Below are positions 1 through 64,000 of a stretch of 64,000 nucleotides of DNA, in pieces. The notes below the pieces were generated by a model. The model was given only the letters and a program-made list of their open reading frames with translations. It did no database searches and was not told the origin of the DNA. This stretch comes from Escherichia coli (GTDB taxonomy: Bacteria; Pseudomonadota; Gammaproteobacteria; Enterobacterales; Enterobacteriaceae). Both the position numbers and the translations under genes were made by a program. Location of the stretch: the NCBI RefSeq assembly GCF_003334405.1, contig NZ_QOWM01000005.1; one strand, 5' to 3'. How positions within the stretch are numbered: position 1 is the stretch's first letter; the number at the start of each line of letters is the position of its first letter.

Positions 1-411
1 CATATGAGGATGAGTCTGCGTTACGGTTCCAGCTTCAATACCGGCATCGCGAATAATGCGATAGGCCTGCTGGCGAGAAAGCCGACTCCCGCGGCGAGAA
101 ATAAATATAGCGTCGGTCCGGTCAGCGCCTTTCCAGTTAGCACGTTCCTGGGTCCAGCGTTCCACGGCTTCACGCTCATCAAAACGTAACGGGTGAACGG
201 TAGAAAATCCGTTCTTCAGTCGGCGAATATTTATTCGACCTTCATTAAGGTCAAGGTCCTGATAATGCAGATCAAGCAGTTCACTAATACGCATCCCATG
301 CCGATATGCCAACAGAATAAGACAATAATCTCTGGCTCCCGTTGCCCCGTAACAAACCGCCTGCATCATGGCCTGAACTTCTTTACCGGTAAGATAACGA
401 CGTTTACTCAC
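1..411 (-). CDS. fimE: Type 1 fimbriae regulatory recombinase FimE, N-terminal part only (gene runs off the window start)
   Basis: Minus-strand frame from GTG at 409-411 reads VSKRRYLTGKEVQAMMQAV..., matching the recalled FimE N-terminus; lies about 476 bp downstream of fimB as in K-12; no stop before position 1. Confidence 0.85.
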   Translation of the reverse strand, partial: MSKRRYLTGKEVQAMMQAVCYGATGARDYCLILLAYRHGMRISELLDLHYQDLDLNEGRINIRRLKNGFSTVHPLRFDEREAVERWTQERANWKGADRTDAIFISRRGSRLSRQQAYRIIRDAGIEAGTVTQTHPHM

Positions 412-887
412 AATAGTAGTACTCCTGACTGAGATATATTTGAATGAATACCTATAGGAAACCTCAATCGGTCAAAATTAGCCCAATAGATAAAAAGATA
501 ACCACACACGAAGTGATGTGGCTATCAGTCAATTACATTAAATATCATACAAAAATAAAATATCACTGATGTGATAACATCTATTTTCATTGATTTGATT
601 CAATATAACAATAGATTGCAGTGGATTAACTTCCAGTTGCTTAAAAAATAAAGAAAAAATGTGAAAACAGATGAATTTAAGTGATGTGTAAATTTATGAA
701 TGATTTTGTTTATTTATTTTGAAGAACATAAACCATTGTATTTTGTATGGATATGGTTAACTTAATGTTTATTATTATAATTAAGAATCACACTTACAAT
801 AACATCAATTAATAAATGGTTAATCATTTTTGATATATCGTAAGAATAATGTAGTTTTTAACACCATCCCTGGTATCTCAACTATCT

Positions 888-1490
888 CTATAAAACAGCG
901 TGACGCTGTCGTCCTCTGGCCCTATCCCAGATGCCGTAAAAACGCCCTGCATTGCTGGCGGTATACCAGACAGTATGACGAATATTGCGATGCCCAAGAT
1001 AATCCTGGATAAGTCGCGTATCTATTCCCATATTCGCCAAAGCAAAACCACACGAATGGCGTAACATGTGCGGATGAATCTCCAGTGACAACCCGGCATT
1101 ACCACCGGAAGTCGAGATAATATGGTAAAACTGTTGCCGAGAAAGCGGATTCCCCTTACGCGATAAAAATACCCATTCGCTCTCAGCATGCGGGTACGAA
1201 GTACGGATACTCAACCAGTTTTTTAAAGCCTGAACTTCTTTGTTCAATAGCGGGTGCGTTGTTGAAAAGCCTTTTTTTAATCGATGGATATAGATACACT
1301 TTGCCTTAAGATCAATATCCGAAATCCTCAATCGACAAATTTCACTCGCCCGGAAACCATGAATAAAACAAAGCAAAGTCAGACAATAATTACGTGCTGC
1401 ATGAGGCCCGGTATTTGCTGCTTTAAGGAGTGATTCGATTTCACTATGGGTCAGGAAGTTCCTTTTTTTGTTATCAGCCTTATTCTTCAT
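888..1490 (-). CDS. fimB: Type 1 fimbriae regulatory tyrosine recombinase FimB
   Basis: 200-aa ORF MKNKADNKKRNFLTHSEIESLL...HPHMLRHSCGFALANMGIDTRLIQDYLGHRNIRHTVWYTA with the tyrosine recombinase C-terminal motif; matches recalled FimB. Confidence 0.9.
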   Translation of the reverse strand: MKNKADNKKRNFLTHSEIESLLKAANTGPHAARNYCLTLLCFIHGFRASEICRLRISDIDLKAKCIYIHRLKKGFSTTHPLLNKEVQALKNWLSIRTSYPHAESEWVFLSRKGNPLSRQQFYHIISTSGGNAGLSLEIHPHMLRHSCGFALANMGIDTRLIQDYLGHRNIRHTVWYTASNAGRFYGIWDRARGRQRHAVL

Positions 1491-2503
1491 CGTTTTCCCT
1501 TATAATTACAGACGCGCACTAGCTGTGCTGGGTTAGCAATAATCCAACATTTTAATCCTGATTATGTTTATAAAAGCGAACGTTTGCTTAATAACTAACG
1601 TAAGTGGACCAGTTCTTCTGAGTGAACTTAAATGGAGTAGCGATAGTTACTTATAATAACTTTGCCATACAAACGCCATGCTCTTGCATGCTATGTACCT
1701 TTATATATTTATAAATCTGATACGAATCGAATAATAACCCTCATCATTAATGCAACTAATCTTATCTATATATCATGTGATATGTTCTGTAACAAGTAAA
1801 ATCAACATAAAAAATTCAGCAAAATTTAATATTCGTTCAACTAGCCGTCTCACATATGACATTATTAGTCAACTGCATTTGCCACAAAATGGCTATTTCA
1901 TGGAACGCAGTAATTTCTTAGTGGCTATTATCATGCTAATTCTTAGATCCCTAGCGATTATTCCTGCCTGGTTCGTCAGCTTAGGCCATGAGATTGTTAC
2001 ATTCCCTTTTATCCTGGAGATATGGGGGAACGCAGGCGACGCTTTTTCATCTACATCCGTTGGTAACTATGGCTTTGGTCACTACGACTTAAACCTTCCT
2101 CAATCACAGCTATTCGCCGGGCGATACGGCAAACAAACTAAGTGAAACATCATCCTGAAAACACCAACATCAACAAGCCTCTCCAGATCGACATCAGGAG
2201 TGACCAGTTACAAGCCACAAACCAAGAAACATATTTCATGATGAGAATTATACTCAGCCTGATGGCGGGTAAACACTTATTTTCACCAAGCTCACTGAGT
2301 TAGCTTGCAAAGCTTTCTTTGTTTAGATTCTAAATAAATTATTTACAAAACAGATTGTTAAAAGAAAACCTTTAGTTTTTGAAGACCAATGCAAGTGTTC
2401 GTCTGGCTTCACATGGCATCTGCTTCTTAGGAAAAGATCGACATATTTTGTGACACGAATTGCAAATCTGGTTTTGTTGTATGGATTGCGTGATTTTTGA
2501 TCT

Positions 2504-2523
2504 GGTATAACAGGTATAAAGGT
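2504..2523. promoter_or_regulatory. Putative NanR operator (tandem GGTATA repeats) upstream of nanC
   Basis: GGTATAACAGGTATAAAGGT about 420 bp upstream of the nanC start; GGTATA repeats are the recalled NanR recognition element. Confidence 0.45.
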
Positions 2524-2943
2524 GCACCGCGATAGTCAATGAGACTGGGCATCTCGTAATCTATGGCAAACATCACTTCAGTTCTTTCTCATCGGGTGAT
2601 GAAAACGCACTTCAGTCTGAAAGGAATATGAAAATGAGATCAACAGACACTCTATTTTATGACTCTGGGTAAAATGGATTGAGTAAGCGATATAGCTTAC
2701 GAAAATTCAAATCAATTAAACATCAGCAGAGATTTTATACTCAGGTATTTAATCTGGCCCTCTGTTTATTTAAATAATGTGGAAAGAGATTTTTCACAGG
2801 AGATATTATACAAAAAATATAAAATACAGCTACCGGTTGCCAAAGACACTATAAGCCTGGCAAAAAAATATTACACAACATAAATGCTAATTGTTTATGC
2901 GGGCTTTGTATTGCTTTCTGTATCCTACAAATGAGTGAAATTT

Positions 2944-3660
2944 ATGAAAAAGGCTAAAATACTTTCTAGCGTATTATTACTGTGCTTTTCGTCCCCATTA
3001 ATTTCTCAGGCTGCGACACTGGACGTACGTGGTGGATATCGTAGTGGAAGCCACGCCTATGAGACTCGACTCAAAGTCAGTGAGGGATGGCAAAATGGAT
3101 GGTGGGCAAGCATGGAAAGTAATACCTGGAATACCATTCATGATAATAAAAAGGAAAATGCCGCACTCAATGATGTTCAGGTTGAAGTTAATTACGCGAT
3201 TAAACTTGATGATCAATGGACGGTGCGCCCGGGAATGTTAACGCATTTTAGCAGCAATGGCACACGCTACGGACCCTACGTAAAACTGTCCTGGGACGCG
3301 ACAAAAGATCTTAATTTTGGCATTCGCTATCGTTACGACTGGAAAGCTTACCGACAACAAGACTTATCTGGTGATATGTCTCGTGATAACGTTCATCGTT
3401 GGGATGGATATGTCACTTACCATATTAATAGTGATTTCACCTTCGCATGGCAAACGACGCTATACAGTAAACAGAACGATTATCGCTATGCAAACCATAA
3501 GAAATGGGCGACGGAAAATGCATTTGTTCTACAATACCATATGACGCCCGATATTACGCCATACATAGAATATGACTACCTTGACCGTCAGGGTGTTTAC
3601 AACGGCAGAGATAATTTATCGGAAAACAGTTATCGCATTGGTGTGTCATTTAAACTGTAG
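2944..3660 (+). CDS. nanC: N-acetylneuraminic acid outer membrane channel NanC (KdgM family porin)
   Basis: ORF with signal peptide MKKAKILSSVLLLCFSSPLISQA and beta-barrel-like sequence ending in F/L; ATG at 2944 preferred over the upstream GTG of the ORF track. Confidence 0.85.
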   Translation: MKKAKILSSVLLLCFSSPLISQAATLDVRGGYRSGSHAYETRLKVSEGWQNGWWASMESNTWNTIHDNKKENAALNDVQVEVNYAIKLDDQWTVRPGMLTHFSSNGTRYGPYVKLSWDATKDLNFGIRYRYDWKAYRQQDLSGDMSRDNVHRWDGYVTYHINSDFTFAWQTTLYSKQNDYRYANHKKWATENAFVLQYHMTPDITPYIEYDYLDRQGVYNGRDNLSENSYRIGVSFKL

Positions 3661-3679
3661 TAGACAGGAGACAGTCACA

Positions 3680-4786
3680 ATGAATAAAACAATAACGGCG
3701 CTTACTATCATAATGGCTTCATTTGCCGCAAACGCGTCTGTATTACCGGAAACTCCTGTGCCATTTAAAAGTGGTACCGGAGCAATTGATAACGACACTG
3801 TCTACATTGGTTTAGGTAGCGCAGGTACGGCATGGTACAAGCTGGATACACAGGCCAAAGATAAAAGATGGACAGCGTTAGCTGCATTCCCTGGCGGACC
3901 GAGAGATCAAGCAACCTCTGCATTTATTGATGGCAATCTGTATGTGTTTGGCGGCATTGGCAAAAACAGCGAGGGCTTGACTCAGGTATTTAATGACGTA
4001 CACAAATACAACCCCAAAACCAATAGCTGGGTTAAATTGATGTCGCACGCGCCGATGGGCATGGCGGGCCATGTGACTTTTGTACACAACGGCAAGGCTT
4101 ATGTTACTGGCGGTGTTAACCAGAATATCTTCAATGGCTATTTTGAAGATCTCAACGAAGCTGGAAAAGATTCAACCGCTATAGATAAAATCAACGCCTA
4201 CTATTTTGACAAAAAAGCAGAAGATTATTTCTTCAATAAGTTTCTGTTGTCTTTTGATCCCTCAACACAGCAATGGAGTTACGCTGGCGAATCTCCCTGG
4301 TACGGAACGGCTGGTGCGGCGGTTGTGAATAAAGGTGATAAAACCTGGCTTATTAATGGCGAAGCCAAACCAGGATTGCGAACGGATGCCGTATTTGAAC
4401 TTGACTTCACCGGTGATAATTTAAAATGGAATAAGCTTGATCCCGTCTCATCACCAGATGGCGTCGCTGGCGGTTTTGCGGGGATAAGCAATGATTCTCT
4501 TATATTTGCTGGAGGGGCCGGATTCAAAGGTTCACGAGAAAATTACCAGAACGGTAAGAACTATGCGCATGAAGGCCTGAAAAAATCATATAGCGTTGAT
4601 ATTCATCTTTGGTATAACGGGAAATGGGATAAATCGGGTGAATTATCGCAAGGTCGGGCCTACGGAGTATCATTGCCCTGGAATAATAGTTTATTAATTA
4701 TTGGCGGTGAAACTGCAGGCGGCAAAGCAGTGATGGATTCAGTTTTAATTTCTGTGAAGGATAATAAAGTCACAGTACAAAACTAA
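3680..4786 (+). CDS. nanM: N-acetylneuraminate mutarotase NanM (kelch-repeat beta-propeller, secreted)
   Basis: ATG at 3680 preceded by AGGAG at 3667-3671; signal peptide MNKTITALTIIMASFAANA; repeated GG/W kelch-like motifs; matches recalled YjhT/NanM. Confidence 0.85.
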   Translation: MNKTITALTIIMASFAANASVLPETPVPFKSGTGAIDNDTVYIGLGSAGTAWYKLDTQAKDKRWTALAAFPGGPRDQATSAFIDGNLYVFGGIGKNSEGLTQVFNDVHKYNPKTNSWVKLMSHAPMGMAGHVTFVHNGKAYVTGGVNQNIFNGYFEDLNEAGKDSTAIDKINAYYFDKKAEDYFFNKFLLSFDPSTQQWSYAGESPWYGTAGAAVVNKGDKTWLINGEAKPGLRTDAVFELDFTGDNLKWNKLDPVSSPDGVAGGFAGISNDSLIFAGGAGFKGSRENYQNGKNYAHEGLKKSYSVDIHLWYNGKWDKSGELSQGRAYGVSLPWNNSLLIIGGETAGGKAVMDSVLISVKDNKVTVQN

Positions 4787-4850
4787 CGCTTCAGGGCCCC
4801 GGTAAAGGGGCCCTGCTATCAATTTGTCATTTCAATTACGCGAAATTTAT

Positions 4851-5831
4851 ATGAACGCAATAATATCGCCTGATTATTACTATATTCTTACCGTTGCTGG
4901 TCAGTCTAATGCCATGGCGTATGGCGAAGGACTGCCATTACCGGACAGGGAAGATGCGCCTCATCCCAGAATTAAACAATTAGCGAGATTTGCGCATACG
5001 CATCCCGGAGGCCCGTCATGTCACTTTAACGACATTATTCCACTGACTCACTGCCCACACGATGTTCAGGATATGCAGGGTTATCACCATCCTCTGGCAA
5101 CGAATCATCAAACACAGTACGGCACCGTTGGCCAGGCACTGCATATAGCACGGAAATTACTGCCCTTTATTCCTGATAATGCAGGGGTTCTCATCGTTCC
5201 GTGTTGCCGTGGCGGATCGGCTTTTACCGCGGGCAGCGAAGGAACATATTCAGAACGGCACGGAGCCAGCCATGATGCTTGTCGTTGGGGAACGGATACT
5301 CCGCTATACCAGGATTTAGTCAGCAGAACGCGAGCCGCACTGGCAAAAAATCCGCATAACAAATTCCTCGGCGTATGCTGGATGCAAGGCGAATTTGACT
5401 TAATGACCAGTGACTACGCGTCACACCCTCAACACTTTAATCATATGGTTGAAGCCTTTCGTAGGGATCTAAAACAATACCATTCTCAGCTTAATAATAT
5501 TACTGACGCACCGTGGTTTTGCGGCGATACCACCTGGTACTGGAAAGAAAATTTCCCTCATGCGTATGAAGTTATTTATGGCAATTATCAAAATAATGTT
5601 TTAGCCAATATTATTTTCGTCGACTTCCAGCAACAAGGTGAAAGAGGACTGACGAACGCGCCTGATGAAGACCCGGACGATTTAAGCACGGGATATTACG
5701 GTTCAGCGTACCGGTCACCGGAGAACTGGACGACGGCACTGCGAAGCAGTCATTTCAGCACGGCAGCCCGTCGGGGGATTATTTCTGACAAGTTTGTAGA
5801 AGCAATTTTGCAGTTTTGGCGCGAAAGGTGA
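4851..5831 (+). CDS. nanS: 9-O-acetyl-N-acetylneuraminate esterase NanS
   Basis: ORF from ATG 4851 (MNAIISPDYYYILTVAGQSNAMAYGEG...) with the GQSN esterase motif; third gene of the nanCMS operon order. Confidence 0.85.
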   Translation: MNAIISPDYYYILTVAGQSNAMAYGEGLPLPDREDAPHPRIKQLARFAHTHPGGPSCHFNDIIPLTHCPHDVQDMQGYHHPLATNHQTQYGTVGQALHIARKLLPFIPDNAGVLIVPCCRGGSAFTAGSEGTYSERHGASHDACRWGTDTPLYQDLVSRTRAALAKNPHNKFLGVCWMQGEFDLMTSDYASHPQHFNHMVEAFRRDLKQYHSQLNNITDAPWFCGDTTWYWKENFPHAYEVIYGNYQNNVLANIIFVDFQQQGERGLTNAPDEDPDDLSTGYYGSAYRSPENWTTALRSSHFSTAARRGIISDKFVEAILQFWRER

Positions 5832-5838
5832 GCGTTCA

Positions 5839-6489
5839 TTAATTTGATTTATTCGCATCCATCAGCGCTTTTAACTGCTCCGGCGTAAACGGTGGTTTGC
5901 GTCGGTGCAACATCGCATGGCAATTAGGGTACACAGGCAGCAAATCATTAACTGGATCCAGCTGGTAATCCTCTTTAATGGCTGACAGCGGCACCAGGTG
6001 ATGCACATGGATAAAGCCTTCAGCGATATCACCATAGATCTTCACCAGATCAACACCGCATACGTTGCACTGGCATCCATGATGTTCGACCGCTTTATCT
6101 CGGGCCTTTTTATCGCGTTCATAGCGGTTTACTGTCACCTTTATCGCCGCACCTTCAAGGTATGTCTCCTGCGACGGCAACTCATCCGGGAACAGAACGT
6201 CGGCTATGGGAGCCGCAGCGGCTTTATCCAGATGAATATGAAATCCCTGCTCTATGAGTAGCTTGACACATTTAGATTTTATTCCGCCGGTGAAATCCGC
6301 AGGGGTAAATTGCGTCCCCGTCATCAATGTCGCTGCGATGCCAGCAATCGCCTTCGAGGGGTAACGTCGGCCATGATATTCAATCTCATACAACCGCGCA
6401 GGCTGGAACTGATGAGTTTCTCCCGCATCCCATAAATGGATAGCTTCGATGATATACCGCCGCGGAAGATGATCAGGGAGTTTATTCAT
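5839..6489 (-). CDS. McrA-like HNH endonuclease (candidate modification-dependent restriction enzyme)
   Basis: 216-aa ORF; C-terminal HNH motif CQCNVCG...HVHHLVPLS...NDLLPVYPNCHAMLH; N-terminal ~100 aa unassigned putative DNA-recognition domain. Confidence 0.55.
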   Translation of the reverse strand: MNKLPDHLPRRYIIEAIHLWDAGETHQFQPARLYEIEYHGRRYPSKAIAGIAATLMTGTQFTPADFTGGIKSKCVKLLIEQGFHIHLDKAAAAPIADVLFPDELPSQETYLEGAAIKVTVNRYERDKKARDKAVEHHGCQCNVCGVDLVKIYGDIAEGFIHVHHLVPLSAIKEDYQLDPVNDLLPVYPNCHAMLHRRKPPFTPEQLKALMDANKSN

Positions 6490-7257
6490 GGAGAATGTCC
6501 TTATACGTTCTCAGAACAGGCAGCAAAAAAACAAATGAGATCAAGGTAATATATCTTCACTTGCAGGCTTGAACAGCAGAAAATTTGCGAGCATGATCGC
6601 AATTATTTCACTGCCAGGGATATCAATAGCTTCCAGTAAATCGCTACAGCAGGCAATTGCCAATATAAAAATCTGGCACAAGGGTGAACAGCGCGCGCCG
6701 CATAAGCCATTGTTATTGCTATACGTATTAGCGGGATACCTGAATGGACATCCGCGCCTTTTCGATTATTGTAGTGGAACAGTCTACGAGGATGCAGTTC
6801 GAAGTGAGTAAGTAAAGGTTGCTGGAAACGATCAATGCCGCCATACAATGATTTTTTAGGATCAACAATGAGTAATAAAAACTACGAAAGTCACCGCAAA
6901 GCGATTGTTAGTAAAGGTATACCACCCGCTCTATTAAATAGGCTCACCAATTCGGATGTTCAGGTGATCAATACCTTCTTAACACGAGTGAGCAAACTGG
7001 AACTATCTCAACAAGAGAAAGACTGGATCATAAAAATCATCTCTATGGTTTAGACAATTTCAGCCTTGTAGCCTTTCAAGGGTTTTGTGTGGGTACAAAC
7101 ATTATCGAATCGGGGTATAGCCGCAGCTGTAGCTGTATCCACATCAGTAAGTTGATGTAGGTTGACTTAGGTTGAGCGAAAAATAGCGAAAAGCCTTGTG
7201 TGGCGCGGATTTCAGTCATAAAAAAACGTCCGTTGATGTCTATTGATGTTCCGATGG

Positions 7258-7300
7258 TGCGAAGGTGCAAAGGTGCGAAGGCCGGACTCAAACATGTGAC
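7258..7300 (-). repeat. Degenerate direct repeat of the leuX tRNA 3' end (att remnant marking the distal island boundary)
   Basis: GGTGCGAAGGCCGGACTCAAAC, with an internal duplication, resembles TGGTGCCGAAGGCCGGACTCGAACC at 44497-44521; about 100 bp below it also resembles the leuX-proximal flank. Confidence 0.5.
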
Positions 7301-7770
7301 TTAACCTCATGATTTAAAATTGTTAATAATAAACAATATCATCTTATACCAACACAGATACCAACACGAAAAATCACTGGTTTTCGGCATCGAACCAGGA
7401 CAATCAGCTCCTGATTGAGATACCGAGCTCTGTTACTCGTCATCTTCCTCGACAGGCTTCATTGCATCAAGTAGTACTCGCACCATCGCGATAGAACCAA
7501 TCCGGATAAAAGCATCTTCTCCATCTATATCTGTTAACTGATATCGCTCACTTGATGCCGGATAATTGTGTCGATTTGCAGCAGTGAACTCTTTCGTACA
7601 GCCAGAATGCGGCGGATGCTGGTTGAGCAGATAACGTCCGTATTCTCGTTGACCACTTCCGGACGGTAGGCTGTGATATCAGACATAATCGATATTCCTT
7701 TTTGCAGATAAATGAAAATGCCAGCCCTGTTCAGGCTGGCGTCAGTGGAATGAAGTCTGGTGAGTAAGAC

Positions 7771-7968
7771 TCACCGGTTCTGGTGCTGAAGCTGCAGTTG
7801 GCGCAGGGTACGGATATCCTCTCTGGCCTGTTCGATACAGGGCAACAGTGCTGCTGAATCCGTTTTATCCTCATTGTTGTCAAAGATAATTCCCGATTCG
7901 CAGTCGATATTGTCCTGCAGCCACGCAATCAGAATATCCAGTGCGGTTTCCGTGGTTAATGATTTCAT
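7771..7968 (-). CDS. Small hypothetical protein of the CP4-like prophage remnant
   Basis: ORF MKSLTTETALDILIAWLQDNIDCESGIIFDNNEDK... downstream of the toxin-antitoxin cluster; no motif recognised. Confidence 0.3.
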   Translation of the reverse strand: MKSLTTETALDILIAWLQDNIDCESGIIFDNNEDKTDSAALLPCIEQAREDIRTLRQLQLQHQNR

Positions 7969-7979
7969 GTTGTTCCTGG

Positions 7980-8468
7980 TTACCAGTTGAAAGTGGGTAA
8001 ACCCGGCAGGCATTCAGCGCTGGCATCCAGATGAATGAGACTGACGCCATAACGTCGGGTAAGTGTGATAACCAGACGACGGAACGTTTTTGACAGCCCC
8101 AGGCGTTTAAGCCGCAGAACCGGATATGACCACGCATCGGTACGTAACAGATATCCGCTACCTGTGAAATGAATCCATTCTGATTCACCAACGTCACTGG
8201 TCTGATGCGACAGCGAGTACAGCCAGGCGTTATCCTTTTCCGTGATATGTGCGGTACTGCAGCGTATGCCGGCAAGGGTTGCAAACGGTGGTAGTGTGCA
8301 GGTTGACTGTTGGTCGGATTCCTCCACCACGCGGAGTGAATAACCGTTTTCAGCGACCTTGTTAATCAGTTCAGTGAGATTAACACCATCGACGTCAACG
8401 ACAATTCGCCCCATGTTCAGTGCCTGCACATTAATTCTGTCGGCTTCCAGCATCAGGGAAAGTTTCAT
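7980..8468 (-). CDS. YeeW-like hypothetical protein downstream of the CbtA-like toxin
   Basis: 162-aa ORF whose ATG overlaps the toxin gene stop (ATGA), occupying the position of the third gene in CP4-type yeeU-yeeV-yeeW clusters. Confidence 0.4.
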
Positions 8469-8839
8469 CGTTTCTCCGGATGCTTACCCAGGGTAATGTT
8501 ATTTACCGTTCTGTAATTGTCGCGGGTCATCAGGCCGGTCGCCCTGCGAGCCCGGAGGATATCAATACTGTTTATTAACTGAGAGCGGGGACAAGTGCTG
8601 AATCCCGGCTGGTCGGTACGCACCAGCGCGTATTTTTCCACGAGAAAATTCACCGCATCACACAGTGAAATGCCAGCTTCAATATGCTGCTCAATCACAC
8701 GTTCATCGGCGAACGGTGTGTCATTCAGTGTAAGGCCGTAATGCTGGCCCAGTAGTCGGGAGAGCAGAGTCTGCCAGATGGTGACGGGAGACGGGCAGCT
8801 CGATGCCTCCCGTACGTGTGTATCGGGTAATGTTTTCAT
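8465..8839 (-). CDS. CbtA/YkfI/YpjF-family toxin (type IV toxin-antitoxin, cytoskeleton-targeting)
   Basis: 124-aa ORF ...[56 protein letters not shown]... closely matching recalled CbtA-family toxins. Confidence 0.75.
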
Positions 8840-8928
8840 ACTGAAGGTTTTCCTGATATGCAGAGATGAAAAATGGAAAAGTGGCGTGGTGAAAGCACCA
8901 GGCCGGAGCAGAAGGTTATTCCGGTGGT

Positions 8929-9297
8929 TTACTTTTTCGTTTCGGGCGTCGGATAAACAGCCAGATAAACGTAACCACCGCTACCGAGAGTGTCAGCTTT
9001 GCAGGTCAGACCTTTTGCATACAGCGTGACGGTATGCTGATGGCGGGGATTCAGTTCACCGCTGGTGAGCATGAGTTCCAGTTGTTTCATCAGCAGCGGA
9101 AAGGCCTGGTCCAGGTGGTACGCATCTGCATCGCTGAACAGGCCTCTGATACCGGCGCGGTCGGCAAGGTAATGCAGGCGGTTACCCTCCTGCACCAGAC
9201 GGGCGCCGAAACAGGGCGTCACTGTGCAGGGTAGTCTCCACCAGGGATGGTCGTCATTGTCATCGGGATGCGTTGTCCCGGAAAGTGTGTCTGACAC
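8929..9297 (-). CDS. CbeA/YeeU/YfjZ-family antitoxin
   Basis: From GTG at 9295-9297: [52 protein letters not shown]...; immediately upstream of the toxin gene. Confidence 0.7.
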
Positions 9298-9459
9298 GAT
9301 AAAATCCTCACAGAAAATCGGTGAATGATAGTTTAACGATGACGGGTCAGCCGGCGCGCAGACCGGCTTCGGTAAAGGTGTATTCGTTGATGAGCAGGAC
9401 CTCATCCACAGCGGCGTCTGAGCTCAGCCAGTCGTACTCGTTTTCCGGGTGACGGAACA

Positions 9460-9678
9460 TCAGTTCAGGGTGACGCTCATCAGCCGGACATACGGACCAA
9501 AACTGTCCTTACGGCGTTCTGCAAACACGGCCAGCACACCGGGAATATCCTGCACTTCACGACCGGTATACGCTTCAGCACTGCCGTGCCAGCGGTATTT
9601 GCCGGTACAGAACGGAAAAAGACGGGATGCCGGATGCTGACGGTGAATACGCATGGCTTCGCCACGGGTGATGATTTT
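9460..9678 (-). CDS. YeeT/YkfH/YpjJ-family (DUF987-like) small protein
   Basis: 73-aa segment MKIITRGEAMRIHRQHPASRLFPFCTGKYRWHGSAEAYTGREVQDIPGVLAVFAERRKDSFGPYVRLMSVTLN, as recalled for CP4 prophage YeeT-like proteins. Confidence 0.6.
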   Translation of the reverse strand, partial: KIITRGEAMRIHRQHPASRLFPFCTGKYRWHGSAEAYTGREVQDIPGVLAVFAERRKDSFGPYVRLMSVTLN

Positions 9679-10149
9679 CATAGTGGGATACCTCTGAAGA
9701 CAGAAGATAAAAGTGAAAACAGGTGTGATGTGGTTGTGACGGGTTAAAGCAGACCATGTTCGGCAAAGGAGAAAACCTGGCTGCCACCGACTATCAGATG
9801 GTCCGGCACCCGGATAGCTGGAGGTACCGTCATGAGAGTTGAGCAGAATAATTTCAGGGACATGTTCTCCGTTTATCTCTCCGGCCCGCCGCAGACGCAG
9901 CATGTGTTTTGTGTATCCCCGGCGGCCCGGGTCGCGCACACGGGTCTGGCAGGCGAAGAATGGCTGAAAGCCTTCCCGCTGCAGGCTTTCCAGTACGGTG
10001 ATGGTGGGGATGTACGTATAGTTCTGGCTTCGGGACGTGTGTTTATCTTCCCCGAAAATCCCCGGCACATAGTGCATCAGTTCTTCGTGTGTCAGCGGAC
10101 GGTCACGGCGTATCTGGTTCGCATAACCAAAACGACTGGCTAGTCGCAT
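9679..10149 (-). pseudogene. Truncated DUF932-like (YfjQ-family) prophage gene, N-terminal fragment fused in frame to downstream sequence
   Basis: First ~110 aa MRLASRFGYANQIRRDRPLTHEELMHYVPGIFGEDKHTSRSQNYTYIPTITVLESLQREGFQPFFACQTRV...LLNSHDGTSSY match the recalled YfjQ-type N-terminus; the frame then becomes low-complexity and runs into the YeeT-like ORF. Confidence 0.4.
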
Positions 10150-10560
10150 AATTTGCTCCTTATCGGTGGTTAAGATTTACTGGTGTAATAAATGAAAAAG
10201 CCACGTCTCCCGGAGAAGACGCGGCCTGATGGGTGAAATGAATGACGTTTATTGTCTGAGAAGACCGTCACTGGCGAGCCGCGTATTAAGCACCTTTCCG
10301 GCATCGGGTTCAGAATTCCGGCAGCGCCAGCGTCGCTGACCTTCCGCGTTGCGGATAACCCGACGGAAATGCATTCCCGGGTCATCCTGGATAAACACAT
10401 TGCGGTAAGCGGTTATGACAGCAACCGCCTGCCCGTATGAGAAAGATCCTTCAGCCAGGACATACTCTGTGTAACCCGGCATATCTGTTTTCTCCTGATA
10501 AATAAAAAGCCTCTGCCACGCGTTGTGACAGAGGCTGAAGCATGAAACTGACTTCAGGGA

Positions 10561-11016
10561 TCAGTTAACGTTTTTTCCGGAAACGGTAATCAGCAGTGGA
10601 TGGTAGTCCTGGGGATTGAAAACCGATAACGGCAGACTGACACGATGGCCGTTACTTTCTTCAGTTGCTTTGATGATTTCGGTTGTGGCGACATTTTCCA
10701 CGCACTCCGTTTCCAGAAATGCGTCTGTGGTTCGCGTGGCATTACTGTCACCAAAAGCTTCCGTTTCCATTTTTCTGGTCACCAGCGTCTGACCATATTT
10801 GTCTTTGAGTTGCAGAGTGATGGTGAGGGGGCCAAATCCTTCATCGTTTCCGCCATTATCCAGCCGGAACTGGTAAGCACAAATATTTCCCGGGAGCCAT
10901 ATCGTATCTGTATTGCGTATACTGATGTAACGTTGATCCTGTGCCCGGAGTGGGGCAGACCACGTTAACCCCAGAATGAAGGCGGTAATCATGCAGGTTT
11001 TGAACAGGTGAATCAT
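10561..11016 (-). CDS. Hypothetical secreted protein (signal peptide)
   Basis: 151-aa ORF with hydrophobic N-terminal MITAFILGLTWSAPLRA followed by a polar domain; no motif recognised. Confidence 0.4.
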   Translation of the reverse strand: MIHLFKTCMITAFILGLTWSAPLRAQDQRYISIRNTDTIWLPGNICAYQFRLDNGGNDEGFGPLTITLQLKDKYGQTLVTRKMETEAFGDSNATRTTDAFLETECVENVATTEIIKATEESNGHRVSLPLSVFNPQDYHPLLITVSGKNVN

Positions 11017-11091
11017 GGTATTTACCTCTCTGAGTCATGACGATGACACTGACAAATCAGGTGATAAAGCGTAAAAGGCGCAGAATAGCCG

Positions 11092-13068
11092 TTATGCCGG
11101 TAACTCCGGGGGTAATGCTTCTTCCAGTCGGTTAACCATATTGCCGAGATGGGATGCATCATATTCCATGACGGGGCGTTGCCTGATGATACTGACCACC
11201 AGTGGTTTGATTAACATATTGGTCGCGGCCCGTTGTTGTATACCGGCGGCGAAAATGATCTCCAGAGCATTCTGATCGATAACACGGGCCAGATTCTCGT
11301 TCAGATTTTCAATCTCATGTCCGGTCAGCAGGAAACTGCCGGCAAGCCATGTCACCTGCTCCTGAATCATTGCCAGAATTTTGACGCGATCTTCTTCAAC
11401 CAGCGCTCCGGCAATTTTTCCTGATACAGCGGAGGCAATCATTCCCCCCAGAACACCGCCAACCACACGCCCTGTCAGTGCACCAAATGGTCCCAGTGGA
11501 CTGAACAGTATTCCGCCCGCCACTGACCCGACAGCACCACCTGCCACACCGGAAGATGCCACGGCAAGATTCCTGATGAACTGCGTACCGGAGATCCGTC
11601 CCCGCAACATTTTGATCATGTCAGGGCCGGTTGTGACAGCTACCAGTGCCAGAGATGTCACCAGCGTACCCTTCATCACTTTGTTCAGGGCACTGATATT
11701 TCCTGCACCGGTCCCCTTCTGAAGAGCCAGTCGAACAGTCGGGCTGGCAGTCGAAAAATCAATGTGCTTCAGCATACCCTGAACAACACTGAGCCGGTGG
11801 AGTTGCTGGGTTGTGACGTAGACAGCCAGTGTGCGGGTGAAGGTTTTTCCTGCCTGGACAGCAGCTGTCTGCAGGGCAGCATCGCGATCGCCGGTGCTGA
11901 GCCAGAAGACCGATGCCGTCAGGGCAAAACTGATCCCTCCGGCCGCCAGACTGACAACCGAACCCTCGGCAATATCATAAGTGACCGATTCGATGGTCCC
12001 GAACCGGGTGATATTACGGGCCTGAGTATAAGTCAGATGAGCCATACACGCGGCTTCCGTTATTCTGCCGGATTCGTATAACGCCCGGTAACCACCGTAA
12101 GCATCGGCCTGAAGCACACCGCTGTAACCGGCCAGGTGATTTTGTGGATGGATACCTTTCCGGTCCGGACTGTACGCGAACCAGACCGCCGGGGGCATCT
12201 GTGAACCGGCGTTACGGTCATCACGGACGTAGACCCACAGCCGGGCTGTCCGGGTTTTACCGCTGCCCGGCTCCTGGACCGGGACGGGGATATCATCAGC
12301 ATGGACTTTACCGGGCATCAGCACATACTGGCGCAGGACGTCATACAGCGGCTCCAGCAGTTCAGCAACAGCACCTGTCCAGCGCCCCAGTGTGGCACGG
12401 CTCAGCTCCACTCCCTGACGACGGTATATTTCTGACTGGCGGTATAACGGCAGATGGTCTGCATATTTCCCGGTGACAACATGGGCCAGAAGCCCCGCTC
12501 CGGCATAACTGCGTGCAATGGGTTTTGAAGGTACTGGTGCCTGCACGATATGGTCGCACCGGCAACAGGCCTGTTTCGGACGTTGTGTTTCGATAACCTT
12601 AAAGGCGCTGCTGATAAGCTCCAGTTGCTCTGACACATCACATCCCAGAGAACTGAGTTCACCACCACAGGCAGGACAGCATTCCTCTTCCGGCCGGATA
12701 ACCCGGGTTTCACGGGGAAGTGAGGCCGGTAACGGTTTACGGGCTGAAGACTGGCGCAGGGCGGATGGCAGTACCGGGTCATATTGCTCACCCAGCGTTT
12801 CCGCCATTTCTTCCTGAAGTGCGCTGATTCGCTCCTGTGCTTCCTGTATCTGCCGTTCGGTTTTTGCACGAAGTTTTTCTGAGCTTTTACCGAACTGCAT
12901 ACGTTGCAGTTTCGCAACCAGCGCCTTCAGCCGGTTGATTTCGGAAGCATAAGCCGCCACCCGCTGTGAGAGCAGGCGGTTGTATTCAGCCATCTGGCGG
13001 ATGGTGTCCTGTTGCGTCTGCAACAGTGCCCGCAGGCGGGCGTTCTCATGAGCAAGTGAGGTGTCCAT
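11092..13068 (-). pseudogene. Chimeric ORF: IS66-family TnpC (N-terminal ~340 aa) fused in frame to a glycine-rich C-terminal fragment of an unrelated protein
   Basis: N-terminal part has IS66 transposase hallmarks ([37 protein letters not shown]); after ...EAACMAHL the sequence diverges from the second TnpC copy at 14392-15777. Confidence 0.6.
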
Positions 13069-13087
13069 ATCCTCACTTTACAACGGG

Positions 13088-13435
13088 TTATATGCGGATT
13101 CCAGCGCGTTCCGTTCGTTTCGGGTGCTTCCAGTTGATACCTTCAAGAAGCATGGATAACTGAGCCGGAGTAAGGTGCACCTTGCCGTCACGGGTGACTG
13201 GCCAGACGAAGCGGCCCCGCTCCAGGCGTTTGGTGAAGAGGCACAGTCCGTCACTGTCAGCCCACAACACTTTTATCTGGTCACCCCGGCGTCCGCGGAA
13301 GATGAACAGGTGTCCGGAGAACGGGTCATCCTTCAGGACGTTCTGAACTTTTGATGCCAGGCCGTTAAAGCCATTTCGCATATCGGTGATACCTGCAACC
13401 AGCCAGATACGCGAACCTGCAGGGAGAGATATCAT
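13088..13435 (-). CDS. IS66-family accessory protein TnpB (Orf2)
   Basis: 115-aa ORF MISLPAGSRIWLVAGITDMRNGFNGLASKVQ...; paralogous to the plus-strand copy at 13995-14342. Confidence 0.8.
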   Translation of the reverse strand: MISLPAGSRIWLVAGITDMRNGFNGLASKVQNVLKDDPFSGHLFIFRGRRGDQIKVLWADSDGLCLFTKRLERGRFVWPVTRDGKVHLTPAQLSMLLEGINWKHPKRTERAGIRI

Positions 13436-13926
13436 CAGTGGCTGCTCCCTTTTATTTCGCGGATAAGTGTCTGTAATAACGCCGGCGTCAGTTTACCTTT
13501 AAGCCTGAGAGTTCCGGCCGGCAGAACCAGCTCACAACACAGACTGTCGGACGGTGTATTTATCTGCTCTGGTTCCTGTGCGGGGGCCGGGATTTTATTA
13601 TCCGGCTCCGGCGTTAACGTCACGGGAAGCAGTGCCGGCATATTTTTTCCGGAAGGCAGCAGGCCACCTTTCCGGTATTGATGGCGCCAGTTGAAGAGCA
13701 GGTTATCGTTGATTCCGTTTTCCCGGGCGATCTGCGCCACACAGGCTCCGGGCTGCAGTGACTGCTCCACTAAGGCGATTTTAAACTCATAAGGGAAGTT
13801 GGGCCGCCGGGGACGTTTTTTTACCACGGGGGCTTCGGATATAACGGTGCTTTCAGGACGTACGACTGGTACCGTGGAAAATTGTCCGTAACCCTCAGTA
13901 TCAGCTGTGAGGTAACGTTCCGGCAC
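13435..13926 (-). CDS. IS66-family TnpA (Orf1)
   Basis: 163-aa ORF immediately upstream of and overlapping tnpB, the typical IS66 three-ORF arrangement. Confidence 0.65.
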   Translation of the reverse strand: MPERYLTADTEGYGQFSTVPVVRPESTVISEAPVVKKRPRRPNFPYEFKIALVEQSLQPGACVAQIARENGINDNLLFNWRHQYRKGGLLPSGKNMPALLPVTLTPEPDNKIPAPAQEPEQINTPSDSLCCELVLPAGTLRLKGKLTPALLQTLIREIKGSSH

Positions 13927-13994
13927 GGGACGCTCCGCTTCAATGGCAATGTCAGCGAAAAGCTCCTGACTCTGCTGATACAGGAACTGAAGCG

Positions 13995-14342
13995 ATGATC
14001 CCGTTACCTTCCGGGACCAAAATTTGGCTGGTTGCCGGTATCACCGATATGAGAAATGGCTTCAACGGCCTGGCTGCGAAAGTACAAACGGCGCTGAAAG
14101 ACGATCCCATGTCCGGCCATGTTTTCATTTTCCGGGGCCGCAGCGGCAGTCAGGTTAAACTGCTGTGGTCCACCGGTGACGGACTGTGCCTCCTGACCAA
14201 ACGGCTGGAGCGTGGGCGCTTCGCCTGGCCGTCAGCCCGTGATGGCAAAGTGTTCCTTACGCAGGCGCAGCTGGCGATGCTGCTGGAAGGTATCGACTGG
14301 CGACAGCCCAAGCGGCTGCTGACCTCCCTGACCATGCTGTAA
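13995..14342 (+). CDS. IS66-family accessory protein TnpB (Orf2), second copy
   Basis: 115-aa ORF MIPLPSGTKIWLVAGITDMRNGFNGLAAKVQ... Confidence 0.8.
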   Translation: MIPLPSGTKIWLVAGITDMRNGFNGLAAKVQTALKDDPMSGHVFIFRGRSGSQVKLLWSTGDGLCLLTKRLERGRFAWPSARDGKVFLTQAQLAMLLEGIDWRQPKRLLTSLTML

Positions 14343-14391
14343 ATCTCTTTATCCTGGTTGTCACAGAATAAGCCCGGTAAAATACGGGCTT

Positions 14392-15777
14392 ATGAACGAC
14401 ATCTCTTCTGACGACATCTTCCTGCTAAAACAGCGCCTGGCCGAACAGGAAGCGCTGATCCACGCCCTGCAGGAAAAGCTGAGCAACCGGGAGCGCGAAA
14501 TAGACCATCTGCAGGCGCAGCTGGATAAACTCCGCCGGATGAACTTCGGCAGTCGTTCCGAAAAAGTCTCCCGCCGTATCGCACAAATGGAAGCCGATCT
14601 GAACCGGCTTCAGAAAGAGAGCGATACGCTGACTGGTAGGGTGTATGACCCGGCAGTACAGCGTCCGTTGCGTCAGACCCGCACCCGTAAGCCGTTCCCT
14701 GAATCACTACCCCGTGACGAAAAGCGACTGTTGCCTGCGGCGCCGTGCTGCCCGAACTGCGGCGGTTCACTGAGCTATCTGGGCGAGGATACCGCCGAAC
14801 AGCTGGAGTTGATGCGTAGCGCATTCCGGGTTATCCGGACGGTACGGGAAAAACATGCCTGTACTCAGTGCGATGCCATCGTGCAGGCACCTGCACCTTC
14901 GCGGCCCATCGAGCGGGGTATCGCCGGACCGGGGCTGCTGGCCCGCGTGCTGACCTCGAAGTATGCAGAGCACACCCCGCTGTATTGCCAGTCAGAAATA
15001 TACGGCCGGCAAGGTGTGGAGCTGAGCCGTTCACTGCTGTCAGGCTGGGTGGATGCATGCTGCCGGCTGCTGTCTCCGCTGGAAGAGGCGCTTCATGGCT
15101 ATGTCATGACTGACGGCAAACTCCATGCCGATGATACCCCGGTCCAGGTACTGCTGCCGGGTAATAAGAAGACGAGGACCGGGCGGTTGTGGGCGTATGT
15201 TCGTGATGACCGCAATGCCGGGTCAGCGTTGGCACCTGCAGTGTGGTTCGCTTACAGCCCGGACAGAAAAGGCATCCATCCGCAGACTCATCTTGCTTGC
15301 TTCAGCGGTGTGCTGCAAGCGGATGCGTACGCCGGGTTCAACGAGCTGTATCGCAATGGTGGGATAACGGAAGCTGCCTGCTGGGCTCATGCCCGCCGAA
15401 AGATCCACGATGTGCACGTCCGCATCCCGTCAGCACTGACGGAAGAAGCCCTGGAGCAGATCGGTCAGTTGTACGCCATAGAGGCGGATATAAGGGGAAT
15501 GCCGGCAGAGCAGCGGCTTGCTGAACGTCAGCGAAAAACGAAACCGCTGTTGAAATCCCTGGAAAGCTGGTTGCGTGAAAAGATGAAGACCCTGTTCTTC
15601 GGCTCTGGCCATGGTGGTGAGCGGGGAGCGCTACTGTACAGCCTGATCGGGACGTGCAAACTGAATGACGTGGATCCAGAAAGCTACCTTCGCCATGTGC
15701 CTGGCGTCATAGCAGACTGGCCGGTCAACCGGGTCAGCGAACTGCTTCCGTGGCGCATAGCACTGCCAGCTGAATAA
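14392..15777 (+). CDS. IS66-family transposase TnpC, second copy (apparently full length)
   Basis: 461-aa ORF with MNFGSRSEKV, CCPNCGGSL, HADDTPVQVL, LWAYVRDDR, EAACWAHARRK motifs. Confidence 0.8.
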   Translation: MNDISSDDIFLLKQRLAEQEALIHALQEKLSNREREIDHLQAQLDKLRRMNFGSRSEKVSRRIAQMEADLNRLQKESDTLTGRVYDPAVQRPLRQTRTRKPFPESLPRDEKRLLPAAPCCPNCGGSLSYLGEDTAEQLELMRSAFRVIRTVREKHACTQCDAIVQAPAPSRPIERGIAGPGLLARVLTSKYAEHTPLYCQSEIYGRQGVELSRSLLSGWVDACCRLLSPLEEALHGYVMTDGKLHADDTPVQVLLPGNKKTRTGRLWAYVRDDRNAGSALAPAVWFAYSPDRKGIHPQTHLACFSGVLQADAYAGFNELYRNGGITEAACWAHARRKIHDVHVRIPSALTEEALEQIGQLYAIEADIRGMPAEQRLAERQRKTKPLLKSLESWLREKMKTLFFGSGHGGERGALLYSLIGTCKLNDVDPESYLRHVPGVIADWPVNRVSELLPWRIALPAE

Positions 15778-16015
15778 CACATCCCCGTCAATACGGCCCT
15801 CGCTGTACGCTTACTTTTGTTCGGACTGCTTATGGCCTTTTTCCACTGGTGTAGCAGGAAAGTTAACCGGCTGCCACCATGAGATGACGTGTAAACCGTG
15901 CAGGCATGTTTTCACGTGGTGACGCTTTCATTGGGGGTCTACGCCGGAACCCCAATATTGTTCACATACATGAATTTGAAAAACTAAGCGATACTGCTGT
16001 CCGTACCTTATAAAC

Positions 16016-17389
16016 TTATTTCAACGCTTCCGGCAGCGTCACAATCCACAGTTCACTGTCAGACTCCGGTTTCTCCAGTGGCTTCACTCTGAGGGTCGTT
16101 TCAACCTGCTTGTCGTCAAGCGTCAGCTTTCCTTCCGCGTTCACCCGATAATCCTTGAATGTCTTGCCCTCGACCGGATGTTGCATCGCCACCTTCACGC
16201 CAAAGTCGTTATCGTTCGCCACCGCCAGCGTTTTGCTGTCGATCAGCGCCAACCCTTCAGCCTTCTCCTGCTGCCAGCCCAAGGAGCGCAGATCAACAAC
16301 CTGCGTTTTCTGCGCAAGGGTAATGCCGCGCTGTGACAGGGTTTTCTCATCATCAAACTCCGGATACTCACCCGGCTTGTCGAAGCCTGACAGGTCGCTC
16401 GCCTTATTGAGATCGACCTCGTAAATCAGGTTACGCATTCTGTTGTTTTTATCTCTTCCCTGTTCGATCAGCAGGATGTGCTGGTTATCGAGCGCCACGA
16501 TGTCTCCGATTTTAGCGTCGCTGTTTTTGCTGTAGGCCGCGCTGTCGATAGGATAACCGTACATCGCGGTTTTTCCGCTTGCCGGATCGAAGCTCACCAG
16601 ACGCGTAAACAGCGCCTTTTTCTTGCTCTTAGCGTCGATATCCAGCGTACTTTGCACGGCGACAATAATACGCCCGTCCGGCATACGGGTGAGGCCTTCA
16701 AAGCCGCGGTTCGCCTGACGCCATTTGAGGATATTTGGCAAACCGCCCGCAATCGCTTTTTCCCCTTCCGCCGCCTGCGGACCGTGGATTGCCAGGATTT
16801 TCCCTTTACTGTCGATGTTAATCAGGAACGGGCCATACTCATCGCACAGCCAGTAACCTCCTTTACCATCCGGAGTGATCCCTTCCGTATCCAGCCCGCG
16901 ATTATCCCCCTTCAGTCTATGTAACGTGTCGCTGAAGGCCACTTCATTGGTGGAGCCAATCACGTCGCTTGCCAGCGGCAGACCGTTGATCGCGCCTTTA
17001 TCGTCATGCAGAGGACGAGGATCGATGGCCTCCGCTTTGCCGTTTTGTACACGAATCGTCATCAGCAGCGGCGCGAAATCTGGCGTAACGAAAATTTTAG
17101 TTTCGTTTTTCCCCTCTTTCGGTGAATCCGCGTTCGGACCGCGATCGGTAATGGTTGCGAATGTCAGGGCATCGCCCTGTTTACCGGTGAACAGCAGGCC
17201 AGAACCTATCCCAACCGGAAGGCCGTTCGGGAATGCACTGGCAAATGCGCCGGCGTAGTTCACGTGCGTGCCTTCTGGAAAACTGACGACATAGCGCTCA
17301 GCCGTAGGTTGTGCCGCCAGGGCAGAGAAAGAGAGCGTACAACCGATTAGCACGGGAATAATTTTTCTTTTCATATTGTTAGCATCCAT
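16016..17389 (-). CDS. Secreted hypothetical protein, possibly phytase-like/esterase-like beta-propeller
   Basis: 457-aa ORF with signal peptide MKRKIIPVLIGCTLSFSALAA; repetitive GxxG/D-rich blades; domain assignment from memory only. The true start may be the internal ATG at 17374. Confidence 0.45.
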   Translation of the reverse strand: MDANNMKRKIIPVLIGCTLSFSALAAQPTAERYVVSFPEGTHVNYAGAFASAFPNGLPVGIGSGLLFTGKQGDALTFATITDRGPNADSPKEGKNETKIFVTPDFAPLLMTIRVQNGKAEAIDPRPLHDDKGAINGLPLASDVIGSTNEVAFSDTLHRLKGDNRGLDTEGITPDGKGGYWLCDEYGPFLINIDSKGKILAIHGPQAAEGEKAIAGGLPNILKWRQANRGFEGLTRMPDGRIIVAVQSTLDIDAKSKKKALFTRLVSFDPASGKTAMYGYPIDSAAYSKNSDAKIGDIVALDNQHILLIEQGRDKNNRMRNLIYEVDLNKASDLSGFDKPGEYPEFDDEKTLSQRGITLAQKTQVVDLRSLGWQQEKAEGLALIDSKTLAVANDNDFGVKVAMQHPVEGKTFKDYRVNAEGKLTLDDKQVETTLRVKPLEKPESDSELWIVTLPEALK

Positions 17390-17654
17390 AAAGTGAAGAT
17401 CACACTACACCATAAAGAAGAAACGAGTCAGGAAAATGACATCGAATGGCAACATGCGCGGGCCTGAGGCCAAAGAAATGTAAAACACTGTTGTTATTTG
17501 TAACAACGGAAACATTTACGGAAATTATTTGTCTTTCTTCGTGATCAAAAATGCTGTGTCTTGTTGGATTGGAGTGATGAGGGCTGCGTTTAGGAAACGC
17601 CCTATATTGTACGGTTGCATTATCGCGGTAGGGGTAATGCACGTGTCAGTATGA

Positions 17655-17786
17655 TGAGCTGACCACACTCACGTGGGTGGACTGGTATAACAATCGACGA
17701 TTGCTGGAAAGGCAGGGCCATATCCCACCGGCAGAAGCAGAAAAAGCTTATTATGCTTCCATCGGAAACGATGATCTGGCAGCCTG
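17655..17786 (+). pseudogene. IS3-family transposase 3'-terminal remnant
   Basis: Reads ELTTLTWVDWYNNRRLLERQGHIPPAEAEKAYYASIGNDDLAA-stop, a typical IS3-family OrfB C-terminus with no upstream body. Confidence 0.5.
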
Positions 17787-18011
17787 AGTTCACAGATAAA
17801 ACACTCTCCAGGAAACCCGGGGCGGTTCACTTAGCCGCGTGTCCATTATTGCTGGATAAGATCAGTCAATAATAGCAGACCAACCACATCATGAGTCATT
17901 CTGACCGACACATGCCAGAAGCAGAGGCTCCATCCCATTTTATACCTACCTTATAACACTTAGAAAAACAACATGTTAAAAATGTCTATTGGAAACAATT
18001 TTATTTCCAAT

Positions 18012-18031
18012 TGTAATGATAACCATTCTCA
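18012..18031. promoter_or_regulatory. Putative Fur box upstream of fecI
   Basis: TAATGATAACCATTCTCAT resembles the Fur consensus GATAATGATAATCATTATC; fecIR is known to be Fur-repressed. Confidence 0.5.
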
Positions 18032-18074
18032 TATTAATATGACTACGTGATAATTAACTTTTGATGCACTCCGC

Positions 18075-18592
18075 ATGTCTGACCGCGCCACTACCACAGC
18101 TTCCTTAACGTTCGAGTCGCTTTATGGCACACATCACGGCTGGTTGAAAAGCTGGCTGACGCGCAAACTCCAGTCTGCTTTTGATGCAGATGACATTGCC
18201 CAGGACACTTTTTTGCGGGTAATGGTCAGCGAAACGCTCTCGACGATCCGCGATCCTCGCTCCTTCCTCTGCACTATCGCCAAACGCGTGATGGTGGACC
18301 TGTTTCGCCGAAACGCGCTGGAAAAAGCGTATCTGGAGATGCTGGCGCTTATGCCGGAGGGGGGAGCGTCTTCACCTGAGGAACGCGAAAGCCAACTCGA
18401 GACCCTACAACTCCTCGACAGCATGCTGGACGGGCTAAACGGCAAAACACGTGAAGCGTTTCTGCTTTCGCAACTGGATGGTCTGACATACAGCGAGATT
18501 GCGCACAAACTCGGTGTTTCCATCAGCTCCGTGAAAAAATACGTGGCGAAAGCCGTCGAGCACTGCCTGCTGTTCCGTCTGGAGTATGGGTT

Positions 18593-18596
<4 letters not shown>
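18075..18596 (+). CDS. fecI: ECF sigma factor FecI
   Basis: 173-aa ORF with sigma-70 region 2 and region 4 helix-turn-helix; followed by fecR and fecABCDE. Confidence 0.9.
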
Positions 18597-21957
<3,361 letters not shown>

Positions 21958-21966
21958 TGTGTTAAC

Positions 21967-21986
21967 GCCCGGCTTGCCGGGCTTTT
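21967..21986 (+). terminator. Stem-loop with T tract between fecA and fecB (putative attenuator)
   Basis: GCCCGGC-TTG-CCGGGC followed by TTTT, directly after the fecA stop. Confidence 0.4.
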
Positions 21987-22001
21987 AGCTGGAATGTGAT
22001 T

Positions 22002-22904
22002 ATGTTGGCATTTATCCGTTTTGTTTTTGCAGGCCTGCTGCTGGTGATCAGCCACGCCTTTGCCGCCACGGTTCAGGACGAACACGGCACGTTTACACTC
22101 GAAAAAACGCCACAACGGATTGTGGTGCTGGAACTCTCGTTCGCCGATGCGCTGGCCGCCGTGGACGTCAGCCCGATCGGTATTGCCGACGATAACGATG
22201 CAAAACGCATCCTGCCCGAAGTGCGTGCGCACCTGAAACCGTGGCAGTCCGTCGGAACGCGCGCGCAGCCGAGCCTGGAAGCCATTGCCGCTCTGAAACC
22301 AGACCTGATCATTGCCGACAGCAGTCGCCATGCGGGGGTTTACATCGCCTTGCAGCAAATCGCGCCGGTACTGCTGCTTAAGTCCCGCAACGAAACCTAC
22401 GCTGAAAATTTGCAATCTGCGGCTATCATCGGCGAAATGGTGGGTAAAAAGCGAGAGATGCAGGCACGCCTGGAACAACATAAAGAGAGGATGGCGCAGT
22501 GGGCCAGCCAGCTTCCCAAAGGGACACGCGTGGCCTTTGGCACATCACGCGAACAGCAATTCAACCTGCATACTCAGGAGACCTGGACCGGCAGCGTGCT
22601 GGCCTCTCTGGGGCTGAACGTTCCCGCTGCGATGGCGGGTGCGTCCATGCCGTCCATCGGCCTGGAGCAACTGCTGGCGGTCAATCCTGCCTGGCTGCTG
22701 GTTGCCCACTATCGCGAAGAGAGCATTGTTAAACGCTGGCAACAAGATCCGCTCTGGCAGATGTTAACCGCCGCGCAGAAGCAGCAGGTTGCTTCGGTCG
22801 ACAGTAACACCTGGGCGCGGATGCGCGGTATTTTTGCTGCAGAGCGTATTGCCGCTGACACGGTAAAAATCTTCCACCATCAGCCGCTTACCGTTGTGAA
22901 ATGA
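22002..22904 (+). CDS. fecB: Periplasmic ferric citrate-binding protein FecB
   Basis: ATG at 22002 gives a 300-aa product with signal peptide MLAFIRFVFAGLLLVISHAFA; the ORF-track start is an upstream GTG. Confidence 0.9.
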   Translation: MLAFIRFVFAGLLLVISHAFAATVQDEHGTFTLEKTPQRIVVLELSFADALAAVDVSPIGIADDNDAKRILPEVRAHLKPWQSVGTRAQPSLEAIAALKPDLIIADSSRHAGVYIALQQIAPVLLLKSRNETYAENLQSAAIIGEMVGKKREMQARLEQHKERMAQWASQLPKGTRVAFGTSREQQFNLHTQETWTGSVLASLGLNVPAAMAGASMPSIGLEQLLAVNPAWLLVAHYREESIVKRWQQDPLWQMLTAAQKQQVASVDSNTWARMRGIFAAERIAADTVKIFHHQPLTVVK

Positions 22905-23899
22905 CCGCGATAAAACACCCGGTGCTGCTGTGGGGGCTTCCCGTTGCAGCACTTATTATTATTTTCTGGCTGAGTCTGTTTTGCTACTCGGCCATTCCTG
23001 TTTCCGGAGCAGATGCAACCCGCGCCCTGCTGCCTGGACACACGCCAACGCTACCAGAAGCGCTGGTGCAAAACCTTCGTTTGCCACGAAGCCTGGTCGC
23101 CGTTCTGATCGGCGCAAGCCTGGCGCTCGCGGGCACGCTGCTGCAAACCCTGACCCACAACCCAATGGCCTCTCCTTCACTGCTCGGCATTAACAGCGGC
23201 GCGGCGCTGGCTATGGCGCTTACCAGCGCGCTGAGTCCGACGCCGATTGCAGGCTATTCTCTGTCGTTCATCGCGGCATGCGGGGGCGGCGTGAGCTGGC
23301 TGCTGGTCATGACCGCAGGAGGCGGATTTCGTCATACCCATGACAGAAACAAACTGATCCTCGCGGGTATCGCGCTGTCGGCCTTTTGTATGGGCCTTAC
23401 CCGCATCACCCTGCTGCTGGCCGAAGATCATGCTTACGGCATCTTTTACTGGCTGGCAGGCGGAGTGTCCCACGCCCGCTGGCAGGATGTCTGGCAGCTC
23501 TTGCCGGTGGTGGTCACTGCAGTCCCTGTCGTGTTGCTGCTGGCGAATCAACTGAACCTGCTCAACCTCAGCGACAGCACCGCCCATACGCTGGGAGTGA
23601 ACCTGACGAGGCTACGTTTGGTCATCAATATGTTAGTGCTGCTTCTGGTTGGTGCGTGCGTCAGCGTGGCAGGTCCGGTGGCGTTTATCGGTCTGCTGGT
23701 GCCACATCTGGCGCGCTTCTGGGCAGGCTTCGATCAGCGCAACGTACTGCCAGTGAGCATGCTGCTGGGGGCCACGCTGATGCTGCTGGCAGATGTACTC
23801 GCACGCGCGCTGGCCTTCCCCGGAGATCTGCCCGCAGGCGCAGTGCTGGCGCTGATTGGCAGCCCTTGCTTTGTCTGGCTTGTGAGGAGGCGAGGATGA
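22901..23899 (+). CDS. fecC: Ferric citrate ABC transporter permease FecC
   Basis: 332-aa polytopic membrane protein of the FecCD family; overlaps the fecB stop. Confidence 0.9.
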   Translation: MTAIKHPVLLWGLPVAALIIIFWLSLFCYSAIPVSGADATRALLPGHTPTLPEALVQNLRLPRSLVAVLIGASLALAGTLLQTLTHNPMASPSLLGINSGAALAMALTSALSPTPIAGYSLSFIAACGGGVSWLLVMTAGGGFRHTHDRNKLILAGIALSAFCMGLTRITLLLAEDHAYGIFYWLAGGVSHARWQDVWQLLPVVVTAVPVVLLLANQLNLLNLSDSTAHTLGVNLTRLRLVINMLVLLLVGACVSVAGPVAFIGLLVPHLARFWAGFDQRNVLPVSMLLGATLMLLADVLARALAFPGDLPAGAVLALIGSPCFVWLVRRRG

Positions 23900-24852
23900 A
23901 AATTGCGCTGGTTATTTTCATCACCCTTGCCCTGGCGGGCTGTGCGCTGTTATCACTCCATATGGGAGTGATCCCCGTGCCGTGGCGCGCGCTGCTGACC
24001 GACTGGCAGGCCGGACGCGAGCATTATTATGTATTGATGGAGTACCGACTGCCGCGCTTGCTGCTGGCACTGTTTGTCGGTGCAGCCCTCGCCGTGGCGG
24101 GCGTGCTGATACAGGGGATTGTGCGCAACCCTCTGGCATCACCGGATATTCTCGGCGTTAACCATGCCGCCAGCCTGGCCTCTGTGGGGGCTCTACTTCT
24201 TATGCCGTCACTGCCCGTGATGGTGCTGCCGCTGCTGGCCTTTGCGGGCGGCATGGCGGGGTTGATATTGCTGAAGATGCTGGCAAAGACCCACCAGCCG
24301 ATGAAGCTGGCGCTCACCGGCGTGGCGCTTTCTGCATGCTGGGCCAGCCTGACGGATTATCTGATGCTCTCGCGCCCGCAGGATGTGAACAACGCCCTGC
24401 TGTGGCTGACCGGCAGCTTATGGGGCCGTGACTGGAGCTTTGTGAAGATTGCCATCCCGCTGATGATTTTATTTCTGCCGCTGAGCCTGAGTTTTTGCCG
24501 CGATCTCGACCTCCTTGCACTCGGCGATGCGCGCGCCACCACGCTCGGTGTGTCGGTGCCCCATACCCGATTCTGGGCTTTGTTACTAGCTGTCGCCATG
24601 ACATCTACCGGCGTGGCCGCCTGCGGCCCGATTAGCTTTATTGGTCTCGTGGTGCCGCATATGATGCGTAGCATCACCGGTGGACGTCACCGCAGACTGC
24701 TGCCTGTTTCAGCCCTGACAGGTGCGTTGCTGTTGGTGGTTGCCGATCTGCTGGCGAGAATTATTCATCCCCCACTGGAGCTCCCGGTTGGCGTGCTGAC
24801 CGCCATTATCGGTGCGCCGTGGTTTGTCTGGTTGCTTGTGAGAATGCGATAA
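23896..24852 (+). CDS. fecD: Ferric citrate ABC transporter permease FecD
   Basis: ATG at 23896 (MKIALVIFITLALAGCALLS...) overlapping the fecC stop; the ORF-track 488-aa version is an over-extension. Confidence 0.9.
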   Translation: MKIALVIFITLALAGCALLSLHMGVIPVPWRALLTDWQAGREHYYVLMEYRLPRLLLALFVGAALAVAGVLIQGIVRNPLASPDILGVNHAASLASVGALLLMPSLPVMVLPLLAFAGGMAGLILLKMLAKTHQPMKLALTGVALSACWASLTDYLMLSRPQDVNNALLWLTGSLWGRDWSFVKIAIPLMILFLPLSLSFCRDLDLLALGDARATTLGVSVPHTRFWALLLAVAMTSTGVAACGPISFIGLVVPHMMRSITGGRHRRLLPVSALTGALLLVVADLLARIIHPPLELPVGVLTAIIGAPWFVWLLVRMR

Positions 24853-25620
24853 ATGACTTTACGAACTGAAAATCTGACGGTCAGTTACGGGACAGACAAG
24901 GTACTTAACGACGTTTCACTCTCACTGCCAACGGGGAAGATCACCGCCCTGATCGGTCCTAACGGTTGCGGGAAATCGACGCTGTTAAACTGTTTTTCGC
25001 GGCTTTTAATGCCGCAGTCTGGCACCGTATTTCTCGGCGATAATCCCATAAATATGCTCTCATCGCGCCAGTTGGCCCGCAGGCTTTCGCTGCTGCCTCA
25101 GCACCATTTAACGCCAGAGGGGATCACAGTCCAAGAGCTGGTTTCGTATGGTCGTAATCCCTGGCTGTCACTCTGGGGGCGTCTCTCCGCTGAAGACAAT
25201 GCACGAGTTAATGTCGCCATGAACCAGACCCGGATCAATCATCTTGCCGGTCGTCGGTTAACCGAGCTTTCCGGCGGTCAGCGCCAGCGCGTATTTCTGG
25301 CGATGGTCCTGGCCCAGAATACGCCCGTTGTATTACTTGATGAGCCAACCACCTATCTTGATATCAATCACCAGGTGGACCTGATGCGGTTGATGGGCGA
25401 ACTCCGGACTCAGGGGAAAACGGTGGTCGCTGTGCTGCACGACCTTAATCAGGCTAGCCGGTACTGCGATCAACTGGTGGTAATGGCAAACGGACATGTT
25501 ATGGCGCAAGGCACACCAGAAGAGGTGATGACCCCAGGATTGCTGAGAACAGTATTCAGCGTGGAAGCGGAAATACACCCCGAGCCGGTATCTGGCAGGC
25601 CGATGTGCCTAATGAGGTAG
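24853..25620 (+). CDS. fecE: Ferric citrate ABC transporter ATP-binding protein FecE
   Basis: 255-aa ORF with Walker A GPNGCGKST, LSGGQRQR signature and Walker B VLLLDEP. Confidence 0.9.
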   Translation: MTLRTENLTVSYGTDKVLNDVSLSLPTGKITALIGPNGCGKSTLLNCFSRLLMPQSGTVFLGDNPINMLSSRQLARRLSLLPQHHLTPEGITVQELVSYGRNPWLSLWGRLSAEDNARVNVAMNQTRINHLAGRRLTELSGGQRQRVFLAMVLAQNTPVVLLDEPTTYLDINHQVDLMRLMGELRTQGKTVVAVLHDLNQASRYCDQLVVMANGHVMAQGTPEEVMTPGLLRTVFSVEAEIHPEPVSGRPMCLMR

Positions 25621-26177
25621 ATTGCACAGGCCGTAAGAACCAAACCACGACTGAATGAAACTGGACTGGCGCCAGCAAGCCTGTTCAGACTGGGGCTGAA
25701 CTTTTCCGGACTCTGAAAGATTACCAATACTCATCGTCCATCCGCTTGCTTTAGGCTGACAGGTTCATAATCAACGCAAACCAGAGCTGTACAGGCTTGG
25801 GCGCGGCTTTCAAACCAGTCGTGATCACGGCAATCAATTTTGAACTCTGCTTAACGGACATTTCTGTATAACCCTTACGGCAACGAAAAACGCGAAGTTA
25901 AAATTTTAGAAACCCAAAAACGTGACATGACTAAGTTTAGATTTCAGGGGGGGAGATCAAAAAATTTCGCTCTGTGCCAGAGCGGACATTCACGGAGCTG
26001 GTTCATTACCAATGAGGTTGGGCTTTTGAGGATAAATCAATGATCAGACGCCAACGTAAATCAAAAGCAACCCTGGAACGGAATTGCTAATCCAGTTTCT
26101 GACCATCGATTTTTCTAAAAAGTGTGCGTTTGCTACTACTTAGGTAGGTGCAGCTTTCTTAATCACCGGCAGCCACG

Positions 26178-26519
26178 TTATACAGGCCAGTTGATGGATC
26201 GATTGTTATCAATGATATCTTCATGAGTCGGTGTCTCACCCAGCTTACCGAAGCTGGCATAAAGTGAAGGCAGACGGGCCCGTCCTTCTCCCTTTTTCGC
26301 CAGAGGGAAAGCGCGAAGCATGGTGGCAGCCTCCCAGTCACAACAATAGGATGGTGTGCACGGCTGCTGACGCCATGATTCAGCGATAGAGCCGGAAAAT
26401 ACGGGGTCAAAGCCGGTATCATTAACCAGAGTCATCGTGACCTGTACTGCGGCTGGATGATCTCCTGCTACTGCAACTGCTAGGCGACCGCGGCTCCCTT
26501 CAGGTAGTGAAGTGGTCAA
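26178..26519 (-). pseudogene. Possible C-terminal fragment of a dinucleotide-binding oxidoreductase-like gene
   Basis: 113-aa ORF isolated between the fec and dnd modules with no obvious N-terminal domain; assignment is a weak guess. Confidence 0.25.
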
Positions 26520-26837
26520 CTTAAACTGGCCACCGATTTAGAGTTTTTCCAGTAGCGGTGTTCCGATTCGTTTGGGGGCAACCCGCCGTTATTGTCATGC
26601 GGTCTTAGCGAGCTGTAATACCCGATGATATAGTCTGTGATCGCATGAGCAGCTTCGCTAAAGCTTATGCGTTAGCGCTCTACAGAAGTACAGAGCATGT
26701 CTGCACGGTTGCTCTGGGTTATAGAGCAAAATTGCGGGTATATTGAAAGGTGGTACGCAATTTATTACGTGAAAAAGCTGTAATTTCTAGCCAGTGTTAC
26801 GTAAAATATAACGTAACAAAATTCACCTTATGCTTTT

Positions 26838-27935
26838 ATGGATTACAGCATGGCTAGTGTTGATGCAGATTACTGCTACTCGTTTCCGGCTATACGTGGC
26901 ATTCAGGCTGGTCGCCCTTTCTATATCGCCACATGCCCGATGCGTATCATCCCGAAAATATTCAGTTTTGATGAAAATGATGTGCCACCGGAATTACGCG
27001 CACAGCGCACGCTAAATAAATCGCGCATTCCCGAGATGGTACGTTATTTGTTGGAAAACCCTAAAGATTATGTGTTTTCAGCTCTGACGGCTTCCATTGC
27101 CGTAGACGTTCAATTTGATGAGTTTCCAGGTTCTAACAATCTGGGGACGTTGTGCGTACCAATGGATGCGCAAATTCTAATCAATGATGGACAACATCGC
27201 CGTAAAGCGATTGAAGACGCTTTAGACGCTCGTCCGGAGCTGGGCCAGGATAATATCCCGGTGTTGTTCTTTGTCGATGAAGGCTTAAAGCGTAGCCAGC
27301 AGATGTTCGCCGATCTGAATAAATACGCCATTCGCCCCAGCCCATCGCTGGCGTCGCTATACGATCATCGCGATGCCTGTTCGAATCTGGCGCGTTATCT
27401 GGCAATGTCAGTAGAGCCGTTTGTTGGGATGACGGAACTGGAAAAATCTGGCATTAGCCAGAGGTCGAATAAGCTATTTACGTTGAGCAGCATCAAGCAG
27501 GCTACCCGCGCATTGTTGGGCAAAGATCCCAAAGAGGATAACTTTGAGGAATGCACCCACATTGCTACCCAATATTGGCAGGCTATTTTTAGTGTAATGC
27601 CTGATTGGCAATTAGCGGCTAAAAAGGAAGTTTCACCGGTTCAATTGCGACAAGATTATGTTCACGCTCATGGCATTGGATTGCAGGCACTTGGGCAACT
27701 AGGATATACCCTGCTGACGGATTATCCTGAGCAATGGCCGGAGAAAATCGCTGCACTCAAAACATTTAACTGGCGTAGAAACAATCCGGACCTCATCAAG
27801 CGAGCGATGCAGCATGGGAAGTTGAGTAAAACCAGTACCGCGATCCAGTTAACCTGCAATGCGCTAAAAACCGCACTCTCAATTCCCCTCACTCCTGAAG
27901 AACAGGAGCTTGAAGCTCAAATGGTTGTCTCATGA
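26838..27935 (+). CDS. dndB: DNA phosphorothioation regulator DndB (DGQHR domain)
   Basis: 365-aa ORF containing the DGQHR motif (INDGQHRRKAI); first gene of a dndBCDE-ordered cluster. Confidence 0.85.
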   Translation: MDYSMASVDADYCYSFPAIRGIQAGRPFYIATCPMRIIPKIFSFDENDVPPELRAQRTLNKSRIPEMVRYLLENPKDYVFSALTASIAVDVQFDEFPGSNNLGTLCVPMDAQILINDGQHRRKAIEDALDARPELGQDNIPVLFFVDEGLKRSQQMFADLNKYAIRPSPSLASLYDHRDACSNLARYLAMSVEPFVGMTELEKSGISQRSNKLFTLSSIKQATRALLGKDPKEDNFEECTHIATQYWQAIFSVMPDWQLAAKKEVSPVQLRQDYVHAHGIGLQALGQLGYTLLTDYPEQWPEKIAALKTFNWRRNNPDLIKRAMQHGKLSKTSTAIQLTCNALKTALSIPLTPEEQELEAQMVVS

Positions 27936-29554
27936 GTAAATTAGTTCAGGCCTATGATTTGGCCGAATACGAAGATTTTATTAATCAGGAACAGTTCGCC
28001 GGACGTCCTCTGGCCGAATATGTTGCTGAGGTTCAACGAATTTATTGTGCGGATAAACGTCCGTGGGTGATTGGCTACAGCGGTGGGAAAGATTCTTCCG
28101 CTGTGATCACGCTGGTGTATCTGGCCTTGCTCGGCCTGCCCCCGGAAATGCGCAGCAAAGATATTTTTGTGGTGTCGTCCGATACGCTGGTCGAAACACC
28201 GGTAGTCGTGGATCTGATTAAGAAAACGATGTTGCAGATTGAGGCGGGAGCGAAGCGTAACGGCTTGCCGATCACTCAACACGCGGTAACGCCTAAAACG
28301 AATGAAACCTTCTGGGTCAATTTGCTGGGGAAAGGTTATCCGGCTCCAACTCGTAGTTTCCGTTGGTGCACTGAGCGCATGAAAATCAACCCGGTGAGTG
28401 ACTTTATTAAAGATAAGGTCAGCCAGTTTGATGAAGTCATCGTCGTACTTGGTTCGCGCAGTAGTGAAAGTGCTTCTCGTGCGCAGGTGATCGCAAAGCA
28501 CAAGATTGATGGATCACGCCTTGCCCGGCATACCACGCTGGCAAATGCATTCATCTATACCCCCATTGATACCTGGGATGTAGAAGATGTCTGGAAGCTG
28601 CTGCGGGGCGCGTTCCGCTATGCCCCTGAAGATATCGACGAGTGGGAAAGCCCGTGGGGTGGAAACAACCGTCCACTGTGGACGTTGTATATGGATTCTT
28701 CCGCACAGGGTGAATGTCCTCTGGTAATTGATGATAGTACCCCTTCCTGCGGCAACTCGCGTTTTGGCTGTTGGACCTGTACCGTTGTCACTAAAGATAA
28801 GGCGATGGAAAGCCTGATCAAAAACGGTGAAGAATGGATGTCTCCGTTGCTGAAATATCGTGATCTGCTGGCATTTACCACCGATCCGGTGAATAAAGAC
28901 ACGTTTCGAAACTATAAGCGCCGTACTGGTAAGGTGAGCTATCAGTACGCTAAAGAAAGTGATGAGCCGGGGGCTGAGCGTAAGCATGTTCCAGGTCCTT
29001 ACTGGCTAAAATACCGTCAGCAATGGCTCAAAGAATTGCTGGAGATAGAGCGCGATTTGAATGCTCAAGGCCATACCATTACGTTAATTACCAAACCAGA
29101 GCTGCATGCGATTCGTCAGGAGTGGTTGAAAGATCCTAATGAACCAGACTGGTATGACACGCTGCCGGGTATTTACCGTGAAGTGTATCAACAGGATTTA
29201 GACTGGGTGGTGGACGATCAGTCGCGCTTTGATGCCAGCGATGCAGATCTGTTGGTGCAGATAGCGCAGGGATTTGACGTTGTGCCTGAAATGGTGATGA
29301 AACTCATCGAGCTGGAAGTTTCAATGGAAGGCTTAAGCCGTCGTCAGGGCATTTTTGACAAACTTGGCACGATTTTAAAGCAGGACTGGGGCACTCTCGA
29401 AGAAATTGAACAACAACAGGTCACTCTGCAAAAACGAGTTGAACGAGATATTCATCAGGAAGAACTTACAAAGCTGGAAACTGAACTTCAGGTTTTACAG
29501 CGCAGAATTGTTGATGCCAGTGAATCCTCGTTACTGATTGGGGAGGAGAAATAA
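27932..29554 (+). CDS. dndC: DNA phosphorothioation protein DndC (PAPS reductase-like PP-loop ATP pyrophosphatase)
   Basis: 540-aa ORF with PP-loop SGGKDS (IGYSGGKDSSAV) and conserved Cys cluster; overlaps the dndB stop. Confidence 0.85.
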   Translation: MSKLVQAYDLAEYEDFINQEQFAGRPLAEYVAEVQRIYCADKRPWVIGYSGGKDSSAVITLVYLALLGLPPEMRSKDIFVVSSDTLVETPVVVDLIKKTMLQIEAGAKRNGLPITQHAVTPKTNETFWVNLLGKGYPAPTRSFRWCTERMKINPVSDFIKDKVSQFDEVIVVLGSRSSESASRAQVIAKHKIDGSRLARHTTLANAFIYTPIDTWDVEDVWKLLRGAFRYAPEDIDEWESPWGGNNRPLWTLYMDSSAQGECPLVIDDSTPSCGNSRFGCWTCTVVTKDKAMESLIKNGEEWMSPLLKYRDLLAFTTDPVNKDTFRNYKRRTGKVSYQYAKESDEPGAERKHVPGPYWLKYRQQWLKELLEIERDLNAQGHTITLITKPELHAIRQEWLKDPNEPDWYDTLPGIYREVYQQDLDWVVDDQSRFDASDADLLVQIAQGFDVVPEMVMKLIELEVSMEGLSRRQGIFDKLGTILKQDWGTLEEIEQQQVTLQKRVERDIHQEELTKLETELQVLQRRIVDASESSLLIGEEK

Positions 29555-29555
29555 C

Positions 29556-31556
29556 GTGCTCATTAAACAGCTGGTATTACATAATTTTCGGGTATTTAAC
29601 GGTACACATACCATTGATCTGGCACCCAGAAAGCGTCCGCACGATTTGAATCCACGACCTATTGTGCTGTTTGGTGGTTTAAACGGCGCAGGGAAAACGT
29701 CTATCCTGTCGGCGATCCGCATAGCGTTGTATGGACGACTGGCGTTTGGGCTAGCGACTCAACAGCAAGAGTATATCGAACAACTCAGTGCATTGATTCA
29801 TAACGGCGCGTACTATATTGAGCAGCCGGAAGAAGCATCTGTAGAACTGACGTTTACCTATAATAAAGGCGGTCATGAGGCCGAATTTACCGTTACGCGA
29901 ACCTGGAAAAAGGGGAAGAGGGACCGCCTTTCTCTGCAACAGGATGGGCAGCCACTCAGTGAGCTGGATTACGATCAGTGCCAGGGATTTCTAAATGAGT
30001 TAATTCCGCATGGCATTGCTGATTTGTTCTTTTTCGATGGCGAGAAAATTGCAGAACTTGCTGAGGACGAATCCGGTAATATTTTACGTACTGCCGTACG
30101 ACGCTTATTGGGGCTGGATCTCATCTCTAAACTGCGTAACGATTTAATGATTTTTGTTAAGCGTCAGCAATCCAGCCAGCTAGCAAGTTCTCAGCAACAA
30201 CAGATTGCAGAGCTTGAAAAACAGAGTAAAGAATTAGCCTGCCAGACAGAAGCACTGCTGGAAAGCGCCGATTTTGCCAAATCGCGGATTGAGTTTCTAT
30301 CTAAAGATATAACCCATTATGAAGGCTTGCTAAATGCTCAGGGGGGCGCTTTTGCCCAGACTAAAGCGCAGGAAAAACAGAAAGTCGAAACGCTGCTAAA
30401 AGATAAAGAACATCTGGAAAAAGCACTGAGACAAGAATGCGATGGCTCGCTACCTTATGCGCTTGCGCCCACTATTTTGTCTCATTTGCTGCAACAAATT
30501 GCTGATGAAACGCAAATTAAACAGGCAAAAAGCTTTGAAAAAGAGCTGAGCCAGTTTTTAACGCAACTCAGAAATGATATTGCATTTCGTTCTGCGGGGA
30601 CTGGCAAAATAGCAGCTGAAGCGATTACCGATAATCTAAAAGATTATATGGCAACGAAACCAAAAGGTGATTTGCTCTTTGATATCTCTGAGCGTGAAGC
30701 AGGTATGCTTCAACAGTCTATTGAGATAGATAGTAAAAGAGCATGGCAGCGTTTCGAGCTTTATCGCACACAGTTATCTGAGATTGAACAACAGTTAGAA
30801 CAAGCGGCTGCTAATATTGCCCGCGCTCCTGAAGATGAGCAGCTGATGGATCTCTTTGAAAAATTACGTGACCTGGATAGGCAGCGCGAAGCCCAATTGC
30901 AGAAATATCGGTCATTGCTAGAAGATGCTAAACGTAAAAAACAGCAGCAACTGGATTGTGTTCGTCAGATTCAAAAAGCGCATGACGCCGCTCGTTATCA
31001 GCACAGTTATAGCAGTGCGTTTAAGAATGCTCAGGAAACGATAAATTTACTCGATCGCTACAGCGATGTATTAACCCAGGCTCGGGTAAAAACGCTGTCG
31101 ACAAACTTCGAGCTTGCTTACCGTAAGTTGGCTCGCAAAGAGGATTTACAACTTAGTGCGCATATCAACCCTCAAACGTTTGATGTTGAATTAATTGATG
31201 AGAATGGCTCAGTAATTAACCGTAAGTTACTTTCTGCTGGTGAAAAACAGATTTATGCAATTGCTATTCTTGAGGCGCTGGCGAAAACCTCTGGCCGTGA
31301 TTTACCAGTGATCATTGATACACCATTGGGTCGTCTGGACTCTCAACATCGAGATAAATTGATTAATCACTACTTCCCTGAAGCCAGTCATCAGGTTGTG
31401 TTGCTTTCTACCGATACTGAAGTAGATGAACGTTATTTTGTTGATCAGTTGCGTGATGATATCTCTCATGCTTATGAGATTGTGTTTAATGCACATACTA
31501 AGTCATCAACGCTGAAGCCTGGTTATTTCTGGGAATTAACTAAGGAGGCTATCTGA
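29556..31556 (+). CDS. dndD: DNA phosphorothioation SMC-like ATPase DndD
   Basis: Walker A GGLNGAGKTS, long central coiled-coil, C-terminal signature/Walker B region; likely start GTG 29556 after GGAGGAG, whereas the ORF track uses TTG 29538. Confidence 0.85.
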   Translation: MLIKQLVLHNFRVFNGTHTIDLAPRKRPHDLNPRPIVLFGGLNGAGKTSILSAIRIALYGRLAFGLATQQQEYIEQLSALIHNGAYYIEQPEEASVELTFTYNKGGHEAEFTVTRTWKKGKRDRLSLQQDGQPLSELDYDQCQGFLNELIPHGIADLFFFDGEKIAELAEDESGNILRTAVRRLLGLDLISKLRNDLMIFVKRQQSSQLASSQQQQIAELEKQSKELACQTEALLESADFAKSRIEFLSKDITHYEGLLNAQGGAFAQTKAQEKQKVETLLKDKEHLEKALRQECDGSLPYALAPTILSHLLQQIADETQIKQAKSFEKELSQFLTQLRNDIAFRSAGTGKIAAEAITDNLKDYMATKPKGDLLFDISEREAGMLQQSIEIDSKRAWQRFELYRTQLSEIEQQLEQAAANIARAPEDEQLMDLFEKLRDLDRQREAQLQKYRSLLEDAKRKKQQQLDCVRQIQKAHDAARYQHSYSSAFKNAQETINLLDRYSDVLTQARVKTLSTNFELAYRKLARKEDLQLSAHINPQTFDVELIDENGSVINRKLLSAGEKQIYAIAILEALAKTSGRDLPVIIDTPLGRLDSQHRDKLINHYFPEASHQVVLLSTDTEVDERYFVDQLRDDISHAYEIVFNAHTKSSTLKPGYFWELTKEAI

Positions 31557-31909
31557 TGCTCCCGAATCGAATGGCGCTTAGCCGTCAGACTGAAGATCAG
31601 CTTAAAAAGCTTAAAGGGTATACTGGGATTACACCCAATATTGCTGCCCGGCTAGCATTTTTCCGCTCGGTGGAGAGTGAGTTTCGCTATTCACCTGAAC
31701 GAGATAGTAAGAAGCTGGATGGTACGCTGGTGCTGGATAAAATTACGTGGCTGGGGGAGACACTACAAGCTACAGAATTGGTGCTGAAGATGCTTTATCC
31801 ACAATTAGAGCAAAAGGCGTTGATTAAGGCATGGGCTGCTCATGTTGAGGATGGGATTGCGGCATTGAGAAATCATAAAAGTTTAATTAGCTTATTAAAT
31901 GCTATATAA
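31556..31909 (+). CDS. dndE: DNA phosphorothioation protein DndE
   Basis: 117-aa ORF overlapping the dndD stop; size and position fit DndE. Confidence 0.8.
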   Translation: MLPNRMALSRQTEDQLKKLKGYTGITPNIAARLAFFRSVESEFRYSPERDSKKLDGTLVLDKITWLGETLQATELVLKMLYPQLEQKALIKAWAAHVEDGIAALRNHKSLISLLNAI

Positions 31910-31950
31910 AACATTTAAATTTATTGGTATGACCTTTTGTTTTCAACCTA

Positions 31951-31986
31951 AAACCACCTCCTAGGGAGGTGGTGATTGAGTTTTAT
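31951..31986. terminator. Bidirectional stem-loop terminator between convergent dndE and the ATPase gene
   Basis: Perfect palindrome CCACCTCC-CTAGG-GAGGTGG at 31954-31973 with an A-rich tract upstream and TTTT downstream. Confidence 0.5.
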
Positions 31987-31991
31987 AATTG

Positions 31992-33155
31992 TCATATTGC
32001 TAATTTTAAAATTAATTCACCGGCATCAGGCGAATGTATCAGCGTAGCTAAATGTGAACCACACTTGCAAGAATTGAAGTTGCTGTCCACTTTAAATTTA
32101 AAGCGTCCGTTAGCAACCTCAGCATATCGGTAATTTTCATTCTCACTTTTCTCTTTTAGTTCGATCCTGAATTCATTATTGATATTTTCTAAGCAATATA
32201 AGAATTTTTCTATCTCATATTCGTTAGTTTCAATCCAAAGAGCAATTGCAAAACCCTTTAAGGTAGATAAATGCTTATCCGATAAGATTTTAGACAGCTC
32301 AATGAAAAAATCATGATGATCACAAGTCATAGCATCGAACTCGCCCTCAAGATAATCGGCATCCACGCCTAATTTTGCAGCATAAGCCTGAATGTTATTT
32401 TTTATACACTCTATAACTTCTGCTTCTGGTGGTAAATTATTTTCTGAGGGTAGGAAAACATTTTTAATACAATCTGAATTTATTCCTCTGCTTTTAACTT
32501 GATCGGCATCGTAAACAGATACTATGTTCAGGCCAGAGCTATCTTTATAATGCTCAGATACTTTTTGTATATTAGATTCACCTTGTAGATTATGTAAGTA
32601 ACATGTAGAGTAAAGATGTGTGTTTTTTATTTTTAAGATATATTCAAGTACAAGTTTTGCAAAGTCATCCTCTATCAGGAAAATATTTTTCCTTTCAGGA
32701 GCTAAACCCAGTGCATTGAAATATCTATAATTATATCCACAATTTGATATGGTATATTTTTTGCCTTTTTTAGCTAAGACTAATACTGAGTTTAAGCCTT
32801 GAGGGCTGAGTATGTGTTCAGAGTGAGTAGCCATCAAAACATTTAATTTTTTAGTATCGATTGTGTAGGCTAAAAAATCCATGAAATTTTTCTGGCTTAC
32901 CGGGCAAATAAAACTCTCTGGCTCTTCAATGAAGAGGATTGAATTTTTTTCCGTATAAATAAGTTTCCAGATTGCTATAAGTAACTTATGTTCTCCTTGC
33001 CCCATACTCTCTGACGTATAAACTATATTACTGTTAACCTCTTTAACCTCAAAGTATGGGAAAGTTAAATCATCAATAATTCCTTCTACCTCATTAACTT
33101 TTACATACTCATATTTCTTGCCTGTGATTTTCTGAACAAAAAAAAAGATTTTCAT
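31992..33155 (-). CDS. ABC/OLD-like ATPase, C-terminal part (Walker B, H-loop and TOPRIM-like region); separated from its N-terminal part by a frameshift
   Basis: 387-aa ORF with LFIEEPESF (Walker B-like), MATHSEHIL, and a TOPRIM-like IFLIEDDF ... YDAD; begins with ATG directly abutting the T9 tract. Confidence 0.6.
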   Translation of the reverse strand: MKIFFFVQKITGKKYEYVKVNEVEGIIDDLTFPYFEVKEVNSNIVYTSESMGQGEHKLLIAIWKLIYTEKNSILFIEEPESFICPVSQKNFMDFLAYTIDTKKLNVLMATHSEHILSPQGLNSVLVLAKKGKKYTISNCGYNYRYFNALGLAPERKNIFLIEDDFAKLVLEYILKIKNTHLYSTCYLHNLQGESNIQKVSEHYKDSSGLNIVSVYDADQVKSRGINSDCIKNVFLPSENNLPPEAEVIECIKNNIQAYAAKLGVDADYLEGEFDAMTCDHHDFFIELSKILSDKHLSTLKGFAIALWIETNEYEIEKFLYCLENINNEFRIELKEKSENENYRYAEVANGRFKFKVDSNFNSCKCGSHLATLIHSPDAGELILKLAI

Positions 33156-33603
33156 TTAGCAAATGATAAGAATTTGATGTATTGAACCATCCATTTTTGT
33201 TTGGCGATGTGTTTATTTCGTTTATGATTTTTAATGCCATTGATGAAGCATCAAAATATTCAACATTTCTTAGTCCATCACCCAAAGACGAAGTGAAAGT
33301 TTGTTTCTCTCCATTAATTATTATATCAATGGAGATATTATCAATATCAGAAGAGCTAAAAATCCCAACATTACATATATCTTTCGACAGTATACCATAG
33401 ATAAGTTTCAATAACGACGTTTTACCAATGCCATTTCTTCCACATATAGAGGTTAAAGCTGAGTTTATCGTAATATCAGCATCTTCAAAGAGTGGTACAT
33501 TCTTAATGGATAAACTACATATTTTAATATTAAACTTTTTCCTGTTTGCCACATGATTCCAATAATCAGCTAATTTTGCCATTTTAATTGTTTCTATTGA
33601 CAT
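33109..33603 (-). CDS. ABC/OLD-like ATPase, N-terminal part (Walker A)
   Basis: 164-aa ORF with Walker A GRNGIGKTS; it reads through the T9 tract and terminates 12 codons later. Removing one T joins it in frame to the 387-aa ORF. Confidence 0.6.
   Translation of the reverse strand: MSIETIKMAKLADYWNHVANRKKFNIKICSLSIKNVPLFEDADITINSALTSICGRNGIGKTSLLKLIYGILSKDICNVGIFSSSDIDNISIDIIINGEKQTFTSSLGDGLRNVEYFDASSMALKIINEINTSPNKNGWFNTSNSYHLLNENLFFCSENHRQEI
33138..33146 (-). repeat. T9 homopolymer (A9 on the plus strand) at the junction of the two ATPase ORFs
   Basis: Nine consecutive A at 33138-33146 on the plus strand; on the coding strand ATC TTT TTT TTT GTT. Confidence 0.8.
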
Positions 33604-34799
33604 GTAGTTACCCCCGCTAAAACAGAATCTGCATAATTGTTGACGACGCTTATCAGATTCTTTTCATTTTCATGATAAAGTGCTCTATGCGCAGTTTTTA
33701 GATTATTTTTTTTCATCGTATTGAACACATCTGCTTTACTGGGGTCACTCTTCAAGAAAAATAGAGATATTATAAAGTCTCTGATGAGTAAGGAAGTACC
33801 AGTCATTACTCTTGATACAGCCCTAAAATTAAATTCTTCCAATAACTCCTTTACTTCATCTTTATTTTCACAATAAAACAATCCATCCAACACTCCCTCT
33901 TCTCTGAAAACGAATCTACCACTTTCAAAGCGGTAAAAGAAATCACTAAGGCTATCGTCTAAATTATAATTCGATTTTAAAATGGTTGAAAAAAAATAAA
34001 GCCATGAAGTTAAAGTGGCTTTTGTTATATGAACCTTACTTTCTTCACTATCAATCTTTTTCTTTGCCTTACTTAATATTAAAATGGATTTTTTTACTAG
34101 TTCTATGATTGAATTATCAAAAGGCTCATCTTCACGAGCCCTGTCGTTTAATTGCTTTTCTGTATAAGAAGCAATCAATGAATCCTTCTCAAGCATGTAG
34201 CAAAGTTTAATGAAAAGATCATGGTATGCCATCCTTTGATTACTAAAGCCTAGAAAGTGCTTGTCAAGCCCACAATCCGACATATAATCTACGAGAGATT
34301 TTATCTGGTTTCTTAAATCGCCAACATAAGCATTTCTCTTTTCTGCTGAAGTTAATTTAAGAGATTCATTCAATCTGTTGAATAGTTCACCGGGCTCTCC
34401 CTGATTGTATTCAACAATCTCAAATACTCGAATGGCATACCGTTCAAATCTGTTTTTTATTCTTTGAGGTAATTTATCAAAAGTTAATCCATCTAATTCT
34501 TTGATATCATCATCAATAGGTTCAATTAATCCATTTATTTTGAATTTATTATACATGAAATCTCTTATGGCACTTAATCGTTGCTGTCCATCGAGAACTT
34601 CTTGAATATAGGAATCTTCATTTAAAATAACATGGACAGGTGGAACCTGCCACCCTCTTAGAATAGTATCGATTAAAAGTTTTTTCTTCGGAAGTTGCCA
34701 GACTTCCGCCCTCTGGAAATCGGGTTGGAGATCTAGACTTCCTTCATGAATCCTAGAAAATATAGTCCTCAAATCTGGATCTGTAGTATTTATTTTCAT
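33594..34799 (-). CDS. DUF262-like (ParB/Srx-fold, DGQQR motif) protein
   Basis: 401-aa ORF with LQPDFQRAEVWQ ... VLDGQQRLSAI in the N-terminal 100 aa; its ATG overlaps the dptH stop (ATGA at 34796-34799). Confidence 0.65.
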   Translation of the reverse strand: MKINTTDPDLRTIFSRIHEGSLDLQPDFQRAEVWQLPKKKLLIDTILRGWQVPPVHVILNEDSYIQEVLDGQQRLSAIRDFMYNKFKINGLIEPIDDDIKELDGLTFDKLPQRIKNRFERYAIRVFEIVEYNQGEPGELFNRLNESLKLTSAEKRNAYVGDLRNQIKSLVDYMSDCGLDKHFLGFSNQRMAYHDLFIKLCYMLEKDSLIASYTEKQLNDRAREDEPFDNSIIELVKKSILILSKAKKKIDSEESKVHITKATLTSWLYFFSTILKSNYNLDDSLSDFFYRFESGRFVFREEGVLDGLFYCENKDEVKELLEEFNFRAVSRVMTGTSLLIRDFIISLFFLKSDPSKADVFNTMKKNNLKTAHRALYHENEKNLISVVNNYADSVLAGVTTCQ

Positions 34800-37700
34800 T
34801 TCATTAACTCCCAGAATGCTTTATCACGCATTTTCCTAACTTTTTTATTTCCATCTATATACAGGCTAAAATGCTTCTCAAGTTGTCGTATCTGGCCCAT
34901 TAAAGACTCCTGCTCACTTTTATCGTCAATGTTAAATACCGCCTTAATGTCCGAATTCCTAATCTCAGAAACTCGATGAATTACCCAAGTGAGAATATAA
35001 GAAGCATAATTATTCTCGCCTGTTTTAAAGTGAGTAATTTCTTGTGTTGATAGAATCGCCCCTACACCATATTCACGGCCTTCTTTAAGGATTTTACGCA
35101 AGCTGGCAAAATCCTGGCGCATAAAGTTATCGGCTTCATCAACCAGAATCATTTTGGTTAACTGGCGATAATCACCTCGCACCGTCGGTTTCCCACGCTT
35201 TTGCATCTGCGCATAAAAAAGATCCAGTGTCAGTGCAACTACCAGGTTTTGAATCTCTGATGGATAACCAGCGAGTTCGATAACTGTGACTCCATCAACC
35301 AGATCGTACAAACTGGTCATCTTCTCTGGATCCGTTTCAAAAATCTGGAAACCAGCCAGATTATAAAGTGCAGCATATAATGAATCTTCGTCGACCTTCT
35401 CTTGTGCCAGGTACTGCTGCCACACATCTTCAATAGTCGGTGCTACACGATTCCATGTTGATCGATCATGAGGCACTATTCCTGCTAAGTCATAGCACTC
35501 CATTATTAACGTAACCAGCTTCATGCGTTGTTTTACGCCAAGGTTATACGCTTTGCCCATCGTTTCAGCGAATGCCATGGCCGTATGCCTCGGTAACATG
35601 GGCATATCACCAAATAACGATAACGGATTGTAAGGTAACAACGATAGCTGATACCTCTTAGCTCCCGTAGCTTCAAGAAACGCATCATCCACATAGTCGG
35701 ATTTATAGTCGAAGATCAACAAGCCAATCGGTTTACCGTCAACGTTGTAGGACTGATTGCGCATCAGTTGCGTAACCAGCGATTTAGTAAACTGGGTTTT
35801 CCCGGTGCCCATTGTTCCAATAATGCCGGTATTAGTATTCATGAACTTAGCGGTGTTGGTTGGTTCCCAGTACAATGGATTCTGACGCACAGCATCATGA
35901 CCAAACAAGATCTGTAATGGTGTATTGCGGACATTACTGGGGGTTAGTGCCGATGCTTCAGGTTGTGGAAGCTCCAGCGCAGAAATGGGCGGCGGCTCAG
36001 TTGTTGTTGCTACCTGTACTGGGTGTGAAGAATTGACATCACACTCTGGTTTGAGCAGATATTTTTCCGGCACCCGATAGCGTTCAGCTAGTGGAGGTTG
36101 ATCACCTTGTGCTGCAATTAACGATGGAAGCAATGAATAGGGGATTTCGATCTGTAGAATATTCTCTGCCGTTTCTTTATAAGAGAGATCAAAACAGGTT
36201 CCGCTGTCTACATGAGCTACCACAAAGCCTTCTGCATAATCAGCAAGCTCACCTAACTGATAGTCGCCAGTGAGCCACCATTCACGTCGTTCCAGCAGAG
36301 GGGATAGCTTGTCGTTATCCAGTACACCATACAGACGCAACTTCTCTACCTGCATTAATACTTGGCGGATAAAAAGTGCCCGGTATAGTTGTGATGCTAG
36401 AGTTTTCGGCCCAAGAATATCTTGCTGTAAATAGCGTTTTAGCTCGCGGGCCTGCTGCCCCGCATGGTTGTAATCGGGGCGAGCTCCTGTTTTTACTTCA
36501 AGTGGTAACAGATACAGGTTGTTATCTTTGAAACCGACAAAGAGCACATCGTCAGAGATCGCTCCTTTCTGATAACCCTGTAAATGGCGCGATAAATCGC
36601 TTTCTTTCATTCTCAGCCCGACGTTGCCGGACACGCGGATCATCTCAGCTACTGACAGTGGAATCCAGCAAATATCTGACTGGAGCAGCATAGACTGTAC
36701 GAATTTGTATGCACCGATAATGCCGTGTTTTTCTTTGCGCTCCTTTTCATTTGAACGCAACATTTTTAACAGCCACTCACCGTTAAAGGCATTAAATTCA
36801 GCAAGTAGTTGCTGGCTATCAACGGTGGATTGTCCTGTTTGAAGGAGACGCAGGAACAACTCAACCTGTTTTGTGACAGTTACGGCGTCATAACCAGCAC
36901 AACTGGTGTACTGGTCAGAGTAATGAATTAGTACGACATCTTTTTGACTAGTAAAGAAATCGAGTGTGACCTTAGGGTCGATAATTGTGGTCCAGAGAGA
37001 GCTATCATAAGAGCGATTCAGCAGTTGCTTAAAGTTACCGCTCACAGCCAGACTAATTCCCTGACCGTGATACTGGCTGTTGCTCTGCCGTGCCGGTTGC
37101 CACAGACAGCCTAACAAGCGGGCGAGACGCAGGGCGCAAGACGATTCAGTATCGACATTACGCAGACCAAACGCGGTAAAGTAAGCATCGCCTTGTGTTT
37201 CAGCCCCTTCGCCTGCAATCAAGCCATGACATAAAACCCCGCTGGCAGCATCCTCAATGCGAATTTGGCGGCAATCAACCGGTGCGGTGTTGGTGAAAAA
37301 TGCGAGATGGGCGTAAGCCAGTTGATCGCTTTCCGGTGGCAGGATAAATTTGCTGAATGTTAAGCGACTGCGAAGCAGATCGATCAACATATCGGCTTCA
37401 GAACGCCACGCACCGCTGTTCAGACCAAGATCATTTTTAAGTTGTTCATAGCTGCCGCTTTCGGCAAAGCGGTCAAAGGCATTGGGTAGCAGACGTTCGT
37501 CATAGCAGTTTACGTGTATCGAAATTGCGTTATCTTTTTCCTGCTTAAAATAATCTACCAGTCCCAGGAATAGCTCTCTGGCTTCTCCCATATTAATAGC
37601 ATTAATAACCAGGGCATTATTTCCTGCACTCTGGAACAGCCGAGAATAGGCATCTGTAAATTCGTTTAGCTTGTCTTTCACCAGACGCTTAACATATTCG

Positions 37701-39880
37701 TGGCTCATCTGGCGCTGGGGAACAATATCTATCCAGAAGCGGTTTTCTACCATCGGTTGTAACTGTGCGTATTCATGTTCGCTATGATACACAAATGGCA
37801 TTAGGCCAGAGACGACCAGACGATCTAGAGTAATCTCTGGTAATGAAGCGAAGGAAGCTGATGTGGGGTATCCGGGCTCGGCGATAATAGTTTCAGCTAG
37901 CTGTAAATGATAAGCCATTACCAATGGGTGCAGAGGCGAGAGACGTTCATAATCGTCGCCGCGGCAAATCCCCAGATGTAACAGACGTTTTTCCTGGATG
38001 GTTAATGCTCTGCTTAGACTGATTTGCTGTAATGCCTGTTCAAAAGTAGCGATCATGTGACTGACTAATACACGATATTCTGCTGACCATGACACCAGAC
38101 TCGGCAGGGTATTTCGACGTTGATAGTAAACGAACAATTGGTGGTACGCATTATGGAGGTCGGGATAGCTCGCCAGAAGCTCATCCAGTGCAAACTCACT
38201 ACCATTACTGCCAGTGCTGAGCAGATTACGCTCGATCAGGGCGTACTCTTGCATAAGCAACTGCTGGCGAACACCAACCACATTATGTTCGATATTGTCC
38301 AGGATGACGCGACCTTTCAACTTGTTCCAGGTTGCATTCCCTTCTTCTTTAAAGAGTTTATTGAAACGACCCTGATCAAAAAGCAGAGGCAGTGTTAATC
38401 CTTCCTCTGCTCCTGGACCTTCGATGTTAAACAGTAAACGGGAGTCACCTGAAATCAAGGTAAATTTGATCAGCTCACTTTGATTCGCCAGCGTTTCAAA
38501 ATTAACGAGTGCATAATGGCGGCAATCAACATCATCACTTTCTTCATCAAGTAAACAGGTCTTGTCGCCGAACTCTGCAATACGTAACTCATTATCTTCC
38601 AGTTGCAGAGTTAATTGACCTTTACCAGGTTCAATACGATAACAATGCTGGATTTCATTAAGCCAGAATTGCCCTTGTTCAACTAACAGCAGGCGAAACT
38701 TGTACTCTTCTGCTGAGTTATTGCGGTTAATGATTTCGAGGCTAAAGAAGCAGGGCCGACCATCAAAAGGCACTGATGCCAGTATCTTAGAGTTTCTCCC
38801 CCCGAGCCGGCTAGTACGCCAGAATCGTTCTTTCTGTAACGGACGATGATGAGCAATTTTTACCTGATTGTCCTGAAGGTCGTTACCCTGGAAGATAAAC
38901 TCCAGCTCAACTTGTGACTGCCCCGGTAGAACCTGAACCAGGACACTGATATCTCGTTTACCTGCTTTACTGGTGCTTTTGGCTCTTTGCCAGACCTCAC
39001 CGTTTTCAGCAGTAATGTTTTCCAACACCAGTTTCTGTTCACTGTTTTGTGCTTTTTCATTCAGGTAGACGGAGAAATCAAGCTCACGCCAATCGTCATT
39101 GTCAACGAAATGCTCCTGAATGAATTTTGCACTAAATTCAGTTAGTACATTCTCCAGTTGCCCGCTGTAGCGTTCAACACTGTCCTCTATCTGGCGATAT
39201 AACTTTTGGTTTTCATTGAGCCGGGCGCGCAACTGCTTATCACTAAAATTCAGCAGGTTATTATCGTTGAATAACTTTAGCTCTGAGAAATCCAGATTGC
39301 CGTCGTCCAGCAGACGGTATAACGATGAAAATCCAAAAACCGTAGCGCCTTCATCCAATATTGTTGTCAACTGATCGCCCAGCAAACAGCGGGATACTTG
39401 AGAACGGGCGCTGTCCGTTGTGATTAACTTTTCGAGCTGGTGACGGAAGGTTTCTGGATGCCAGATAGCATCCGGTGCAGCGACATCTTTGGTACTATTG
39501 AGTAAGGTATCCAGCATGCTGTTGTGGATAATCAACAACGCTGTCTGGGCAAAAATGCCATTGCGGCCAGAAACCTGATCGCGTAAATGAGAAATATAGT
39601 TTTCTGTGAATGCAGGGGTAGTGGTGCCGTGCAGTACCGGAATAAGCTGGATATTATTACATTGGACGTAGGTAAGAAATTGCTCCGGTGCAATTTCTAG
39701 TTTATTTCCATTTGCTAAAGAGTCGAAAGCCTTCCAGAGCTTTAAGGCGTTATCCGGATCGGGAGATTTAAACTGGTAGCGCTCACCAGGCTGGATGATG
39801 CTGCTAACCCATTCAATGAAGGTTTCTGCCAGATAGGTTTCATACTGTTTTACGGACATATACGGCGTCTCCACTGTCAC
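34796..39880 (-). CDS. dptH: Phosphorothioation-dependent restriction protein DptH/DndH (large multidomain ATPase)
   Basis: 1694-aa ORF; C-terminal Walker A GTMGTGKTQ and Walker B ILVDEADNF; third gene of a DptF(549)-DptG(441)-DptH(~1700) array. The true start may be the internal ATG near 39859. Confidence 0.8.
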   Translation of the reverse strand: MTVETPYMSVKQYETYLAETFIEWVSSIIQPGERYQFKSPDPDNALKLWKAFDSLANGNKLEIAPEQFLTYVQCNNIQLIPVLHGTTTPAFTENYISHLRDQVSGRNGIFAQTALLIIHNSMLDTLLNSTKDVAAPDAIWHPETFRHQLEKLITTDSARSQVSRCLLGDQLTTILDEGATVFGFSSLYRLLDDGNLDFSELKLFNDNNLLNFSDKQLRARLNENQKLYRQIEDSVERYSGQLENVLTEFSAKFIQEHFVDNDDWRELDFSVYLNEKAQNSEQKLVLENITAENGEVWQRAKSTSKAGKRDISVLVQVLPGQSQVELEFIFQGNDLQDNQVKIAHHRPLQKERFWRTSRLGGRNSKILASVPFDGRPCFFSLEIINRNNSAEEYKFRLLLVEQGQFWLNEIQHCYRIEPGKGQLTLQLEDNELRIAEFGDKTCLLDEESDDVDCRHYALVNFETLANQSELIKFTLISGDSRLLFNIEGPGAEEGLTLPLLFDQGRFNKLFKEEGNATWNKLKGRVILDNIEHNVVGVRQQLLMQEYALIERNLLSTGSNGSEFALDELLASYPDLHNAYHQLFVYYQRRNTLPSLVSWSAEYRVLVSHMIATFEQALQQISLSRALTIQEKRLLHLGICRGDDYERLSPLHPLVMAYHLQLAETIIAEPGYPTSASFASLPEITLDRLVVSGLMPFVYHSEHEYAQLQPMVENRFWIDIVPQRQMSHEYVKRLVKDKLNEFTDAYSRLFQSAGNNALVINAINMGEARELFLGLVDYFKQEKDNAISIHVNCYDERLLPNAFDRFAESGSYEQLKNDLGLNSGAWRSEADMLIDLLRSRLTFSKFILPPESDQLAYAHLAFFTNTAPVDCRQIRIEDAASGVLCHGLIAGEGAETQGDAYFTAFGLRNVDTESSCALRLARLLGCLWQPARQSNSQYHGQGISLAVSGNFKQLLNRSYDSSLWTTIIDPKVTLDFFTSQKDVVLIHYSDQYTSCAGYDAVTVTKQVELFLRLLQTGQSTVDSQQLLAEFNAFNGEWLLKMLRSNEKERKEKHGIIGAYKFVQSMLLQSDICWIPLSVAEMIRVSGNVGLRMKESDLSRHLQGYQKGAISDDVLFVGFKDNNLYLLPLEVKTGARPDYNHAGQQARELKRYLQQDILGPKTLASQLYRALFIRQVLMQVEKLRLYGVLDNDKLSPLLERREWWLTGDYQLGELADYAEGFVVAHVDSGTCFDLSYKETAENILQIEIPYSLLPSLIAAQGDQPPLAERYRVPEKYLLKPECDVNSSHPVQVATTTEPPPISALELPQPEASALTPSNVRNTPLQILFGHDAVRQNPLYWEPTNTAKFMNTNTGIIGTMGTGKTQFTKSLVTQLMRNQSYNVDGKPIGLLIFDYKSDYVDDAFLEATGAKRYQLSLLPYNPLSLFGDMPMLPRHTAMAFAETMGKAYNLGVKQRMKLVTLIMECYDLAGIVPHDRSTWNRVAPTIEDVWQQYLAQEKVDEDSLYAALYNLAGFQIFETDPEKMTSLYDLVDGVTVIELAGYPSEIQNLVVALTLDLFYAQMQKRGKPTVRGDYRQLTKMILVDEADNFMRQDFASLRKILKEGREYGVGAILSTQEITHFKTGENNYASYILTWVIHRVSEIRNSDIKAVFNIDDKSEQESLMGQIRQLEKHFSLYIDGNKKVRKMRDKAFWELMK

Positions 39881-41165
39881 TCATTCTCTCCACATTTCCC
39901 ATGCGTTCATAAAACGCAACCAGCATTTGTGTAGACTGGTTATCCAGATAAAATCCGCGTTGCTCAAAACCACGTAGCAGCTCATGCAGACGGAGTTTTT
40001 TGTTTTTACCCACGGTAAGGTTAGTTAGTAGCAGTAGTCGATCCTGGTTCAGTACCAGCACTTTCCCCGCTCGGCCACGAACCTGAATGAAGTCAGTGCA
40101 AATCTGGCTTTCCAGCTCGTTGATGTATTTGCGATTTACCGCTGCTCGCTCGGTTTTCTTACCCTGAAACTGTTCAACGGCAACAGATAACAGCTGTTTA
40201 AAGGCATCTTCCAGGTTTGTAGCACGATCGCGTTCAGGAAGGTCTCGCTCCTCCTTACTAATGAACTTCTGTATATAATTATTGAGTTCATTTAGTACTC
40301 GATTCGATGTATCTGAATAACCTAAGCAATCTTGATATACCTGCCAAAGAGGGCGCTTTTCCTCACCTTTTACTTGTAATACCTCTAATGCAGAGAGTAC
40401 GGGGAATAATTTTTCACTTTGGCGGGCAAACCACTTATAGCCGAAGAGCTTTATTTTATCTCGTTCGGAGCTAGCTTTTTCAGTATCGAGGATAAAGAAC
40501 AATGATTTACTCTGCGGCTCGCCGTCTTGCCAGTTGTCCAGATTGAGCGCCAGTTGTGCGCACCAACTAAAGGCATACAAACGTAGAGTATTGGTCAGCT
40601 CCTGCAAAAGATATTGTGGGTGCTCTGCCAGAAACGCCAAATCAGACTGAAAACACGTTACCAGATAGGGTAAATAAGGTTGTTCTTTTGCAAATGGCCC
40701 CTCACCCAGTCGGATTAATTTTTTATTGAGCTTATTCAGCATCTCTTTTTCAATAAAATTCAACTTATCTTGTATCGGGTTATTAAGGCTAAAATCTCTC
40801 ATCAAATTGGCAAACAGTGTTCCAAGGCGTTTGTCGGCAGTCGAGCCTGCACTTATCTTTTCACCATCAAACTGAGCGTGGAACAGCAAGAACAGCGGGG
40901 AGACACGAAAAATATCCTGACTGGAAAAATACATCCGTTCCAGCACGGACAAGAACGCAGGTTCATCGATCAATATTTGCAGATGAGTTTTACAATCCTC
41001 GCGAAACTGCTCGAGACTGTATGTATCGATTTTATACTTCACGGCATAGCTCAGTACTAAACCTGTGACGATTTGCCAGTCAATATTGTTATTCTTATTA
41101 CGTATTGGAAGGTAGCTATCCAGCTGGTTATTACTAACTTTTAAATTTGTTGCAATGGGATACAT
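39840..41165 (-). CDS. dptG: Phosphorothioation-dependent restriction protein DptG/DndG
   Basis: 441-aa ORF between dptF and dptH with appropriate size and position. Confidence 0.7.
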   Translation of the reverse strand: MYPIATNLKVSNNQLDSYLPIRNKNNNIDWQIVTGLVLSYAVKYKIDTYSLEQFREDCKTHLQILIDEPAFLSVLERMYFSSQDIFRVSPLFLLFHAQFDGEKISAGSTADKRLGTLFANLMRDFSLNNPIQDKLNFIEKEMLNKLNKKLIRLGEGPFAKEQPYLPYLVTCFQSDLAFLAEHPQYLLQELTNTLRLYAFSWCAQLALNLDNWQDGEPQSKSLFFILDTEKASSERDKIKLFGYKWFARQSEKLFPVLSALEVLQVKGEEKRPLWQVYQDCLGYSDTSNRVLNELNNYIQKFISKEERDLPERDRATNLEDAFKQLLSVAVEQFQGKKTERAAVNRKYINELESQICTDFIQVRGRAGKVLVLNQDRLLLLTNLTVGKNKKLRLHELLRGFEQRGFYLDNQSTQMLVAFYERMGNVERMSDSGDAVYVRKTV

Positions 41166-41169
41166 GATG

Positions 41170-42819
41170 TTATCCCTCCATGCCGCTGATAGTAATCATG
41201 TCATCGTCCGCTCTTGCACTATAGACCCGCTTTAGGCCATCATAAAACTTGATTTCGCTGCTGGATTTTGCCTTTTCTGCGATTAGTTCAACGATTTCGT
41301 CCAGTAAGACAATCGCACTTTTATCATACTTATTAGGGCGATAGCCATTATTTAGTTTGCTCAATAGCTCAAATAAATTAAGACCGATCCGAATCGGATC
41401 TAGCGGATCTTGTCCTACTTTTAAATAGATATCGAAACAAGTTGTATGGGCTGTATTTTTCTTGAGAATTGAATCCCAGTCCGGTTTCAGCGCAACAGGT
41501 GCTGTGATTTTAATCCCACCAAATTCGCCTAAAAAGAACTCTTCTTTTTGGGTACTCAGTTCAGGTGCTTTACGGTTTGCGTAACGCTGAATACCAGCGA
41601 TAAGCTCGAAAGAGTAAAAGCGGTTTAGTGTTCTTTTTTGTTCCGGATCTGCGGTATAGTTTTTATGCAGATGCCAAATCTCTGAATAACGCTCAAAGAG
41701 CGCTTCTTTAAAGAATACAGAGAACCTTTTGTGATAGTTATTCCCTAAAGATTCATGTTGTAGTAGCCAGAAAAGTCTAATTAATGAAGCTGCGTCACCA
41801 GGCTTAACACATTGACGATCAAACGTAAGATGTAATTTCGCAAGTGTACTCAGAAAATCATCCAGTTCGGGATCAACTAATCCAAGCTCATAGCGCAAAA
41901 TAAATTGATCAATCTCGTATGTATGCAATCTGGCAGGATCAAAATCAGAAACCTTTTTAATTAGATCATTCTCTGCACCATTAAACAGATTATCAAACAG
42001 GTACCCAGGCCCTGTCAGCAGGTGGTGTAAAAAATCCAATAAGGTTCTTGTGGTAACAAATTGATCTTTTATTAATCGGGCTTTAAATAGCTGTGTTATT
42101 AAAACATTCTGAACACCGGGCATGCACAGTAGTTTAAAGTTAGCAACGGTTTTTAAATCATGTCCTATTGATTCATCACGTTGATAAATTGTGTAAAACA
42201 GGTTTTTGTCGTCATTCCCCGTTAATTGATTCATTAATTTTTTGATAAAAGGGGAGTATTCCCGCTCTTCGTCAAACTCGAACTTTGGATAATGTTCGAA
42301 ATCAAAAAATATACAATTTTCGTTGCGGTAAGGACGCTGGCCTTCCTGTTGCGCTGACAAGAATGAGTCAATAGCAGCACGGATAGCCATATGGGACTCA
42401 GAACCTTCTCTGGCAAAATTGGCTAGCATCCCGGTGTTGATACCGATGAGGAGCGGGTATGATTGCGAATGATGATTTTCAAATAAATCATTCAGTGCAT
42501 CGATAGCCGATTGTTGAGGCGCAAAGCTATGTGTCGCATCCAGATGGAAACTAAACTTCTGTTGATATTGTGGATCTGACTTACAGCGGGTTAAAATTTC
42601 GGATTTCCCGTCTCCACTACTTCCGCATAGAAAAATGATCTCACCGGGAGTAGCTGTATCCAGATAACGCTGTAACTCTTCTTCAATCTCTTGTTTAACA
42701 AAGAGTTGTTCTTTTAGCTCATCGAACACATCCTTTTGCCGATGAGTTTCTGTGGTTACGGAAAACGAAGATGACTTCGCAAGTACACCTAACGCTTTAC
42801 GTAATGTGATCGCGCTCAT
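41170..42819 (-). CDS. dptF: Phosphorothioation-dependent restriction protein DptF/DndF (P-loop ATPase)
   Basis: 549-aa ORF with N-terminal Walker A CGSSGDGKSE; first gene of the minus-strand array facing the integrase. Confidence 0.75.
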   Translation of the reverse strand: MSAITLRKALGVLAKSSSFSVTTETHRQKDVFDELKEQLFVKQEIEEELQRYLDTATPGEIIFLCGSSGDGKSEILTRCKSDPQYQQKFSFHLDATHSFAPQQSAIDALNDLFENHHSQSYPLLIGINTGMLANFAREGSESHMAIRAAIDSFLSAQQEGQRPYRNENCIFFDFEHYPKFEFDEEREYSPFIKKLMNQLTGNDDKNLFYTIYQRDESIGHDLKTVANFKLLCMPGVQNVLITQLFKARLIKDQFVTTRTLLDFLHHLLTGPGYLFDNLFNGAENDLIKKVSDFDPARLHTYEIDQFILRYELGLVDPELDDFLSTLAKLHLTFDRQCVKPGDAASLIRLFWLLQHESLGNNYHKRFSVFFKEALFERYSEIWHLHKNYTADPEQKRTLNRFYSFELIAGIQRYANRKAPELSTQKEEFFLGEFGGIKITAPVALKPDWDSILKKNTAHTTCFDIYLKVGQDPLDPIRIGLNLFELLSKLNNGYRPNKYDKSAIVLLDEIVELIAEKAKSSSEIKFYDGLKRVYSARADDDMITISGMEG

Positions 42820-43028
42820 AACTTCATGTTCTCTAAAGAAAGAATATCCTTATTCTATACAAGCTAACAATTGAGCACCATATGCCTTTTTCTCCAGGTA
42901 CGTTCAATACTCTGCAGAACTACCTGAAACCAATGCGCGGACAGCTACCATCATGAAATTGTTGCAACTTTGACCAACGAGCCTACTTAACAAAGTGTGA
43001 CGGTAGGCTCTATTTTTGTTACACAGCT

Positions 43029-44297
43029 TTAGCGCTTTAACGACGCAAAAATTTTGGCAAAATCAAACGGGCTAATCACTTTCTCGCGATTTACATCTAG
43101 AAAATCCGCCCACCACTGCAACATCAATCTTCTCTCATCCAAATGTTCTGCCTTATGGATATAAGCCGCTCGAACGGAGTTACGTTCCATATGGCTCATC
43201 TGACGCTCTACCGCATCCCTCGACCACAGCCCTGACTCAATCAGCGAGCTACATGCCATAGTCCTGAAACCATGCCCACAAACCTCTACCCTAGTGTCAT
43301 AACCCATAACGCGCAGCGCCTTGTTCACCGTGTTTTCACTCATCGGTTTACGCGGATCATGATCGCCAATGAAAACAAAATCGCGCTCGCCACTAAGCTT
43401 GTGAACCTGTTTGAGGATTGCCAGAGCCTGATGAGACAATGGCACCAGATGAGGTGTGCGCATTTTAGAACCACGTTGAGAGTGCTTCACTCCTTCGATA
43501 GCTTCTCGTTCTGCCGGTATCGTCCACATTGCCGTATCGAAATCGATCTCAGACCAGCGGGCAAAGCGCAATTCACTGGAACGAATGAAGATTAATAAGG
43601 TTAGCTCAACAGCCAGGCGGGTCAAAGGGCGTCCCGTGTAACCGTCAATTCGGTGGAGCAGTTCAGGTAGACGTTTCAGCTCAAGTGCAGGGCGATGGAC
43701 ACGGTTACTGGAAGCAACTGCGCCAGCCATCTCTTGAGCCGGGTTGTAATCAATCAGCCCACTTTGTACCGCATAGCGCATGATTGCTGTGGTTCTCTGC
43801 TGAAGGCGAGAAGCAACTTCAAAGCGGCCTGTCGCTTCCACGATTTTTATGGGTGCAAGCAGGTCACGAGTTTTTAGCTCTTCGATACTTCGTCTGCCAA
43901 TTGCCGAGAACAAATTGTCCTCTAAGCTCTTCAATACCCTTCGGCTGTGTTCTTCGGACCATTTCTTATTAGTAGCGTGCCATTCTCTGGCAACTGACTC
44001 GAAGGTAATAGCCTCTTTCGCCTGTTCTTCTTTCACAGCACGTTTATGCTCGCGAGGGTCGATTCCAGCAGCAACAAGTCTCCTAGCCTCTTCTCTTTTT
44101 TGACGGGCATCAGCCAGTGAAGTTTCAGGGTAAACACCGAAAGCCATCAGGTGTTGCTTGCCACCGAAGCGAAAGCGGAACCGCCAGTATTTTGAGCCGT
44201 TGGGATGAATCAGCAAAAACATGCCATCCCCATCGACTAGGGTGTACTCCTTTTCCTGCGGTTTCGCAGAACGTACTTTAGTATCTGTCAGAGCCAT
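43029..44297 (-). CDS. P4-type tyrosine integrase
   Basis: 422-aa ORF with the tyrosine recombinase C-terminal region (HGFRTMACSSL ... RAAYIHKAEH); start about 200 bp from the leuX 3' end. Confidence 0.85.
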   Translation of the reverse strand: MALTDTKVRSAKPQEKEYTLVDGDGMFLLIHPNGSKYWRFRFRFGGKQHLMAFGVYPETSLADARQKREEARRLVAAGIDPREHKRAVKEEQAKEAITFESVAREWHATNKKWSEEHSRRVLKSLEDNLFSAIGRRSIEELKTRDLLAPIKIVEATGRFEVASRLQQRTTAIMRYAVQSGLIDYNPAQEMAGAVASSNRVHRPALELKRLPELLHRIDGYTGRPLTRLAVELTLLIFIRSSELRFARWSEIDFDTAMWTIPAEREAIEGVKHSQRGSKMRTPHLVPLSHQALAILKQVHKLSGERDFVFIGDHDPRKPMSENTVNKALRVMGYDTRVEVCGHGFRTMACSSLIESGLWSRDAVERQMSHMERNSVRAAYIHKAEHLDERRLMLQWWADFLDVNREKVISPFDFAKIFASLKR

Positions 44298-44496
44298 AAA
44301 AGTTCTCCTTCCATGTGCCGCTGTGAGTATACAACCATTATCGAACCAGCATATATACTCGGTTCTATACTCACAAGCGACTTGATGTGGGTTGACTCAG
44401 ATTGACTTCTGTTGAAAGGAAAATCGCGGAAGGCCTTGTATGACGGGGATTTCAGGCATAAAAAAAGACCTCAGTTGAGGTCCATTTACATGCTTT

Positions 44497-44581
44497 TGGT
44501 GCCGAAGGCCGGACTCGAACCGGCACGTATTTCTACGGTTGATTTTGAATCAACTGCGTCTACCGATTTCGCCACTTCGGC
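44497..44581 (-). tRNA. leuX: tRNA-Leu (CAA anticodon), leuX
   Basis: Reverse complement reads GCCGAAGTGGCGAAATCGGTAGACGCAGTTGATTCAAAATCAACCGTAGAAATACGTGCCGGTTCGAGTCCGGCCTTCGGCACCA, 85 nt with CAA anticodon, long variable arm and encoded CCA. Confidence 0.9.
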
Positions 44582-44776
44582 ACTGAAGAGGTATGCGGAA
44601 AACGTTGTGAATTATACCTGTCACGCACCACCATGCAAGCGCCAGCTTGCTCGCACCTCGCTAAGTGCTGAAATTTTCAGCATTGCATACCGCGATGTGT
44701 AACCTTTGTCACACTCCAGGCACCCCGCCCTGCCATGCTCTACACTTCCCAGACAACACCAGAGAAGGACCAAAAA

Positions 44777-45796
44777 ATGTCGATGATAAAAAGCTATGCC
44801 GCAAAAGAAGCGGGCGGCGAACTGGAAGTTTATGAGTACGATCCCGGTGAGCTGAAGCCACAAGATATTGAAGTGCAGGTGGATTACTGCGGGATCTGCC
44901 ATTCCGATCTGTCGATGATCGATAACGAATGGGGATTTTCACAGTATCCGCTGGTTGCCGGGCATGAGGTGATTGGGCGCGTGGTGGCACTCGGGAGCGC
45001 CGCGCAGGATAAAGGTTTGCAGGTCGGTCAGCGTGTCGGGATTGGCTGGACGGCGCGTAGCTGTGGTCACTGCGACGCCTGTATTAGCGGTAATCAGATC
45101 AACTGCGAGCAAGGTGCGGTGCCGACGATTATGAATCGCGGTGGCTTTGCCGAGAAGTTGCGTGCGGACTGGCAATGGGTGATTCCACTGCCAGAAAATA
45201 TTGATATCGAGTCCGCCGGGCCGCTGTTGTGCGGCGGTATCACGGTCTTTAAACCACTATTGATGCACCATATCACTGCTACCAGCCGCGTTGGGGTAAT
45301 TGGTATTGGCGGGCTGGGGCATATCGCTATAAAACTTCTGCACGCAATGGGATGCGAGGTGACAGCCTTTAGTTCAAATCCGGCGAAAGAGCAGGAAGTA
45401 CTGGCGATGGGTGCCGATAAAGTGGTGAATAGCCGCGATCCGCAGGCACTGAAAACTCTGGCGGGGCAGTTTGATCTCATTATCAATACTGTGAACGTCA
45501 GCCTCGACTGGCAGCCTTATTTTGAGGCGCTGACGTATGGCGGTAATTTCCATACGGTCGGTGCGGTTCTCACGCCGCTGTCTGTTCCGGCCTTTACGTT
45601 AATTGCGGGCGATCGCAGTGTCTCTGGCTCTGCTACTGGCACGCCTTATGAGTTGCGTAAGCTGATGCGTTTTGCCGCCCGCAGCAAGGTTGCGCCGACT
45701 ACCGAATTGTTCCCGATGTCGAAAATTAACGACGCCATCCAGCATGTGCGCGACGGTAAGGCGCGTTACCGCGTGGTGTTGAAAGCCGATTTTTGA
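44777..45796 (+). CDS. ahr: NADPH-dependent aldehyde reductase Ahr (YjgB), zinc-type alcohol dehydrogenase
   Basis: ATG 44777 ([13 protein letters not shown]...), zinc-binding GHEVIG and Cys cluster, GIGGLGH cofactor motif. Confidence 0.85.
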
Positions 45797-45799
45797 AAA

Positions 45800-46363
45800 T
45801 CATTCGCAGCGCTGATCTGAGGCGCTGCCCTCTTTCGCACATATTCTGTTTTGTCGTATCGCCAGCACAGCCTGCCGACATTGTTCAGTGACATTGGCAA
45901 TATCATGGTTGATATCAATGCGCACAATATCCTGTTCATCTTCTTGTGGACGCTCCAGTGCCTCAAACTGACTTTTTAGTAACGCTACCGGCATAAAATG
46001 CCCAGCCCGACGCTGCATTCGCGCGAGAATAGTTTCATAGTCGCCATCTAACCAGAGGAAATGAACATGGGGGCTACCCTTGCGTAAAATATCACGATAC
46101 TGTTTTTTTAATGATGAACAGACAATAAATCCTGTTTCATTCTTTTTATAAAGACTGTATGAAGCATCATTTAAGCGTTCCAGCCAGGGAAGTCGATCTT
46201 CATCAGATAATGGAATACCCTGCGACATTTTATCTATATTTTTGGCTGGATGAAGATCGTCACCATCAATAAATTTAGCAGATAATAACGCGGCAACCTT
46301 GCTACCAATTAATGTTTTACCACTCCCTGAAACGCCCATCAAAATAAAGCTTTCACCCGCCAT
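45800..46363 (-). CDS. idnK: D-gluconate kinase IdnK (thermosensitive)
   Basis: 187-aa ORF with Walker A GVSGSGKT; divergent from idnD. Confidence 0.85.
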   Translation of the reverse strand: MAGESFILMGVSGSGKTLIGSKVAALLSAKFIDGDDLHPAKNIDKMSQGIPLSDEDRLPWLERLNDASYSLYKKNETGFIVCSSLKKQYRDILRKGSPHVHFLWLDGDYETILARMQRRAGHFMPVALLKSQFEALERPQEDEQDIVRIDINHDIANVTEQCRQAVLAIRQNRICAKEGSASDQRCE

Positions 46364-46579
46364 TTAAAATCTCCTGAATCATCTTACCTGCTGCGATACT
46401 ACGCCTGGTGGCATAATAATTTCACGTTTTTTTATTTCTGCTGATAAGAATTACAAGGCACATCACGTTATGCGTAACATAGTAATGTAACAATTTTCTG
46501 ACGTGATCTTCATCACAAATAATAACAATTAAAACCGCTTAAATGCTTCCGAGGTGTCTACCTGACCAGTGAGGAATTT

Positions 46580-47611
46580 ATGCAAGTGAAAACACAGTCC
46601 TGCGTTGTTGCGGGCAAGAAAACTGTTGCCGTTACCGAGCAGACGATAGATTGGAATAATAATGGAACATTAGTACAAATAACCCGAGGTGGAATTTGCG
46701 GTTCCGATTTACATTATTATCAGGAAGGAAAAGTAGGTAATTTCATGATAAAGGCACCGATGGTGTTAGGTCATGAAGTTATCGGTAAAGTTATTCATAG
46801 CGACTCATCAGAATTACATGAAGGGCAAACGGTAGCCATTAATCCGTCTAAACCGTGCGGTCACTGCAAATACTGCATTGAACATAACGAGAATCAGTGT
46901 ACAGATATGCGTTTTTTTGGCAGTGCCATGTATTTCCCTCATGTTGATGGTGGTTTTACCCGTTATAAAATGGTCGAAACGTCGCAATGTGTCCCTTATC
47001 CGGCCAAAGCTGACGAAAAGGTTATGGCTTTTGCCGAACCTTTAGCCGTCGCGATTCATGCCGCACATCAGGCCGGCGAGTTACAGGGCAAGCGAGTATT
47101 TATTTCTGGTGTTGGGCCCATTGGCTGCCTGATTGTCAGTGCTGTGAAAACACTGGGGGCCGCGGAAATTGTCTGTGCCGATGTGAGTCCCCGTTCCCTT
47201 TCGCTGGGTAAAGAGATGGGGGCGGATGTGCTCGTAAACCCACAAAACGACGACATGGATCACTGGAAAGCGGAAAAAGGCTATTTCGATGTCAGCTTTG
47301 AAGTGTCCGGTCATCCTTCATCAGTGAATACCTGTCTGGAGGTCACTCGTGCACGCGGCGTAATGGTGCAGGTAGGTATGGGAGGCGCGATGGCAGAATT
47401 CCCAATGATGACATTGATTGGTAAGGAGATTTCACTCAAAGGCTCTTTCCGTTTTACCAGCGAATTTAATACCGCAGTGTCATGGCTGGCGAATGGCGTT
47501 ATCAATCCACTGCCTTTACTGAGTGCTGAATATCCCTTCACTGACCTGGAAGAGGCGCTACGTTTCGCCGGTGATAAAACCCAGGCAGCAAAAGTCCAGC
47601 TTGTTTTCTAA
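46580..47611 (+). CDS. idnD: L-idonate 5-dehydrogenase IdnD
   Basis: 343-aa zinc-type dehydrogenase (GHEVIG, Cys-rich structural zinc site); first gene of idnDOTR. Confidence 0.9.
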   Translation: MQVKTQSCVVAGKKTVAVTEQTIDWNNNGTLVQITRGGICGSDLHYYQEGKVGNFMIKAPMVLGHEVIGKVIHSDSSELHEGQTVAINPSKPCGHCKYCIEHNENQCTDMRFFGSAMYFPHVDGGFTRYKMVETSQCVPYPAKADEKVMAFAEPLAVAIHAAHQAGELQGKRVFISGVGPIGCLIVSAVKTLGAAEIVCADVSPRSLSLGKEMGADVLVNPQNDDMDHWKAEKGYFDVSFEVSGHPSSVNTCLEVTRARGVMVQVGMGGAMAEFPMMTLIGKEISLKGSFRFTSEFNTAVSWLANGVINPLPLLSAEYPFTDLEEALRFAGDKTQAAKVQLVF

Positions 47612-47634
47612 GAGATAAATAAAGGAATAATACA

Positions 47635-48399
47635 ATGAACGATCTATTTTCACTGGCAGGAAAAAATATCTTGATTACCGGTTCAGCACAGGGCATTGGC
47701 TTTTTACTGGCAACCGGCCTGGGTAAATATGGCGCACAAATAATTATTAATGATATTACTGCCGAACGCGCAGAACTTGCTGTAGAAAAACTCCACCAGG
47801 AGGGTATTCAGGCCGTTGCCGCACCTTTTAATGTTACTCATAAACATGAAATTGATGCCGCCGTTGAACATATCGAAAAGGACATCGGCCCCATTGATGT
47901 GCTGGTGAATAACGCCGGTATCCAGCGCCGTCATCCTTTTACTGAGTTCCCTGAACAAGAGTGGAATGATGTGATCGCAGTAAACCAGACCGCCGTGTTC
48001 CTGGTATCGCAAGCAGTAACTCGTCACATGGTTGAACGCAAGGCAGGTAAAGTTATTAATATTTGCTCGATGCAAAGCGAACTGGGACGTGACACCATCA
48101 CCCCTTATGCCGCATCGAAAGGGGCGGTAAAAATGCTCACCCGCGGCATGTGCGTCGAGCTGGCGCGCCACAATATTCAGGTCAACGGTATTGCGCCGGG
48201 CTATTTCAAAACAGAAATGACTAAAGCACTGGTTGAGGACGAAGCCTTCACCGCCTGGTTGTGCAAACGGACCCCCGCCGCACGCTGGGGAGATCCGCAG
48301 GAACTGATTGGTGCTGCGGTGTTCCTTTCTTCAAAAGCCTCTGATTTCGTAAACGGCCACCTGTTGTTTGTTGATGGCGGCATGTTAGTGGCTGTTTAA
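47635..48399 (+). CDS. idnO: 5-keto-D-gluconate 5-reductase IdnO (SDR family)
   Basis: 254-aa ORF with TGSAQGIG and the SDR catalytic motifs. Confidence 0.9.
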   Translation: MNDLFSLAGKNILITGSAQGIGFLLATGLGKYGAQIIINDITAERAELAVEKLHQEGIQAVAAPFNVTHKHEIDAAVEHIEKDIGPIDVLVNNAGIQRRHPFTEFPEQEWNDVIAVNQTAVFLVSQAVTRHMVERKAGKVINICSMQSELGRDTITPYAASKGAVKMLTRGMCVELARHNIQVNGIAPGYFKTEMTKALVEDEAFTAWLCKRTPAARWGDPQELIGAAVFLSSKASDFVNGHLLFVDGGMLVAV

Positions 48400-48463
48400 C
48401 ACCTACTACCCTACGTGCAGCGCGAAAGCGCTGCTTTTCTGGCACTAATAAGAGATAAAGACT

Positions 48464-49783
48464 ATGCCATTAATCATTATTGCGGCAGGCGTCGCGCTGC
48501 TTCTTATCCTGATGATCGGCTTTAAAGTTAACGGCTTTATTGCCCTCGTTCTGGTAGCTGCCGTCGTCGGATTTGCCGAAGGGATGGATGCACAGGCCGT
48601 CCTGCACTCTATACAAAATGGTATCGGCAGCACGCTCGGTGGGCTGGCAATGATCCTCGGTTTCGGGGCCATGTTAGGCAAGCTGATTTCTGATACGGGT
48701 GCGGCACAACGTATCGCCACTACGCTGATTGCTACTTTTGGTAAAAAACGCGTGCAATGGGCGCTAGTGATCACTGGTCTGGTTGTGGGCCTCGCCATGT
48801 TTTTTGAAGTGGGTTTTGTCCTGCTGTTGCCGTTGGTATTTACCATCGTAGCATCATCAGGATTACCCCTGTTGTATGTTGGCGTACCAATGGTAGCAGC
48901 GCTCTCTGTAACCCACTGTTTTCTGCCGCCACATCCAGGGCCTACTGCCATCGCGACTATCTTTGAGGCTAATCTCGGAACGACTTTACTGTATGGATTT
49001 ATCATTACCATTCCGACAGTTATTGTCGCAGGACCGCTGTTTTCTAAACTGCTAACTCGCTTTGAGAAAGCACCACCGGAAGGCTTATTTAATCCTCATC
49101 TGTTTAGCGAAGAGGAGATGCCCTCCTTCTGGAACAGTATTTTCGCTGCCGTGATCCCGGTCATCCTGATGGCTATCGCCGCCGTTTGTGAAATTACGTT
49201 ACCGAAAACTAACACCGTGCGCCTCTTCTTTGAATTTGTCGGTAACCCTGCCGTTGCGCTGTTTATTGCCATTGTTATTGCGATTTTCACACTGGGCCGA
49301 CGTAATGGACGCACCATCGAGCAAATCATGGATATCATTGGGGATTCTATAGGCGCTATCGCGATGATTGTGTTTATTATCGCTGGCGGCGGCGCGTTTA
49401 AGCAGGTATTAGTAGATAGCGGTGTCGGGCACTATATTTCACACTTAATGACCGGAACTACGCTTTCGCCGTTATTGATGTGCTGGACTGTTGCGGCGCT
49501 GTTGCGTATCGCTCTGGGCTCTGCCACCGTCGCGGCCATTACCACCGCGGGTGTGGTGTTGCCGATTATCAACGTTACCCATGCCGATCCCGCTTTAATG
49601 GTACTGGCAACCGGTGCGGGCAGCGTGATCGCGTCACACGTAAACGACCCTGGCTTCTGGCTATTTAAAGGGTATTTTAATCTGACGGTTGGTGAAACGT
49701 TGCGTACCTGGACGGTGATGGAAACCCTTATTTCTATTATGGGTTTGCTGGGCGTGTTAGCCATTAACGCCGTATTGCACTGA
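48464..49783 (+). CDS. idnT: L-idonate / 5-ketogluconate / gluconate transporter IdnT (GntP family)
   Basis: 439-aa polytopic membrane protein. Confidence 0.9.
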   Translation: MPLIIIAAGVALLLILMIGFKVNGFIALVLVAAVVGFAEGMDAQAVLHSIQNGIGSTLGGLAMILGFGAMLGKLISDTGAAQRIATTLIATFGKKRVQWALVITGLVVGLAMFFEVGFVLLLPLVFTIVASSGLPLLYVGVPMVAALSVTHCFLPPHPGPTAIATIFEANLGTTLLYGFIITIPTVIVAGPLFSKLLTRFEKAPPEGLFNPHLFSEEEMPSFWNSIFAAVIPVILMAIAAVCEITLPKTNTVRLFFEFVGNPAVALFIAIVIAIFTLGRRNGRTIEQIMDIIGDSIGAIAMIVFIIAGGGAFKQVLVDSGVGHYISHLMTGTTLSPLLMCWTVAALLRIALGSATVAAITTAGVVLPIINVTHADPALMVLATGAGSVIASHVNDPGFWLFKGYFNLTVGETLRTWTVMETLISIMGLLGVLAINAVLH

Positions 49784-49849
49784 AAGAATAAAATATTGTG
49801 ATGTAGTTTCGGGGGAAGATTGAAGATTCCCCCGACGTTGGGAGAAGTT

Positions 49850-50848
49850 ATGCGCAATCACAGAATTTCTTTACAGGATATCGCTACGCTGGCTGGCGTA
49901 ACAAAAATGACCGTGAGTCGTTATATCCGCTCGCCGAAAAAGGTGGCAAAGGAAACAGGCGAGCGCATCGCCAAAATTATGGAAGAGATCAATTATATCC
50001 CTAATCGCGCTCCCGGCATGTTGTTGAATGCACAAAGTTATACCCTCGGTATCTTGATTCCGTCATTTCAAAATCAACTCTTCGCTGACATTCTCGCGGG
50101 AATAGAATCCGTCACCTCTGAGCATAATTATCAGACCCTTATTGCTAATTACAATTACGATCGCGATTCCGAAGAAGAGTCGGTGATTAACCTGCTCTCT
50201 TATAACATTGACGGGATTATACTTTCGGAAAAATATCACACCATCAGGACGGTGAAATTTCTGCGTTCAGCCACCATTCCGGTCGTGGAATTGATGGATG
50301 TACAGGGAGAACGGCTGGATATGGAGGTCGGTTTTGATAATCGGCAGGCCGCTTTTGACATGGTGTGTACCATGCTGGAGAAGCGAGTCAGGCACAAAAT
50401 TCTGTATCTCGGTTCCAAAGATGACACCCGCGATGAACAGCGTTATCAGGGGTATTGCGATGCGATGATGCTGCATAATCTTTCCCCATTACGCATGAAT
50501 CCACGCGCCATCTCATCCATTCATTTAGGAATGCAGTTAATGCGTGATGCCCTTAGCGCAAACCCGGATTTAGACGGTGTATTTTGCACCAATGACGATA
50601 TTGCGATGGGTGCGCTTCTGCTGTGCCGCGAGCGAAACCTCGCCGTGCCAGAACAAATTTCCATTGCGGGTTTTCATGGGCTGGAGATTGGCAGGCAAAT
50701 GATCCCAAGCCTCGCCAGCGTAATTACTCCCCGTTTTGATATTGGTCGGATGGCCGCCCAAATGTTGCTGAGCAAAATTAAAAATAACGATCACAACCAC
50801 AACACTGTTGACCTCGGGTATCAGATTTATCACGGCAACACGCTTTAG
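49850..50848 (+). CDS. idnR: LacI-family transcriptional regulator IdnR
   Basis: ATG 49850 after GGAGA; N-terminal helix-turn-helix [26 protein letters not shown]. Confidence 0.85.
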
Positions 50849-50925
50849 GTTATTTTCTCTTCATTACACGTATTCTCTTTGCCGGACGTTGCCTATACTC
50901 CAGGCAGGAAACTGGAGGATATCTC

Positions 50926-52428
50926 ATGAGCGAACCCCTGTTAATTGCCCGCACGCCGGACACAGAACTATTTTTACTGCCGGGAATGGCTAACCGTCAC
51001 GGGCTGATTACTGGCGCAACGGGGACGGGTAAAACTGTCACGCTGCAAAAACTGGCGGAGTCTCTATCGGAAATCGGTGTTCCGGTGTTTATGGCCGATG
51101 TGAAAGGCGATCTGACCGGCATCGCGCAGGCAGGAACGGCGTCGGAAAAACTGCTCGCAAGGCTTAAAAATATCGGCGTAAATGACTGGCAACCGCATGC
51201 TAATCCGGTGGTGGTGTGGGATATCTTTGGCGAGAAGGGCCATCCGGTGCGGGCGACGGTTTCGGATCTGGGGCCGCTGTTGCTGGCGCGGCTGTTGAAT
51301 CTCAACGATGTGCAATCTGGCGTGCTGAATATCATTTTCCGCATTGCTGACGATCAGGGGCTGTTACTGCTCGACTTTAAAGATCTGCGGGCAATTACCC
51401 AGTACATCGGCGATAACGCCAAATCCTTCCAGAATCAGTACGGTAATATCAGTAGCGCATCGGTTGGTGCCATCCAGCGCGGGCTGTTATCGCTGGAACA
51501 GCAAGGCGCAGCACACTTCTTTGGTGAGCCGATGCTGGATATCAAAGACTGGATGCGTACCGATGCCAACGGTAAAGGCGTTATCAATATCCTCAGCGCC
51601 GAGAAGCTTTATCAGATGCCGAAACTGTACGCCGCCAGCCTGCTGTGGATGCTTTCAGAGTTGTATGAACAATTGCCTGAAGCGGGCGATCTGGAGAAAC
51701 CAAAACTGGTGTTTTTCTTCGACGAAGCACATCTGCTGTTTAACGATGCGCCACAGGTACTGCTGGATAAGATTGAGCAGGTGATAAGGCTTATTCGCTC
51801 AAAAGGCGTGGGCGTCTGGTTCGTTTCGCAAAACCCGTCAGATATTCCGGATAATGTGCTCGGGCAGCTAGGTAATCGCGTTCAACACGCTTTGCGGGCT
51901 TTTACGCCCAAAGATCAGAAAGCAGTAAAAGCTGCGGCGCAAACCATGCGGGCCAATCCGGCGTTTGATACCGAAAAGGCAATCCAGGAACTGGGGACCG
52001 GTGAGGCGTTAATCTCGTTTCTCGATGCGAAAGGAAGTCCTTCAGTGGTGGAACGGGCGATGGTTATCGCGCCTTGTTCGCGAATGGGGCCGGTGACGGA
52101 AGATGAGCGTAATGGCTTGATTAATCACTCTCCGGTGTATGGCAAATATGAGGATGAGGTGGACCGGGAATCCGCCTATGAGATGTTGCAAAAAGGCTTT
52201 CAGGCCAGTACCGAGCAGCAAAATAATCCCCCCGCGAAAGGGAAAGAGGTAGCGGTGGATGACGGCATTCTTGGTGGATTGAAGGATATTTTGTTTGGCA
52301 CTACTGGACCACGCGGCGGGAAGAAAGATGGTGTGGTGCAAACAATGGCAAAAAGCGCCGCCCGCCAGGTGACGAATCAGATTGTGCGCGGGATGTTGGG
52401 GAGTTTGCTGGGGGGGAGAAGAAGGTAA
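50926..52428 (+). CDS. yjgR: Putative ATPase YjgR (DUF853-like)
   Basis: 500-aa ORF with Walker A GATGTGKT and Walker B FFFDEAH. Confidence 0.85.
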
Positions 52429-52588
52429 GCCAGGTGCGATTTGTCTTTGCCTGATGCGACGCTGGCGCGCCTTATCATGCCCACACCACTGCAATATATT
52501 GAATTTTCATGATTTTTCAGGCATGAACGAAGCACACTTTGCTAACAATAATAAAGGGAGCTTTCGCTCCCTTTATTCGTTCATCAGG

Positions 52589-53671
52589 TTACGATTTTCT
52601 CATTAACAGCCACAGGCTGATTAAGAAGAAGCTGGCACTTGGCAAAAGTGCGCCGATGATCGGCGGGATGCCGTAAACCAACGTCAGCGGGCCGAAGATC
52701 TGGTCCAGTACGTAGAAGACAAAACCGAAGCTAATACCAGTGACCACACGCACGCCCATCGGTACGCTACGCAGTGGGCCAAAGATGAACGACAGCGCCA
52801 TCAGCATCATCACCGCCACGGATAGCGGCTGGAAGATTTTGCTCCACATGTTGAGCTGATAACGTCCGGCATCCTGACCGCTCGACTTCAGATACTTCAC
52901 ATAGTTGTGCAAACCGCTGATAGAGAGTGCATCCGGGTCCAGCGCCACCACGCCCAGTTTGTCTGGCGTGAGGTTGGTTTTCCAGGTGCCGCTCACCGTC
53001 TGCGAACCGGTGATCTGTTTCGGATTGGTCAAATCAGATTCATCAACCTGCGACAGACGCCAGACTTTATGTTCAGGGTCAAACTTCGCGGTAGCGGCAT
53101 AGCGTACGGATTGCAGACGACGATTCTCGTTAAAGGCATAGATACTGATGCCACCTAACTCTTCGTCACCTTTAACCCGCTCAATGTAGACGAAGTTGTT
53201 GCCATCTTTCGCCCATAAACCTTGCTGGGTAGAGAGCAACGAGCCGCCGTACATCGCCTGCGCACGGTAGTTACGCGCCATCTGCTCGCCCTGCGGCGCG
53301 ACCCATTCACCAATCGCCATCGTCAGCAAGACCAGCGGAATGGCGGTTTTCATCACCGACAGCGCCACCTGCATACGAGTAAAACCAGAAGCCTGCATGA
53401 CTACCAGTTCGCTGCGCTGCGCCAGCATCCCAAGACCAAGCAACGCCCCAAGCAGAGCCGCCATCGGGAAGAAGATTTGCACATCTTTCGGCACGCTCAG
53501 CAAGGTATACATTCCTGCGCCTAACGCGTCGTAACTCCCCTGCCCGGCTTTTTTCAGCTGATCGACAAACTTGATAATGCCCGACAGCGACACCAGCATG
53601 AACAGCGTCATCATGATGGTGGTGAAAATAGTTTTACCGATATAGCGGTCAAGTACGCCAAAAGGTTGCAT
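52589..53671 (-). CDS. lptG: Lipopolysaccharide export permease LptG
   Basis: 360-aa membrane protein (MQPFGVLDRYIGKTIF...) overlapping the lptF stop. Confidence 0.9.
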   Translation of the reverse strand: MQPFGVLDRYIGKTIFTTIMMTLFMLVSLSGIIKFVDQLKKAGQGSYDALGAGMYTLLSVPKDVQIFFPMAALLGALLGLGMLAQRSELVVMQASGFTRMQVALSVMKTAIPLVLLTMAIGEWVAPQGEQMARNYRAQAMYGGSLLSTQQGLWAKDGNNFVYIERVKGDEELGGISIYAFNENRRLQSVRYAATAKFDPEHKVWRLSQVDESDLTNPKQITGSQTVSGTWKTNLTPDKLGVVALDPDALSISGLHNYVKYLKSSGQDAGRYQLNMWSKIFQPLSVAVMMLMALSFIFGPLRSVPMGVRVVTGISFGFVFYVLDQIFGPLTLVYGIPPIIGALLPSASFFLISLWLLMRKS

Positions 53672-54771
53672 CACACCGCTCCTTTACGCGAAAAACTGGC
53701 GCGCAGGCGGCGGACCGGCACGGTGTCCCAAAGGTTGAGAACAATCGCCAAAGCCAGATAAATCAGGTTAACGGTCCACATCCACAGCGTCGGGTCCAGC
53801 TTACCTTTACCGCCGTTCGATTTCAGGGAGGTCTGGATCAGGAAGAACAACAGATACAGCAGCATGGCTGGCAGCATCGATAGTACGCGCCCCTGACGCG
53901 GGTTAACCACGCTCAGCGGTACGACCATAAGTGCCATCATAAACACGGTGAACACCAACGTGATACGCCAGTTCAGTTCTGCGCGAGCACGATCGGTGTC
54001 AGTGTTCCACAATGTGCGCATGTCCATCTGGTCGGTATCGTTCGGGTCGAGCGCCACCGCCTGGTGACCAATGATCGCCTGATAATCCTGGAAATCCGTA
54101 ATGCGGAAATCACGTAACAGTGCAGTGCCTTCGAAGCGCGTTCCCTGGTTGAGAGTGACGACCTGGGAGCCGTCGCGCAGCTGGGTTAAATGTCCGGAAT
54201 CGGCCACCACCACAGAAGGACGTGCATTACCTTTTGGTCGAATTTGCGCGAGGAACACATCTTTGAAATCGCTGCCGTCAACGCTTTCGATGAACAGCAC
54301 CGAACTGCCATTAGTCGCTTGCTGGAATTGCCCTTGCGCCAGCGCCGCCATGCCAGGGTTCGCTTTCGCTTCTGCTAACACTTCATCCTGATGACGCGAT
54401 GACCACGGTCCCGCCCACATCACGTTAACCGCCGCGACGATTGCCGTGAATACCGCAAGGATCATTGCCGCTTTCACCAGAACCGCTTTGCTCAGGCCGC
54501 AGGCATGCATTACCGTAATTTCACTTTCGGTATACAGTTTGCCCAGCGTCATCAGCAGCCCGAGGAACAGGCTTAATGGCAGGATAAGCTGCGCCATTTC
54601 CGGCACGCCCAACCCGAGAAGGGAGAGCACCAGATTCGCCGGAATATCGCCGTCAACCGCTGCGCCGAGGATCCTCACTAACTTTTGACAGAAGAAGATC
54701 AAAAGCAAGATGAAGAGTATCGCCAGCTGGCTTTTGAGCGTCTCCCGCACCAGATATCTTATGATTATCAC
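53671..54771 (-). CDS. lptF: Lipopolysaccharide export permease LptF
   Basis: 366-aa membrane protein (MIIIRYLVRETLKSQL...). Confidence 0.9.
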   Translation of the reverse strand: MIIIRYLVRETLKSQLAILFILLLIFFCQKLVRILGAAVDGDIPANLVLSLLGLGVPEMAQLILPLSLFLGLLMTLGKLYTESEITVMHACGLSKAVLVKAAMILAVFTAIVAAVNVMWAGPWSSRHQDEVLAEAKANPGMAALAQGQFQQATNGSSVLFIESVDGSDFKDVFLAQIRPKGNARPSVVVADSGHLTQLRDGSQVVTLNQGTRFEGTALLRDFRITDFQDYQAIIGHQAVALDPNDTDQMDMRTLWNTDTDRARAELNWRITLVFTVFMMALMVVPLSVVNPRQGRVLSMLPAMLLYLLFFLIQTSLKSNGGKGKLDPTLWMWTVNLIYLALAIVLNLWDTVPVRRLRASFSRKGAV

Positions 54772-55034
54772 TTTAAATACGCCCGTAAAAACTCGTCTTT
54801 TGCAGGATTTTAGCTTGTTTCATGGCTTAAACGTCATTTATTCTCTTGAGTCGTCGAAATCGTCGCTAAGATAATTATACTCAACGGATTCACCTCTCAG
54901 ATTTTGTTCTGACGTGCCAATGCCGTAATAACGTTAAGATTAACACGAAGTCATCGCAACAGCGGACATGAGTTACGAAAGCTTGCAATTCTATCTGTAG
55001 CCACCGCCGTTGTCTTTAAGATTCAGGAGCGTAG

Positions 55035-56880
<1,846 letters not shown>

Positions 56881-56902
56881 TCCACCACAAGAAGCCCCAT
56901 AT

Positions 56903-57346
56903 ATGAAAAACGCGACGTTCTACCTTCTGGACAATGACACCACCGTCGATGGCTTAAGCGCCGTTGAGCAACTGGTGTGTGAAATTGCCGCAGAACGTTG
57001 GCGCAGCGGTAAGCGCGTGCTCATCGCCTGTGAAGATGAAAAGCAGGCTTACCGGCTGGATGAAGCCCTGTGGGCGCGTCCGGCAGAATGCTTTGTTCCG
57101 CATAATTTAGCGGGAGAAGGACCGCGTGGCGGTGCGCCGGTGGAGATCGCCTGGCCGCAAAAACGCAGCAGCAGCCCGCGCGATATATTGATTAGTCTGC
57201 GAACAAGCTTTGCAGATTTTGCCACCGCTTTCACAGAAGTGGTAGACTTCGTTCCTTATGAAGATTCTCTGAAACAACTGGCGCGCGAACGCTATAAAGC
57301 CTACCGCGTGGCTGGTTTCAACCTGAATACGGCAACCTGGAAATAA
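56903..57346 (+). CDS. holC: DNA polymerase III chi subunit HolC
   Basis: 147-aa [46 protein letters not shown]...; immediately upstream of and overlapping valS. Confidence 0.9.
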
Positions 57347-60201
57347 TGGAAAAGACATATAACCCACAAGATATCGAACAGCCGCTTTACGAGCACTGGG
57401 AAAAGCAGGGCTACTTTAAGCCTAATGGCGATGAAAGCCAGGAAAGTTTCTGCATCATGATCCCGCCGCCGAACGTCACCGGCAGTTTGCATATGGGTCA
57501 CGCCTTCCAGCAAACCATCATGGATACCATGATCCGCTATCAGCGCATGCAGGGCAAAAACACCCTGTGGCAGGTCGGTACTGACCACGCCGGGATCGCT
57601 ACCCAGATGGTCGTTGAGCGCAAGATTGCCGCAGAAGAAGGTAAAACCCGTCACGACTACGGCCGCGAAGCTTTCATCGACAAAATCTGGGAATGGAAAG
57701 CGGAATCCGGCGGCACGATTACCCGTCAGATGCGCCGTCTCGGCAACTCCGTCGACTGGGAGCGTGAACGCTTCACGATGGACGAAGGCCTGTCCAATGC
57801 GGTGAAAGAAGTTTTCGTTCGTCTGTATAAAGAAGACCTGATTTACCGTGGCAAACGCCTGGTAAACTGGGATCCGAAACTGCGCACCGCTATCTCTGAC
57901 CTGGAAGTGGAAAACCGCGAATCGAAAGGTTCGATGTGGCACATCCGCTATCCGCTGGCTGACGGCGCGAAAACCGCAGACGGTAAAGATTATCTGGTGG
58001 TTGCGACTACCCGTCCGGAAACCCTGTTGGGCGATACCGGCGTGGCCGTTAACCCGGAAGATCCGCGTTACAAAGACCTGATTGGCAAATATGTCATTCT
58101 ACCGCTGGTTAACCGTCGTATTCCGATCGTTGGCGACGAACACGCCGACATGGAAAAAGGCACCGGCTGCGTGAAAATCACTCCGGCGCACGACTTTAAC
58201 GACTATGAAGTGGGTAAACGTCACGCGCTGCCGATGATCAACATCCTGACCTTTGACGGCGATATCCGTGAAAGCGCCCAGGTGTTCGATACCAAAGGTA
58301 ACGAATCTGACGTTTATTCCAGCGAAATCCCGGCAGAGTTCCAGAAACTCGAGCGTTTTGCTGCACGTAAAGCAGTCGTTGCTGCGGTTGATGCACTCGG
58401 CCTGCTGGAAGAAATTAAACCGCACGACCTGACCGTTCCTTACGGCGACCGTGGCGGCGTGGTTATCGAACCGATGCTGACCGACCAGTGGTACGTGCGT
58501 GCCGATGTACTGGCGAAACCGGCAGTTGAAGCGGTTGAGAACGGCGACATTCAGTTCGTACCGAAGCAGTACGAAAACATGTACTTCTCCTGGATGCGCG
58601 ATATTCAGGACTGGTGTATCTCTCGTCAGCTGTGGTGGGGTCACCGTATCCCGGCATGGTATGACGAAGCGGGTAACGTTTACGTTGGCCGCAACGAAGA
58701 CGAAGTGCGCAAGGAAAATAACCTCGGTGCCGACGTTGCCCTGCGTCAGGACGAAGACGTTCTAGACACCTGGTTCTCTTCTGCGCTGTGGACCTTCTCT
58801 ACCCTTGGCTGGCCGGAAAATACCGACGCCCTGCGTCAGTTCCACCCAACCAGCGTGATGGTATCTGGTTTCGACATCATCTTCTTCTGGATTGCCCGCA
58901 TGATCATGATGACCATGCACTTCATCAAAGATGAAAATGGCAAACCGCAGGTGCCGTTCCACACTGTTTACATGACCGGTCTGATTCGTGACGACGAAGG
59001 CCAGAAGATGTCCAAATCCAAGGGTAACGTTATCGACCCGCTGGATATGGTTGACGGTATTTCGCTGCCAGAACTGCTGGAAAAACGTACCGGCAATATG
59101 ATGCAGCCGCAGCTGGCGGACAAAATCCGTAAGCGCACCGAGAAACAGTTCCCGAACGGCATTGAGCCGCACGGCACCGATGCCCTGCGCTTCACCCTGG
59201 CGGCGCTGGCGTCTACCGGTCGTGACATCAACTGGGATATGAAGCGCCTGGAAGGTTACCGTAACTTCTGTAACAAGCTGTGGAACGCCAGCCGCTTTGT
59301 GCTGATGAACACGGAAGGTCAGGATTGCGGCTTCAACGGTGGTGAAATGACGCTGTCGCTGGCGGACCGCTGGATTCTGGCAGAGTTCAACCAGACCATC
59401 AAAGCGTACCGCGAAGCGCTGGACAGCTTCCGCTTCGATATCGCTGCAGGCATTCTGTATGAGTTCACCTGGAACCAGTTCTGCGACTGGTATCTGGAGC
59501 TGACCAAGCCGGTAATGAACGGTGGAACCGAAGCCGAACTGCGCGGTACTCGCCATACGCTGGTGACTGTACTGGAAGGTCTGCTGCGCCTCGCGCATCC
59601 GATCATTCCGTTCATCACCGAAACCATCTGGCAGCGTGTGAAAGTACTTTGCGGTATCACTGCCGACACCATCATGCTGCAGCCGTTCCCGCAGTACGAT
59701 GCATCTCAGGTTGATGAAGCGGCGCTGGCCGACACCGAGTGGCTGAAACAGGCGATCGTTGCGGTACGTAACATCCGTGCAGAAATGAACATCGCGCCGG
59801 GCAAACCGCTGGAGCTGCTGCTGCGTGGTTGCAGCGCGGATGCAGAACGTCGCGTAAATGAAAACCGTGGCTTCCTGCAAACGCTGGCGCGTCTGGAAAG
59901 TATCACCGTGCTGCCTGCCGATGACAAAGGTCCGGTTTCCGTTACAAAGATCATCGACGGTGCAGAGCTGCTGATCCCGATGGCTGGCCTCATCAACAAA
60001 GAAGATGAGCTGGCGCGTCTGGCGAAAGAAGTGGCGAAGATTGAAGGTGAAATCAGCCGTATCGAGAACAAACTGGCGAATGAAGGCTTTGTCGCCCGCG
60101 CACCGGAAGCGGTCATCGCGAAAGAGCGTGAGAAGCTGGAAGGCTATGCGGAAGCGAAAGCGAAGCTGATTGAACAGCAGGCTGTTATCGCCGCGCTGTA
60201 A
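57346..60201 (+). CDS. valS: Valine--tRNA ligase ValS
   Basis: 951-aa class I synthetase with HIGH-type motif (GSLHMGHAF), KMSKS, and C-terminal coiled-coil. Confidence 0.95.
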
Positions 60202-60223
60202 TCAACACCGTGATGAAAACGAA

Positions 60224-60249
60224 GGCCGGAGCATGCTCCGGCCTTTTTT
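60224..60249. terminator. Rho-independent bidirectional terminator between convergent valS and yjgN
   Basis: GGCCGGAGCATGCTCCGGCC hairpin followed by TTTTTT, preceded by an A-rich tract. Confidence 0.7.
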
Positions 60250-60254
60250 ATCTC

Positions 60255-61451
60255 TTACAGAAATGGTAAAGAAGACATAACTCCCCGTGAAATACTGGCT
60301 AAGAAGCCTTTATCTGGTTGTTCTTCTTTATTGATTAAAGGAAGGTCATCCAAATCGCCCAGCAAATACGTATTTTTTGCCTGCCAGTCAATCATCCATA
60401 TTTTCAGCAGTGGGTAAGCCAGACCACCCGTAATCCCGGATATCACCACCAACGCACACATGCGATAAAGCATACCGTGGTACGTTAAAGTTGAGCGAAA
60501 ACGAATACGCCCATCATTCAGTGACAGGTTGCTCATAAAATGATTTCGCAACGACACCGTTAAATAACTGGTGCTAACAGCAATCCCAAAATAATAGATT
60601 AACTGCGCGATTATCATTTTACGCTGCATTTCCATAAATTGCTGTAAATTCTCAATGTCATCATTTGCATATACAGAACTATCATACGCATTTAATATTT
60701 GATCGAAGATAATATAACCAGCAACAGCGAGAAAAGGCAATAAAGCTAAAAATGCGAGAATGGCATATTTTATACAATACGTAGTATCTAAATTCACCTT
60801 GAAACGATGTATACCGAAACTGGTATTGCTCCAGAGAAAACTCATTACCAGACTATATAAAGTACCATTAAAAATACCAATGGAAACAATACCAACTATT
60901 GCCATCAGAACCATGGATATAATAACACTACTTGAACTATTGGCAGGTAGCATCTTTGTCGAGATAAAGAAAACAGTCCCCATCCCAATGGCCATTAAAA
61001 TCGGCAAGAAAAAGGTCACCCACCAGAACCCTTTCATAGAGCAATTAAAACTAAATCTTACGCCGTTGAGACTGGTCATTAAGGCCTGATGACGCAGTCC
61101 TTTTGCTGCCATAAATATAAGCAAAACCAACAGTAACAAAGTCAAAACACAACCAACAAGCGGCATATCTGCTGACACTGTCATTAAGATTGCGAAATAG
61201 AAAAAAACAAAAAAAAGACAACTAACAAAAACATTCCCACCGGTAATTCCATAAGAAAATCGTTGTCCGTTAACTTCCATATTAGCATAAAGATAACGCT
61301 TACATTTCATTAATGCCCATGGTAAATAGATACCTAGCGTTATAATCGTTAACAACACATTCACCACGCAAATAAGAAAATATCTCTCACCTGTACCATG
61401 AAAAACAAACGAATGGGACGGAACATCCATTTCATTAATAACTTGAGCCAT
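60255..61451 (-). CDS. yjgN: Inner membrane protein YjgN (DUF898)
   Basis: Polytopic membrane ORF; start taken at MAQVINEMDVPSHSF, the ORF-track start lying 9 codons upstream. Confidence 0.8.
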   Translation of the reverse strand: MAQVINEMDVPSHSFVFHGTGERYFLICVVNVLLTIITLGIYLPWALMKCKRYLYANMEVNGQRFSYGITGGNVFVSCLFFVFFYFAILMTVSADMPLVGCVLTLLLLVLLIFMAAKGLRHQALMTSLNGVRFSFNCSMKGFWWVTFFLPILMAIGMGTVFFISTKMLPANSSSSVIISMVLMAIVGIVSIGIFNGTLYSLVMSFLWSNTSFGIHRFKVNLDTTYCIKYAILAFLALLPFLAVAGYIIFDQILNAYDSSVYANDDIENLQQFMEMQRKMIIAQLIYYFGIAVSTSYLTVSLRNHFMSNLSLNDGRIRFRSTLTYHGMLYRMCALVVISGITGGLAYPLLKIWMIDWQAKNTYLLGDLDDLPLINKEEQPDKGFLASISRGVMSSLPFL

Positions 61452-61643
61452 AAAAGTTCCCTGAATTAAAAAATCCATTGATATAACTTATATATACAGA
61501 CAGTAAAATGTTCTGCCACGTTACAATACTCTTATCAGTAATAGGCTGGCAAAAACTTTATTACTTTATAAGTCGCTTGCGTACGTAAGAAGAGAGTGGT
61601 ATTAAACAAATGTATAATTACTTTATTTTTATTGGGTTAAACT

Positions 61644-62147
61644 ATGAATAACATTGCGCCGCAATCACCTGTAATGCGTCGCCTGACGCTGCAGGATAAT
61701 CCTGCTATCGCCCGCGTCATTCGTCAGGTATCCGCCGAATACGGTCTTACCGCTGATAAAGGCTACACCGTCGCCGATCCGAATCTTGACGAGCTGTATC
61801 AAGTGTATAGTCAGCCTGGCCATGCATATTGGGTCGTTGAGTACGAGGGTGAAGTGGTCGGCGGCGGTGGGATAGCGCCATTAACCGGGAGTGAGTCGGA
61901 TATTTGCGAACTGCAAAAGATGTATTTTCTTCCAGCTATCCGCGGCAAAGGGCTGGCAAAAAAACTGGCCTTAATGGCGATGGAGCAGGCGCGAGAGATG
62001 GGTTTCAAACGCTGCTATCTGGAAACGACCGCTTTTTTAAAGGAAGCCATTGCGCTTTATGAGCATTTGGGCTTTGAGCATATCGACTATGCGCTTGGCT
62101 GCACGGGCCATGTCGATTGTGAAGTGCGGATGTTGCGCGAACTCTAA
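61644..62147 (+). CDS. yjgM: GNAT-family N-acetyltransferase YjgM
   Basis: 167-aa ORF with acetyl-CoA binding motif RGKGLAKKL. Confidence 0.8.
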
Positions 62148-62199
62148 AAAAATGCCCGCGTGTTCACACTCGCGGGCATTCGAACATTAACAACGTACG

Positions 62200-62290
62200 T
62201 TTTGTTTATGCCGGATGTGACATGAATGCCTTATCCGGGCTACAAATTCACCAGGTTGCAGGAACTACCTGGGCCTGATGCGCTACGCTT
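62200..62290. repeat. REP palindromic element
   Basis: GCCGGATGTGACATGAATGCCTTATCCGGGCTACA ... GCCTGATGCGCTACGCTTA has REP-type imperfect palindromes. Confidence 0.5.
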
Positions 62291-62292
62291 AA

Positions 62293-62709
62293 TTAGTGGC
62301 GAACTCCGTCATCGTCTTCATCGACAAAATCTTCATCGTCGCCATCTTCGCCGTTAGGATCTTCAAAGTAAGTGCCCCAACCGTCGTACTCAACGTCAAA
62401 TTTCTCTGCCAGCGTCATCAGTTGTTCAACCTGGGCATCGATCAGATCGGCATTCAATGCGCACTCGCTGAGGATGTCGCAGCAAATCACGATGTCACCA
62501 TCTTCAACTTCCAGCTCTTCTGGATCGGTCACTTCGTAACCGAGTTTAAACGCTTCAACTGCTGCTTTTTCCAGTGTTTCCAGATCGTCTGCGGAAAGAT
62601 GGTGTTCGATGGTGTACAGCGCGTCCGGATCGCTGCCATCTTCCAGTAATTCTTCAATAATCAAACGTGTTTCTTCACGCTGTTCTTCCAGTTGTTCCGG
62701 GTTTGCCAT
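62293..62709 (-). CDS. rraB: RNase E inhibitor RraB
   Basis: 138-aa highly acidic protein [39 protein letters not shown]... Confidence 0.85.
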
Positions 62710-62805
62710 GGCTCATTCCTCTTAATGTCCTGCCGATACTCTTATTGTCACACACCACTGACATTGCCTCCACCTTTGTGACAAAGATTTATGCTTTAGA
62801 CTTGC

Positions 62806-62845
62806 AAATGAATAATCATCCATATAGATTGAATTTTAATTCATT
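62806..62845. promoter_or_regulatory. Tandem ARG boxes (ArgR operator) upstream of argI
   Basis: AATGAATAATCATCCAT and TTGAATTTTAATTCATT resemble the ARG-box consensus TNTGAATWWWWATTCANW. Confidence 0.5.
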
Positions 62846-62870
62846 GAGGCGTTAGCCACAGGAGGGATCT

Positions 62871-63875
62871 ATGTCCGGGTTTTATCATAAGCATTTCCTG
62901 AAATTACTCGATTTCACGCCAGCTGAACTTAACAGCCTGCTGCAGTTAGCCGCGAAGCTGAAAGCCGATAAGAAAAGCGGTAAAGAAGAAGCCAAACTCA
63001 CTGGTAAAAACATCGCGCTCATCTTCGAAAAAGACTCGACTCGTACCCGATGCTCTTTCGAAGTTGCCGCATATGACCAGGGTGCTCGCGTTACTTATCT
63101 CGGCCCAAGCGGCAGCCAGATTGGTCATAAAGAGTCGATTAAAGACACTGCCCGCGTGCTTGGTCGCATGTATGACGGTATTCAGTATCGCGGCTATGGT
63201 CAGGAGATTGTCGAAACACTGGCGGAATACGCTGGCGTGCCGGTATGGAACGGCCTGACCAATGAGTTTCACCCCACGCAGCTTCTGGCGGATCTCCTCA
63301 CCATGCAGGAGCATTTGCCCGGCAAAGCGTTCAACGAAATGACGCTGGTTTATGCAGGTGACGCGCGTAACAATATGGGCAATTCGATGCTCGAAGCTGC
63401 GGCGCTTACCGGTCTGGATTTGCGTCTGGTCGCGCCGCAGGCATGCTGGCCGGAAGCTGCGCTGGTTACGGAATGCCGCGCCCTGGCACAGCAAAATGGT
63501 GGGAATATTACGCTGACAGAAGATGTCGCGAAGGGAGTTGAAGGTGCTGACTTTATCTATACCGATGTGTGGGTGTCGATGGGGGAAGCAAAAGAGAAAT
63601 GGGCGGAACGGATTGCATTGCTGCGTGAATATCAGGTGAACAGCAAGATGATGCAGTTGACCGGTAACCCGGAGGTCAAATTCCTCCACTGCCTGCCCGC
63701 GTTTCATGACGACCAAACGACGCTTGGTAAGAAAATGGCGGAAGAGTTTGGCCTACATGGCGGAATGGAAGTTACTGATGAGGTCTTCGAATCTGCCGCC
63801 AGCATTGTTTTTGATCAGGCGGAAAACCGCATGCATACCATCAAAGCGGTGATGGTCGCGACGCTCAGTGAATAA
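62871..63875 (+). CDS. argI: Ornithine carbamoyltransferase ArgI
   Basis: 334-aa ORF with carbamoyl-phosphate binding STRTR and ornithine-binding HCLP motifs. Confidence 0.9.
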
Positions 63876-64000
63876 TTGATATTGCTATAAAGATGCCGGG
63901 AAATACAAACCATCCCGGCATCACATTATTTTATGCAGTGATAGGTTTATTATTCCAGCCAAATTTTTCTATTGCTATACGTAAATTTTCCGGTGGATTT

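Follow-up and report, generated by a model that had tools for sequence, protein, structure and literature searches.

The 1453-bp spacer that separates the divergent genes fimB and nanC in the Escherichia coli strain studied here is most probably (we put the probability at about 0.9) the shared control region of fimB and nanCMS. By its sequence, it is the fimB-nanC regulatory region that has already been described, present here in a non-K-12 lineage with all of the key operators intact, and everything central to it has previously been published for K-12. The direct results of this work are the presence, the position, the architecture and the population-wide conservation of the sites in the spacer. 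The region couples sugars of the host, namely sialic acid and GlcNAc set free in inflammation, to the decision on type 1 fimbriae, a main factor in colonisation and in urinary-tract virulence. The coupling of sugars to fimbriae is established for K-12, and we found that the window strain has the same machinery.

The window, i.e. the whole stretch of 64,000 nucleotides that was analysed, matches E. coli. Its positions 1491-2943, which constitute the spacer, are 100% identical to the sequence of strain 89-3156 and about 95.7-96.1% identical to that of a K-12 derivative, and the stretch was found in 5110 of 5426 complete genomes. The description of the spacer in the initial annotation, long, AT-rich and flanked by divergent fimB and nanC, was borne out: its G+C content is 36.4%, compared with 48.7% for the whole window, and PGAP places fimB on the minus strand and nanC on the plus strand. 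The K-12 fimB-nanC (yjhA) region, studied in the Blomfield, Plumbridge and Condemine laboratories, has the same flanking genes in the same orientation, and the equivalent spacer in the curated record of MG1655 is 1455 bp long; not a single feature is annotated within it in that record, and this includes the 131-aa ORF discussed below. The genes nanM and nanS are located downstream of nanC. The GTG at position 2935 reported by the ORF lister is an in-frame start upstream of the nanC ATG. The features of the region are compiled in Table 1.

Table 1. Genes, predicted regulatory sites and other features in and around the fimB-nanC spacer (positions in the window)
Feature	Position	Strand	Basis or remark
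fimB CDS (tyrosine-type DNA invertase, fim switch)	888-1490	-	PGAP on identical strain 89-3156; NCBIfam NF007370, 458 bits (cut-off 221)
5' untranslated leader of fimB, about 270 nt	1491-1760	-	start placed at 1760
131-aa ORF, judged spurious	1750-2145	+	starts 10 nt inside fimB leader; antisense to fimB promoter and SlyA/H-NS sites
fimB core promoter, TTGTTA-17 nt-TATATA	1767-1795	-	read from sequence; assignment inferred from published start site
SlyA operators OSA1 and OSA2, overlapped by H-NS2 and H-NS3	1925-1963	-	string matches to PMC3173223
NagC operator ONC2 (published 'fimB2')	2230-2252	.	22/23 bases match published site
Variable spacer between NagC sites	2253-2441	.	24.9% of columns variable, length nearly fixed
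GATC (Dam site) adjoining ONC1	2436-2439	.	sequence
NagC operator ONC1 (published 'fimB1')	2442-2464	.	exact match to published site
GATC (Dam site)	2499-2502	.	1 nt upstream of first repeat of ONR
NanR operator ONR, repeats GGTATA, GGTATA and GGTGCA spaced by aca and aa	2504-2526	+	pattern match; 8-strain alignment; nanX/nanA comparison
Candidate nanC -10 (TATAAC, 2506-2511) and start at about 2518 (+/- 10 nt), inside ONR	2506-2518	+	inferred by analogy with nanA
nanC leader, about 420-430 nt	2527-2943	+	2555-2707 homologous to K-12 nanX leader
nanC CDS (KdgM-family outer-membrane channel, N-acetylneuraminate)	2944-3660	+	PGAP; PF06178 on homologues

The initial annotation had pointed to a GGTATA repeat operator at 2504-2523, and this was confirmed. 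The string GGTATAACAGGTATAAAGGT, which lies on the plus strand, has no second match in the 64-kb window even when three mismatches are allowed, and none of 100 shuffled sequences (0/100) contained a match. It includes two exact GGTATA hexamers, beginning at 2504 and 2513 and separated by a 3-nt gap; a degenerate hexamer, GGTGCA, follows at 2521-2526 after a gap of 2 nt. When the window was scanned with the pattern GGTATAN3GGTATA, with no more than one mismatch allowed, a single match was obtained, that at 2504, against 0.22 expected. The repeats together, designated ONR, are located at -440 to -418 relative to the nanC ATG. The NanR operator is defined as three GGTATA repeats placed 2-3 nt apart, and the operons that carry it are nanATEK-yhcH, nanCMS and yjhBC (PMC3658417, PMC8012715). 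An array of the form (GGTATA)3 takes three NanR dimers, and two repeats with the right spacing suffice for high-affinity cooperative binding (PMC8012715). Because the third repeat of ONR is degenerate, its occupancy by three dimers is not assured. In a genomic SELEX study of K-12, a NanR peak was obtained in the nanC/fimB spacer, and this site was still bound with Neu5Ac present (PMC5934670).

The operator was further compared with the corresponding sequences at other promoters. K-12 and the window do not differ at any position across 2439-2528, a segment which includes ONR, and in K-12 the same 20-mer also occurs upstream of nanX (yjhB). A scan of genome contigs was carried out with the 15-mer GGTATAACAGGTATA. 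Among the matches listed, most of which are chance matches, at least nine enterobacterial loci have the 15-mer in front of an ORF, and in 9/9 the five bases that come after it agree with those in the window. In eight of these nine listed loci a 297-aa product begins about 58 nt downstream of the operator start; one representative of these products is N-acetylneuraminate lyase (nanA), with a TIGR00683 score of 529 bits (cut-off 382). The promoters of nanC, nanX and four nanA genes, the latter from Citrobacter and Enterobacter, can be aligned without any gap, in the order CRP-like box, 39 bp, (GA)TCT and operator, and the operators of nanATEK-yhcH and nanXY (yjhBC) have GATCT-GGTATAACAGGTATAAAGGT in common with that of nanC. 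In this alignment the operator does not vary over its first 20 nt. The third repeat is GGTGCA in nanC, whereas its last three bases are ATA, ATG or ACA in the others (GGTATA, GGTATG or GGTACA). The GATC beside ONR has a counterpart at the same position upstream of nanX and, in other genera, in the majority of nanA promoters, and NanR binds within 5 bp of GATC sites at nanA, nanC and yjhB (PMC5155068). [quoted passage not shown] We regard this as extremely improbable: the repeat did not arise in the shuffles, it lies in the segment identical to K-12, it is invariant in the eight aligned strains and conserved in 4944 genomes, two repeats are enough for high-affinity cooperative binding (PMC8012715), and functional nanA promoters also vary in the third repeat (GGTATG, GGTACA). 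All that a plasmid search yielded were chromosomal pieces under wrong labels and, in one Salmonella plasmid record, a match to the bare operator; these were rejected. Upstream of a NanC homologue from Aeromonas-like contigs no GGTATA repeat was found. In the case of a 63%-identical NanC homologue, the operator precedes an MFS-nanC-nanM operon and there is no long leader.

Control by NagC from this region, as put forward in the initial annotation, is likewise consistent with the sequence. Two NagC sites are published for the region, fimB1 (TGCAATTCGTGTCACAAAATATG) and fimB2 (CATAATTCTCATCATGAAATATG) (PMC3098098 Table 1). The former is matched exactly by ONC1; ONC2 departs from the latter only at its last base (2252), which is A instead of G. 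The distance between the two sites from start to start is 212 bp, and, of 59 sampled genomes, 55 have a span from ONC2 to ONC1 of 235 bp and the remaining four one of 234 bp. A NagC matrix was built from eight sites other than those of fim and used to scan 63,978 positions of the window. ONC2 ranked first, with 19.5 bits, a score reached in 0/500 shuffles; ONC1 ranked fifth, with 11.9 bits, and is weak when taken alone, as 20% of shuffles reach this score. The operon fimB is among those needing two NagC sites (PMC5401889), and the GATC by ONC1 is protected by NagC, as summarised in PMC11316696.

A CRP-like box, TGTGACACGAATTGCA, with two mismatches to the consensus, was found at 2449-2464, where it overlaps ONC1. 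The distance from this box to the operator is the same as that in the nanX and nanA promoters. Protection by NagC of the GATC adjoining ONC1 was reportedly observed by Sohanpal in 2004, and NagC at both sites is said, from the work of Sohanpal et al. in 2004 and 2007, to act with IHF bound between them. Near the midpoint between the NagC sites, at 2333-2345, the sequence AATAAATTATTTA matches an IHF-consensus-like pattern with one mismatch. The pattern, WATCAANNNNTTR, has 78 matches in the window where 67.6 are expected, and the segment 2333-2345 has variable columns; since the pattern occurs at chance frequency, we do not take this match as evidence.

To place these sites relative to fimB, we made use of the position of the SlyA operator OSA2, which was reported by McVicker in 2011 to be at -194 to -183 relative to the fimB start (PMC3173223). 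Combined with the position of OSA2 in the window, this would place the start of fimB at minus-strand position 1760; ONC2 and ONR would therefore be located at -470 to -492 and -744 to -766, respectively. The computed range of -766 to -470 agrees with the published location of the NanR and NagC operators, about 760 to 470 bp upstream of fimB (PMC3173223). The -10 hexamer of the predicted fimB promoter ends 6 nt before 1760. In the eight-strain alignment the core promoter has no variable column (0/40), nor is there any in the block 1730-1833. OSA1 (1928-1939), H-NS2 (1925-1934) and H-NS3 (1954-1963) are exact matches to the strings given in PMC3173223. OSA2 (1943-1954) has one change from K-12, A for G at 1947; the resulting variant, CTAGGGATCTAA, is confined to the window strain among nine strains and creates a GATC at 1946-1949.

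The 131-aa ORF, which overlaps the fimB promoter, was considered probably spurious in the initial annotation, and we came to the same judgement. Its frame is interrupted by stops or frameshifts in five of the eight strains (K-12, O157:H7, O39:H21, TK3046 and F5656C1), in each case in the second half, and is intact in the other three, one of which has an in-frame 12-bp insertion. Searches of Pfam and NCBIfam with the product gave no match. A search of 1.84 billion representatives returned high-identity fragments of the same ORF and three repeat-inflated matches, and nothing else; the named database copies are all designated 'hypothetical protein' and come from E. coli or Shigella. The variable sites are distributed over the three codon positions as 9/14/19, which is not a significant periodicity. 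A resemblance of the last 40 residues to P0048 (E = 4e-11) was rejected. The total score is inflated because six near-identical repeats are summed, and the best stretch scores 36.6 bits over 39 residues, a chance-level value that would be expected hundreds of times in the searched library.

Several observations could nevertheless be cited for a real gene which, in the intact lineages at least, would encode a small membrane protein, in which case the spacer would be partly coding. Besides the three intact frames, these are the occasional annotation by PGAP of the inner 81 aa (WP_001328298.1), the occurrence of the exact 131-aa sequence on at least 1000 contigs, a hydrophobic central stretch, and a mild third-position excess (1/4/8) in one pairwise comparison. 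Such a gene is very unlikely, given the five broken frames, the lack of a Pfam or NCBIfam match, the restriction of credible matches to fragments of the same ORF and of named copies to E. coli and Shigella, and its absence from the MG1655 annotation. Moreover, the differences among intact copies are mostly non-synonymous (7/13, 11/14 and 12/20), and the N-terminal 70 codons are conserved because they coincide with the invariant DNA of the fimB promoter, the fimB leader and the SlyA/H-NS sites.

To assess the conservation of the predicted sites within the species, we aligned eight strains from different lineages and counted exact words in the approximately 5110 complete E. coli genomes that carry the region. 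Variable columns in the alignment number 0/23 in ONR, 0/23 in ONC1 and 1/23 in ONC2; the DNA that separates the two NagC operators has 47/189. Of the genomes, 4944 contain an exact word of 28 nt or longer across ONR plus its GATC, so that the repeat noted in the initial annotation is indeed conserved across strains. Words of at least 28 nt for ONC1/CRP and for the K-12 allele of ONC2 are present in 4996 and 4717 genomes, respectively, whereas a 35-mer chosen as a control from the DNA that lies between ONC2 and ONC1 is found in 265. We conclude that the NanR, NagC, CRP, SlyA and H-NS-type sites are under strong purifying selection.

The DNA around ONC2 is far more variable. The stretch 1964-2229 has 18.8% variable columns and the stretch 2253-2441 has 24.9%, with several tri-allelic sites, while the third codon positions of fimB and nanC are variable at 8.5% and 6.5%, respectively, in the same eight strains; these two stretches thus vary two to three times more than the third codon positions of the flanking genes. 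In the nanC leader, 6-8% of the columns are variable, versus 25% in the spacer between the NagC sites. Over 2230-2464 the identity to the window is 91.9% for K-12 and goes down to 87.7% within the species. Near-invariant operators amid variable DNA, as well as the leader shared by nanC and nanX that is described below, bear on how fimB is activated from sites 470-770 bp away.

The nanC start was assigned by analogy with nanA. The ATG of nanA lies just 58 nt after the operator start, which means that transcription must begin in or adjoining the operator; the corresponding nanC start would be at about 2518, inside ONR, and the CRP-like box, centred at 2456.5, would then be at -61.5. A scan with the consensus promoter pattern called no promoter at the operator, and the region as a whole has four promoter-like matches, compared with 6.0 +/- 2.7 in shuffles. 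The nanC ATG is 440 nt after the operator start, and transcripts beginning at the predicted site would have a long leader. The homology between the nanC and nanX upstream sequences spans 2447-2707, extending past the operator into about 180 nt of the leader. A local alignment restricted to the leaders, with 2555-2707 of nanC, gave z = 8.6, and its score was reached by 0/500 shuffles. The nanX leader is 434 nt, similar in length to that of nanC.

The unusual length of the leader, about 420 nt, raises the alternative that most transcription of nanC comes from a second promoter nearer to the ATG, for example from TGGAAA-18-TATTAT at 2780-2809, and that the cassette 440 nt upstream of the ATG is mostly a distant element of fimB. 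The weak promoter-like match at 2780-2809 and the fact that a simple scan calls no promoter at the operator are in line with this, yet we consider it improbable. Promoter-like matches are no more frequent than in shuffles, the cassette is laid out like the nanA promoters, in which the ATG is reached within 58 nt, and nanX has the same cassette together with a 434-nt leader. In addition, induction of nanC by Neu5Ac through NanR has been reported (PMC8012715, PMC3658417). Transcription of nanC from within the operator is the reading that we prefer.

The leaders were further searched for signs of structure and coding. An Rfam search of positions 1-6000 (E <= 1) gave, besides a single irrelevant match, none for the fimB or the nanC leader. 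The folding energies are ordinary, with z = -0.71 for the nanC leader and z = +0.58 for the fimB leader, and in the comparison of the nanC and nanX leaders no covariation was detected (term +0.88), with many pairs broken in nanX. The reading of the leaders as structured RNAs was rejected on these three grounds. A mini-ORF of 12-14 codons is present in the nanC leader after an AAGGA (2628/2634-2672). The differences between nanC and nanX show no codon periodicity over it, and in nanC the frame ends after 12 codons; the nanX leader contains an ORF of 43 aa, which has no match in the protein collection. That the roughly 180 nt of leader shared by nanC (2555-2707) and nanX form an uncharacterised post-initiation control element, either a platform for a regulator or a translated mini-ORF, and, separately, that the hypervariable stretches around ONC2 are under diversifying selection which tunes fimB output between lineages, are suggestions that we consider doubtful.

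The arrangement of sites is compatible with the following model, in which the binding and the direction of regulation are taken from the K-12 literature and the identities of the sites in this strain are predicted from sequence matches. In the absence of sialic acid, NanR dimers would occupy the GGTATA repeats at 2504-2526 in a cooperative manner, and as these repeats cover the presumed -10 and start region of the CRP-dependent nanC promoter, nanCMS would be repressed. The bound NanR would also increase transcription from the fimB promoter about 750 bp away. NagC would occupy its two operators 212 bp apart, of which the one distal to fimB overlaps the nanC CRP box, and would likewise increase fimB transcription. 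Neu5Ac is expected to free NanR and GlcNAc-6-P to free NagC; with the sugars present, nanCMS would be induced, fimB expression would go down, and the fim element would switch to ON less often. The SlyA/H-NS sites near the fimB promoter would act independently.

This model fits the claim of the initial annotation that sialic acid and GlcNAc control both nanC and fimB from this region, inasmuch as predicted NanR and NagC sites are found at the published positions. In addition to the regulators considered above, bound NanR and NagC reportedly block Dam methylation of the neighbouring GATCs (Sohanpal et al., in work of 2004 and 2007), and nanC was reportedly found by Condemine et al. in 2005 to depend also on CRP, OmpR and CpxR. 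It has been published that the nan operons are under repression by NanR, which Neu5Ac releases (PMC8012715), and that, independently of SlyA, NanR and NagC each activate fimB from distant sites (PMC3173223). In one review the action of NanR on nanC and fimB has the opposite sign (PMC4797297); on this point we follow the experimenting laboratories against the review.

Within the sialoregulon, the nanC operator is the only one that also serves a divergent gene as an activating site at a distance, and the nanC promoter is the only one with a NagC site on the CRP box. With nanXY the nanC transcription unit has in common a leader of similar length, homologous over about 180 nt. The NagC systems that act by looping (nagE-nagB, chb and glmU) resemble the present region in having two 23-bp sites with a TT-N9-AA core, but the effect reported for NagC at fimB is activation, exerted from about 470-700 bp upstream, and not repression at the promoter.

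In comparison with the K-12 region, ONR, ONC1, both adjacent GATCs, OSA1, H-NS2, H-NS3 and the fimB core promoter are identical in the window, and the 212-bp spacing of the NagC sites is the same. The differences comprise the ONC2 edge (2252, A for G), OSA2 (1947, A for G, with the new GATC), many substitutions in the two variable stretches, and the 131-aa ORF, which is intact in the window and broken in K-12. The window lineage is thus marked by single-base changes inside the SlyA operator OSA2 and at the edge of ONC2.

The DNA upstream of nanC is homologous to that upstream of nanX (yjhB) in K-12, window 2447-2707 corresponding to positions 14590-14870 (minus strand) of the K-12 nanX region (L004). 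This homology is not confined to the promoter and operator but runs on through about 180 nt of the leader, and an alignment restricted to the leaders gave z = 8.6. The leader is about 430 nt in length in both genes, and the nanC leader varies from strain to strain three times less than the adjoining spacer. A mini-ORF lies in the nanC leader (see table), and the leader of nanX has an ORF of 43 aa that begins at the same ATG. A coding signal was looked for in the leader mini-ORF and none was found, and the 43-aa nanX-leader product has no entry in the protein collection that was searched.

Mini-ORF forms in the nanC leader
Feature	Sequence	Window position	Location
Mini-ORF	MKMRSTDTLFYDSG	2628-2672	nanC leader, 3' of AAGGA
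Mini-ORF, shorter form	MRSTDTLFYDSG	start 2634	nanC leader

In a relative whose NanC is 63% identical, a NanR-type operator, GGTATAACAGGTACAcaGGTATT, was observed at 2379-2401 of both L134 and L135, and the gene for an MFS transporter lies about 20 nt downstream of it. There, nanC and nanM directly follow the MFS gene and thus a long leader is lacking.

The NagC site ONC2 is flanked by two stretches, 1964-2229 and 2253-2441, in which 19-25% of columns vary among eight strains; several sites at 2353-2367 are tri-allelic. By comparison, the figure for third codon positions is 6.5-8.5% in fimB and nanC. Despite this variability, the length from one NagC site to the other is nearly constant, 55 of the 59 genomes sharing a value of 235 bp.

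Two published sites carry single-base changes in the window. The SlyA operator OSA2 reads CTAGGGATCTAA, against CTAGGGACCTAA as published, and the change, at 1947, creates a new GATC at 1946-1949; at 2252, A replaces G as the final base of ONC2. Both changes are lineage-specific: of the nine strains compared, the window strain alone has them.

The C-terminal 40 residues of the probably spurious 131-aa ORF inside the spacer (residues 88-131, window 2011-2142) are similar to the repeat unit of P0048, a 545-aa protein with six repeats (17 of 39 residues identical, 36.6 bits per repeat). We attributed this apparent kinship to chance, the score being inflated by the six repeats; it is less likely that the C-terminal end of the ORF is the remnant of an ancient coding sequence.

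Some strains carry an IS1 element at about window 1753, as in strain SX12 (L009, 1788-2500), where it lies at the end of the spacer match. The IS1-bearing locus lacks fimB along with most of the fim operon, and the nanC side of the spacer is intact with all NanR and NagC sites kept.

In strain 89-3156 (L001), nanS (9361-9927) is annotated by PGAP as a partial pseudogene. The identical DNA of the window (4851-5831) encodes an unbroken NanS of 326 aa, 98% identical to the K-12 protein, and the pseudogene call looks like an annotation artefact. Past nanS (window 5839-6489 and beyond; L001 10349-13453), the window strain has an HNH endonuclease gene, together with restriction-enzyme gene fragments and the remnant of a CbtA/YeeU-type toxin-antitoxin system; the window and strain 89-3156 diverge from about 7269 onward.

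Follow-up and report, generated by a model that had tools for sequence, protein, structure and literature searches.

Genomic position of the head-HNH gene

The window analysed here is a continuous stretch of 64,000 nucleotides from an Escherichia coli genome (contig NZ_QOWM01000005.1 of assembly GCF_003334405.1). The genes fimB, nanC, nanM and nanS are followed in the window by a gene that we call head-HNH, then by a genomic island anchored at leuX (approximately 7294-44497) and by the tRNA-Leu gene itself (44497-44581). The island contains a CP4-like module, IS elements, the fec operon, the genes dndBCDE, a DUF262 protein, an ATP-dependent nuclease, the genes dptFGH and an integrase. Its distal edge is marked by a degenerate direct repeat of the 3' end of leuX at positions 7272-7293 (ggtgcgaaggccggactcaaac, to be compared with ggtgccgaaggccggactcgaac at positions 44498-44520). 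This repeat is located about 780 nt from the head-HNH gene, which lies just outside the island border; the initial annotation, which had nanS on one side of the gene and a degenerate att repeat on the other, was correct. The leuX locus represents the defence hotspot #37 of E. coli (PMC12707154). In other genomes, the defence neighbours of head-HNH homologues and alleles include Kiwa, type I restriction-modification, Mrr_N-HNH, McrC and Zorya.

The head-HNH gene corresponds to an ATG-started ORF on the minus strand (5839..6489) that encodes 216 amino acids. A Shine-Dalgarno sequence AAGGA is found 9 nt upstream of the start codon, and the edge of the ORF is situated 7 nt beyond the end of the nanS ORF at position 5831. 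The same ORF had been noticed initially, with the motifs HVHHLVPLS and NCHAMLH, and both motifs are present. The identical protein is registered in RefSeq as "HNH endonuclease" (WP_001037966.1). A chance ORF is excluded by this annotation, by the 1054 homologues detected by homology search (E<=1e-3) and by the purifying selection apparent among the E. coli alleles (pN/pS 0.04-0.25). A phage origin was considered and discarded, the match in PHROGs being confined to the HNH part of the protein.

In the window, nanS (4824-5831, plus strand) is a continuous ORF and the homology with K-12 reaches through its end; the nanS counterpart is nonetheless annotated in RefSeq as a partial pseudogene for several related genomes. 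Another ORF of 72 amino acids is found at positions 6835-7053 (plus strand), after the SBD-HNH remnant described below and before the att-like repeat. Strains bearing other islands share the sequence up to position 7100 at 100% identity.

Domain composition of the protein

The AlphaFold2 model of the protein (pLDDT 84) displays two confident domains separated by a disordered linker. The N-terminal domain (residues 1-90; 6220..6489, minus strand) adopts an alpha-beta-beta-alpha-alpha-beta fold, the linker comprises residues 91-120 (6130..6219, minus strand; pLDDT 47-63) and the C-terminal domain (residues 121-216; 5842..6129, minus strand) is a McrA-type HNH domain of the beta-beta-alpha-Me fold, delimited by homologue alignments and by the alignment to EcoKMcrA. 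An older Pfam release gives only a weak match to HNH (E=0.006). A profile built from 89 homologues was compared with the PDB sequences and recovered EcoKMcrA (6GHC, E=1.3e-5) through the HNH domain only, and ScoMcrA (5ZMM, E=1e-11) through two regions, residues 4-94 (i-E 1.7e-6) and residues 456-534. The same two structures were found with Foldseek using the model as query. The McrA-like HNH domain recognized initially is thus borne out by profile and by fold, and the kinship with ScoMcrA that had been suspected is real.

The N-terminal domain of about 100 residues, which the initial annotation had left unassigned, belongs to the family ScoMcrA_N (PF26345, in a newer Pfam release) and corresponds to the "head" of ScoMcrA. 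Assignment to a family that does not bind DNA, which the initial annotation had named as an argument against its proposal, is not what was found; membership of ScoMcrA_N neither refutes nor confirms that proposal. Profile searches and structure comparison for an SRA, a sulfur-binding domain (SBD) or an EVE domain detected none of these: the scores in Pfam, NCBIfam and PADLOC were below threshold, and the sequence and fold searches of the PDB returned the ScoMcrA head only. The possibility raised initially that the protein reads phosphorothioated DNA through an SBD does not hold for this chain, which scores 17 bits on the model NF045808 (cut-off 180); the SBD is found in the adjacent pseudogene. 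Neither the SBD (PF26340) nor an SRA is present, no Pfam, NCBIfam or PDB match extends beyond the head and the HNH domain, and there is no room for an SBD or an SRA because the protein has only 216 residues. The NEco domain of EcoKMcrA, which binds 5-methylcytosine and 5-hydroxymethylcytosine, is also absent. The architecture, a small N-terminal module followed by an HNH domain, is the two-domain layout of type IV enzymes, as had been proposed.

The head is represented by 3434 cluster representatives. Among 90 multi-domain proteins, its partners are HNH (37), HNH_2 (19), EVE (12), AAA_5 (7), NOV_C (7), nSTAND3 (6), DUF3427 (3), SRA (2), MrcB_N (2) and AspBHI_N (1). A separate check with NCBIfam revealed a match to the McrB family in 6 of 10 long proteins containing the head, and the same spread of partners was obtained from AFDB50. 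From these partners the head is firmly predicted to be a type IV restriction module. It is often an extra N-terminal domain placed ahead of a known reader, as in ScoMcrA, where SBD and SRA follow it, and in P0230, where a full McrB does. The head may therefore be accessory and not the sensor, the role of primary sensor being one possibility. As it recurs in thousands of restriction-like proteins, a ligand found for the head would annotate a large family.

Replacement of a conserved zinc ligand

The residues His163, His164, Asn189, His191 and His195 are invariant in the homologue alignments. The four histidines correspond to His228, His229, His252 and His256 of EcoKMcrA, where the roles of the residues of the HNH domain have been described (PMC6182155), and the set matches the McrA-type catalytic site, with the catalytic histidine that activates the nucleophile, the metal-ligand histidines and the asparagine of the motif. 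The subtype of HNH domain, NRYERDxxAR...PNCHAMLH, is fused elsewhere to the readers EVE, DpnI_C and DUF3427, at the position occupied here by the head. In EcoKMcrA, the structural zinc ion of the HNH domain is held by two CxxC motifs (PMC6182155). The first motif is kept in the window protein (C141-x2-C144) and the second is replaced by Y187-x2-C190, codon 187 (5929..5931, minus strand) being TAC (gta on the plus strand) where the homologues have TGC. Degeneracy of the HNH site, which the initial annotation had named as an argument against its proposal, is thus found only in part: the catalytic histidines and asparagine are intact, and the third zinc cysteine is a tyrosine in this allele only.

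Residue 187 is a cysteine in 105 of 108 homologues, a tyrosine in two (both this E. coli allele) and a glycine in one. Cys187 is also present in all 68 other enzymes that carry the same HNH subtype behind different N-terminal domains, and in the six other E. coli alleles of head-HNH, including two whose partner gene is truncated as well (see below). WP_001037978.1 is a Cys187 allele. By this alignment, Cys187 is the third ligand of the CxxC...CxxC structural zinc site. Two further replacements, Q87L and V111L, are likewise unique to the window allele. One frameshifted derivative of this allele was found, and the 90% cluster to which it belongs holds further frameshifted members. In TagI, the change of a CxxC cysteine to alanine drastically reduces the activity (PMC6212794), and we infer that the change C187Y would reduce or abolish the putative nuclease activity.

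These data have to be weighed against the reading that the window copy has kept its full activity as an autonomous type IV enzyme and still restricts some modified foreign DNA, Tyr187 being tolerated in a site formed by three cysteines and a water molecule or a neighbouring residue. The Y187 ORF is intact in approximately 658 genomes, the allele differs from the nearest sampled allele by 3 nonsynonymous and 11 synonymous changes (a low pN/pS of 0.08), and all the catalytic residues are conserved. Moreover, TagI naturally uses a CxxD motif, other members of its family have CxxH and some HNH enzymes tolerate sites with three ligands (PMC6212794). On the other hand, tyrosine is unusual as a zinc ligand, the near-invariance of Cys187 and the alanine substitution in TagI indicate that the position matters, and the allele combines three lineage-specific replacements with frameshifted derivatives. 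We consider full activity of the window copy rather unlikely; a weakened or inactive nuclease is the reading that we retain.

The neighbouring SBD-HNH remnant and the enzyme EcoWI

A second gene begins on the other strand, at positions 6626-6769 (plus strand). This segment corresponds to codons 1-48 of a gene that encodes a 290-residue enzyme when intact, and it is annotated in RefSeq as a pseudogene of a "phosphorothioated DNA-binding restriction endonuclease". The window has ATA in place of the ATG start codon of the intact alleles. The remnant is 76% identical to the first 50 amino acids of the intact protein of Citrobacter farmeri. On NF045808 it reaches 61 bits over the model positions 2-45 of 284, below the cut-off of 180 bits required for the full-length SBD and HNH_2 protein, the intact alleles scoring 418-439 bits. 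The DNA homology with the intact locus of E. coli XH993 stops at position 6769. The intact partner (SBD-HNH) is composed of an SBD and an HNH_2 domain (290 amino acids), and its SBD aligns to the residues 97-232 of ScoMcrA, directly after the head. The annotation is corrected on this point: of the two genes beside this B7A-type dnd island, it is the truncated one, and not that of the 216-residue protein, which belongs to the phosphorothioate-sensing enzyme.

A homologue of the partner is found in E. coli W beside the leuX integrase. This protein of 291 amino acids has a mass of 33.41 kDa and is 76.6% identical to the SBD-HNH protein found beside nanS (hereafter nanS-type). EcoWI, whose published mass is 33.4 kDa, is a phosphorothioate-dependent enzyme that cuts GpsAAC/GpsTTC sites at N7/N6 (PMC7461809). 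It is a dimer that acts alone in vitro and in vivo, and it completely restricts plasmids carrying the dnd genes of E. coli B7A (PMC7461809). Judging from the name and the mass, EcoWI is probably the product of the E. coli W gene; its accession number is given neither in its paper, nor in the supplement, nor in later papers.

The divergent intergenic region between head-HNH and the SBD-HNH remnant (6490..6625) was delimited from the sequence and from a cross-genus alignment. It contains an 18-bp palindrome (TTGCGAGCATGATCGCAA) at positions 6585..6602, which precedes the SBD-HNH start by 24 nt. With K-12 and O157 as the only exceptions, every SBD-HNH gene examined has this palindrome, exactly conserved and of the form TTGCGAGCAT(N)ATCGCAA, 24-31 nt upstream of its start. 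These genes comprise the nanS-type loci, those of Citrobacter, Klebsiella and Enterobacter, the ICE-type genes, whose proteins are only 52% identical, and the gene of E. coli W that probably encodes EcoWI (loci L003, L006-L014, L091-L094 and L103-L111). Elsewhere in the intergenic region, conservation is poor. Scans for promoters, terminators and composition gave nothing above the shuffled expectation except the palindrome. The palindrome probably serves the SBD-HNH genes as an operator or as a leader element.

A divergent two-gene cassette

In E. coli, Citrobacter, Klebsiella and Enterobacter, head-HNH and SBD-HNH form a divergent pair of 1.65 kb. Beyond E. coli, the pair was detected intact in C. 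farmeri, in three more Citrobacter species and in K. aerogenes, and it is also present in Enterobacter sp. JUb54, where the SBD-HNH ORF is possibly disrupted. The chromosomal genes that flank the pair differ from genus to genus. An E. coli ICE also carries both gene types, 4 kb apart. The intact pair occupies the position next to nanS in approximately 337 complete E. coli genomes; in the window, the divergent partner is truncated. The head-HNH gene is found without partner in Pantoea, in Pseudescherichia and in non-enterobacterial genomes, and no SBD gene lies within 10 kb of many of the head-HNH genes outside Enterobacteriaceae.

ScoMcrA is a natural fusion of the two sensor domains that enterobacteria encode as two genes, because the SBD of the partner matches the residues 97-232, right behind the head. 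The cassette may be a unit of linkage and not a unit of function.

In two Sulfurimonadaceae loci (L098, 3985-4932; L099, 615-1562), a distant head-HNH gene is located about 1 kb from the gene of a 315-residue protein. One half of this protein is an HNH_2 domain homologous to the C-terminus of SBD-HNH, its N-terminal 176 residues are unassigned, and a NUDIX gene adjoins. This locus may represent another pairing of a reader-HNH_2 protein with head-HNH.

Distribution among E. coli genomes

The two genes were counted in 5426 complete E. coli genomes. In 1239 of them head-HNH is present over at least 80% of its length, and approximately 658 of these have an allele at least 99% identical to that of the window. 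About a quarter of E. coli genomes hence carry this predicted nuclease, with the head as its sole non-catalytic domain. In approximately 1485 genomes, only the 3'-terminal 85-105 nt of head-HNH are left, the segment corresponding to the window positions 5945-6515 being deleted. The 3' 720 nt of the SBD gene are present in 1707 genomes, and the truncation junction of the window (6769) is found in 967. Both genes are present in approximately 337 genomes, roughly equal to the number of about 390 expected under independence. Approximately 1400 genomes have kept SBD-HNH with head-HNH deleted, and approximately 900 present the reverse situation.

The nanS-side locus of E. coli displays at least four states: both genes intact; SBD-HNH cut at codon 48; loss of head-HNH through a deletion of 571 bp (window 5945-6515); and the state of K-12 (L101, 10393-10626). 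K-12 has lost head-HNH except codons 1-8 and has kept about 89 codons of SBD-HNH, and its small gene ythB overlaps the scar. K-12 does not share the truncation of the window, its junction at codon ~89 being different. In O157, SBD-HNH is kept next to leuX, and head-HNH and nanS are lost. An origin of C187Y together with the truncation of the partner is ruled out by the truncated loci that have Cys187; the truncation came first and C187Y later, because strains with a truncated partner and Cys187 exist.

As far as the substitution pattern indicates, the head-HNH gene is maintained by selection on its own, because the pN/pS values of 0.04-0.25 among the seven E. coli alleles include partnerless lineages. 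This result bears on the reading of head-HNH as a functional partner or regulator of SBD-HNH, a kind of "split ScoMcrA" acting by hetero-oligomerization or by binding of the palindrome, whose role would be gone once the partner is lost. The divergent adjacency kept across four genera in different contexts, the presence of both genes on one ICE, the fusion of head and SBD at adjacent positions of ScoMcrA (4-94 and 97-232) and the palindrome before nearly every SBD-HNH gene examined are consistent with such a role. The two genes are also never both intact in the few dnd-positive genomes that were readable, a sample far too small to carry weight. However, EcoWI alone, as a dimer, completely restricts phosphorothioated DNA (PMC7461809), and the E. 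coli W gene has the palindrome with no head-HNH in the 50 kb around leuX (about 35 kb into the island, which may not reach nanS). The numerous genomes with only one of the two genes, the purifying selection that persists on head-HNH without partner and the many solitary head-HNH genes outside Enterobacteriaceae also argue against a dependence on SBD-HNH. We therefore regard this role as very unlikely, and a free-standing nuclease remains the favoured reading for the intact protein.

Relation to the dnd system

The dndC gene of the window is 100% identical to that of E. coli B7A. The dnd island of the window was found in 15 genomes, and any dndC in 207. A sulfur-binding domain beside a dnd cluster had initially been considered notable; the proximity to dnd is not specific, the allele and the truncation being present in hundreds of genomes devoid of dnd. 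In another strain, the identical Y187 allele with the truncation lies next to Kiwa and a type I restriction-modification system, without dnd. No specific link between head-HNH and dnd was found among these loci.

A truncation of the SBD gene owing to the acquisition of dnd was also considered and rejected. The junction is present in 967 genomes, compared with 15 for this dnd island. The idea is also contradicted by the strains FORC_041 and UMB200201_11, which have the dnd island and an apparently intact SBD-HNH, and by the dnd-positive strain 55989, which has an ICE-type SBD-HNH.

In FORC_041 (L110, 30668-31540) and UMB200201_11 (L111, 18333-19205), the apparently intact SBD-HNH (WP_000168567.1) is located 5-19 kb from dndB. 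In both strains dndC is 99-100% identical to that of the window, and head-HNH is deleted. Their SBD-HNH differs from that of XH993 by the changes H40N, H208Q, R255K and Y276F; among eight sequences (seven nanS-type alleles and the E. coli W protein), H208Q is observed only in these two strains. An active phosphorothioate-dependent nuclease beside a system that writes phosphorothioates would be self-destructive, and the coexistence in the two strains is a puzzle, because EcoWI, to which their apparently intact enzyme is closely homologous, destroys DNA modified by this very dnd system.

A combined proposal is that the head is a DNA or modification reader of a large type IV family and that head-HNH and SBD-HNH cooperate as a "split ScoMcrA" which is incompatible with dnd jointly and not singly. 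If true, this would explain why B7A-type dnd strains keep one half and, in the few cases available, never both. We hold this conjunction to be unlikely.

In E. coli 55989, dndBCDE-dptFGH are found at leuX with a remnant ICE segment (MobH, ArdC) in the same region. This segment contains an intact ICE-type SBD-HNH gene (L108, 26169-27041), with a tyrosine recombinase in place of the ICE-type head-HNH. The interval between dndE and dptH contains in the window (31992-34799, minus strand) the DUF262 protein and the ATP-dependent nuclease, so named in RefSeq for an identical locus, and different genes in 55989.

The least probable of the readings, which we consider extremely unlikely, is that head-HNH itself senses phosphorothioate DNA and that C187Y was selected by the resident dnd system: the kinship with ScoMcrA, the adjoining SBD gene and the lack of a C187 head-HNH in the seven dnd-positive genomes with a readable nanS locus are in its favour, but the protein has no SBD (17 bits on NF045808 for a cut-off of 180), the sulfur is read in ScoMcrA by the SBD and not by the head (PMC6224610), the identical Y187 allele accompanies Kiwa and type I restriction-modification instead of dnd, Y187 is present in approximately 658 genomes versus 15 with this dnd island, and zero of seven matches chance (p ~0.45), C187 copies being found in only about 11% of genomes.

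Proposed history of the locus

The explanation that we favour, and which we consider fairly probable, is that the head-HNH gene of the window has lost its partner in a mobile cassette of two genes and is itself probably crippled, the intact protein being a free-standing type IV-like nuclease. The mobile divergent cassette, composed of head-HNH and of a 290-residue SBD-HNH of the EcoWI family, is located just outside the distal leuX border, next to nanS, and has decayed in the window. Of SBD-HNH, 48 codons are left and the start codon is dead; head-HNH subsequently gained C187Y in the zinc site, plus Q87L and V111L. The window copy is most likely a weakened or inactive relic. In the intact protein, the HNH domains probably dimerize and cut DNA, and the head would supply the DNA targeting or the sensing of modifications, in a presumed defence role. 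The protein is called type IV-like on account of its architecture, of its domain partners and of its setting by a defence island. Taken as a whole, the initial proposal stands for the HNH domain and the ScoMcrA kinship; the sulfur-binding domain that it had envisaged in this protein lies next door, in truncated form.

Comparison with known systems

ScoMcrA of Streptomyces coelicolor (Sco4631, 5ZMM; head-SBD-SRA-HNH) shares with head-HNH the head and, at the C-terminus, an HNH domain of the CxxC...CxxC type. It differs by the presence of the SBD and the SRA, which confer its known specificities, and by its length (561 amino acids for the crystallised chain, compared with 216). In the locus described here, the SBD is carried by a separate adjoining gene with its own nuclease domain of the HNH_2 type. 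EcoKMcrA of K-12 (6GHC, NEco-HNH) has the same two-domain plan, a similar size and conserved HNH catalytic residues, whereas the alignment is confined to the HNH region, the N-terminal domains being unrelated, and one zinc ligand is lost in the window allele. The EcoWI family (NF045808) includes the neighbouring pseudogene and the intact partner found elsewhere (438 bits for a cut-off of 180). The 216-residue protein is not a member of this family (17 bits), and codons 1-48 are all that the window retains of the partner.

A related general plan is that of the modular sensor-HNH type IV enzymes, such as the EVE-HNH enzyme VcaM4I, the SRA-HNH enzyme TagI and the DUF3427-HNH and wH-HNH proteins, the HNH subtype of head-HNH being itself fused to EVE, DUF3427 and DpnI_C. 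In head-HNH, the position of the sensor is filled by the ScoMcrA_N head, a putative reader. On the basis of this organization, head-HNH is predicted to belong to this modular family as a new member.

Follow-up and report, generated by a model that had tools for sequence, protein, structure and literature searches.

Remnant of an integrase-side arm beside the displaced leuX end of an Escherichia coli dnd/dpt/fec island points to an earlier integration at the same tRNA gene

The window analyzed here, the whole 64,000-nucleotide stretch of an E. coli contig (NZ_QOWM01000005.1), contains a single tRNA gene called by ARAGORN, leuX, coding for tRNA-Leu(CAA) (44497 to 44581, minus strand). It is both the functional copy of the tRNA gene and the integration target of an approximately 37.2-kb island (7290 to 44496). 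Beside the 3' end of the intact leuX, and on the same strand, lies a gene for a 422-aa tyrosine integrase of the P4 family (43029 to 44297, minus strand; NCBIfam PRK09692, E 2e-83), which is 58% identical over 411 aa to P4 Int and 78% identical to the leuX integrase of STEC383 and whose RefSeq relatives are annotated as "integrase arm-type DNA-binding domain" proteins. The annotation of the island was taken from JNEC-KY180, which is 100% identical over the aligned parts. In order from leuX, the island carries the integrase, dptFGH, two nuclease genes, dndBCDE, IS fragments, fecIRABCDE, IS66, and a CP4-like module with genes for antirestriction, RadC/JAB, YeeU/CbtA, DUF957, and other products, and it ends at a core (7272 to 7289) derived from leuX. 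Islands at leuX bearing fec genes (PMC7545054) and dnd genes (PMC2663466) have both been described before.

The core at 7272 to 7289 is a fragment of the leuX 3' end displaced to the far end of the island on the same strand (a match of 17 of 18 positions) and represents the island's distal attachment site. Exact copies of the 13-mer GAAGGCCGGACTC are limited to two in the window, at 7277 and at 44504. A third exact copy of GAAGGCCGGA (60221 to 60230) is no tRNA fragment but makes up the stem of an unrelated hairpin that resembles a terminator (GAAGGCCGGAGCATGCTCCGGCCTTTTTT). To the right of the core is the distal arm of the island, a CP4-like end (7290 to 7450) with two copies of ATACCAACAC at 7349 to 7374; other genomes share sequence only rightward from 7271/7272, in other contexts, and distal arm and core are found together in 1675 genomes. 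The exact ends of the island are thus fixed at 7272 to 7289 and at the leuX 3' end (44497 to 44516). A tRNA 3'-end fragment had been predicted at this junction, and one is present there, but it is not a single copy: Tandem Repeats Finder (TRF) detected an 8-bp unit, GGTGCGAA, repeated 3.8 times on the displaced tRNA 3' terminus (7252 to 7281), of which only the last unit runs on into the core. The number of copies varies between strains, with one in L006, L007, and L009, two in L001, three in the window, L003 to L005, and L017, and four in L002 and L018, and it tracks the left-hand sequence described below rather than the right-hand island.

On the other side of the junction, toward nanS, we found an HNH endonuclease gene (216 aa; 5839 to 6489, minus strand), whose product has RefSeq relatives annotated as HNH endonucleases and a weak match to the NCBIfam model PT-DNA_restrict. 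It is followed by the first 54 codons of a gene for a phosphorothioate-dependent restriction endonuclease of the SBD-HNH type (6626 to 6789, plus strand; NCBIfam NF045808, E 8e-17). In a tblastn search with the product of the complete 290-aa restriction gene of 1002W03, the window is 91% identical over aa 1 to 54, after which the match ends; complete versions of the gene are also found in L006 and E2348/69. The same 5' fragment lies beside nanS in K-12. A query with the 3' part of the restriction gene matched 3861 of 5426 E. coli genomes, most of them only over the first 94 bases and 1703 of them over at least 80%. We further scanned one genome per species with the complete restriction protein and recovered 42 loci. 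Homologues of the HNH gene stand beside the restriction gene in Citrobacter and Enterobacter, and in several loci of these genera, as well as in Silvania and Huaxiibacter, the HNH gene (minus strand) is followed by the restriction gene (plus strand), whose TGA stop codon is followed immediately by GTGC-GAAGGCCGGACTC, with no integrase arm between them; the islands beyond this junction of restriction gene and core differ among these loci. In Mixta, Hafnia, Rosenbergiella, and Citrobacter amalonaticus, we found a paralogous order of leuX, integrase, and restriction gene, all on one strand. The restriction gene family is therefore tied to leuX elements, but the copy on the nanS side constitutes a deep, conserved boundary of the hotspot. 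The HNH gene is likewise part of this conserved boundary module beside nanS and is not demonstrably cargo of a lost element.

The junctions of the module in other genera show some further peculiarities. The TGA of the restriction gene lies inside the apparent displaced CCA end of leuX (TGAGTGC-GAAGG versus TGGTGCCGAAGG), with neither a spacer nor a terminator before the core, in L176 to L179, L185, L187, L200, L202, and L214 (at about 8870 to 8890) and in L140, L148, L152, L156, and L167. In Citrobacter sp. wls619 (L181, 8870 to 8927), a 51-bp fragment identical to the 3' half of leuX follows the stop codon of the restriction gene. Its 3' terminus, GTGC-GAAGG, is one C short, has no CCA end, and abuts the stop codon, and at its other end it reaches the anticodon loop, although no tRNA is called there. 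This suggests that the hotspot is also used by a different class of element, whose crossover takes place in the anticodon loop.

Between the truncated restriction gene and the sequence adjoining the core lies an orphan segment of 278 bp (6790 to 7067) with a 72-aa ORF (6835 to 7053, plus strand). The segment always accompanies the truncated restriction gene and was recovered from 970 E. coli genomes, in some of which the arm described below is missing. Protein searches with the 72-aa ORF returned only near-identical E. coli hypothetical proteins of 61 to 72 aa, with no Pfam domain and no NCBIfam match; the ORF is E. coli restricted, is annotated in only some of the RefSeq genomes, is followed by a terminator-like hairpin (7064 to 7081), and is also carried by a few plasmids, where it lies between copies of IS1 (L015). 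In the window, the dead phosphorothioate-dependent restriction gene adjoins an island with dndBCDE and dptFGH (25500 to 42900), next to which an intact copy might attack the modified DNA of the cell itself. We considered whether the arrival of the dnd island had forced the truncation and rejected this idea, as the orphan segment, a marker of the truncated form, is present in about 970 genomes and the truncated form also turns up next to islands of other kinds and at loci that have none, leaving a causal link unsupported.

The remaining stretch, from the orphan segment to the core, is related to sequence at the opposite end of the island. Pairwise blastn of 7000 to 7400 against 44200 to 44600 returned three colinear matches, all on the same strand. 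The longest pairs 7151 to 7244 with 44391 to 44486 (74 of 96 identities, 77%, E 4e-17), and 7276 to 7293 pairs with 44503 to 44520 in the 3' part of the tRNA (17 of 18); a 24-bp box at 7086 to 7109 recurs at 44322 to 44345 (20 of 24, 83%), 25 to 48 bp upstream of the integrase ATG (44297). The stretch from 7068 to 7289 is hence a diverged copy of the spacer between integrase and leuX (44298 to 44520), in the same orientation. This agrees with the original prediction that 7141 to 7300 parallels 44400 to 44521 in the same orientation, and the flank string quoted in its support is found at 7177 to 7226; the flank, put there at about 120 bp, is real but longer, at about 190 to 205 bp (from 7068/7086 to 7271). 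Given the three colinear matches through flank and tRNA and the two copies of the 13-mer, the similarity is not confined to the tRNA-derived repeat. We refer to the integrase-proximal arm of the present island (44298 to 44496) as the proximal arm, to its diverged counterpart (7068 to 7254) as the older arm, and to the latter in its place beside the displaced core as the scar.

The resemblance of the two arms extends to a terminator. That of leuX is called inside the proximal arm (44483 to 44466, minus strand), and its hairpin and T-run are also seen in the alignment, so that the transcription terminator of leuX is supplied by the island's own arm. The older arm retains a decayed copy of the hairpin (7226 to 7240, minus strand) followed on the minus strand by a T-run (7220 to 7226); this copy is not called as a terminator, and a C-to-T change at 7237 disrupts its stem, which the scars of L001 and L002 keep in the perfect form ACGTCCGTTGACGTC. 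The layers of the locus are not separated by base composition, an Rfam search of 5800 to 7800 gave no match, and a promoter scan of both arms yielded nothing useful.

To establish the identity of the older arm, we searched 5426 complete E. coli genomes with the query 7060 to 7300 and obtained matches in 2221 of them; 769 records at 90% identity or more represent the same scar. More distant homologues of the arm, 79 to 87% identical over about 198 bp (E 1e-42 to 2e-59), show where such sequences reside. The STEC383 homologue, 79% identical over 198 bp, occupies exactly the interval from an intact integrase gene to leuX, and PSJ-16 has a similar arrangement. Intermediate states are represented by Ecol_244 (87%) and ESY002 (79.5%), where a related arm adjoins an integrase pseudogene and is followed on the right by a different element, which is a CP4-like island end in one strain and a retron-carrying P4-like satellite in the other. 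An alignment of eight sequences revealed that, in the loci with an integrase, the homology begins a few bases (6 bp) from the integrase ATG and reaches the core. On this comparative evidence, the sequence to the left of the distal repeat is the integrase-side attachment arm of another leuX-integrating element, and, because homologous arms sit between integrase and leuX, it was the immediate downstream neighbor of leuX at the time the present island arrived. Among the genomes searched, no arm more than 90% identical to the scar was found beside an intact integrase (the best values being 87% beside a pseudogene and 79% beside an intact gene). The integrase of the older element had been predicted to be missing, and indeed tblastn with three P4-family integrases (those of the window, STEC383, and P4) against 5700 to 7400 gave nothing better than E 0.08. 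Neither was a second distal repeat closing the older element found: the 64 kb contain only two cores, none of them between nanS and 7252. Displaced integrases that align over their full length are seen in tandem arrays on viral contigs (L078 and L162).

The scar and the island assort independently across strains. We found the same scar arm, at 96 to 99% identity, joined to at least four unrelated right-hand elements, namely, the CP4-like/fec/dnd island (the window and L003 to L005), a fosA7.5 island (L001), another island (L002 and L018), and P4-like satellites (L017 and L112). The reverse holds as well: in L006, L013, and L216, this island end adjoins different left flanks. A chimeric query composed of the scar arm and leuX matched a single one of the 5426 genomes, HCP6S3_I1 (L217, 8700 to 9300), in which nanS, the HNH gene, the restriction fragment, the orphan segment, the arm, an intact leuX, and ahr follow one another with no island. 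This is the only island-free leuX locus that we found in these genomes, and the scar lies directly beside leuX in it. As far as GCGCGGATTTCAG, its arm matches the scar exactly; from there into the tRNA it is of the island type (GCATAAAAAAAGACCTCAGTTGAGGTC...TTTTGGTGCC), the switch from one type to the other lying within GGATTTCAG. The simplest reading of this hybrid is that an island was probably lost by recombination between the two homologous arms, with leuX kept functional. With its hybrid arm, HCP6S3_I1 shows a derived state rather than the ancestral one itself.

On the basis of these observations, we propose, with a probability of roughly 85%, that 7068 to 7289 is a junction between elements stacked at the leuX hotspot, where an older island integrated first and the present island after it. 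P4-family integrases insert islands at the 3' end of leuX, each newcomer bringing its own integrase, integrase-side arm, and tRNA terminator, and whatever sequence lay directly downstream of leuX is pushed to the far end of the newcomer, where it comes to lie beside the short tRNA-derived repeat. The sequence displaced in this case would be an integrase-side arm that came from an earlier member of the same island family: that island presumably occupied leuX first, and the 37-kb dnd/dpt/fec island would have integrated later and displaced it. A deletion probably then took the older integrase and essentially all of the cargo, so that only some 190 bp of the arm, including its decayed terminator, survive, perhaps joined by the 278-bp orphan segment. 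Further to the left, the HNH gene and the restriction-gene fragment belong to a boundary of the hotspot that is still older and widely conserved. At least three layers can accordingly be told apart in the window: the boundary module, which breaks off at 6789, the arm at 7068 to 7254 (perhaps together with 6790 to 7067), and the present island. The tandem integration suggested by the original prediction is supported by the arm homologues between integrase and leuX, by the swapped partners, and by the island-free locus.

The original prediction had also taken the region from 5839 to 7257 as a possible remnant of the older element, and the broadest form of this idea, in which the HNH gene, the restriction fragment, the small ORF, and the arm are all one remnant of an older leuX island, has some points in its favor. 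In LHM10-1, which has only one core at the locus, the restriction-gene fragment is joined directly to an integrase fragment next to leuX, and restriction genes of this family are the first cargo after the leuX integrase in YZ22PE106, Mixta, Hafnia, Rosenbergiella, and others. However, the restriction gene on the nanS side points toward leuX, opposite to the copies linked to an integrase; K-12 has its 5' fragment, and its 3' part is matched at least partly in most of the E. coli genomes in the census given above; and in several other genera its stop codon directly abuts the displaced core, with various islands beyond. From this orientation, from K-12, from the census, and from the junctions in other genera, it follows that the boundary module lies outside the element that left the arm at 7068 to 7254 and is older than it, and we regard a single remnant as improbable. 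What survives of the predicted remnant is at most 6790 to 7271 (or 7068 to 7271). The segment from 5839 to 6789 is not specific to the lost element, as the same fragment beside nanS in K-12, its matches among the E. coli genomes, and the armless loci of other genera indicate.

The other alternatives concern the arm itself. It could belong to the present island, either as its distal end or as an attachment region duplicated in a circular form, and arm and island end are indeed adjacent in 724 genomes. Against this, many genomes share the left side alone (to about 7273) or the right side alone (from 7271/7272), and the exchange of partners in both directions and the scar that stands beside leuX with no island leave such an origin hardly credible. 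Only slightly better placed, and still very unlikely, is the arrival of both elements as one composite or cointegrate in which the arm was internal from the start; the islands of this locus have a mosaic makeup with numerous IS elements, as such an origin would have it, but the scar is independent of its right-hand partner across strains. Since it assorts in this way and occurs without an island, the pattern points to a resident scar with a turnover of newcomers. Finally, the flank is AT rich and contains an A7 run, which could raise the suspicion that a tRNA-derived repeat has merely been extended by chance or low-complexity matches; the 96-bp match at 77% identity with its colinear 24-bp box, and the database homologues over about 198 bp, refute this, and we assign it a practically negligible probability. 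Sequential integration at leuX is therefore the reading that we retain.

A second aspect of the junction is the base missing from its core. The distal core in the window is one C short (GGTGC-GAAGG versus GGTGCCGAAGG in leuX), the gap lying just to the left of the stretch with 17 of 18 matches, whereas in all loci examined the functional leuX has the sequence TGGTGCCGAAGG. The displaced-core loci covered comprise the window (7252 to 7289), L001 to L009, L013, L017, L018, and L023 to L168. Displaced cores read GGTGC-GAAGG in all 12 tabulated E. coli loci, a table that does not include the complete-C form of PCN061, which was found later by searching specifically for it. In a scan of viral contigs with GAAGGCCGGACTCAAA, a pattern that by itself cannot tell the two forms apart, the non-tRNA copies comprised 24 short cores, 1 complete core, and, in L139 and L149, two other indel variants; roughly half of the loci with a short core had entered via an earlier scan for the short form. 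The short core occurs beside arms nearly identical to leuX-adjacent arms (L009 versus L008 and L081 versus the proximal arm of the window), beside the full-length displaced integrases of L078 and L162, and at the stop codon of the restriction gene in other genera, and about ten P4-like prophages have a complete leuX at one end and the short core at the other. Exceptions with a complete CC are the attachment site of phage P4, L147, and PCN061 (L216), the last two being the only displaced cores of this kind that we found. In PCN061 (2840 to 3010 of L216), a displaced arm of the P4 type, with ATGCCCCCAAT repeats, and an IS-disrupted P4-like integrase adjoin a CP4-like island end. A search of plasmids for a free P4-like attachment site returned only misfiled chromosomal pieces.

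Two explanations of the short core can be put forward, and we advance them tentatively. Strands might be exchanged at the extreme 3' end, within TGGTGC, so that the short core comes in with each arriving element instead of being left over from the former tRNA end; alternatively, a one-base "lock" might be needed for stacked islands to persist. Under the second option, the exchange may take place near the junction of T-stem and acceptor, with a recurrent one-base deletion then locking the array. An exchange near this junction is implied by the "J" subsite used in Islander (PMC4383910). The linkage of the 8-bp array to the left arm fits both models of strand exchange. Either reading of the short core, if true, would revise the interpretation of the ends of such islands, and the one-base-short core is the only aspect of the locus that might repay further work.

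The tandem stacking of elements at tRNA genes is in itself an ordinary and already known event, and the understanding of island biology is unchanged by the present case; the scar has no evident function. Two points of more practical interest are that the two homologous arms form a direct repeat and so offer an integrase-independent route to the loss of a whole island with leuX intact, and that layers without an integrase escape annotation tools that require one for each member of an array. In the searchable literature on leuX islands, we found no description of the scar or of the HNH/restriction boundary module.

The closest general precedent is provided by the tandem arrays of Islander, of which 125 are reported among 3919 islands (Hudson, Lau, and Williams 2015; PMC4383910). 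Like these, the locus combines, in a single orientation, a regenerated tRNA gene, an island, a displaced tRNA fragment, and another element's integrase-side end. Islander requires each member of an array to have its own integrase and its own tRNA fragment (PMC4383910). At our locus, the intact tRNA gene with an adjacent integrase and the displaced fragment in the same orientation are present, whereas the inner element has no integrase, only its arm surviving, and the members do not each have a fragment of their own. The inner element, lacking integrase, cargo, and far-end fragment, thus makes this a degenerate array that such pipelines would miss. A comparison can also be made with the satellite phage P4 (int/attP, NC_001609), which shares the leuX target, the core GGTGCCGAAGGCCGGACTC followed by AAACAT as at the distal junction of the island, and the layout of integrase, arm, core, and distal arm. 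The integrase of the present island is homologous to that of P4, and the core corresponds to the leuX 3' end (identical at the proximal site and 17 of 18 at the distal site). Unlike P4, both arms of the window lack the annotated 12-bp arm repeats of the ATGCCCCCAAT type that flank the core in P4, which are present in the displaced arm of PCN061, and carry repeats of the TTGAT/TTGAC type, and the elements here are large islands rather than a satellite phage. The loss of one base at the same position of a different tRNA is seen in intP4-type islands at pheV: their distal repeat is given as TTCGATTCCGAGTCCGG-CACCA, in which a G is missing immediately before CACCA. The missing base is not discussed in that paper (PMC11537424). 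In its hotspot, its integrase family, and its cargo of fec and dnd/dpt modules, the present island resembles the known leuX-associated islands of E. coli (PAI II536, the fec/Ag43 islands of S88, CE10, and ED1a, and KpLE2 of K-12) and the dnd islands at leuX of E. coli B7A, Salmonella, and Enterobacter (PMC7545054 and PMC2663466).

Follow-up and report, generated by a model that had tools for sequence, protein, structure and literature searches.

Gene content of the interval

Within the window, a 64,000-nt stretch of an Escherichia coli contig (NZ_QOWM01000005.1), the interval 7771-10149 holds a toxin-antitoxin block beside a truncated and fused DUF932 gene, and all genes of the interval lie on the minus strand. 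Their order is a DUF932'-DUF987 fusion ORF, a CbeA/YeeU-family antitoxin, a CbtA-family toxin, a DUF5983/YeeW-like gene, and a gene that RefSeq names DUF957. The features of the block and its borders are listed below, with positions given in the window.

10198..10227, minus strand: terminator-like hairpin after the DUF905 gene, just upstream of the DUF932 remnant
9460..10149, minus strand: chimeric 229-aa ORF, made up of DUF932(1-111), 45 further residues, and the whole of DUF987
9460..9681, minus strand: DUF987/YeeT-like gene, 73 aa, intact and with its own ATG, 100% identical to WP_000692345.1
8929..9297, minus strand: CbeA/YeeU-family type IV antitoxin, 122 aa, carrying G21R, with GTG as start codon and GAGGA as Shine-Dalgarno sequence
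8465..8839, minus strand: CbtA-family toxin, 124 aa, with Cys15 and Phe65 (Pfam CbtA_toxin, PF06755)
8465..8468, minus strand: ATGA, in which the toxin gene ends and the DUF5983 gene begins, read directly (tcat in the letters of the window)
7980..8468, minus strand: DUF5983/YeeW-like gene, 162 aa, full length (precomputed Pfam matches PF25638 and PF19419, and alignment)
7771..7968, minus strand: 65-aa gene with the RefSeq name DUF957, identical to WP_000839281.1
7720..7740, minus strand: terminator-like hairpin with a T run behind it, at the end of the gene block
7537..7686, minus strand: DUF4942 gene remnant, a RefSeq pseudogene at the matching positions in O26 and FDAARGOS_1077

The presence of a toxin-antitoxin block next to a truncated, fused DUF932 gene, as reported in the initial annotation, was confirmed from the ORFs and their Pfam matches. 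The gene identities and order given there are correct, and the ATGA coupling between the toxin and the next gene is real; the part of its interpretation that invoked a prophage, decay, and addiction is overstated or lacks support. It had also treated the YeeT-like gene and the fused DUF932 gene as two things, which are in fact the same ORF (9460..10149). The 65-aa 'DUF957' gene, which likewise lies inside the interval, was missing from that annotation.

No families were returned when the eight small ORFs were scanned against NCBIfam; their identities were therefore assigned from Pfam, from the way RefSeq annotates identical sequences, and from pairwise identity values. The DUF987/YeeT-like protein, for example, is 97% identical to K-12 YeeT, 67% to YkfH, and 59% to YpjJ. 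The 65-aa 'DUF957' protein found no Pfam-A match even at E<=10 in our own scan, so the name comes from RefSeq alone. Nothing in Rfam matched positions 6500-14500 at E<=0.01, no second copy of the toxin-antitoxin genes was found within the window, and a simple consensus scan of the coding strand detected no sigma-70-like promoter. The hairpin at 10198..10227 presumably bounds the transcription unit, and the genes between the two terminator-like hairpins are probably co-transcribed.

The same block occurs in 5,006 of 5,426 complete E. coli genomes (roughly nine in ten), at a median of three copies. It is among the commonest E. coli accessory sets, and the K-12 version of its toxin-antitoxin pair has long been characterised. 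The block described here is ordinary, and just two things set it apart from its relatives, a recent 1.4-kb deletion and a rare antitoxin residue.

A recent 1,445-bp deletion and the DUF932-DUF987 fusion

Three features mark the scar.

9817..10149, minus strand: DUF932 gene remnant, the N-terminal 111 of 272 codons (Pfam DUF932; O26:H11 WP_001234622.1)
9815..9816, no strand: junction of the 1,445-bp deletion, located by a local blastn comparison of the window with two intact loci, L001 and L008
9744..9816, minus strand: last 73 nt of a RadC/YeeS-like JAB gene, whose native frame ends in FAEHGLL and a stop

The DUF932 remnant is identical to its O26:H11 counterpart as far as the breakpoint, and the JAB remnant corresponds to positions 8245-8317 of L001, within the annotated JAB gene, and is read out of frame by the chimeric ORF. 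In the chimeric product, residues 36-112 match positions 1-78 of 227 of the Pfam DUF932 model (E 1e-18) and residues 157-221 cover the DUF987 model in full (1-65 of 65, E 3.5e-39), while the 45 residues between the two parts derive from junction, out-of-frame, and intergenic sequence. The C-terminus of DUF932, a whole ArdB-like antirestriction gene, and all of the RadC/JAB gene save its last 73 nt were lost. Microhomology of 2 bp (TA) is found at the junction, within an imperfect repeat of ~16 nt common to both parent sites. The deletion very probably formed by illegitimate recombination at this imperfect short repeat, and it is by chance that DUF932(1-111) ended up in frame with DUF987. The DUF932-like gene is, as initially described, both truncated and fused, and one 1,445-bp deletion accounts for this.

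The intact form of the locus is found at the same chromosomal position in FDAARGOS_1077, B7A, and O26:H11 11368, with 0 to 3 mismatches over ~12 kb. These relatives share the neighbours nanC-nanM-nanS, an HNH gene, the DUF4942 remnant, DUF905, and IrmA with the window, but keep the 1,445 bp that encode the DUF932 C-terminus, the antirestriction protein, and the JAB protein. When aligned with FDAARGOS_1077, one flank of the junction (9,816 nt) differs at three positions and the other (2,225 nt) at none. The exact junction was found in none of the 5,426 complete E. coli genomes, and the exact 229-aa chimeric protein is on record on only three to five contigs. The deletion is rare and recent, at the level of the strain, and its exact junction could serve as a lineage marker.

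Because the module is present in several copies in most genomes, it invites misassembly, and the fusion might be ascribed to a collapse between paralogous copies. However, an identical 40-nt junction and the same 229-aa ORF appear both in an NCBI assembly (on a 166-kb contig) and in an independent Logan assembly of run ERR3469010, both flanks align to a single locus in relatives, and complete genomes contain comparable deletions. An assembly artefact is extremely improbable and was rejected, as the junction is common to independent assemblies.

Strains B-1109 and ET82 also carry a truncated DUF932 joined to the end of JAB directly upstream of DUF987, as in the window, with breakpoints 8-25 bp from those seen here. 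Their backbone, however, is paralogous (82-91% identity across the junction) and their junction sequence differs; the deletions are therefore separate events. At least two independent events (that of the window and that of B-1109/ET82) have thus placed breakpoints a few bases apart in different paralogous islands.

The leuX island

The wider setting of the block is defined by the following features.

44497..44581, minus strand: tRNA-Leu(CAA) (leuX), the island insertion site, detected with ARAGORN
43029-44297: P4-type integrase ORF, 422 aa, adjoining leuX (NCBIfam integrase domain, E 1.7e-83; the match of 281 bits lies below the curated cut-off of 434 of the NCBIfam model)
7272..7293, plus strand: degenerate copy of the tRNA-Leu(CAA) 3' end, with a 14-nt exact repeat core

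Beyond this core, the degenerate att copy agrees with the tRNA at 21 of 23 positions when one gap is allowed, and it is likely the distal (attR) boundary of the island. The island spans ~37 kb; besides an apparently intact integrase gene, it encodes DndBCD/DptFGH and carries fec genes. The block makes up the attR-proximal part of this leuX island and is not a decayed prophage. Indeed, a search of 50,697 phage records recovered the block just once, in a 3.2-kb fragment that bears no annotation. The term 'prophage remnant' used in the initial annotation reflects a K-12 naming convention only, as the block forms the distal end of the tRNA-Leu(CAA) island. Nor is the module otherwise decayed, as had been proposed: DUF905, IrmA, DUF987, DUF5983, and 'DUF957' are identical to those of intact relatives, and all damage inside the interval is explained by the one rare, recent deletion. 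The truncation of DUF4942 is older and common to the intact relatives.

The locus is thus very probably a conserved attR-proximal block of a P4-integrase-type leuX island that has suffered one recent 1,445-bp deletion and whose toxin-antitoxin pair was left untouched. In its full form, the block comprises DUF932, the ArdB-like antirestriction gene, RadC/JAB, DUF987, antitoxin, toxin, DUF5983, 'DUF957', and DUF4942.

Paralogous islands consistently link CbtA/CbeA with genes for ArdB-like antirestriction and RadC/JAB proteins, which could point to another role: the block might not be an addiction module but a cassette that serves a transferable element in establishment or anti-defence (Iyer et al.). 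Antirestriction and RadC would act on entry, CbtA would transiently delay division until the element has settled, and CbeA would serve as the brake. This proposal, however, draws purely on gene context, no transfer genes of the island were found within the window, and a cassette of this kind would be crippled in the present copy, where the antirestriction and RadC genes are lost. We consider it unlikely.

The toxin-antitoxin pair and the question of its retention

Both members of the pair belong to well-defined families. Residues 1-112 of the toxin cover the PF06755 model completely (1-112 of 112, E 1.1e-61), and residues 18-117 of the antitoxin cover positions 1-100 of 101 of CbeA_antitoxin, PF06154 (E 1.3e-52); the antitoxin also matches the sequence of the YeeU crystal structure, PDB 2H28 (E 4.7e-75). 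The toxin is 100% identical to the RefSeq protein WP_000854753.1, and the antitoxin is 100% identical to WP_021542768.1 and 99-100% identical to the RefSeq proteins of intact copies. Alignment with the K-12 paralogues, which had been put forward as a check, places the pair with CP4-44 (toxin 88% identical to CbtA, antitoxin 92% to CbeA), whereas the CP4-6 and CP4-57 pairs reach only 59-64%: the toxin is 59% identical to YkfI and 63% to YpjF, and the antitoxin 61% to YafW and 64% to YfjZ.

The CbtA/CbeA (YeeV/YeeU) pair of CP4-44 belongs to the same Pfam families at full length, shows the same gene order (yeeT-cbeA-cbtA-yeeW), and keeps Phe65. In the window, the antitoxin gene directly precedes the toxin gene in the same orientation, and the gap between them is 89 nt, as compared with 88 nt in CP4-44. 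The two loci differ in toxin residue 15 (Cys here, Arg in K-12), in antitoxin residue 21 (Arg here, Gly in K-12), in the downstream DUF5983 gene (162 aa here, the 64-aa stub YeeW in K-12), and in the element itself, a leuX island with an integrase as opposed to the integrase-less CP4-44. YkfI/YafW (CP4-6) and YpjF/YfjZ (CP4-57) are of the same families, carry Cys15, and are preceded by antirestriction, RadC/JAB, and DUF987 genes, but have a 20-nt gap, shorter N- and C-termini, and no downstream DUF5983 gene.

By homology to K-12 CbtA, the 124-aa toxin would block cell division through FtsZ binding, and may also block elongation through MreB. The 122-aa antitoxin would neutralise it indirectly, by bundling FtsZ and MreB polymers, which is the type IV mechanism described for CbtA/CbeA (PMC5624674; PMC5371832). 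Phe65, a determinant of the interaction of CbtA with FtsZ (PMC5624674), is present in the window toxin and invariant in a five-sequence toxin alignment. Arg15, the MreB-interaction determinant of K-12 CbtA, is absent and replaced by Cys15, a residue that the same alignment also places in YkfI, YpjF, and the O26 copy. In K-12 CbtA, the R15C substitution abolished MreB binding and left toxicity in place, and YpjF, which naturally has Cys15, still binds MreB (PMC5624674). Because Arg15 is not conserved in the family and a Cys15 toxin binds MreB, this residue is a peculiarity of K-12 CbtA and not a true hallmark of the family. A common island-borne toxin allele thus naturally carries Cys15 at the position that separates MreB from FtsZ binding in K-12 CbtA.

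The pair had been described as intact and as retained by addiction or for island stabilisation. It is intact in that both frames are open and full length, although the antitoxin carries G21R at a conserved glycine. Toxin-antitoxin loci of other mobile elements are known stabilisers. Selective retention in a decaying module, through post-segregational killing or stabilisation of the island, could also be read from the two intact ORFs beside a deletion scar and from their position near the att end of the island. A single, rare, and very recent deletion, however, has left no time for differential decay, and the remaining genes of the block are intact too. Moreover, genomes carry a median of three copies of the block, and in B-1109 and strain 3908 the toxin is disrupted or truncated while the antitoxin is intact. 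Work in K-12 points the same way: the three antitoxin genes can be deleted, paralogous antitoxins cross-neutralise, and the toxin-antitoxin genes are weakly transcribed from an operon without autoregulation (PMC5371832), all of which weakens the case for addiction. Retention by addiction is quite unlikely and finds no support at this locus. Because the deletion is so recent, survival of the pair is uninformative on selective retention, and an intact pair next to a strain-level scar of this age is no evidence of addiction.

The G21R substitution sits in the conserved WWGL motif of the antitoxin. Of 115 cluster representatives, 109 (95%) have Gly21, as do CbeA, YafW, and YfjZ; it is also the residue of the O26 copy, whereas FDAARGOS_1077 has Arg, as here. 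Perfect matches to the R allele are seen in 13 complete genomes and to the G allele in 1,794; R21 occurs in ~0.6% of complete genomes with this allele type.

It is conceivable, though improbable, that the pair is weakened, with G21R impairing the antitoxin and/or the Cys15 toxin acting on FtsZ only, and that it persists solely because its native expression is too low to matter. The conservation of Gly21 and the rarity of the R allele would fit such a scenario, as would the loss of MreB binding in CbtA R15C (PMC5624674) and the tolerance of K-12 to antitoxin deletion, through which a dead antitoxin could persist (PMC5371832). On the other hand, the exact R21 protein has been recorded on at least 1,000 contigs as well as in 13 complete genomes, and it lies beside an unchanged toxin at every inspected locus. 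The AlphaFold2 model of the antitoxin is of moderate quality (mean pLDDT 68), and residue 21 falls ahead of the first predicted strand, in a low-confidence N-terminal segment (residues 1-26, pLDDT <50). Finally, Cys15 is the state of YkfI, YpjF, and O26, of which YpjF binds MreB, and CbtA-R15C is itself toxic.

It is very unlikely that the block carries a deletion hot-spot or, alternatively, that the Cys15 toxin and Arg21 antitoxin form a functionally shifted pair. A hot-spot could reflect repeated selection for loss of the ArdB-like and RadC genes with retention of DUF987-CbeA-CbtA, and a shifted pair could involve, for example, a toxin acting through FtsZ only. The conserved island block with an untouched toxin-antitoxin pair remains the preferred reading, and the rare G21R allele at a conserved glycine is a minor point worth keeping.

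A single deletion in an otherwise intact block

All genes of the interval 7771-10149 lie on the minus strand, and Pfam matches far beyond chance bear out the gene assignments of the initial annotation.

Genes and signals of the block
10227..10198, minus: terminator-like hairpin on the other flank of the block
10149..9460, minus: 229-aa ORF, a DUF932-DUF987 chimera (Pfam: residues 36-112 match positions 1-78 of the 227-position DUF932 model; residues 157-221 cover the DUF987 model in full)
9297..8929, minus: 122-aa ORF, antitoxin, GTG start with GAGGA ahead (Pfam CbeA_antitoxin, 100/101 model positions, E 1.3e-52)
8839..8465, minus: 124-aa ORF, toxin (Pfam CbtA_toxin, full model, E 1.1e-61)
8468..7980, minus: 162-aa ORF, DUF5983 (precomputed Pfam match for the same protein)
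7968..7771, minus: 65-aa ORF, RefSeq name 'DUF957 domain-containing'
7740..7720, minus: terminator-like hairpin at the 3' end of the block

The proposed coupling of the toxin to the following gene is also present: tcat at window 8465-8468 reads ATGA on the coding strand, and thus the toxin stop overlaps the start of the DUF5983 ORF. The 65-aa protein had no Pfam-A match in the current library, so its DUF957 label was not reproducible here. Because the two hairpins bracket the block, a single transcription unit is suggested by prediction; no promoter was identified.

When 5,426 complete E. coli genomes were searched by megablast with window positions 7500-10400, 5,006 carried the block (median of three copies per genome); the best matches have approximately 100% identity but are split in two and span 4,346 bp rather than 2,901 bp. 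In E. coli O26:H11 11368 and FDAARGOS_1077, the intact order is DUF932 (272 aa), antirestriction, JAB/RadC-like, DUF987, YeeU-family antitoxin, CbtA-family toxin, DUF5983, DUF957, and a DUF4942 remnant. Local blastn placed the breakpoint at window 9815/9816, with 1,445 bp missing and 2 bp common to both sides; 111 DUF932 codons and the final 73 nt of JAB are left. This JAB remnant is out of frame in the chimeric ORF (the native frame ends ...FAEHGLL*), which crosses the intergenic region and by chance meets the ATG of DUF987 in the same frame. The "decayed" DUF932 gene is therefore the product of one deletion; it is indeed truncated and fused, as initially described, but the rest of the module is intact, and the description "otherwise decayed" does not apply. 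Both parent sites contain a version of one imperfect repeat (CCGGCAcC-CgGaTA versus CCGGCAgCatCtGgTA), which suggests illegitimate recombination at a short stretch of homology.

None of the 5,426 complete genomes showed the same join when searched with a 200-nt probe spanning the junction, and the exact 229-aa product is recorded on only 3-5 contigs. These include NCBI assembly GCA_024592625.1 (a 166-kb contig) and an independent Logan assembly, whose identical 40-nt junctions show that the deletion is real. Outside the deleted segment, only three of 9,816 bases, and none of the next 2,225, differ between the window and FDAARGOS_1077, indicating a very recent event. Separate, similar deletions occur in B-1109 (L002, 3945-4250), ET82 (L011, 2475-2680), IPCEC31 (L010), and strain 3908 (L009), where a truncated DUF932 gene runs into JAB or into just its final bases. 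In B-1109 and ET82, which have a different paralogous backbone, the breakpoints lie within 8-25 bp of that of the window, suggesting a recombination-prone spot at an imperfect short repeat.

Toxin and antitoxin alleles

The likeness to K-12 paralogues that had been perceived by eye holds in alignment. The toxin is 100% identical to WP_000854753.1, and shares 88% identity with CbtA, 59% with YkfI, and 63% with YpjF. It retains Phe65; in each of the three K-12 toxins, FtsZ binding is lost when this residue is changed (F65S; PMC5624674). Residue 15 is Cys (codon 15, window 8797 region). In K-12 CbtA, R15C abolishes the two-hybrid interaction with MreB and yields filaments in place of lemon-shaped cells while toxicity is kept; Cys15 is natural in YkfI and YpjF, the latter of which nevertheless binds MreB (PMC5624674). 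Cys15 is thus not inactivating, and the MreB arm of this allele's activity is a prediction. In this widespread island-borne toxin allele, the native residue 15 is the one that uncouples MreB binding from FtsZ binding when introduced into K-12 CbtA.

The antitoxin matches WP_021542768.1 from FDAARGOS_1077 at 100% identity (CbeA, 92%; YafW, 61%; YfjZ, 64%). One caveat concerns a conserved Gly: relative to the O26 copy, a one-base difference at window 9237 produces G21R within the WWGL motif, a column with Gly in 109 and Arg in three of 115 aligned cluster representatives. Complete genomes with a perfect match to a 61-nt probe around this base number 13 for the R allele and 1,794 for the G allele, and the exact R21 protein occurs on at least 1,000 contigs of a large collection; G21R is a minority lineage allele rather than a private lesion. 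The AlphaFold2 model (mean pLDDT 68) falls below 50 at residues 1-26, before the first strand, and cannot settle the effect of G21R. Because K-12 tolerates deletion of its antitoxin genes (PMC5371832), the persistence of R21 beside an intact toxin is no proof of antitoxin function.

By homology, the toxin would bind the FtsZ H6/H7 loop, and might also bind MreB on its flat face, blocking division and perhaps elongation; the antitoxin would bundle the cytoskeletal polymers without binding the toxin, a type IV mechanism. None of the genes upstream (antirestriction, RadC, and DUF987) neutralises the toxin in K-12 (PMC5371832), and loss of two of them here should not unbalance the pair. The initial annotation suggested retention of the pair by addiction or for island stabilisation. 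Retention by addiction is not supported, given an otherwise intact module, a lone and recent lesion, and family properties that oppose strong addiction: weak transcription, no autoregulation, and cross-neutralisation by paralogous antitoxins at the K-12 loci (PMC5371832). A possible role in establishment or division delay on incoming elements (PMC5512222) is a contextual alternative.

The leuX island and its neighbours

Landmarks of the island
44497-44581: tRNA-Leu(CAA) (leuX)
43029-44297: 422-aa integrase ORF adjoining tRNA-Leu(CAA)
7272-7293: degenerate copy of the tRNA 3' end

After the integrase come DptF/DptG/DptH, an NsnA-like and AAA ATPase pair, DndB/DndC/DndD, fecR/A/B/C/E, and IS66 remnants, followed by IrmA, DUF905, and the CbeA/CbtA block. 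Together with the tRNA landmarks, this order places the block at the attR-proximal end of a ~37-kb leuX island of the type found in E. coli B7A, the top match of the block megablast among 5,426 complete genomes. The P4-like integrase is the reason why K-12 elements of this kind are named cryptic prophages or phage-like elements. Out of 50,697 phage records, only one has the block, and it is a 3.2-kb fragment; 17 plasmid records out of 72,556 have it, and several of these are chromosome-sized. The module, the toxin-antitoxin family, and the kind of island are all already known; the strain-specific details are the rare 1,445-bp deletion, an antitoxin with the minority G21R allele, and a toxin with the common Cys15 allele.

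What looks like a complete DNA phosphorothioation system (26838-42819; DndB/DndC/DndD on the plus strand, DptF/DptG/DptH on the minus strand) immediately adjoins the leuX integrase, an arrangement shared with E. coli B7A. Between its dnd and dpt genes, two minus-strand ORFs (31992-34799; NsnA/PD-T4-2_A-like and an NsnB/HEC-04/GajA-type AAA ATPase) are a possible second defence pair within the Dnd island. Just outside this island, which makes phosphorothioated DNA, an intact 216-aa HNH endonuclease gene (5839-6775; precomputed ScoMcrA_N match) adjoins a remnant annotated in RefSeq as a phosphorothioated-DNA-binding restriction endonuclease; conflict between a PT-dependent nuclease and Dnd modification would be expected.

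A 658-aa chimeric ORF (11092-13068) marks another island rearrangement: its N-terminal ~345 residues are an IS66-family transposase, and the remainder comes from the C-terminal portion of the large hypothetical gene preceding IrmA in relatives. Approximately 60 nt to the left of the degenerate tRNA-Leu 3'-end copy also resemble the flank of the real tRNA (7200-7293 versus 44441-44521; GGATTTCAG.CATAAAAAAA...), and by this resemblance 7200-7293 looks like the original end of the tRNA, displaced together with the region downstream of it.

Follow-up and report, generated by a model that had tools for sequence, protein, structure and literature searches.

Truncated ISCro1 and ISEc8 elements and an in-frame tnpC-yeeR fusion in a genomic island of Escherichia coli

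The stretch of Escherichia coli DNA analysed here (64 kb, referred to as the window) carries two head-to-head elements of the IS66 family at 12037-15814, each cut short where it meets the other, as a first-pass annotation had proposed. They are bordered on the left by the remainder of yeeR and by irmA. The following features were recognised:

10561-11016, minus strand: irmA, intact, IrmA family protein of 151 aa, directly downstream of the chimeric ORF
11092-13068, minus strand: chimeric ORF of 658 aa, ISCro1 TnpC 1-344 followed by YeeR 524-838
11092-12039, minus strand: 3' 948 nt of yeeR (codons 524-838 and stop), the glycine-zipper, hydrophobic C-terminal part
12037-12039: junction J1 between yeeR and ISCro1 tnpC, microhomology of 3 nt (ATG on the plus strand)
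12037-13891, minus strand: ISCro1 remnant, 1,855 of 2,698-2,699 bp, 100% identity
13088-13435, minus strand: ISCro1 tnpB, intact, NCBIfam IS66_TnpB match
13890-13891: junction J2 between ISCro1 tnpA nt 222 and ISEc8 tnpA nt 273, microhomology of 2 nt
13890-15814, plus strand: ISEc8 remnant, 1,925 of 2,442 bp, 99.5% identity to ISEc8 in comparison locus L004
13995-14342, plus strand: ISEc8 tnpB, intact
14392-15777, plus strand: ISEc8 tnpC with internal deletion
15591-15595, plus strand: junction J3 in ISEc8 tnpC, 153-bp in-frame deletion flanked by the repeat CCTGT
15802-15814: right terminal repeat (IRR) of ISEc8, GTAAGCGTACAGC in minus-strand reading, IRL and IRR being set from L004 at 4713 and 7154

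Intact ISCro1, a member of the IS66 family, measures 2,698-2,699 bp and comprises tnpA (225 aa), tnpB (115 aa) and tnpC (523 aa). The minus-strand copy of the window is 100% identical to copies in many E. coli genomes (compared with copies in loci L003, L004 and L006) and keeps the order tnpA-tnpB-tnpC, but only 69% of the element is left, with neither terminal repeats nor target duplication; both ends, defined in relatives by inverted repeats (GTAAGCG...) and 8-bp target duplications, lie outside the retained 12037-13891. This copy had been credited with tnpA and tnpB, which is correct for the complete tnpB, whereas tnpA has lost its first 221 nt (74 codons). The remaining tnpA sequence matches NCBIfam IS66_access_TnpA, and the 163-aa ORF of this region (13435-13926) is read across the junction, its first 12 codons being foreign. 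TnpC sequence ends after codon 344, codons 345-523 being gone, and the DDE_Tnp_IS66 domain is incomplete (Pfam positions 1-156/284). What remains derives from ISCro1 but is no functional member of the family.

Beyond codon 344 the tnpC frame continues into foreign sequence, and the claimed in-frame fusion after about 340 aa is confirmed: residues 1-344, 100% identical to ISCro1 TnpC, are followed by 314 unrelated glycine-rich residues. The C-terminal part matched residues 524-838 of WP_249478031.1, a YeeR, with 312 of 315 identities (99%, BLASTP), and in a three-way sequence comparison the J1 microhomology, read on the minus strand, is His344 of TnpC as well as His524 of YeeR. The TnpC part keeps a leucine zipper and a zinc finger, and hydrophobic segments are found at residues 369-390 and 535-557 of the ORF. 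The earlier suggestion that an island gene was destroyed and left its 3' end as the fused fragment was borne out, the gene being yeeR and not, as had been guessed, a CP4-type GTPase; neither Pfam nor NCBIfam gave a GTPase match in the ORF. In relatives the CP4-type island GTPase (YeeP/YkfA-like) is a separate gene of about 290 aa upstream of flu, two genes away, and is deleted in the window. Public records contain the exact 658-aa protein (e.g., OWD78755.1, HAH2859386.1), labelled 'IS66 family transposase' or 'hypothetical protein'. The former label, as well as a match to NCBIfam transpos_IS66 above cutoff, would agree with an ordinary transposase of full length from a divergent subgroup of IS66, but we give this reading practically no credence. 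The family match (profile positions 5-230/387) stops at residue 345, the Pfam DDE match ends at 156 of 284 positions, the nucleotide break is sharp and from residue 344 to residue 658 the sequence is that of the YeeR C-terminus (99% identity). Each half belongs to a distinct, well-documented protein (100% and 99% identity), which makes the ORF a chimera rather than a divergent transposase.

The full-length YeeR-family inner-membrane protein has 838 aa with an N-terminal transmembrane region, a central domain and a glycine-zipper C-terminus, of which the window keeps only residues 524-838. For this tail Pfam gave weak matches to C19orf12 (0.009) and Gly-zipper, and searches of NCBIfam, PDB sequences and Rfam returned nothing on its function. 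For YeeR, weak matches in Pfam, PHROGs and PADLOC comprised C19orf12 (0.009), a tape-measure protein (1e-3) and PDC-M09B (9e-6), the last falling on the central domain, which is absent from the window. The precomputed PF27347 is recorded on N-terminal YeeR fragments of relatives and, of the three forms with internal deletions listed, two (P0021, P0006) lack it, which suggests that it lies outside the part of YeeR retained here. The intact irmA does not differ from the copies annotated 'IrmA family protein' in the O26:H11 and GE3 islands (100% identity), Pfam IrmA is recorded on loci identical to it, and the whole of 10400-12039 is 100% identical to 8001-9640 of comparison locus L002. In the flu-yeeR-irmA (aec69) cluster of CP4-44-type islands the three genes are co-transcribed (PMC6480617). 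The window shares with it irmA and the last 315 yeeR codons, at 100% nucleotide identity to O26-/GE3-type islands, but lacks flu and yeeR codons 1-523, so that irmA stands without its normal upstream partners. The converse truncation is seen in E. coli K-12, in which YeeR consists of residues 1-507 of the full-length protein and the C-terminus and irmA are lost.

The plus-strand copy derives from ISEc8 (IS66 family; 2,442 bp; TnpC 512 aa). In keeping with the first annotation, which saw a terminal repeat but no tnpA, it has lost nearly all of tnpA and carries a terminal repeat at one end: the left 364 bp, that is IRL and most of tnpA (nt 1-272), are missing in the window lineage, 109 of 381 nt of tnpA are left, and the repeat at 15802-15814 is the sole match to the ISEc8 terminal repeat in the window. 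The TnpC, by contrast, was wrongly taken to be full. It has 461 aa compared with 512 aa in intact ISEc8, the deletion at J3 having taken 51 residues (401-451) out of the DDE domain, among them the block WVEIDNNIAENAL...GRKN, and Pfam DDE_Tnp_IS66 covers positions 1-222/284 compared with 1-283/284 in the intact protein; moreover, it carries substitutions (e.g., R190C) at sites where the TnpC proteins compared show no variation. The window thus carries a common island-borne variant of ISEc8: all related islands examined (O26, E04, E275a, GE3, RS571) have tnpC with the 153-bp deletion annotated at this position, J3 has 100% matches in many complete genomes, and the exact 461-aa TnpC occurs on 798 contigs. 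In O26, E04, E275a and GE3 the right repeat likewise adjoins a DUF6404 remnant and a phytase-like gene.

We infer that neither element can transpose, since ISCro1 is left without ends, ISEc8 has one end and both DDE domains are incomplete. A DNNxAEN block common to the three intact TnpC proteins compared is missing from both TnpC proteins of the window. Going by the general description of the family (ISfinder; Gourbeyre et al. 2010) and by Pfam coverage, the catalytic glutamate of IS66 TnpC, the third acidic residue, would lie in this block; the literature searched gave nothing usable on the DDE residues of IS66.

The two elements had also been called nested, but they are juxtaposed and neither lies inside the other. 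Nested insertion was ruled out, as relatives carry both elements separately, each with its own ends, at a spacing of 2.4 kb or, in other contexts, of 40-290 bp; the 2.4 kb between ISCro1 and ISEc8 in related leuX and pheV islands is a module with Gp2 and zinc-ribbon genes. Since all homologous segments share 99-100% nucleotide identity over kilobases, chance is no issue. At the junctions, segments of 99.5-100% identity overlap by 2-5 nt. No IS terminus lies at J1 or J2, and IS-mediated adjacent deletion was therefore rejected for both. An identical 14-kb structure (100% identity) is shared by no fewer than four independent draft assemblies of E. coli (GCA_002190105.1, GCA_003334405.1, ERR3469010, SRR3823652), which shows that the structure is real and lineage-specific; an assembly artefact is ruled out by the complete identity of these four loci from different samples. 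The same layout is absent from 5,426 complete E. coli genomes. A contiguous match to J1 was found neither in these genomes nor in GTDB representative genomes or metagenome contigs, and a contiguous match to J2 was lacking among the matches listed from complete E. coli genomes, each of which was in two pieces.

In the region 12037-15814, ISCro1 and ISEc8, two insertion sequences well known from E. coli, survive as wrecks, a case of ordinary genome decay. The preferred explanation, to which we assign a probability of about 0.88, is a scar of two deletions in a leuX-associated CP4-44-type island. Its starting point we infer from the gene order of relatives, namely O26:H11 11368, E275a, RS571 and GE3. 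In the orientation of the window, the ancestor would have carried on the left irmA(-), yeeR(-), flu/Ag43(-), the GTPase gene(-), further genes up to an HTH gene(-), and ISCro1(-), and on the right Gp2(+), two zinc-ribbon genes(+), ISEc8 with the 153-bp tnpC deletion(+) and a phytase-like esterase gene(-), followed at a distance by fecIRABCDE. One RecA-independent deletion of approximately 12 kb at 3 nt of homology would have joined yeeR codon 523 to ISCro1 tnpC codon 345, removing flu, the GTPase gene and the right end of ISCro1; yeeR and ISCro1 tnpC being collinear, the frame would have been kept by chance, with odds of one in three. Another of approximately 2.9 kb, likewise RecA-independent and at 2 nt of homology, would have joined ISCro1 tnpA nt 221 to ISEc8 tnpA nt 272, removing the left ends of both elements together with the Gp2/zinc-ribbon module. 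As the 5,426 complete E. coli genomes (for J2, the matches listed) yielded no intermediate with a single one of these deletions, the order of these events, their sizes and the exact ancestor are reconstructed from relatives. Compared with O26, the lineage carries two more deletions, at 9815/9816 and 17864/17865, which fits a general reductive decay of the island.

A different route to the same non-functional end product would start from an ancestor with a plus-oriented ISCro1, as in O26:H11 11368. If a segment broken in yeeR and in tnpC were inverted, J1 would result, and one large deletion from ISCro1 tnpA to ISEc8 tnpA would then create J2 and remove the rest of the inverted segment. Such an ancestor is brought to mind by the left flank, which is 100% identical to O26, and by the ISEc8-phytase flank, which among three loci compared is nearest to O26 (8 mismatches in 3,943 bp compared with 15-17 for E04 and E275a); since ISCro1 is oppositely oriented in O26, it would require an inversion in addition to a deletion. 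However, the left flank is also 100% identical to many non-O26 genomes, and inversion at 3 nt of homology is rarer than deletion. E275a, RS571 and others carry at this position the minus-oriented ISCro1 required for two simple deletions, in E275a and RS571 upstream of Gp2 with intact 8-bp target duplications. Furthermore, at least three independent insertions of ISCro1 took place here, so its orientation is no stable lineage marker. We therefore regard the inversion as unlikely.

Whether the chimeric ORF has a role was weighed separately, and it is most likely a non-functional pseudogene product. It could be imagined that read-through from the upstream minus-strand phytase-like gene yields a membrane-tethered, catalytically dead TnpC that binds the ISCro1 ends of other copies and inhibits their transposition in trans, or that translation of the ORF drives the downstream irmA. 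Truncated transposases are established inhibitors in other IS families, and the native tnpB-tnpC junction with the start and ribosome-site context of tnpC is kept behind an intact tnpB. The leucine zipper, zinc finger and hydrophobic glycine-zipper segments of YeeR are likewise retained, the long frame is undisrupted in at least four assemblies, and irmA follows after 75 bp with a strong terminator only behind it. The four loci are, however, 100% identical over 14 kb, so that conservation of the frame reflects recent common descent rather than selection. With IRL and the 5' part of tnpA the native promoter region of the IS has been lost, and the minus strand at 11016-17600 showed no sigma-70-like promoter site. 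In-frame joining is expected by chance in one of three cases, and another read-through chimera, DUF932::yeeT, was formed by a deletion close by, which demonstrates that such ORFs arise here without selection. An expressed and functional fusion is hence very improbable, more so than the inversion.

Decay of island IS copies at short homologies is a kind of structure already known. As in other decaying islands and cryptic prophages subject to short-homology (illegitimate) deletion, the junctions of the window share 2-5 nt, no IS end lies at the breakpoints and several independent deletions fall within 8 kb; no notable difference was seen, the in-frame ORF of transposase and membrane protein being a by-product. 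Annotations should mark the 658-aa ORF as a pseudogene in which ISCro1 tnpC is fused to yeeR. Because they were not found in complete genomes (J2 among the matches listed), J1 and J2 are together a candidate marker of this E. coli lineage; the deletions at 9815/9816 and 17864/17865 may be missing from other genomes too. Its leuX island has lost Ag43 (flu) and full-length YeeR, and irmA, reported as a vaccine-antigen gene, is split from its promoter, with a possible bearing on how these strains are typed for biofilm or antigens.

The region is E. coli chromosome, with tRNA-Leu(CAA) leuX at window 44497-44581, and the IS66 remnants sit in a leuX-associated island, with a minus-strand CP4-44-type module (cbtA/cbeA, yeeT, DUF932, DUF905, irmA) on one side and, on the other, a gene for a phytase-like esterase and then fecIRABCDE (fecI at 18075). 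Compared with annotated relatives by BLAST, window 10400-16200 resolved into three blocks with sharp edges, listed here with the features they carry:

10400-12039: block 1, 100% identity to the island of O26:H11 11368 (O26), also to that of the relative GE3
10561-11016, minus strand: irmA, inside block 1
11092-13068, minus strand: chimeric ORF, 658 aa
12037-13891: block 2, 100% identity to ISCro1
13088-13435, minus strand: ISCro1 tnpB, intact
13890-15814: block 3, 99.5% identity to ISEc8, lacking 153 bp at 15591-15595
13995-14342, plus strand: ISEc8 tnpB, intact

Comparison of the junction sequences revealed overlaps of 3 nt (ATG), 2 nt (AA) and 5 nt (CCTGT) and an IS terminus at none of the three; an Rfam search of the region gave no match. 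The BLAST blocks and the identities within the chimeric ORF bear out the first-pass annotation in its outline of truncated IS66 copies with a chimeric TnpC ORF: residues 1-344 are identical to ISCro1 TnpC (523 aa; 344/344), and residues 344-658 match residues 524-838 of WP_249478031.1 (838 aa; 312/315 identical). The latter is full-length YeeR, to the first 507 residues of which K-12 YeeR (510 aa) is identical at 500 of 507 positions. The tail is YeeR and not the CP4-type GTPase once guessed, which relatives encode in a gene of its own upstream of flu and which is absent here. Block 1 also holds the final 948 nt of the gene between Ag43 and irmA, annotated 'hypothetical protein'. Members of the YeeR family (~820-850 aa; precomputed Pfam PF27347) are widespread across Proteobacteria; yeeR is truncated in K-12 and forms a single transcription unit with flu and irmA (PMC6480617). 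The IS66 domains of the ORF (LZ_Tnp_IS66, zf-IS66, DDE_Tnp_IS66; Pfam, NCBIfam) end at residue 345, with the DDE match covering model positions 1-156 of 284; the profile search proposed for the tail, which contains hydrophobic segments, returned weak glycine-zipper and C19orf12 matches and nothing stronger.

The K-12 gene (locus L007, 5780-7312) is cut at residue 507. In-frame internal yeeR deletions, spanning residues about 244-523, 392-483 and 351-532, removed parts of the central domain in other E. coli (proteins P0021, P0003, P0006), as found by a protein search that favours in-frame events. The P0021 break, between ..SRG and HLTYTQ.., lies within a few nucleotides of the window break at His524, a proximity that could be coincidental or point to a hot spot for deletions there. 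The central domain of full-length YeeR (locus L001, 10233-12749; residues 410-552, with the motif GHGFAAERGNH...NGADR) weakly matches PDC-M09B, a candidate defence family in PADLOC (E = 9e-6); this domain has no counterpart in the window.

Four intact ISCro1 copies, from which ends and 8-bp target duplications were taken, are bounded by GTAAGCGACTCG... and ...GAGCCGGTTAC (2,698-2,699 bp); the window retains 1,855 bp and neither end. The tnpA credited to this copy lacks nt 1-221, so that a 163-aa ORF at 13435-13926 opens with 12 codons of ISEc8 antisense sequence. Nor are the two elements nested: their blocks adjoin at 13890-13891. An intact ISEc8 (locus L004, repeats at 4713 and 7154) measures 2,442 bp; of this the window copy has the right repeat, whose last position is 15814, and 109 nt of tnpA. 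Its supposedly full TnpC has 461 aa versus 512 in the intact element, residues 401-451 being lost in frame, including a block, ...WVEIDNNIAENAL...GRKN, common to TnpC of ISEc8, ISCro1 and ISEc22, in which we take the third catalytic acidic residue of IS66 TnpC to lie. Pfam DDE coverage falls from 1-283 to 1-222 of 284, and positions invariant across the compared TnpC proteins are substituted, e.g. R190C. IS66 transposition reportedly requires all three genes; given the established requirements of the family, we infer that both remnants are immobile, because one has no end and the other a single end, and the DDE domain is incomplete in each.

The 153-bp deletion is an old one: every related island examined (O26, E04, E275a, GE3, RS571) has the 461-aa tnpC annotated in this place, the junction has 100% matches in many complete genomes, and the exact protein occurs on 798 contigs. 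The fusion structure is real and restricted to a small lineage. The exact 658-aa protein has public records, among them OWD78755.1 and HAH2859386.1, and occurs on 10 contigs, and four loci (GCA_002190105.1, GCA_003334405.1, ERR3469010, SRR3823652) agree with the window at 100% identity across 4-14 kb; the yeeR/tnpC junction found no match in 5,426 complete E. coli genomes, GTDB species representatives or metagenome contigs.

The undamaged gene order can, by comparison, be obtained from relatives such as GE3: irmA, yeeR (838 aa), agn43, GTPase, YfjI, hypothetical protein, HTH, (IS3), hypothetical protein, Gp2, two Zn-ribbon genes, ISEc8 with the tnpC deletion, DUF6404 remnant, phytase-like gene. 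In E275a (leuX island) and RS571 (pheV island) ISCro1 lies directly upstream of Gp2 in minus orientation, with intact target duplications (CGGTAACC and CATTAAAA, respectively), an orientation that makes yeeR and tnpC collinear. One deletion of ~12 kb, from yeeR codon 523 to tnpC codon 345, would then have produced the yeeR/tnpC junction, and one of ~2.9 kb (2,915 bp as measured on E275a) the ISCro1/ISEc8 tnpA junction. O26 also carries ISCro1 nearby, in the opposite orientation (duplication CGCTGCTT), and an O26-type ancestor is a much less likely source, as inversion plus deletion would be required. Among the complete E. coli genome matches listed, no intermediate with one of the two deletions was present.

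At least three separate ISCro1 insertions, with differing target duplications and in both orientations, fall in one ~1-kb stretch of CP4-type islands that is bounded by HTH/Hha genes on one side and an inovirus-Gp2-family gene on the other and may be an insertion hot spot; copies lie at comparison loci L006 25137-27835 (CGCTGCTT), L008 11431-14129 (CGGTAACC) and L013 18431-21129 (CATTAAAA). In E04 (L003 3431-6129) ISCro1 adjoins ISEc8 with an unmatched target duplication (GGTGCTTT vs CCCTGTGA) and the Gp2/Zn-ribbon module is absent, which suggests an ISCro1-associated rearrangement separate from that of the window.

Further deletions lie nearby. At 9815/9816, 1,443 bp are missing relative to O26 and GE3, with 2-nt homology (TA); the lost stretch held the antirestriction gene, the bulk of JAB/yeeS and the 3' portion of the DUF932 gene, and a second read-through chimera resulted (229 aa, 9460-10149, minus strand), joining the DUF932 N-terminus, junk and, in frame, YeeT/DUF987. 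At 17864/17865, between the phytase-like gene and fecI, ~2 kb of O26, E04 and E275a (a YmgB/AriR-family gene, IS3/IS5 debris, IS1F) are absent; no IS end occurs at this junction, the fourth deletion within 8 kb in the window lineage relative to the compared genomes.

The native ISCro1 promoter region (IRL and tnpA 5') is deleted, and a simple scan of the minus strand from irmA to the phytase-like gene turned up nothing resembling a sigma-70 site, with a strong terminator downstream of irmA and not before it. For the fusion ORF the best reading is a pseudogene product that is in frame by accident; irmA probably either is silenced or relies on read-through, and the region is one of ordinary decay of known elements.

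Follow-up and report, generated by a model that had tools for sequence, protein, structure and literature searches.

What does a gene for a predicted exported propeller do beside the ferric-citrate (fec) genes on an Escherichia coli genomic island, and does it belong with them? Such a gene lies in the window analysed here, i.e., the whole stretch of 64,000 nucleotides from contig NZ_QOWM01000005.1 (assembly GCF_003334405.1). An earlier note, made from the sequence alone, had described it as encoding a signal-peptide protein with blade-like segments, perhaps phytase-like or esterase-like, that may have been mobilised together with the fec operon. We found an ordinary, intact and already annotated accessory gene, of a kind of system that is already known. 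We propose, with a probability of about 0.55, that it encodes a PhoB-activated, Sec-exported and probably Ca2+-dependent periplasmic phosphoesterase with several candidate substrates. The PhoB dependence, the metal dependence and the phosphoesterase chemistry are all things that we infer; the analysis itself establishes the family, the fold, the export signal (on inspection), the occurrence of the gene, the limits of the captured DNA, purifying selection, and a Pho box conserved in both sequence and layout.

The gene, its product and its surroundings

16016..17374, minus strand: coding sequence of the phytase-like protein (RefSeq WP_000823243.1 in collinear genomes; conserved start codon; dN/dS about 0.09)
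17656..17787, plus strand: remnant of an IS3-family transposase between the gene and fecI, at the island junction (annotation of collinear genomes, mapped by offset)

The minus-strand reading frame at 16016-17389 of the window is real and encodes at most the 457 residues that the earlier note had attributed to it, as the list of open reading frames confirms. The product has probably 452 residues instead, because Enterobacter and Pluralibacter have CTG or AAG in place of the ATG at 17389, the start MK(R/I)K is universal among the orthologues compared, and the RefSeq protein annotated at the same position in collinear genomes (WP_000823243.1) has 452 residues and starts at the ATG at 17374.

The annotation of collinear genomes also agrees with the position given before, between IS66 elements and an IS3 remnant upstream of fecI. 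The gene is flanked on one side by tnpC of the IS66 family (14392-15777, plus strand) and on the other by the IS3 transposase remnant (about 17656-17787), a segment that matches IS3 copies on many plasmids. The start of fecI is at 18075, and the two genes are divergent. In collinear genomes, ykiE or a small hypothetical coding sequence is annotated between the IS3 remnant and fecI (region 17831-17923 of the window).

Other parts of the island were also inspected. Two IS66-family copies lie head to head, one with tnpB at 13088-13435 (minus strand), the other with tnpB at 13995-14342 and the above tnpC (plus strand). The 658-residue frame at 11092-13068 (minus strand) looks chimeric: its N-terminal 340 residues or so resemble IS66 TnpC and are followed, in frame, by an unrelated C-terminus, Gly/Ala-rich and membrane-like, which suggests a truncated IS66 copy fused to the remnant of another gene. 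Between fec and a P4-type integrase adjoining tRNA-Leu(CAA) (leuX), the frames at about 26838-42819, 43029-44297 and 44497-44581 have the size and order of the dndBCDE (DNA phosphorothioation) and dptH-type (restriction) genes of FDAARGOS_1077. Given these Dnd-like frames, the island would combine a defence system with iron uptake and the phytase-like gene.

Distribution and the link with fec

16014..17529, minus strand: DNA homologous to chromosomal loci of Enterobacter and Lelliottia (blastn of window 15500-18100 against the orthologous loci)

The gene is present in 2262 of the 5426 complete E. coli genomes (about 42%), nearly always with at least 99% identity, and occupies 2238 chromosomal and 66 plasmid places in them. 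It is nearly full-length in 2191 genomes and annotated as intact in every match listed. A query made of the gene and fecIR was covered over at least 80% of its length in 1778 genomes, i.e., the gene stands beside fecIR in 1778 of the 2191 nearly full-length carriers. The carriers include Nissle 1917, in which IS1, an IS3 remnant and the phytase-like gene (locus L001, 21877-23020) are found where K-12 has IS1F beside ykiE-fecI (locus L006, 22373-23240). In Shigella flexneri, orf34 of the SRL island is the same gene and adjoins the IS66 genes orf35-37 and fec (PMC6980539). Upstream of fecI, K-12 has ykiE, then IS1F, then yjhU, and lacks the gene; genomes of the K-12 type match only the fecIR half of the query. 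The arrangement is consistent with an IS1-mediated event in the lineage of K-12 by which the gene was lost or rearranged. Neither a well-characterised housekeeping family nor a K-12 orthologue at the same relative position was thus found, which is the outcome that the earlier note had set against its own reading.

Orthologues with 60-90% identity occur in Enterobacter, Lelliottia, Pluralibacter, Pantoea, Serratia, Yersinia, Buttiauxella, Pectobacterium and others (the scan of the genome collection for orthologues was run with a 14-sequence alignment). The nucleotide identity with Enterobacter and Lelliottia is 83-86% by blastn and is confined to the stretch between the stop codon and a point some 155 bp upstream of the start codon (about 17529). 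Relative to the orthologues of these two genera, dN/dS is 0.07-0.11 (about 0.09), i.e., the gene is under purifying selection. In Pantoea, Serratia, Enterobacter and Pluralibacter we found no conserved gene neighbours, the gene being monocistronic and its contexts varied, and fec genes are present in none of the 84 orthologous loci of other genera. The linkage with fec in E. coli is therefore best read as hitch-hiking mediated by insertion sequences. From the comparison of these sequences, the locus looks like a single gene, captured together with its promoter from a chromosome like that of Enterobacter and put beside fec by the activity of insertion sequences.

Plasmid copies were seen in several settings. 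On pCFSAN061772_01, the gene lies between two IS1 copies and fec is absent; these copies are in the same orientation on this IncHI1B/IncQ1 plasmid, which gives the segment (locus L007, 10611-15581) the appearance of a composite transposon. The plasmid matches of Pantoea agglomerans and P. vagans are mostly on a megaplasmid of about 0.5 Mb, and P. brenneri has a chromosome-like copy. A 3-kb contig of a metagenome-assembled genome labelled 'Ruminococcaceae' carries a copy that is 99% identical to the E. coli allele, promoter included, and is most likely mis-binned E. coli DNA.

Could the protein instead be an accessory of ferric-citrate uptake, e.g., by releasing periplasmic iron from its complexes with phytate or citrate, and be co-selected with fec? 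The adjacency to fecIR in 1778 of 2191 E. coli genomes and on the Shigella SRL island speaks for it, but we consider it highly improbable: the gene and fecI are divergent, with the IS3 remnant and often IS1 as well lying between the two, all 84 orthologous loci of other genera lack fec, and the orthologues examined stand alone in varied chromosomal contexts. Its conserved upstream motif is a predicted Pho box (see below) and neither a FecI nor a Fur site, the fec operon of K-12 works although the gene is absent there, and the plasmid copy exists without fec.

The earlier description as possible cargo mobilised with fec thus holds up, with a refinement. The gene is accessory (2262/5426 genomes), missing beside the K-12 fec operon and a neighbour of fecIR in 1778 genomes. 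Its link to fec is purely physical, as seen from the divergent genes, the intervening IS3 remnant, the 0/84 loci and the plasmid copy without fec; the first three, and a K-12 fec operon that lacks the gene, also speak against conserved linkage or co-transcription with fecIRABCDE.

A full-length member of a propeller family

16202..17212, minus strand: PF13449 Phytase-like beta-propeller domain, residues 60-396 of the 457-residue frame (Pfam match)

The possible phytase-like or esterase-like nature of the protein, offered before as a guess, turned out to match the database name of its family. The profile search gave PF13449 ("Phytase-like") as the sole Pfam domain, with an E-value of 7.5e-43, a score of 147.9 and a match to model positions 4-284 (281/284); Pfam names the family 'Phytase-like / esterase-like activity of phytase'. 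There was no other Pfam domain even at E<=10, PF02333 and PF05787 included, and NCBIfam has no family for the protein.

The blade-like segments of the earlier description were borne out by structure prediction, which that note had proposed as a check: the AlphaFold2 model, built from 82 diverse homologues, is an all-beta propeller with a pLDDT of 95.8 and a pTM of 0.92. As expected for a PF13449 propeller, conserved Asp/Glu motifs recur in successive blades. Invariant acidic residues open the first strand of these blades (D-T-E164-G-I, F-E226-G-L, G-D291-I and A-E373-G-L), and the family alignment contains further motifs (TDRGPN, CDE179YGP and NDNDFG).

Searches for better-known relatives returned little beyond the fold. 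Sequence searches of the PDB, with the protein and with the 82-sequence profile, found nothing beyond a generic similarity of blades (Pizza designs, Drp35 and YjiK). Foldseek gave only weak, generic propeller matches in the PDB (TM 0.23-0.37) and only unnamed "phytase-like domain" proteins in AFDB50 (TM 0.8-0.95). No biochemically characterised member of PF13449 was found in the PDB, among AFDB names or in the literature searched; a homologue from Campylobacter, which in 2001 was given as the best-matching characterised protein, was not traced. The name "phytase-like" of PF13449 is no evidence of phytase activity, and the word "phytase" in a product name should not be taken as such in annotation.

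We compared the family with phytases directly, using a Bacillus 3-phytase sequence that agrees with PDB entry 3AMR along its whole length, without a mismatch. The hhalign probability for the family profile was 19% against the Bacillus phytase sequence and 17% against a 27-sequence phytase profile. At these values, homology with true beta-propeller phytases is not demonstrable. The nearest structural neighbours are not phytase propellers. Nor does the protein have what marks PhoX alkaline phosphatases, i.e., a match to the PF05787 model and export by the Tat pathway, by which these enzymes typically leave the cytoplasm. As judged from sequence, the protein is neither a phytase of the Bacillus beta-propeller type nor a PhoX phosphatase.

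A genuine phytase, Ca2+-dependent and specific for metal-phytate like the Bacillus enzymes, which would give gut E. coli access to the phosphorus of dietary phytate, is unlikely in our view. It would account for the family name and would suit the predicted Pho box, which fits phosphorus scavenging. It would also fit a local hhalign alignment over two blades, of low probability, which pairs the invariant E164, E179 and E226 with E211, E227 and E260, themselves invariant in phytases, which we take to be the Ca2+-binding glutamates of the phytase cleavage site. The gene is furthermore carried by phytate-degrading strains of Pantoea brenneri (PMC12697123); one phytate-degrading strain of this species is without it.

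Export of the protein

17315..17374, minus strand: Sec-type signal peptide, residues 1-20 (MKRKIIPVLIGCTLSFSALA), predicted cleavage between ALA and AQP (inspection)

The signal peptide reported before holds up on inspection. The N-terminus has the n/h/c layout of such signals (MKRK, then IIPVLIGCTLSFS, then ALA before AQP, with a signal peptidase I site), and this layout and the small residues at -3 and -1 are kept in all of the roughly 80 orthologues read. In the AlphaFold2 model, residues 1-20 have low confidence and the fold begins at about residue 24. A lipoprotein signal (LIGC, residues 9-12) was considered and rejected: the Cys is too near the N-terminus and is not conserved, position 12 being S, Y, L or A in many orthologues. 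Inspection of the N-terminus revealed no twin-arginine motif. From the signal layout, the variable Cys12 and the missing twin-arginine motif, the protein is predicted to be a Sec-exported, soluble protein, and neither a lipoprotein nor a Tat substrate.

[quoted passage not shown]

17425..17442, minus strand: predicted Pho box ATGTCAT-TTTC-CTGACTC, 68 nt upstream of the ATG (positional orthology, layout)
17409..17414, minus strand: predicted -10 hexamer TATGGT, 10 bp downstream of the Pho box, with no -35 consensus (conserved spacing)

The alignment of the upstream regions shows one conserved block within otherwise diverged DNA. We scored the 84 orthologous upstream regions for the best match to two half-sites of the CTGTCAT type with a 4-bp spacer (maximum 14). 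On the coding strand, 74% of the regions score at least 12/14, against 0.33% of dinucleotide shuffles and 0% on the reverse strand, proportions whose independence is overstated by the shuffle statistics because the regions are phylogenetically related. In almost all orthologues, 61-80 nt separate the start of the predicted box (TGTCAT-N5-TGTCAT) from the ATG downstream of it, and the box is followed by 10 bp and then, at the same spacing, by a TAnnnT hexamer. In Franconibacter the predicted box is perfect (CTGTCAT-TAAT-CTGTCAC). On the same scale, the validated boxes of K-12 score 13 (phoA), 12 (phoB), 14 and 12 (pstS) and 12 (phoE).

The box of the island copy, at 11/14, is weaker than any other in the set, and taken by itself it does not reach significance (P = 0.06 per 300 bp). 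Among the 15 sites of the window that score at least 11, only the one at 17425-17442 has a correctly spaced -10, and it occupies the position of the stronger boxes in the orthologues. No sigma-70 consensus promoter was found in 15750-17750, as expected of an activator-dependent promoter. The conserved box suggests a new reading of the gene, i.e., that it is switched on by phosphate starvation. In E. coli this control by PhoB may be attenuated, since the island box is the weakest one (second half-site CTGACTC) and lacks significance of its own.

Sites for PhoP, CpxR and Fur were considered as regulators and rejected, as none is conserved in the orthologues. A perfect 7-bp inverted repeat (GTTGTTA-N4-TAACAAC) lies at 17490-17507, 48 bp upstream of the predicted Pho box; it is not conserved in Enterobacter and may be a chance occurrence or an operator specific to E. 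coli.

A weak box raises the question of whether the gene is a silent passenger in E. coli, recently acquired and for that reason alone still intact, its promoter decayed and its contribution to fitness nil. The score of 11/14 would fit this, as would the insertion-sequence debris around the gene and the truncated variants in the protein database, and the identity of at least 99% among almost all E. coli copies leaves selection within the species beyond judgement. We nevertheless regard a silent passenger as very unlikely, given that about 2190 complete genomes have the frame at full length, that it is intact in every match listed, that the -10 hexamer and its spacing from the box are preserved, and that the gene has been picked up separately in 66 plasmid places.

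Proposed function

Phosphorus limitation also appears in work on other phytase-like proteins. In Nodularia, the gene of a PF13449 protein ("atypical alkaline phosphatase") ranks with those that P limitation induces most strongly, and it adjoins a co-induced metallophosphoesterase (PMC9846622). A phytase-like exoprotein of Synechococcus WH8102, whose membership of PF13449 is not established, rises with the alkaline phosphatases (PMC4949707). For Enterobacterales, the literature search yielded neither a report of a PF13449 gene in the Pho regulon nor expression data for the gene; an RNA-seq study of phosphate limitation in A. baumannii likewise gave nothing on the family. Among 24 multi-domain relatives, only four have fusions to domains of the phosphoesterase type: two to a 5'-nucleotidase C-terminal domain, one to a metallophosphoesterase and one to a ParB-like nuclease.

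These data bear on whether the propeller has any role in phosphorus metabolism. It could be a hydrolase of another kind, such as a lactonase, or a binding protein, and the direct repeat would then be functionless or the site of another regulator of the OmpR/PhoB family. The closest solved folds do include non-phosphatases, namely a glutaminyl cyclase, YjiK, lactonases and NHL domains, there are weak profile matches to the Drp35 lactonase, SGL and SdiA-regulated families, and TorR boxes (CTGTTCATAT) resemble Pho half-sites. We find a role outside phosphorus metabolism improbable. The repeat agrees with TGTCAT, the half-site of PhoB, and lacks the additional T that tor boxes have, and its 11-bp periodicity, its orientation on the coding strand and the spacing from box to -10 are those of phoA, pstS and phoE. 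In addition, a distant member of the family is induced by P limitation, and the fusions are to phosphoesterase and nuclease domains, with none to lactonase-related partners.

The preferred reading, a PhoB-activated periplasmic phosphoesterase, would work as follows. The gene stands alone with its own promoter, in which the predicted Pho box replaces the -35 element, and phosphate starvation would lead phosphorylated PhoB to activate its transcription. The protein would be exported, its signal peptide cleaved after Ala20, and it would fold in the periplasm. There the invariant acidic residues E164, E179, E226, D291, E373 and D388/D390 would hold a metal, most likely Ca2+, and an organic phosphate ester would be hydrolysed, with the release of Pi for uptake. 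Phytate, nucleotides or nucleic-acid fragments, and phosphodiesters are the candidate substrates. The gene is a foreign one in E. coli and Shigella, placed beside the fec operon by insertion sequences on tRNA-associated islands; it travels with fec and yet would be regulated and used independently.

A broader claim, which we make tentatively and hold at somewhat below even odds, is that PF13449 represents an unrecognised class of PhoB-controlled, Sec-exported, Ca2+-dependent periplasmic phosphoesterases, to be set beside PhoA, PhoD, PhoX, PafA and Psip1. If this were true, about 42% of the complete E. coli genomes, with Nissle 1917 and the Shigella SRL strains among the carriers, would have a horizontally acquired enzyme of the Pho regulon that lies beyond the reach of work on K-12, with a substrate range unlike that of PhoA and AppA (e.g., nucleotides, nucleic-acid fragments, or metal-phytate at neutral pH). 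If the prediction of the Pho box holds, PF13449 gains a context in phosphate scavenging and an experimental handle, the Pho regulon of E. coli gains an accessory member, and fec islands bundle the acquisition of iron and phosphorus under independent regulation. 

Comparison with known systems

The promoters controlled by PhoB in K-12 (phoA, pstS, phoE and phoB) carry, as does the predicted box here, a pair of 7-bp direct repeats that are oriented with the coding strand and parted by an A/T-rich spacer of 4 bp, and they have no -35 element. Those of phoA, pstS (proximal box) and phoE share with the gene studied here the layout of a box, 10 bp and a -10 hexamer. The difference is in the score, 12-14/14 for the K-12 promoters against 11/14 for the predicted box of the island copy.

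The Bacillus beta-propeller phytases (PF02333; PDB 3AMR, 1H6L and 2POO) are likewise secreted all-beta propellers with conserved acidic residues, and three invariant Glu of each family are superposed by the local two-blade alignment, which has a low probability. PhoX (PF05787; a Ca/Fe beta-propeller) and Psip1 are Pho-regulated, exported and metal-dependent propeller phosphatases (PMC11098088). It is this concept, a Pho-regulated exported metal-dependent propeller phosphatase, that the phytase-like protein would share with them. The propellers of the C-terminal domain of the YjiK/SdiA-regulated family (3QQZ), of glutaminyl cyclases (3MBR and 3NOK) and of the human Ca2+-nucleotidase SCAN-1 (2H2N) show an identity of 11-16% with about half of the 452 residues alignable; their functions differ or are unassigned, and the matches show no homology at the level of the family. 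Within PF13449 itself, the protein is a full-length member that differs in nothing from the rest of the family.
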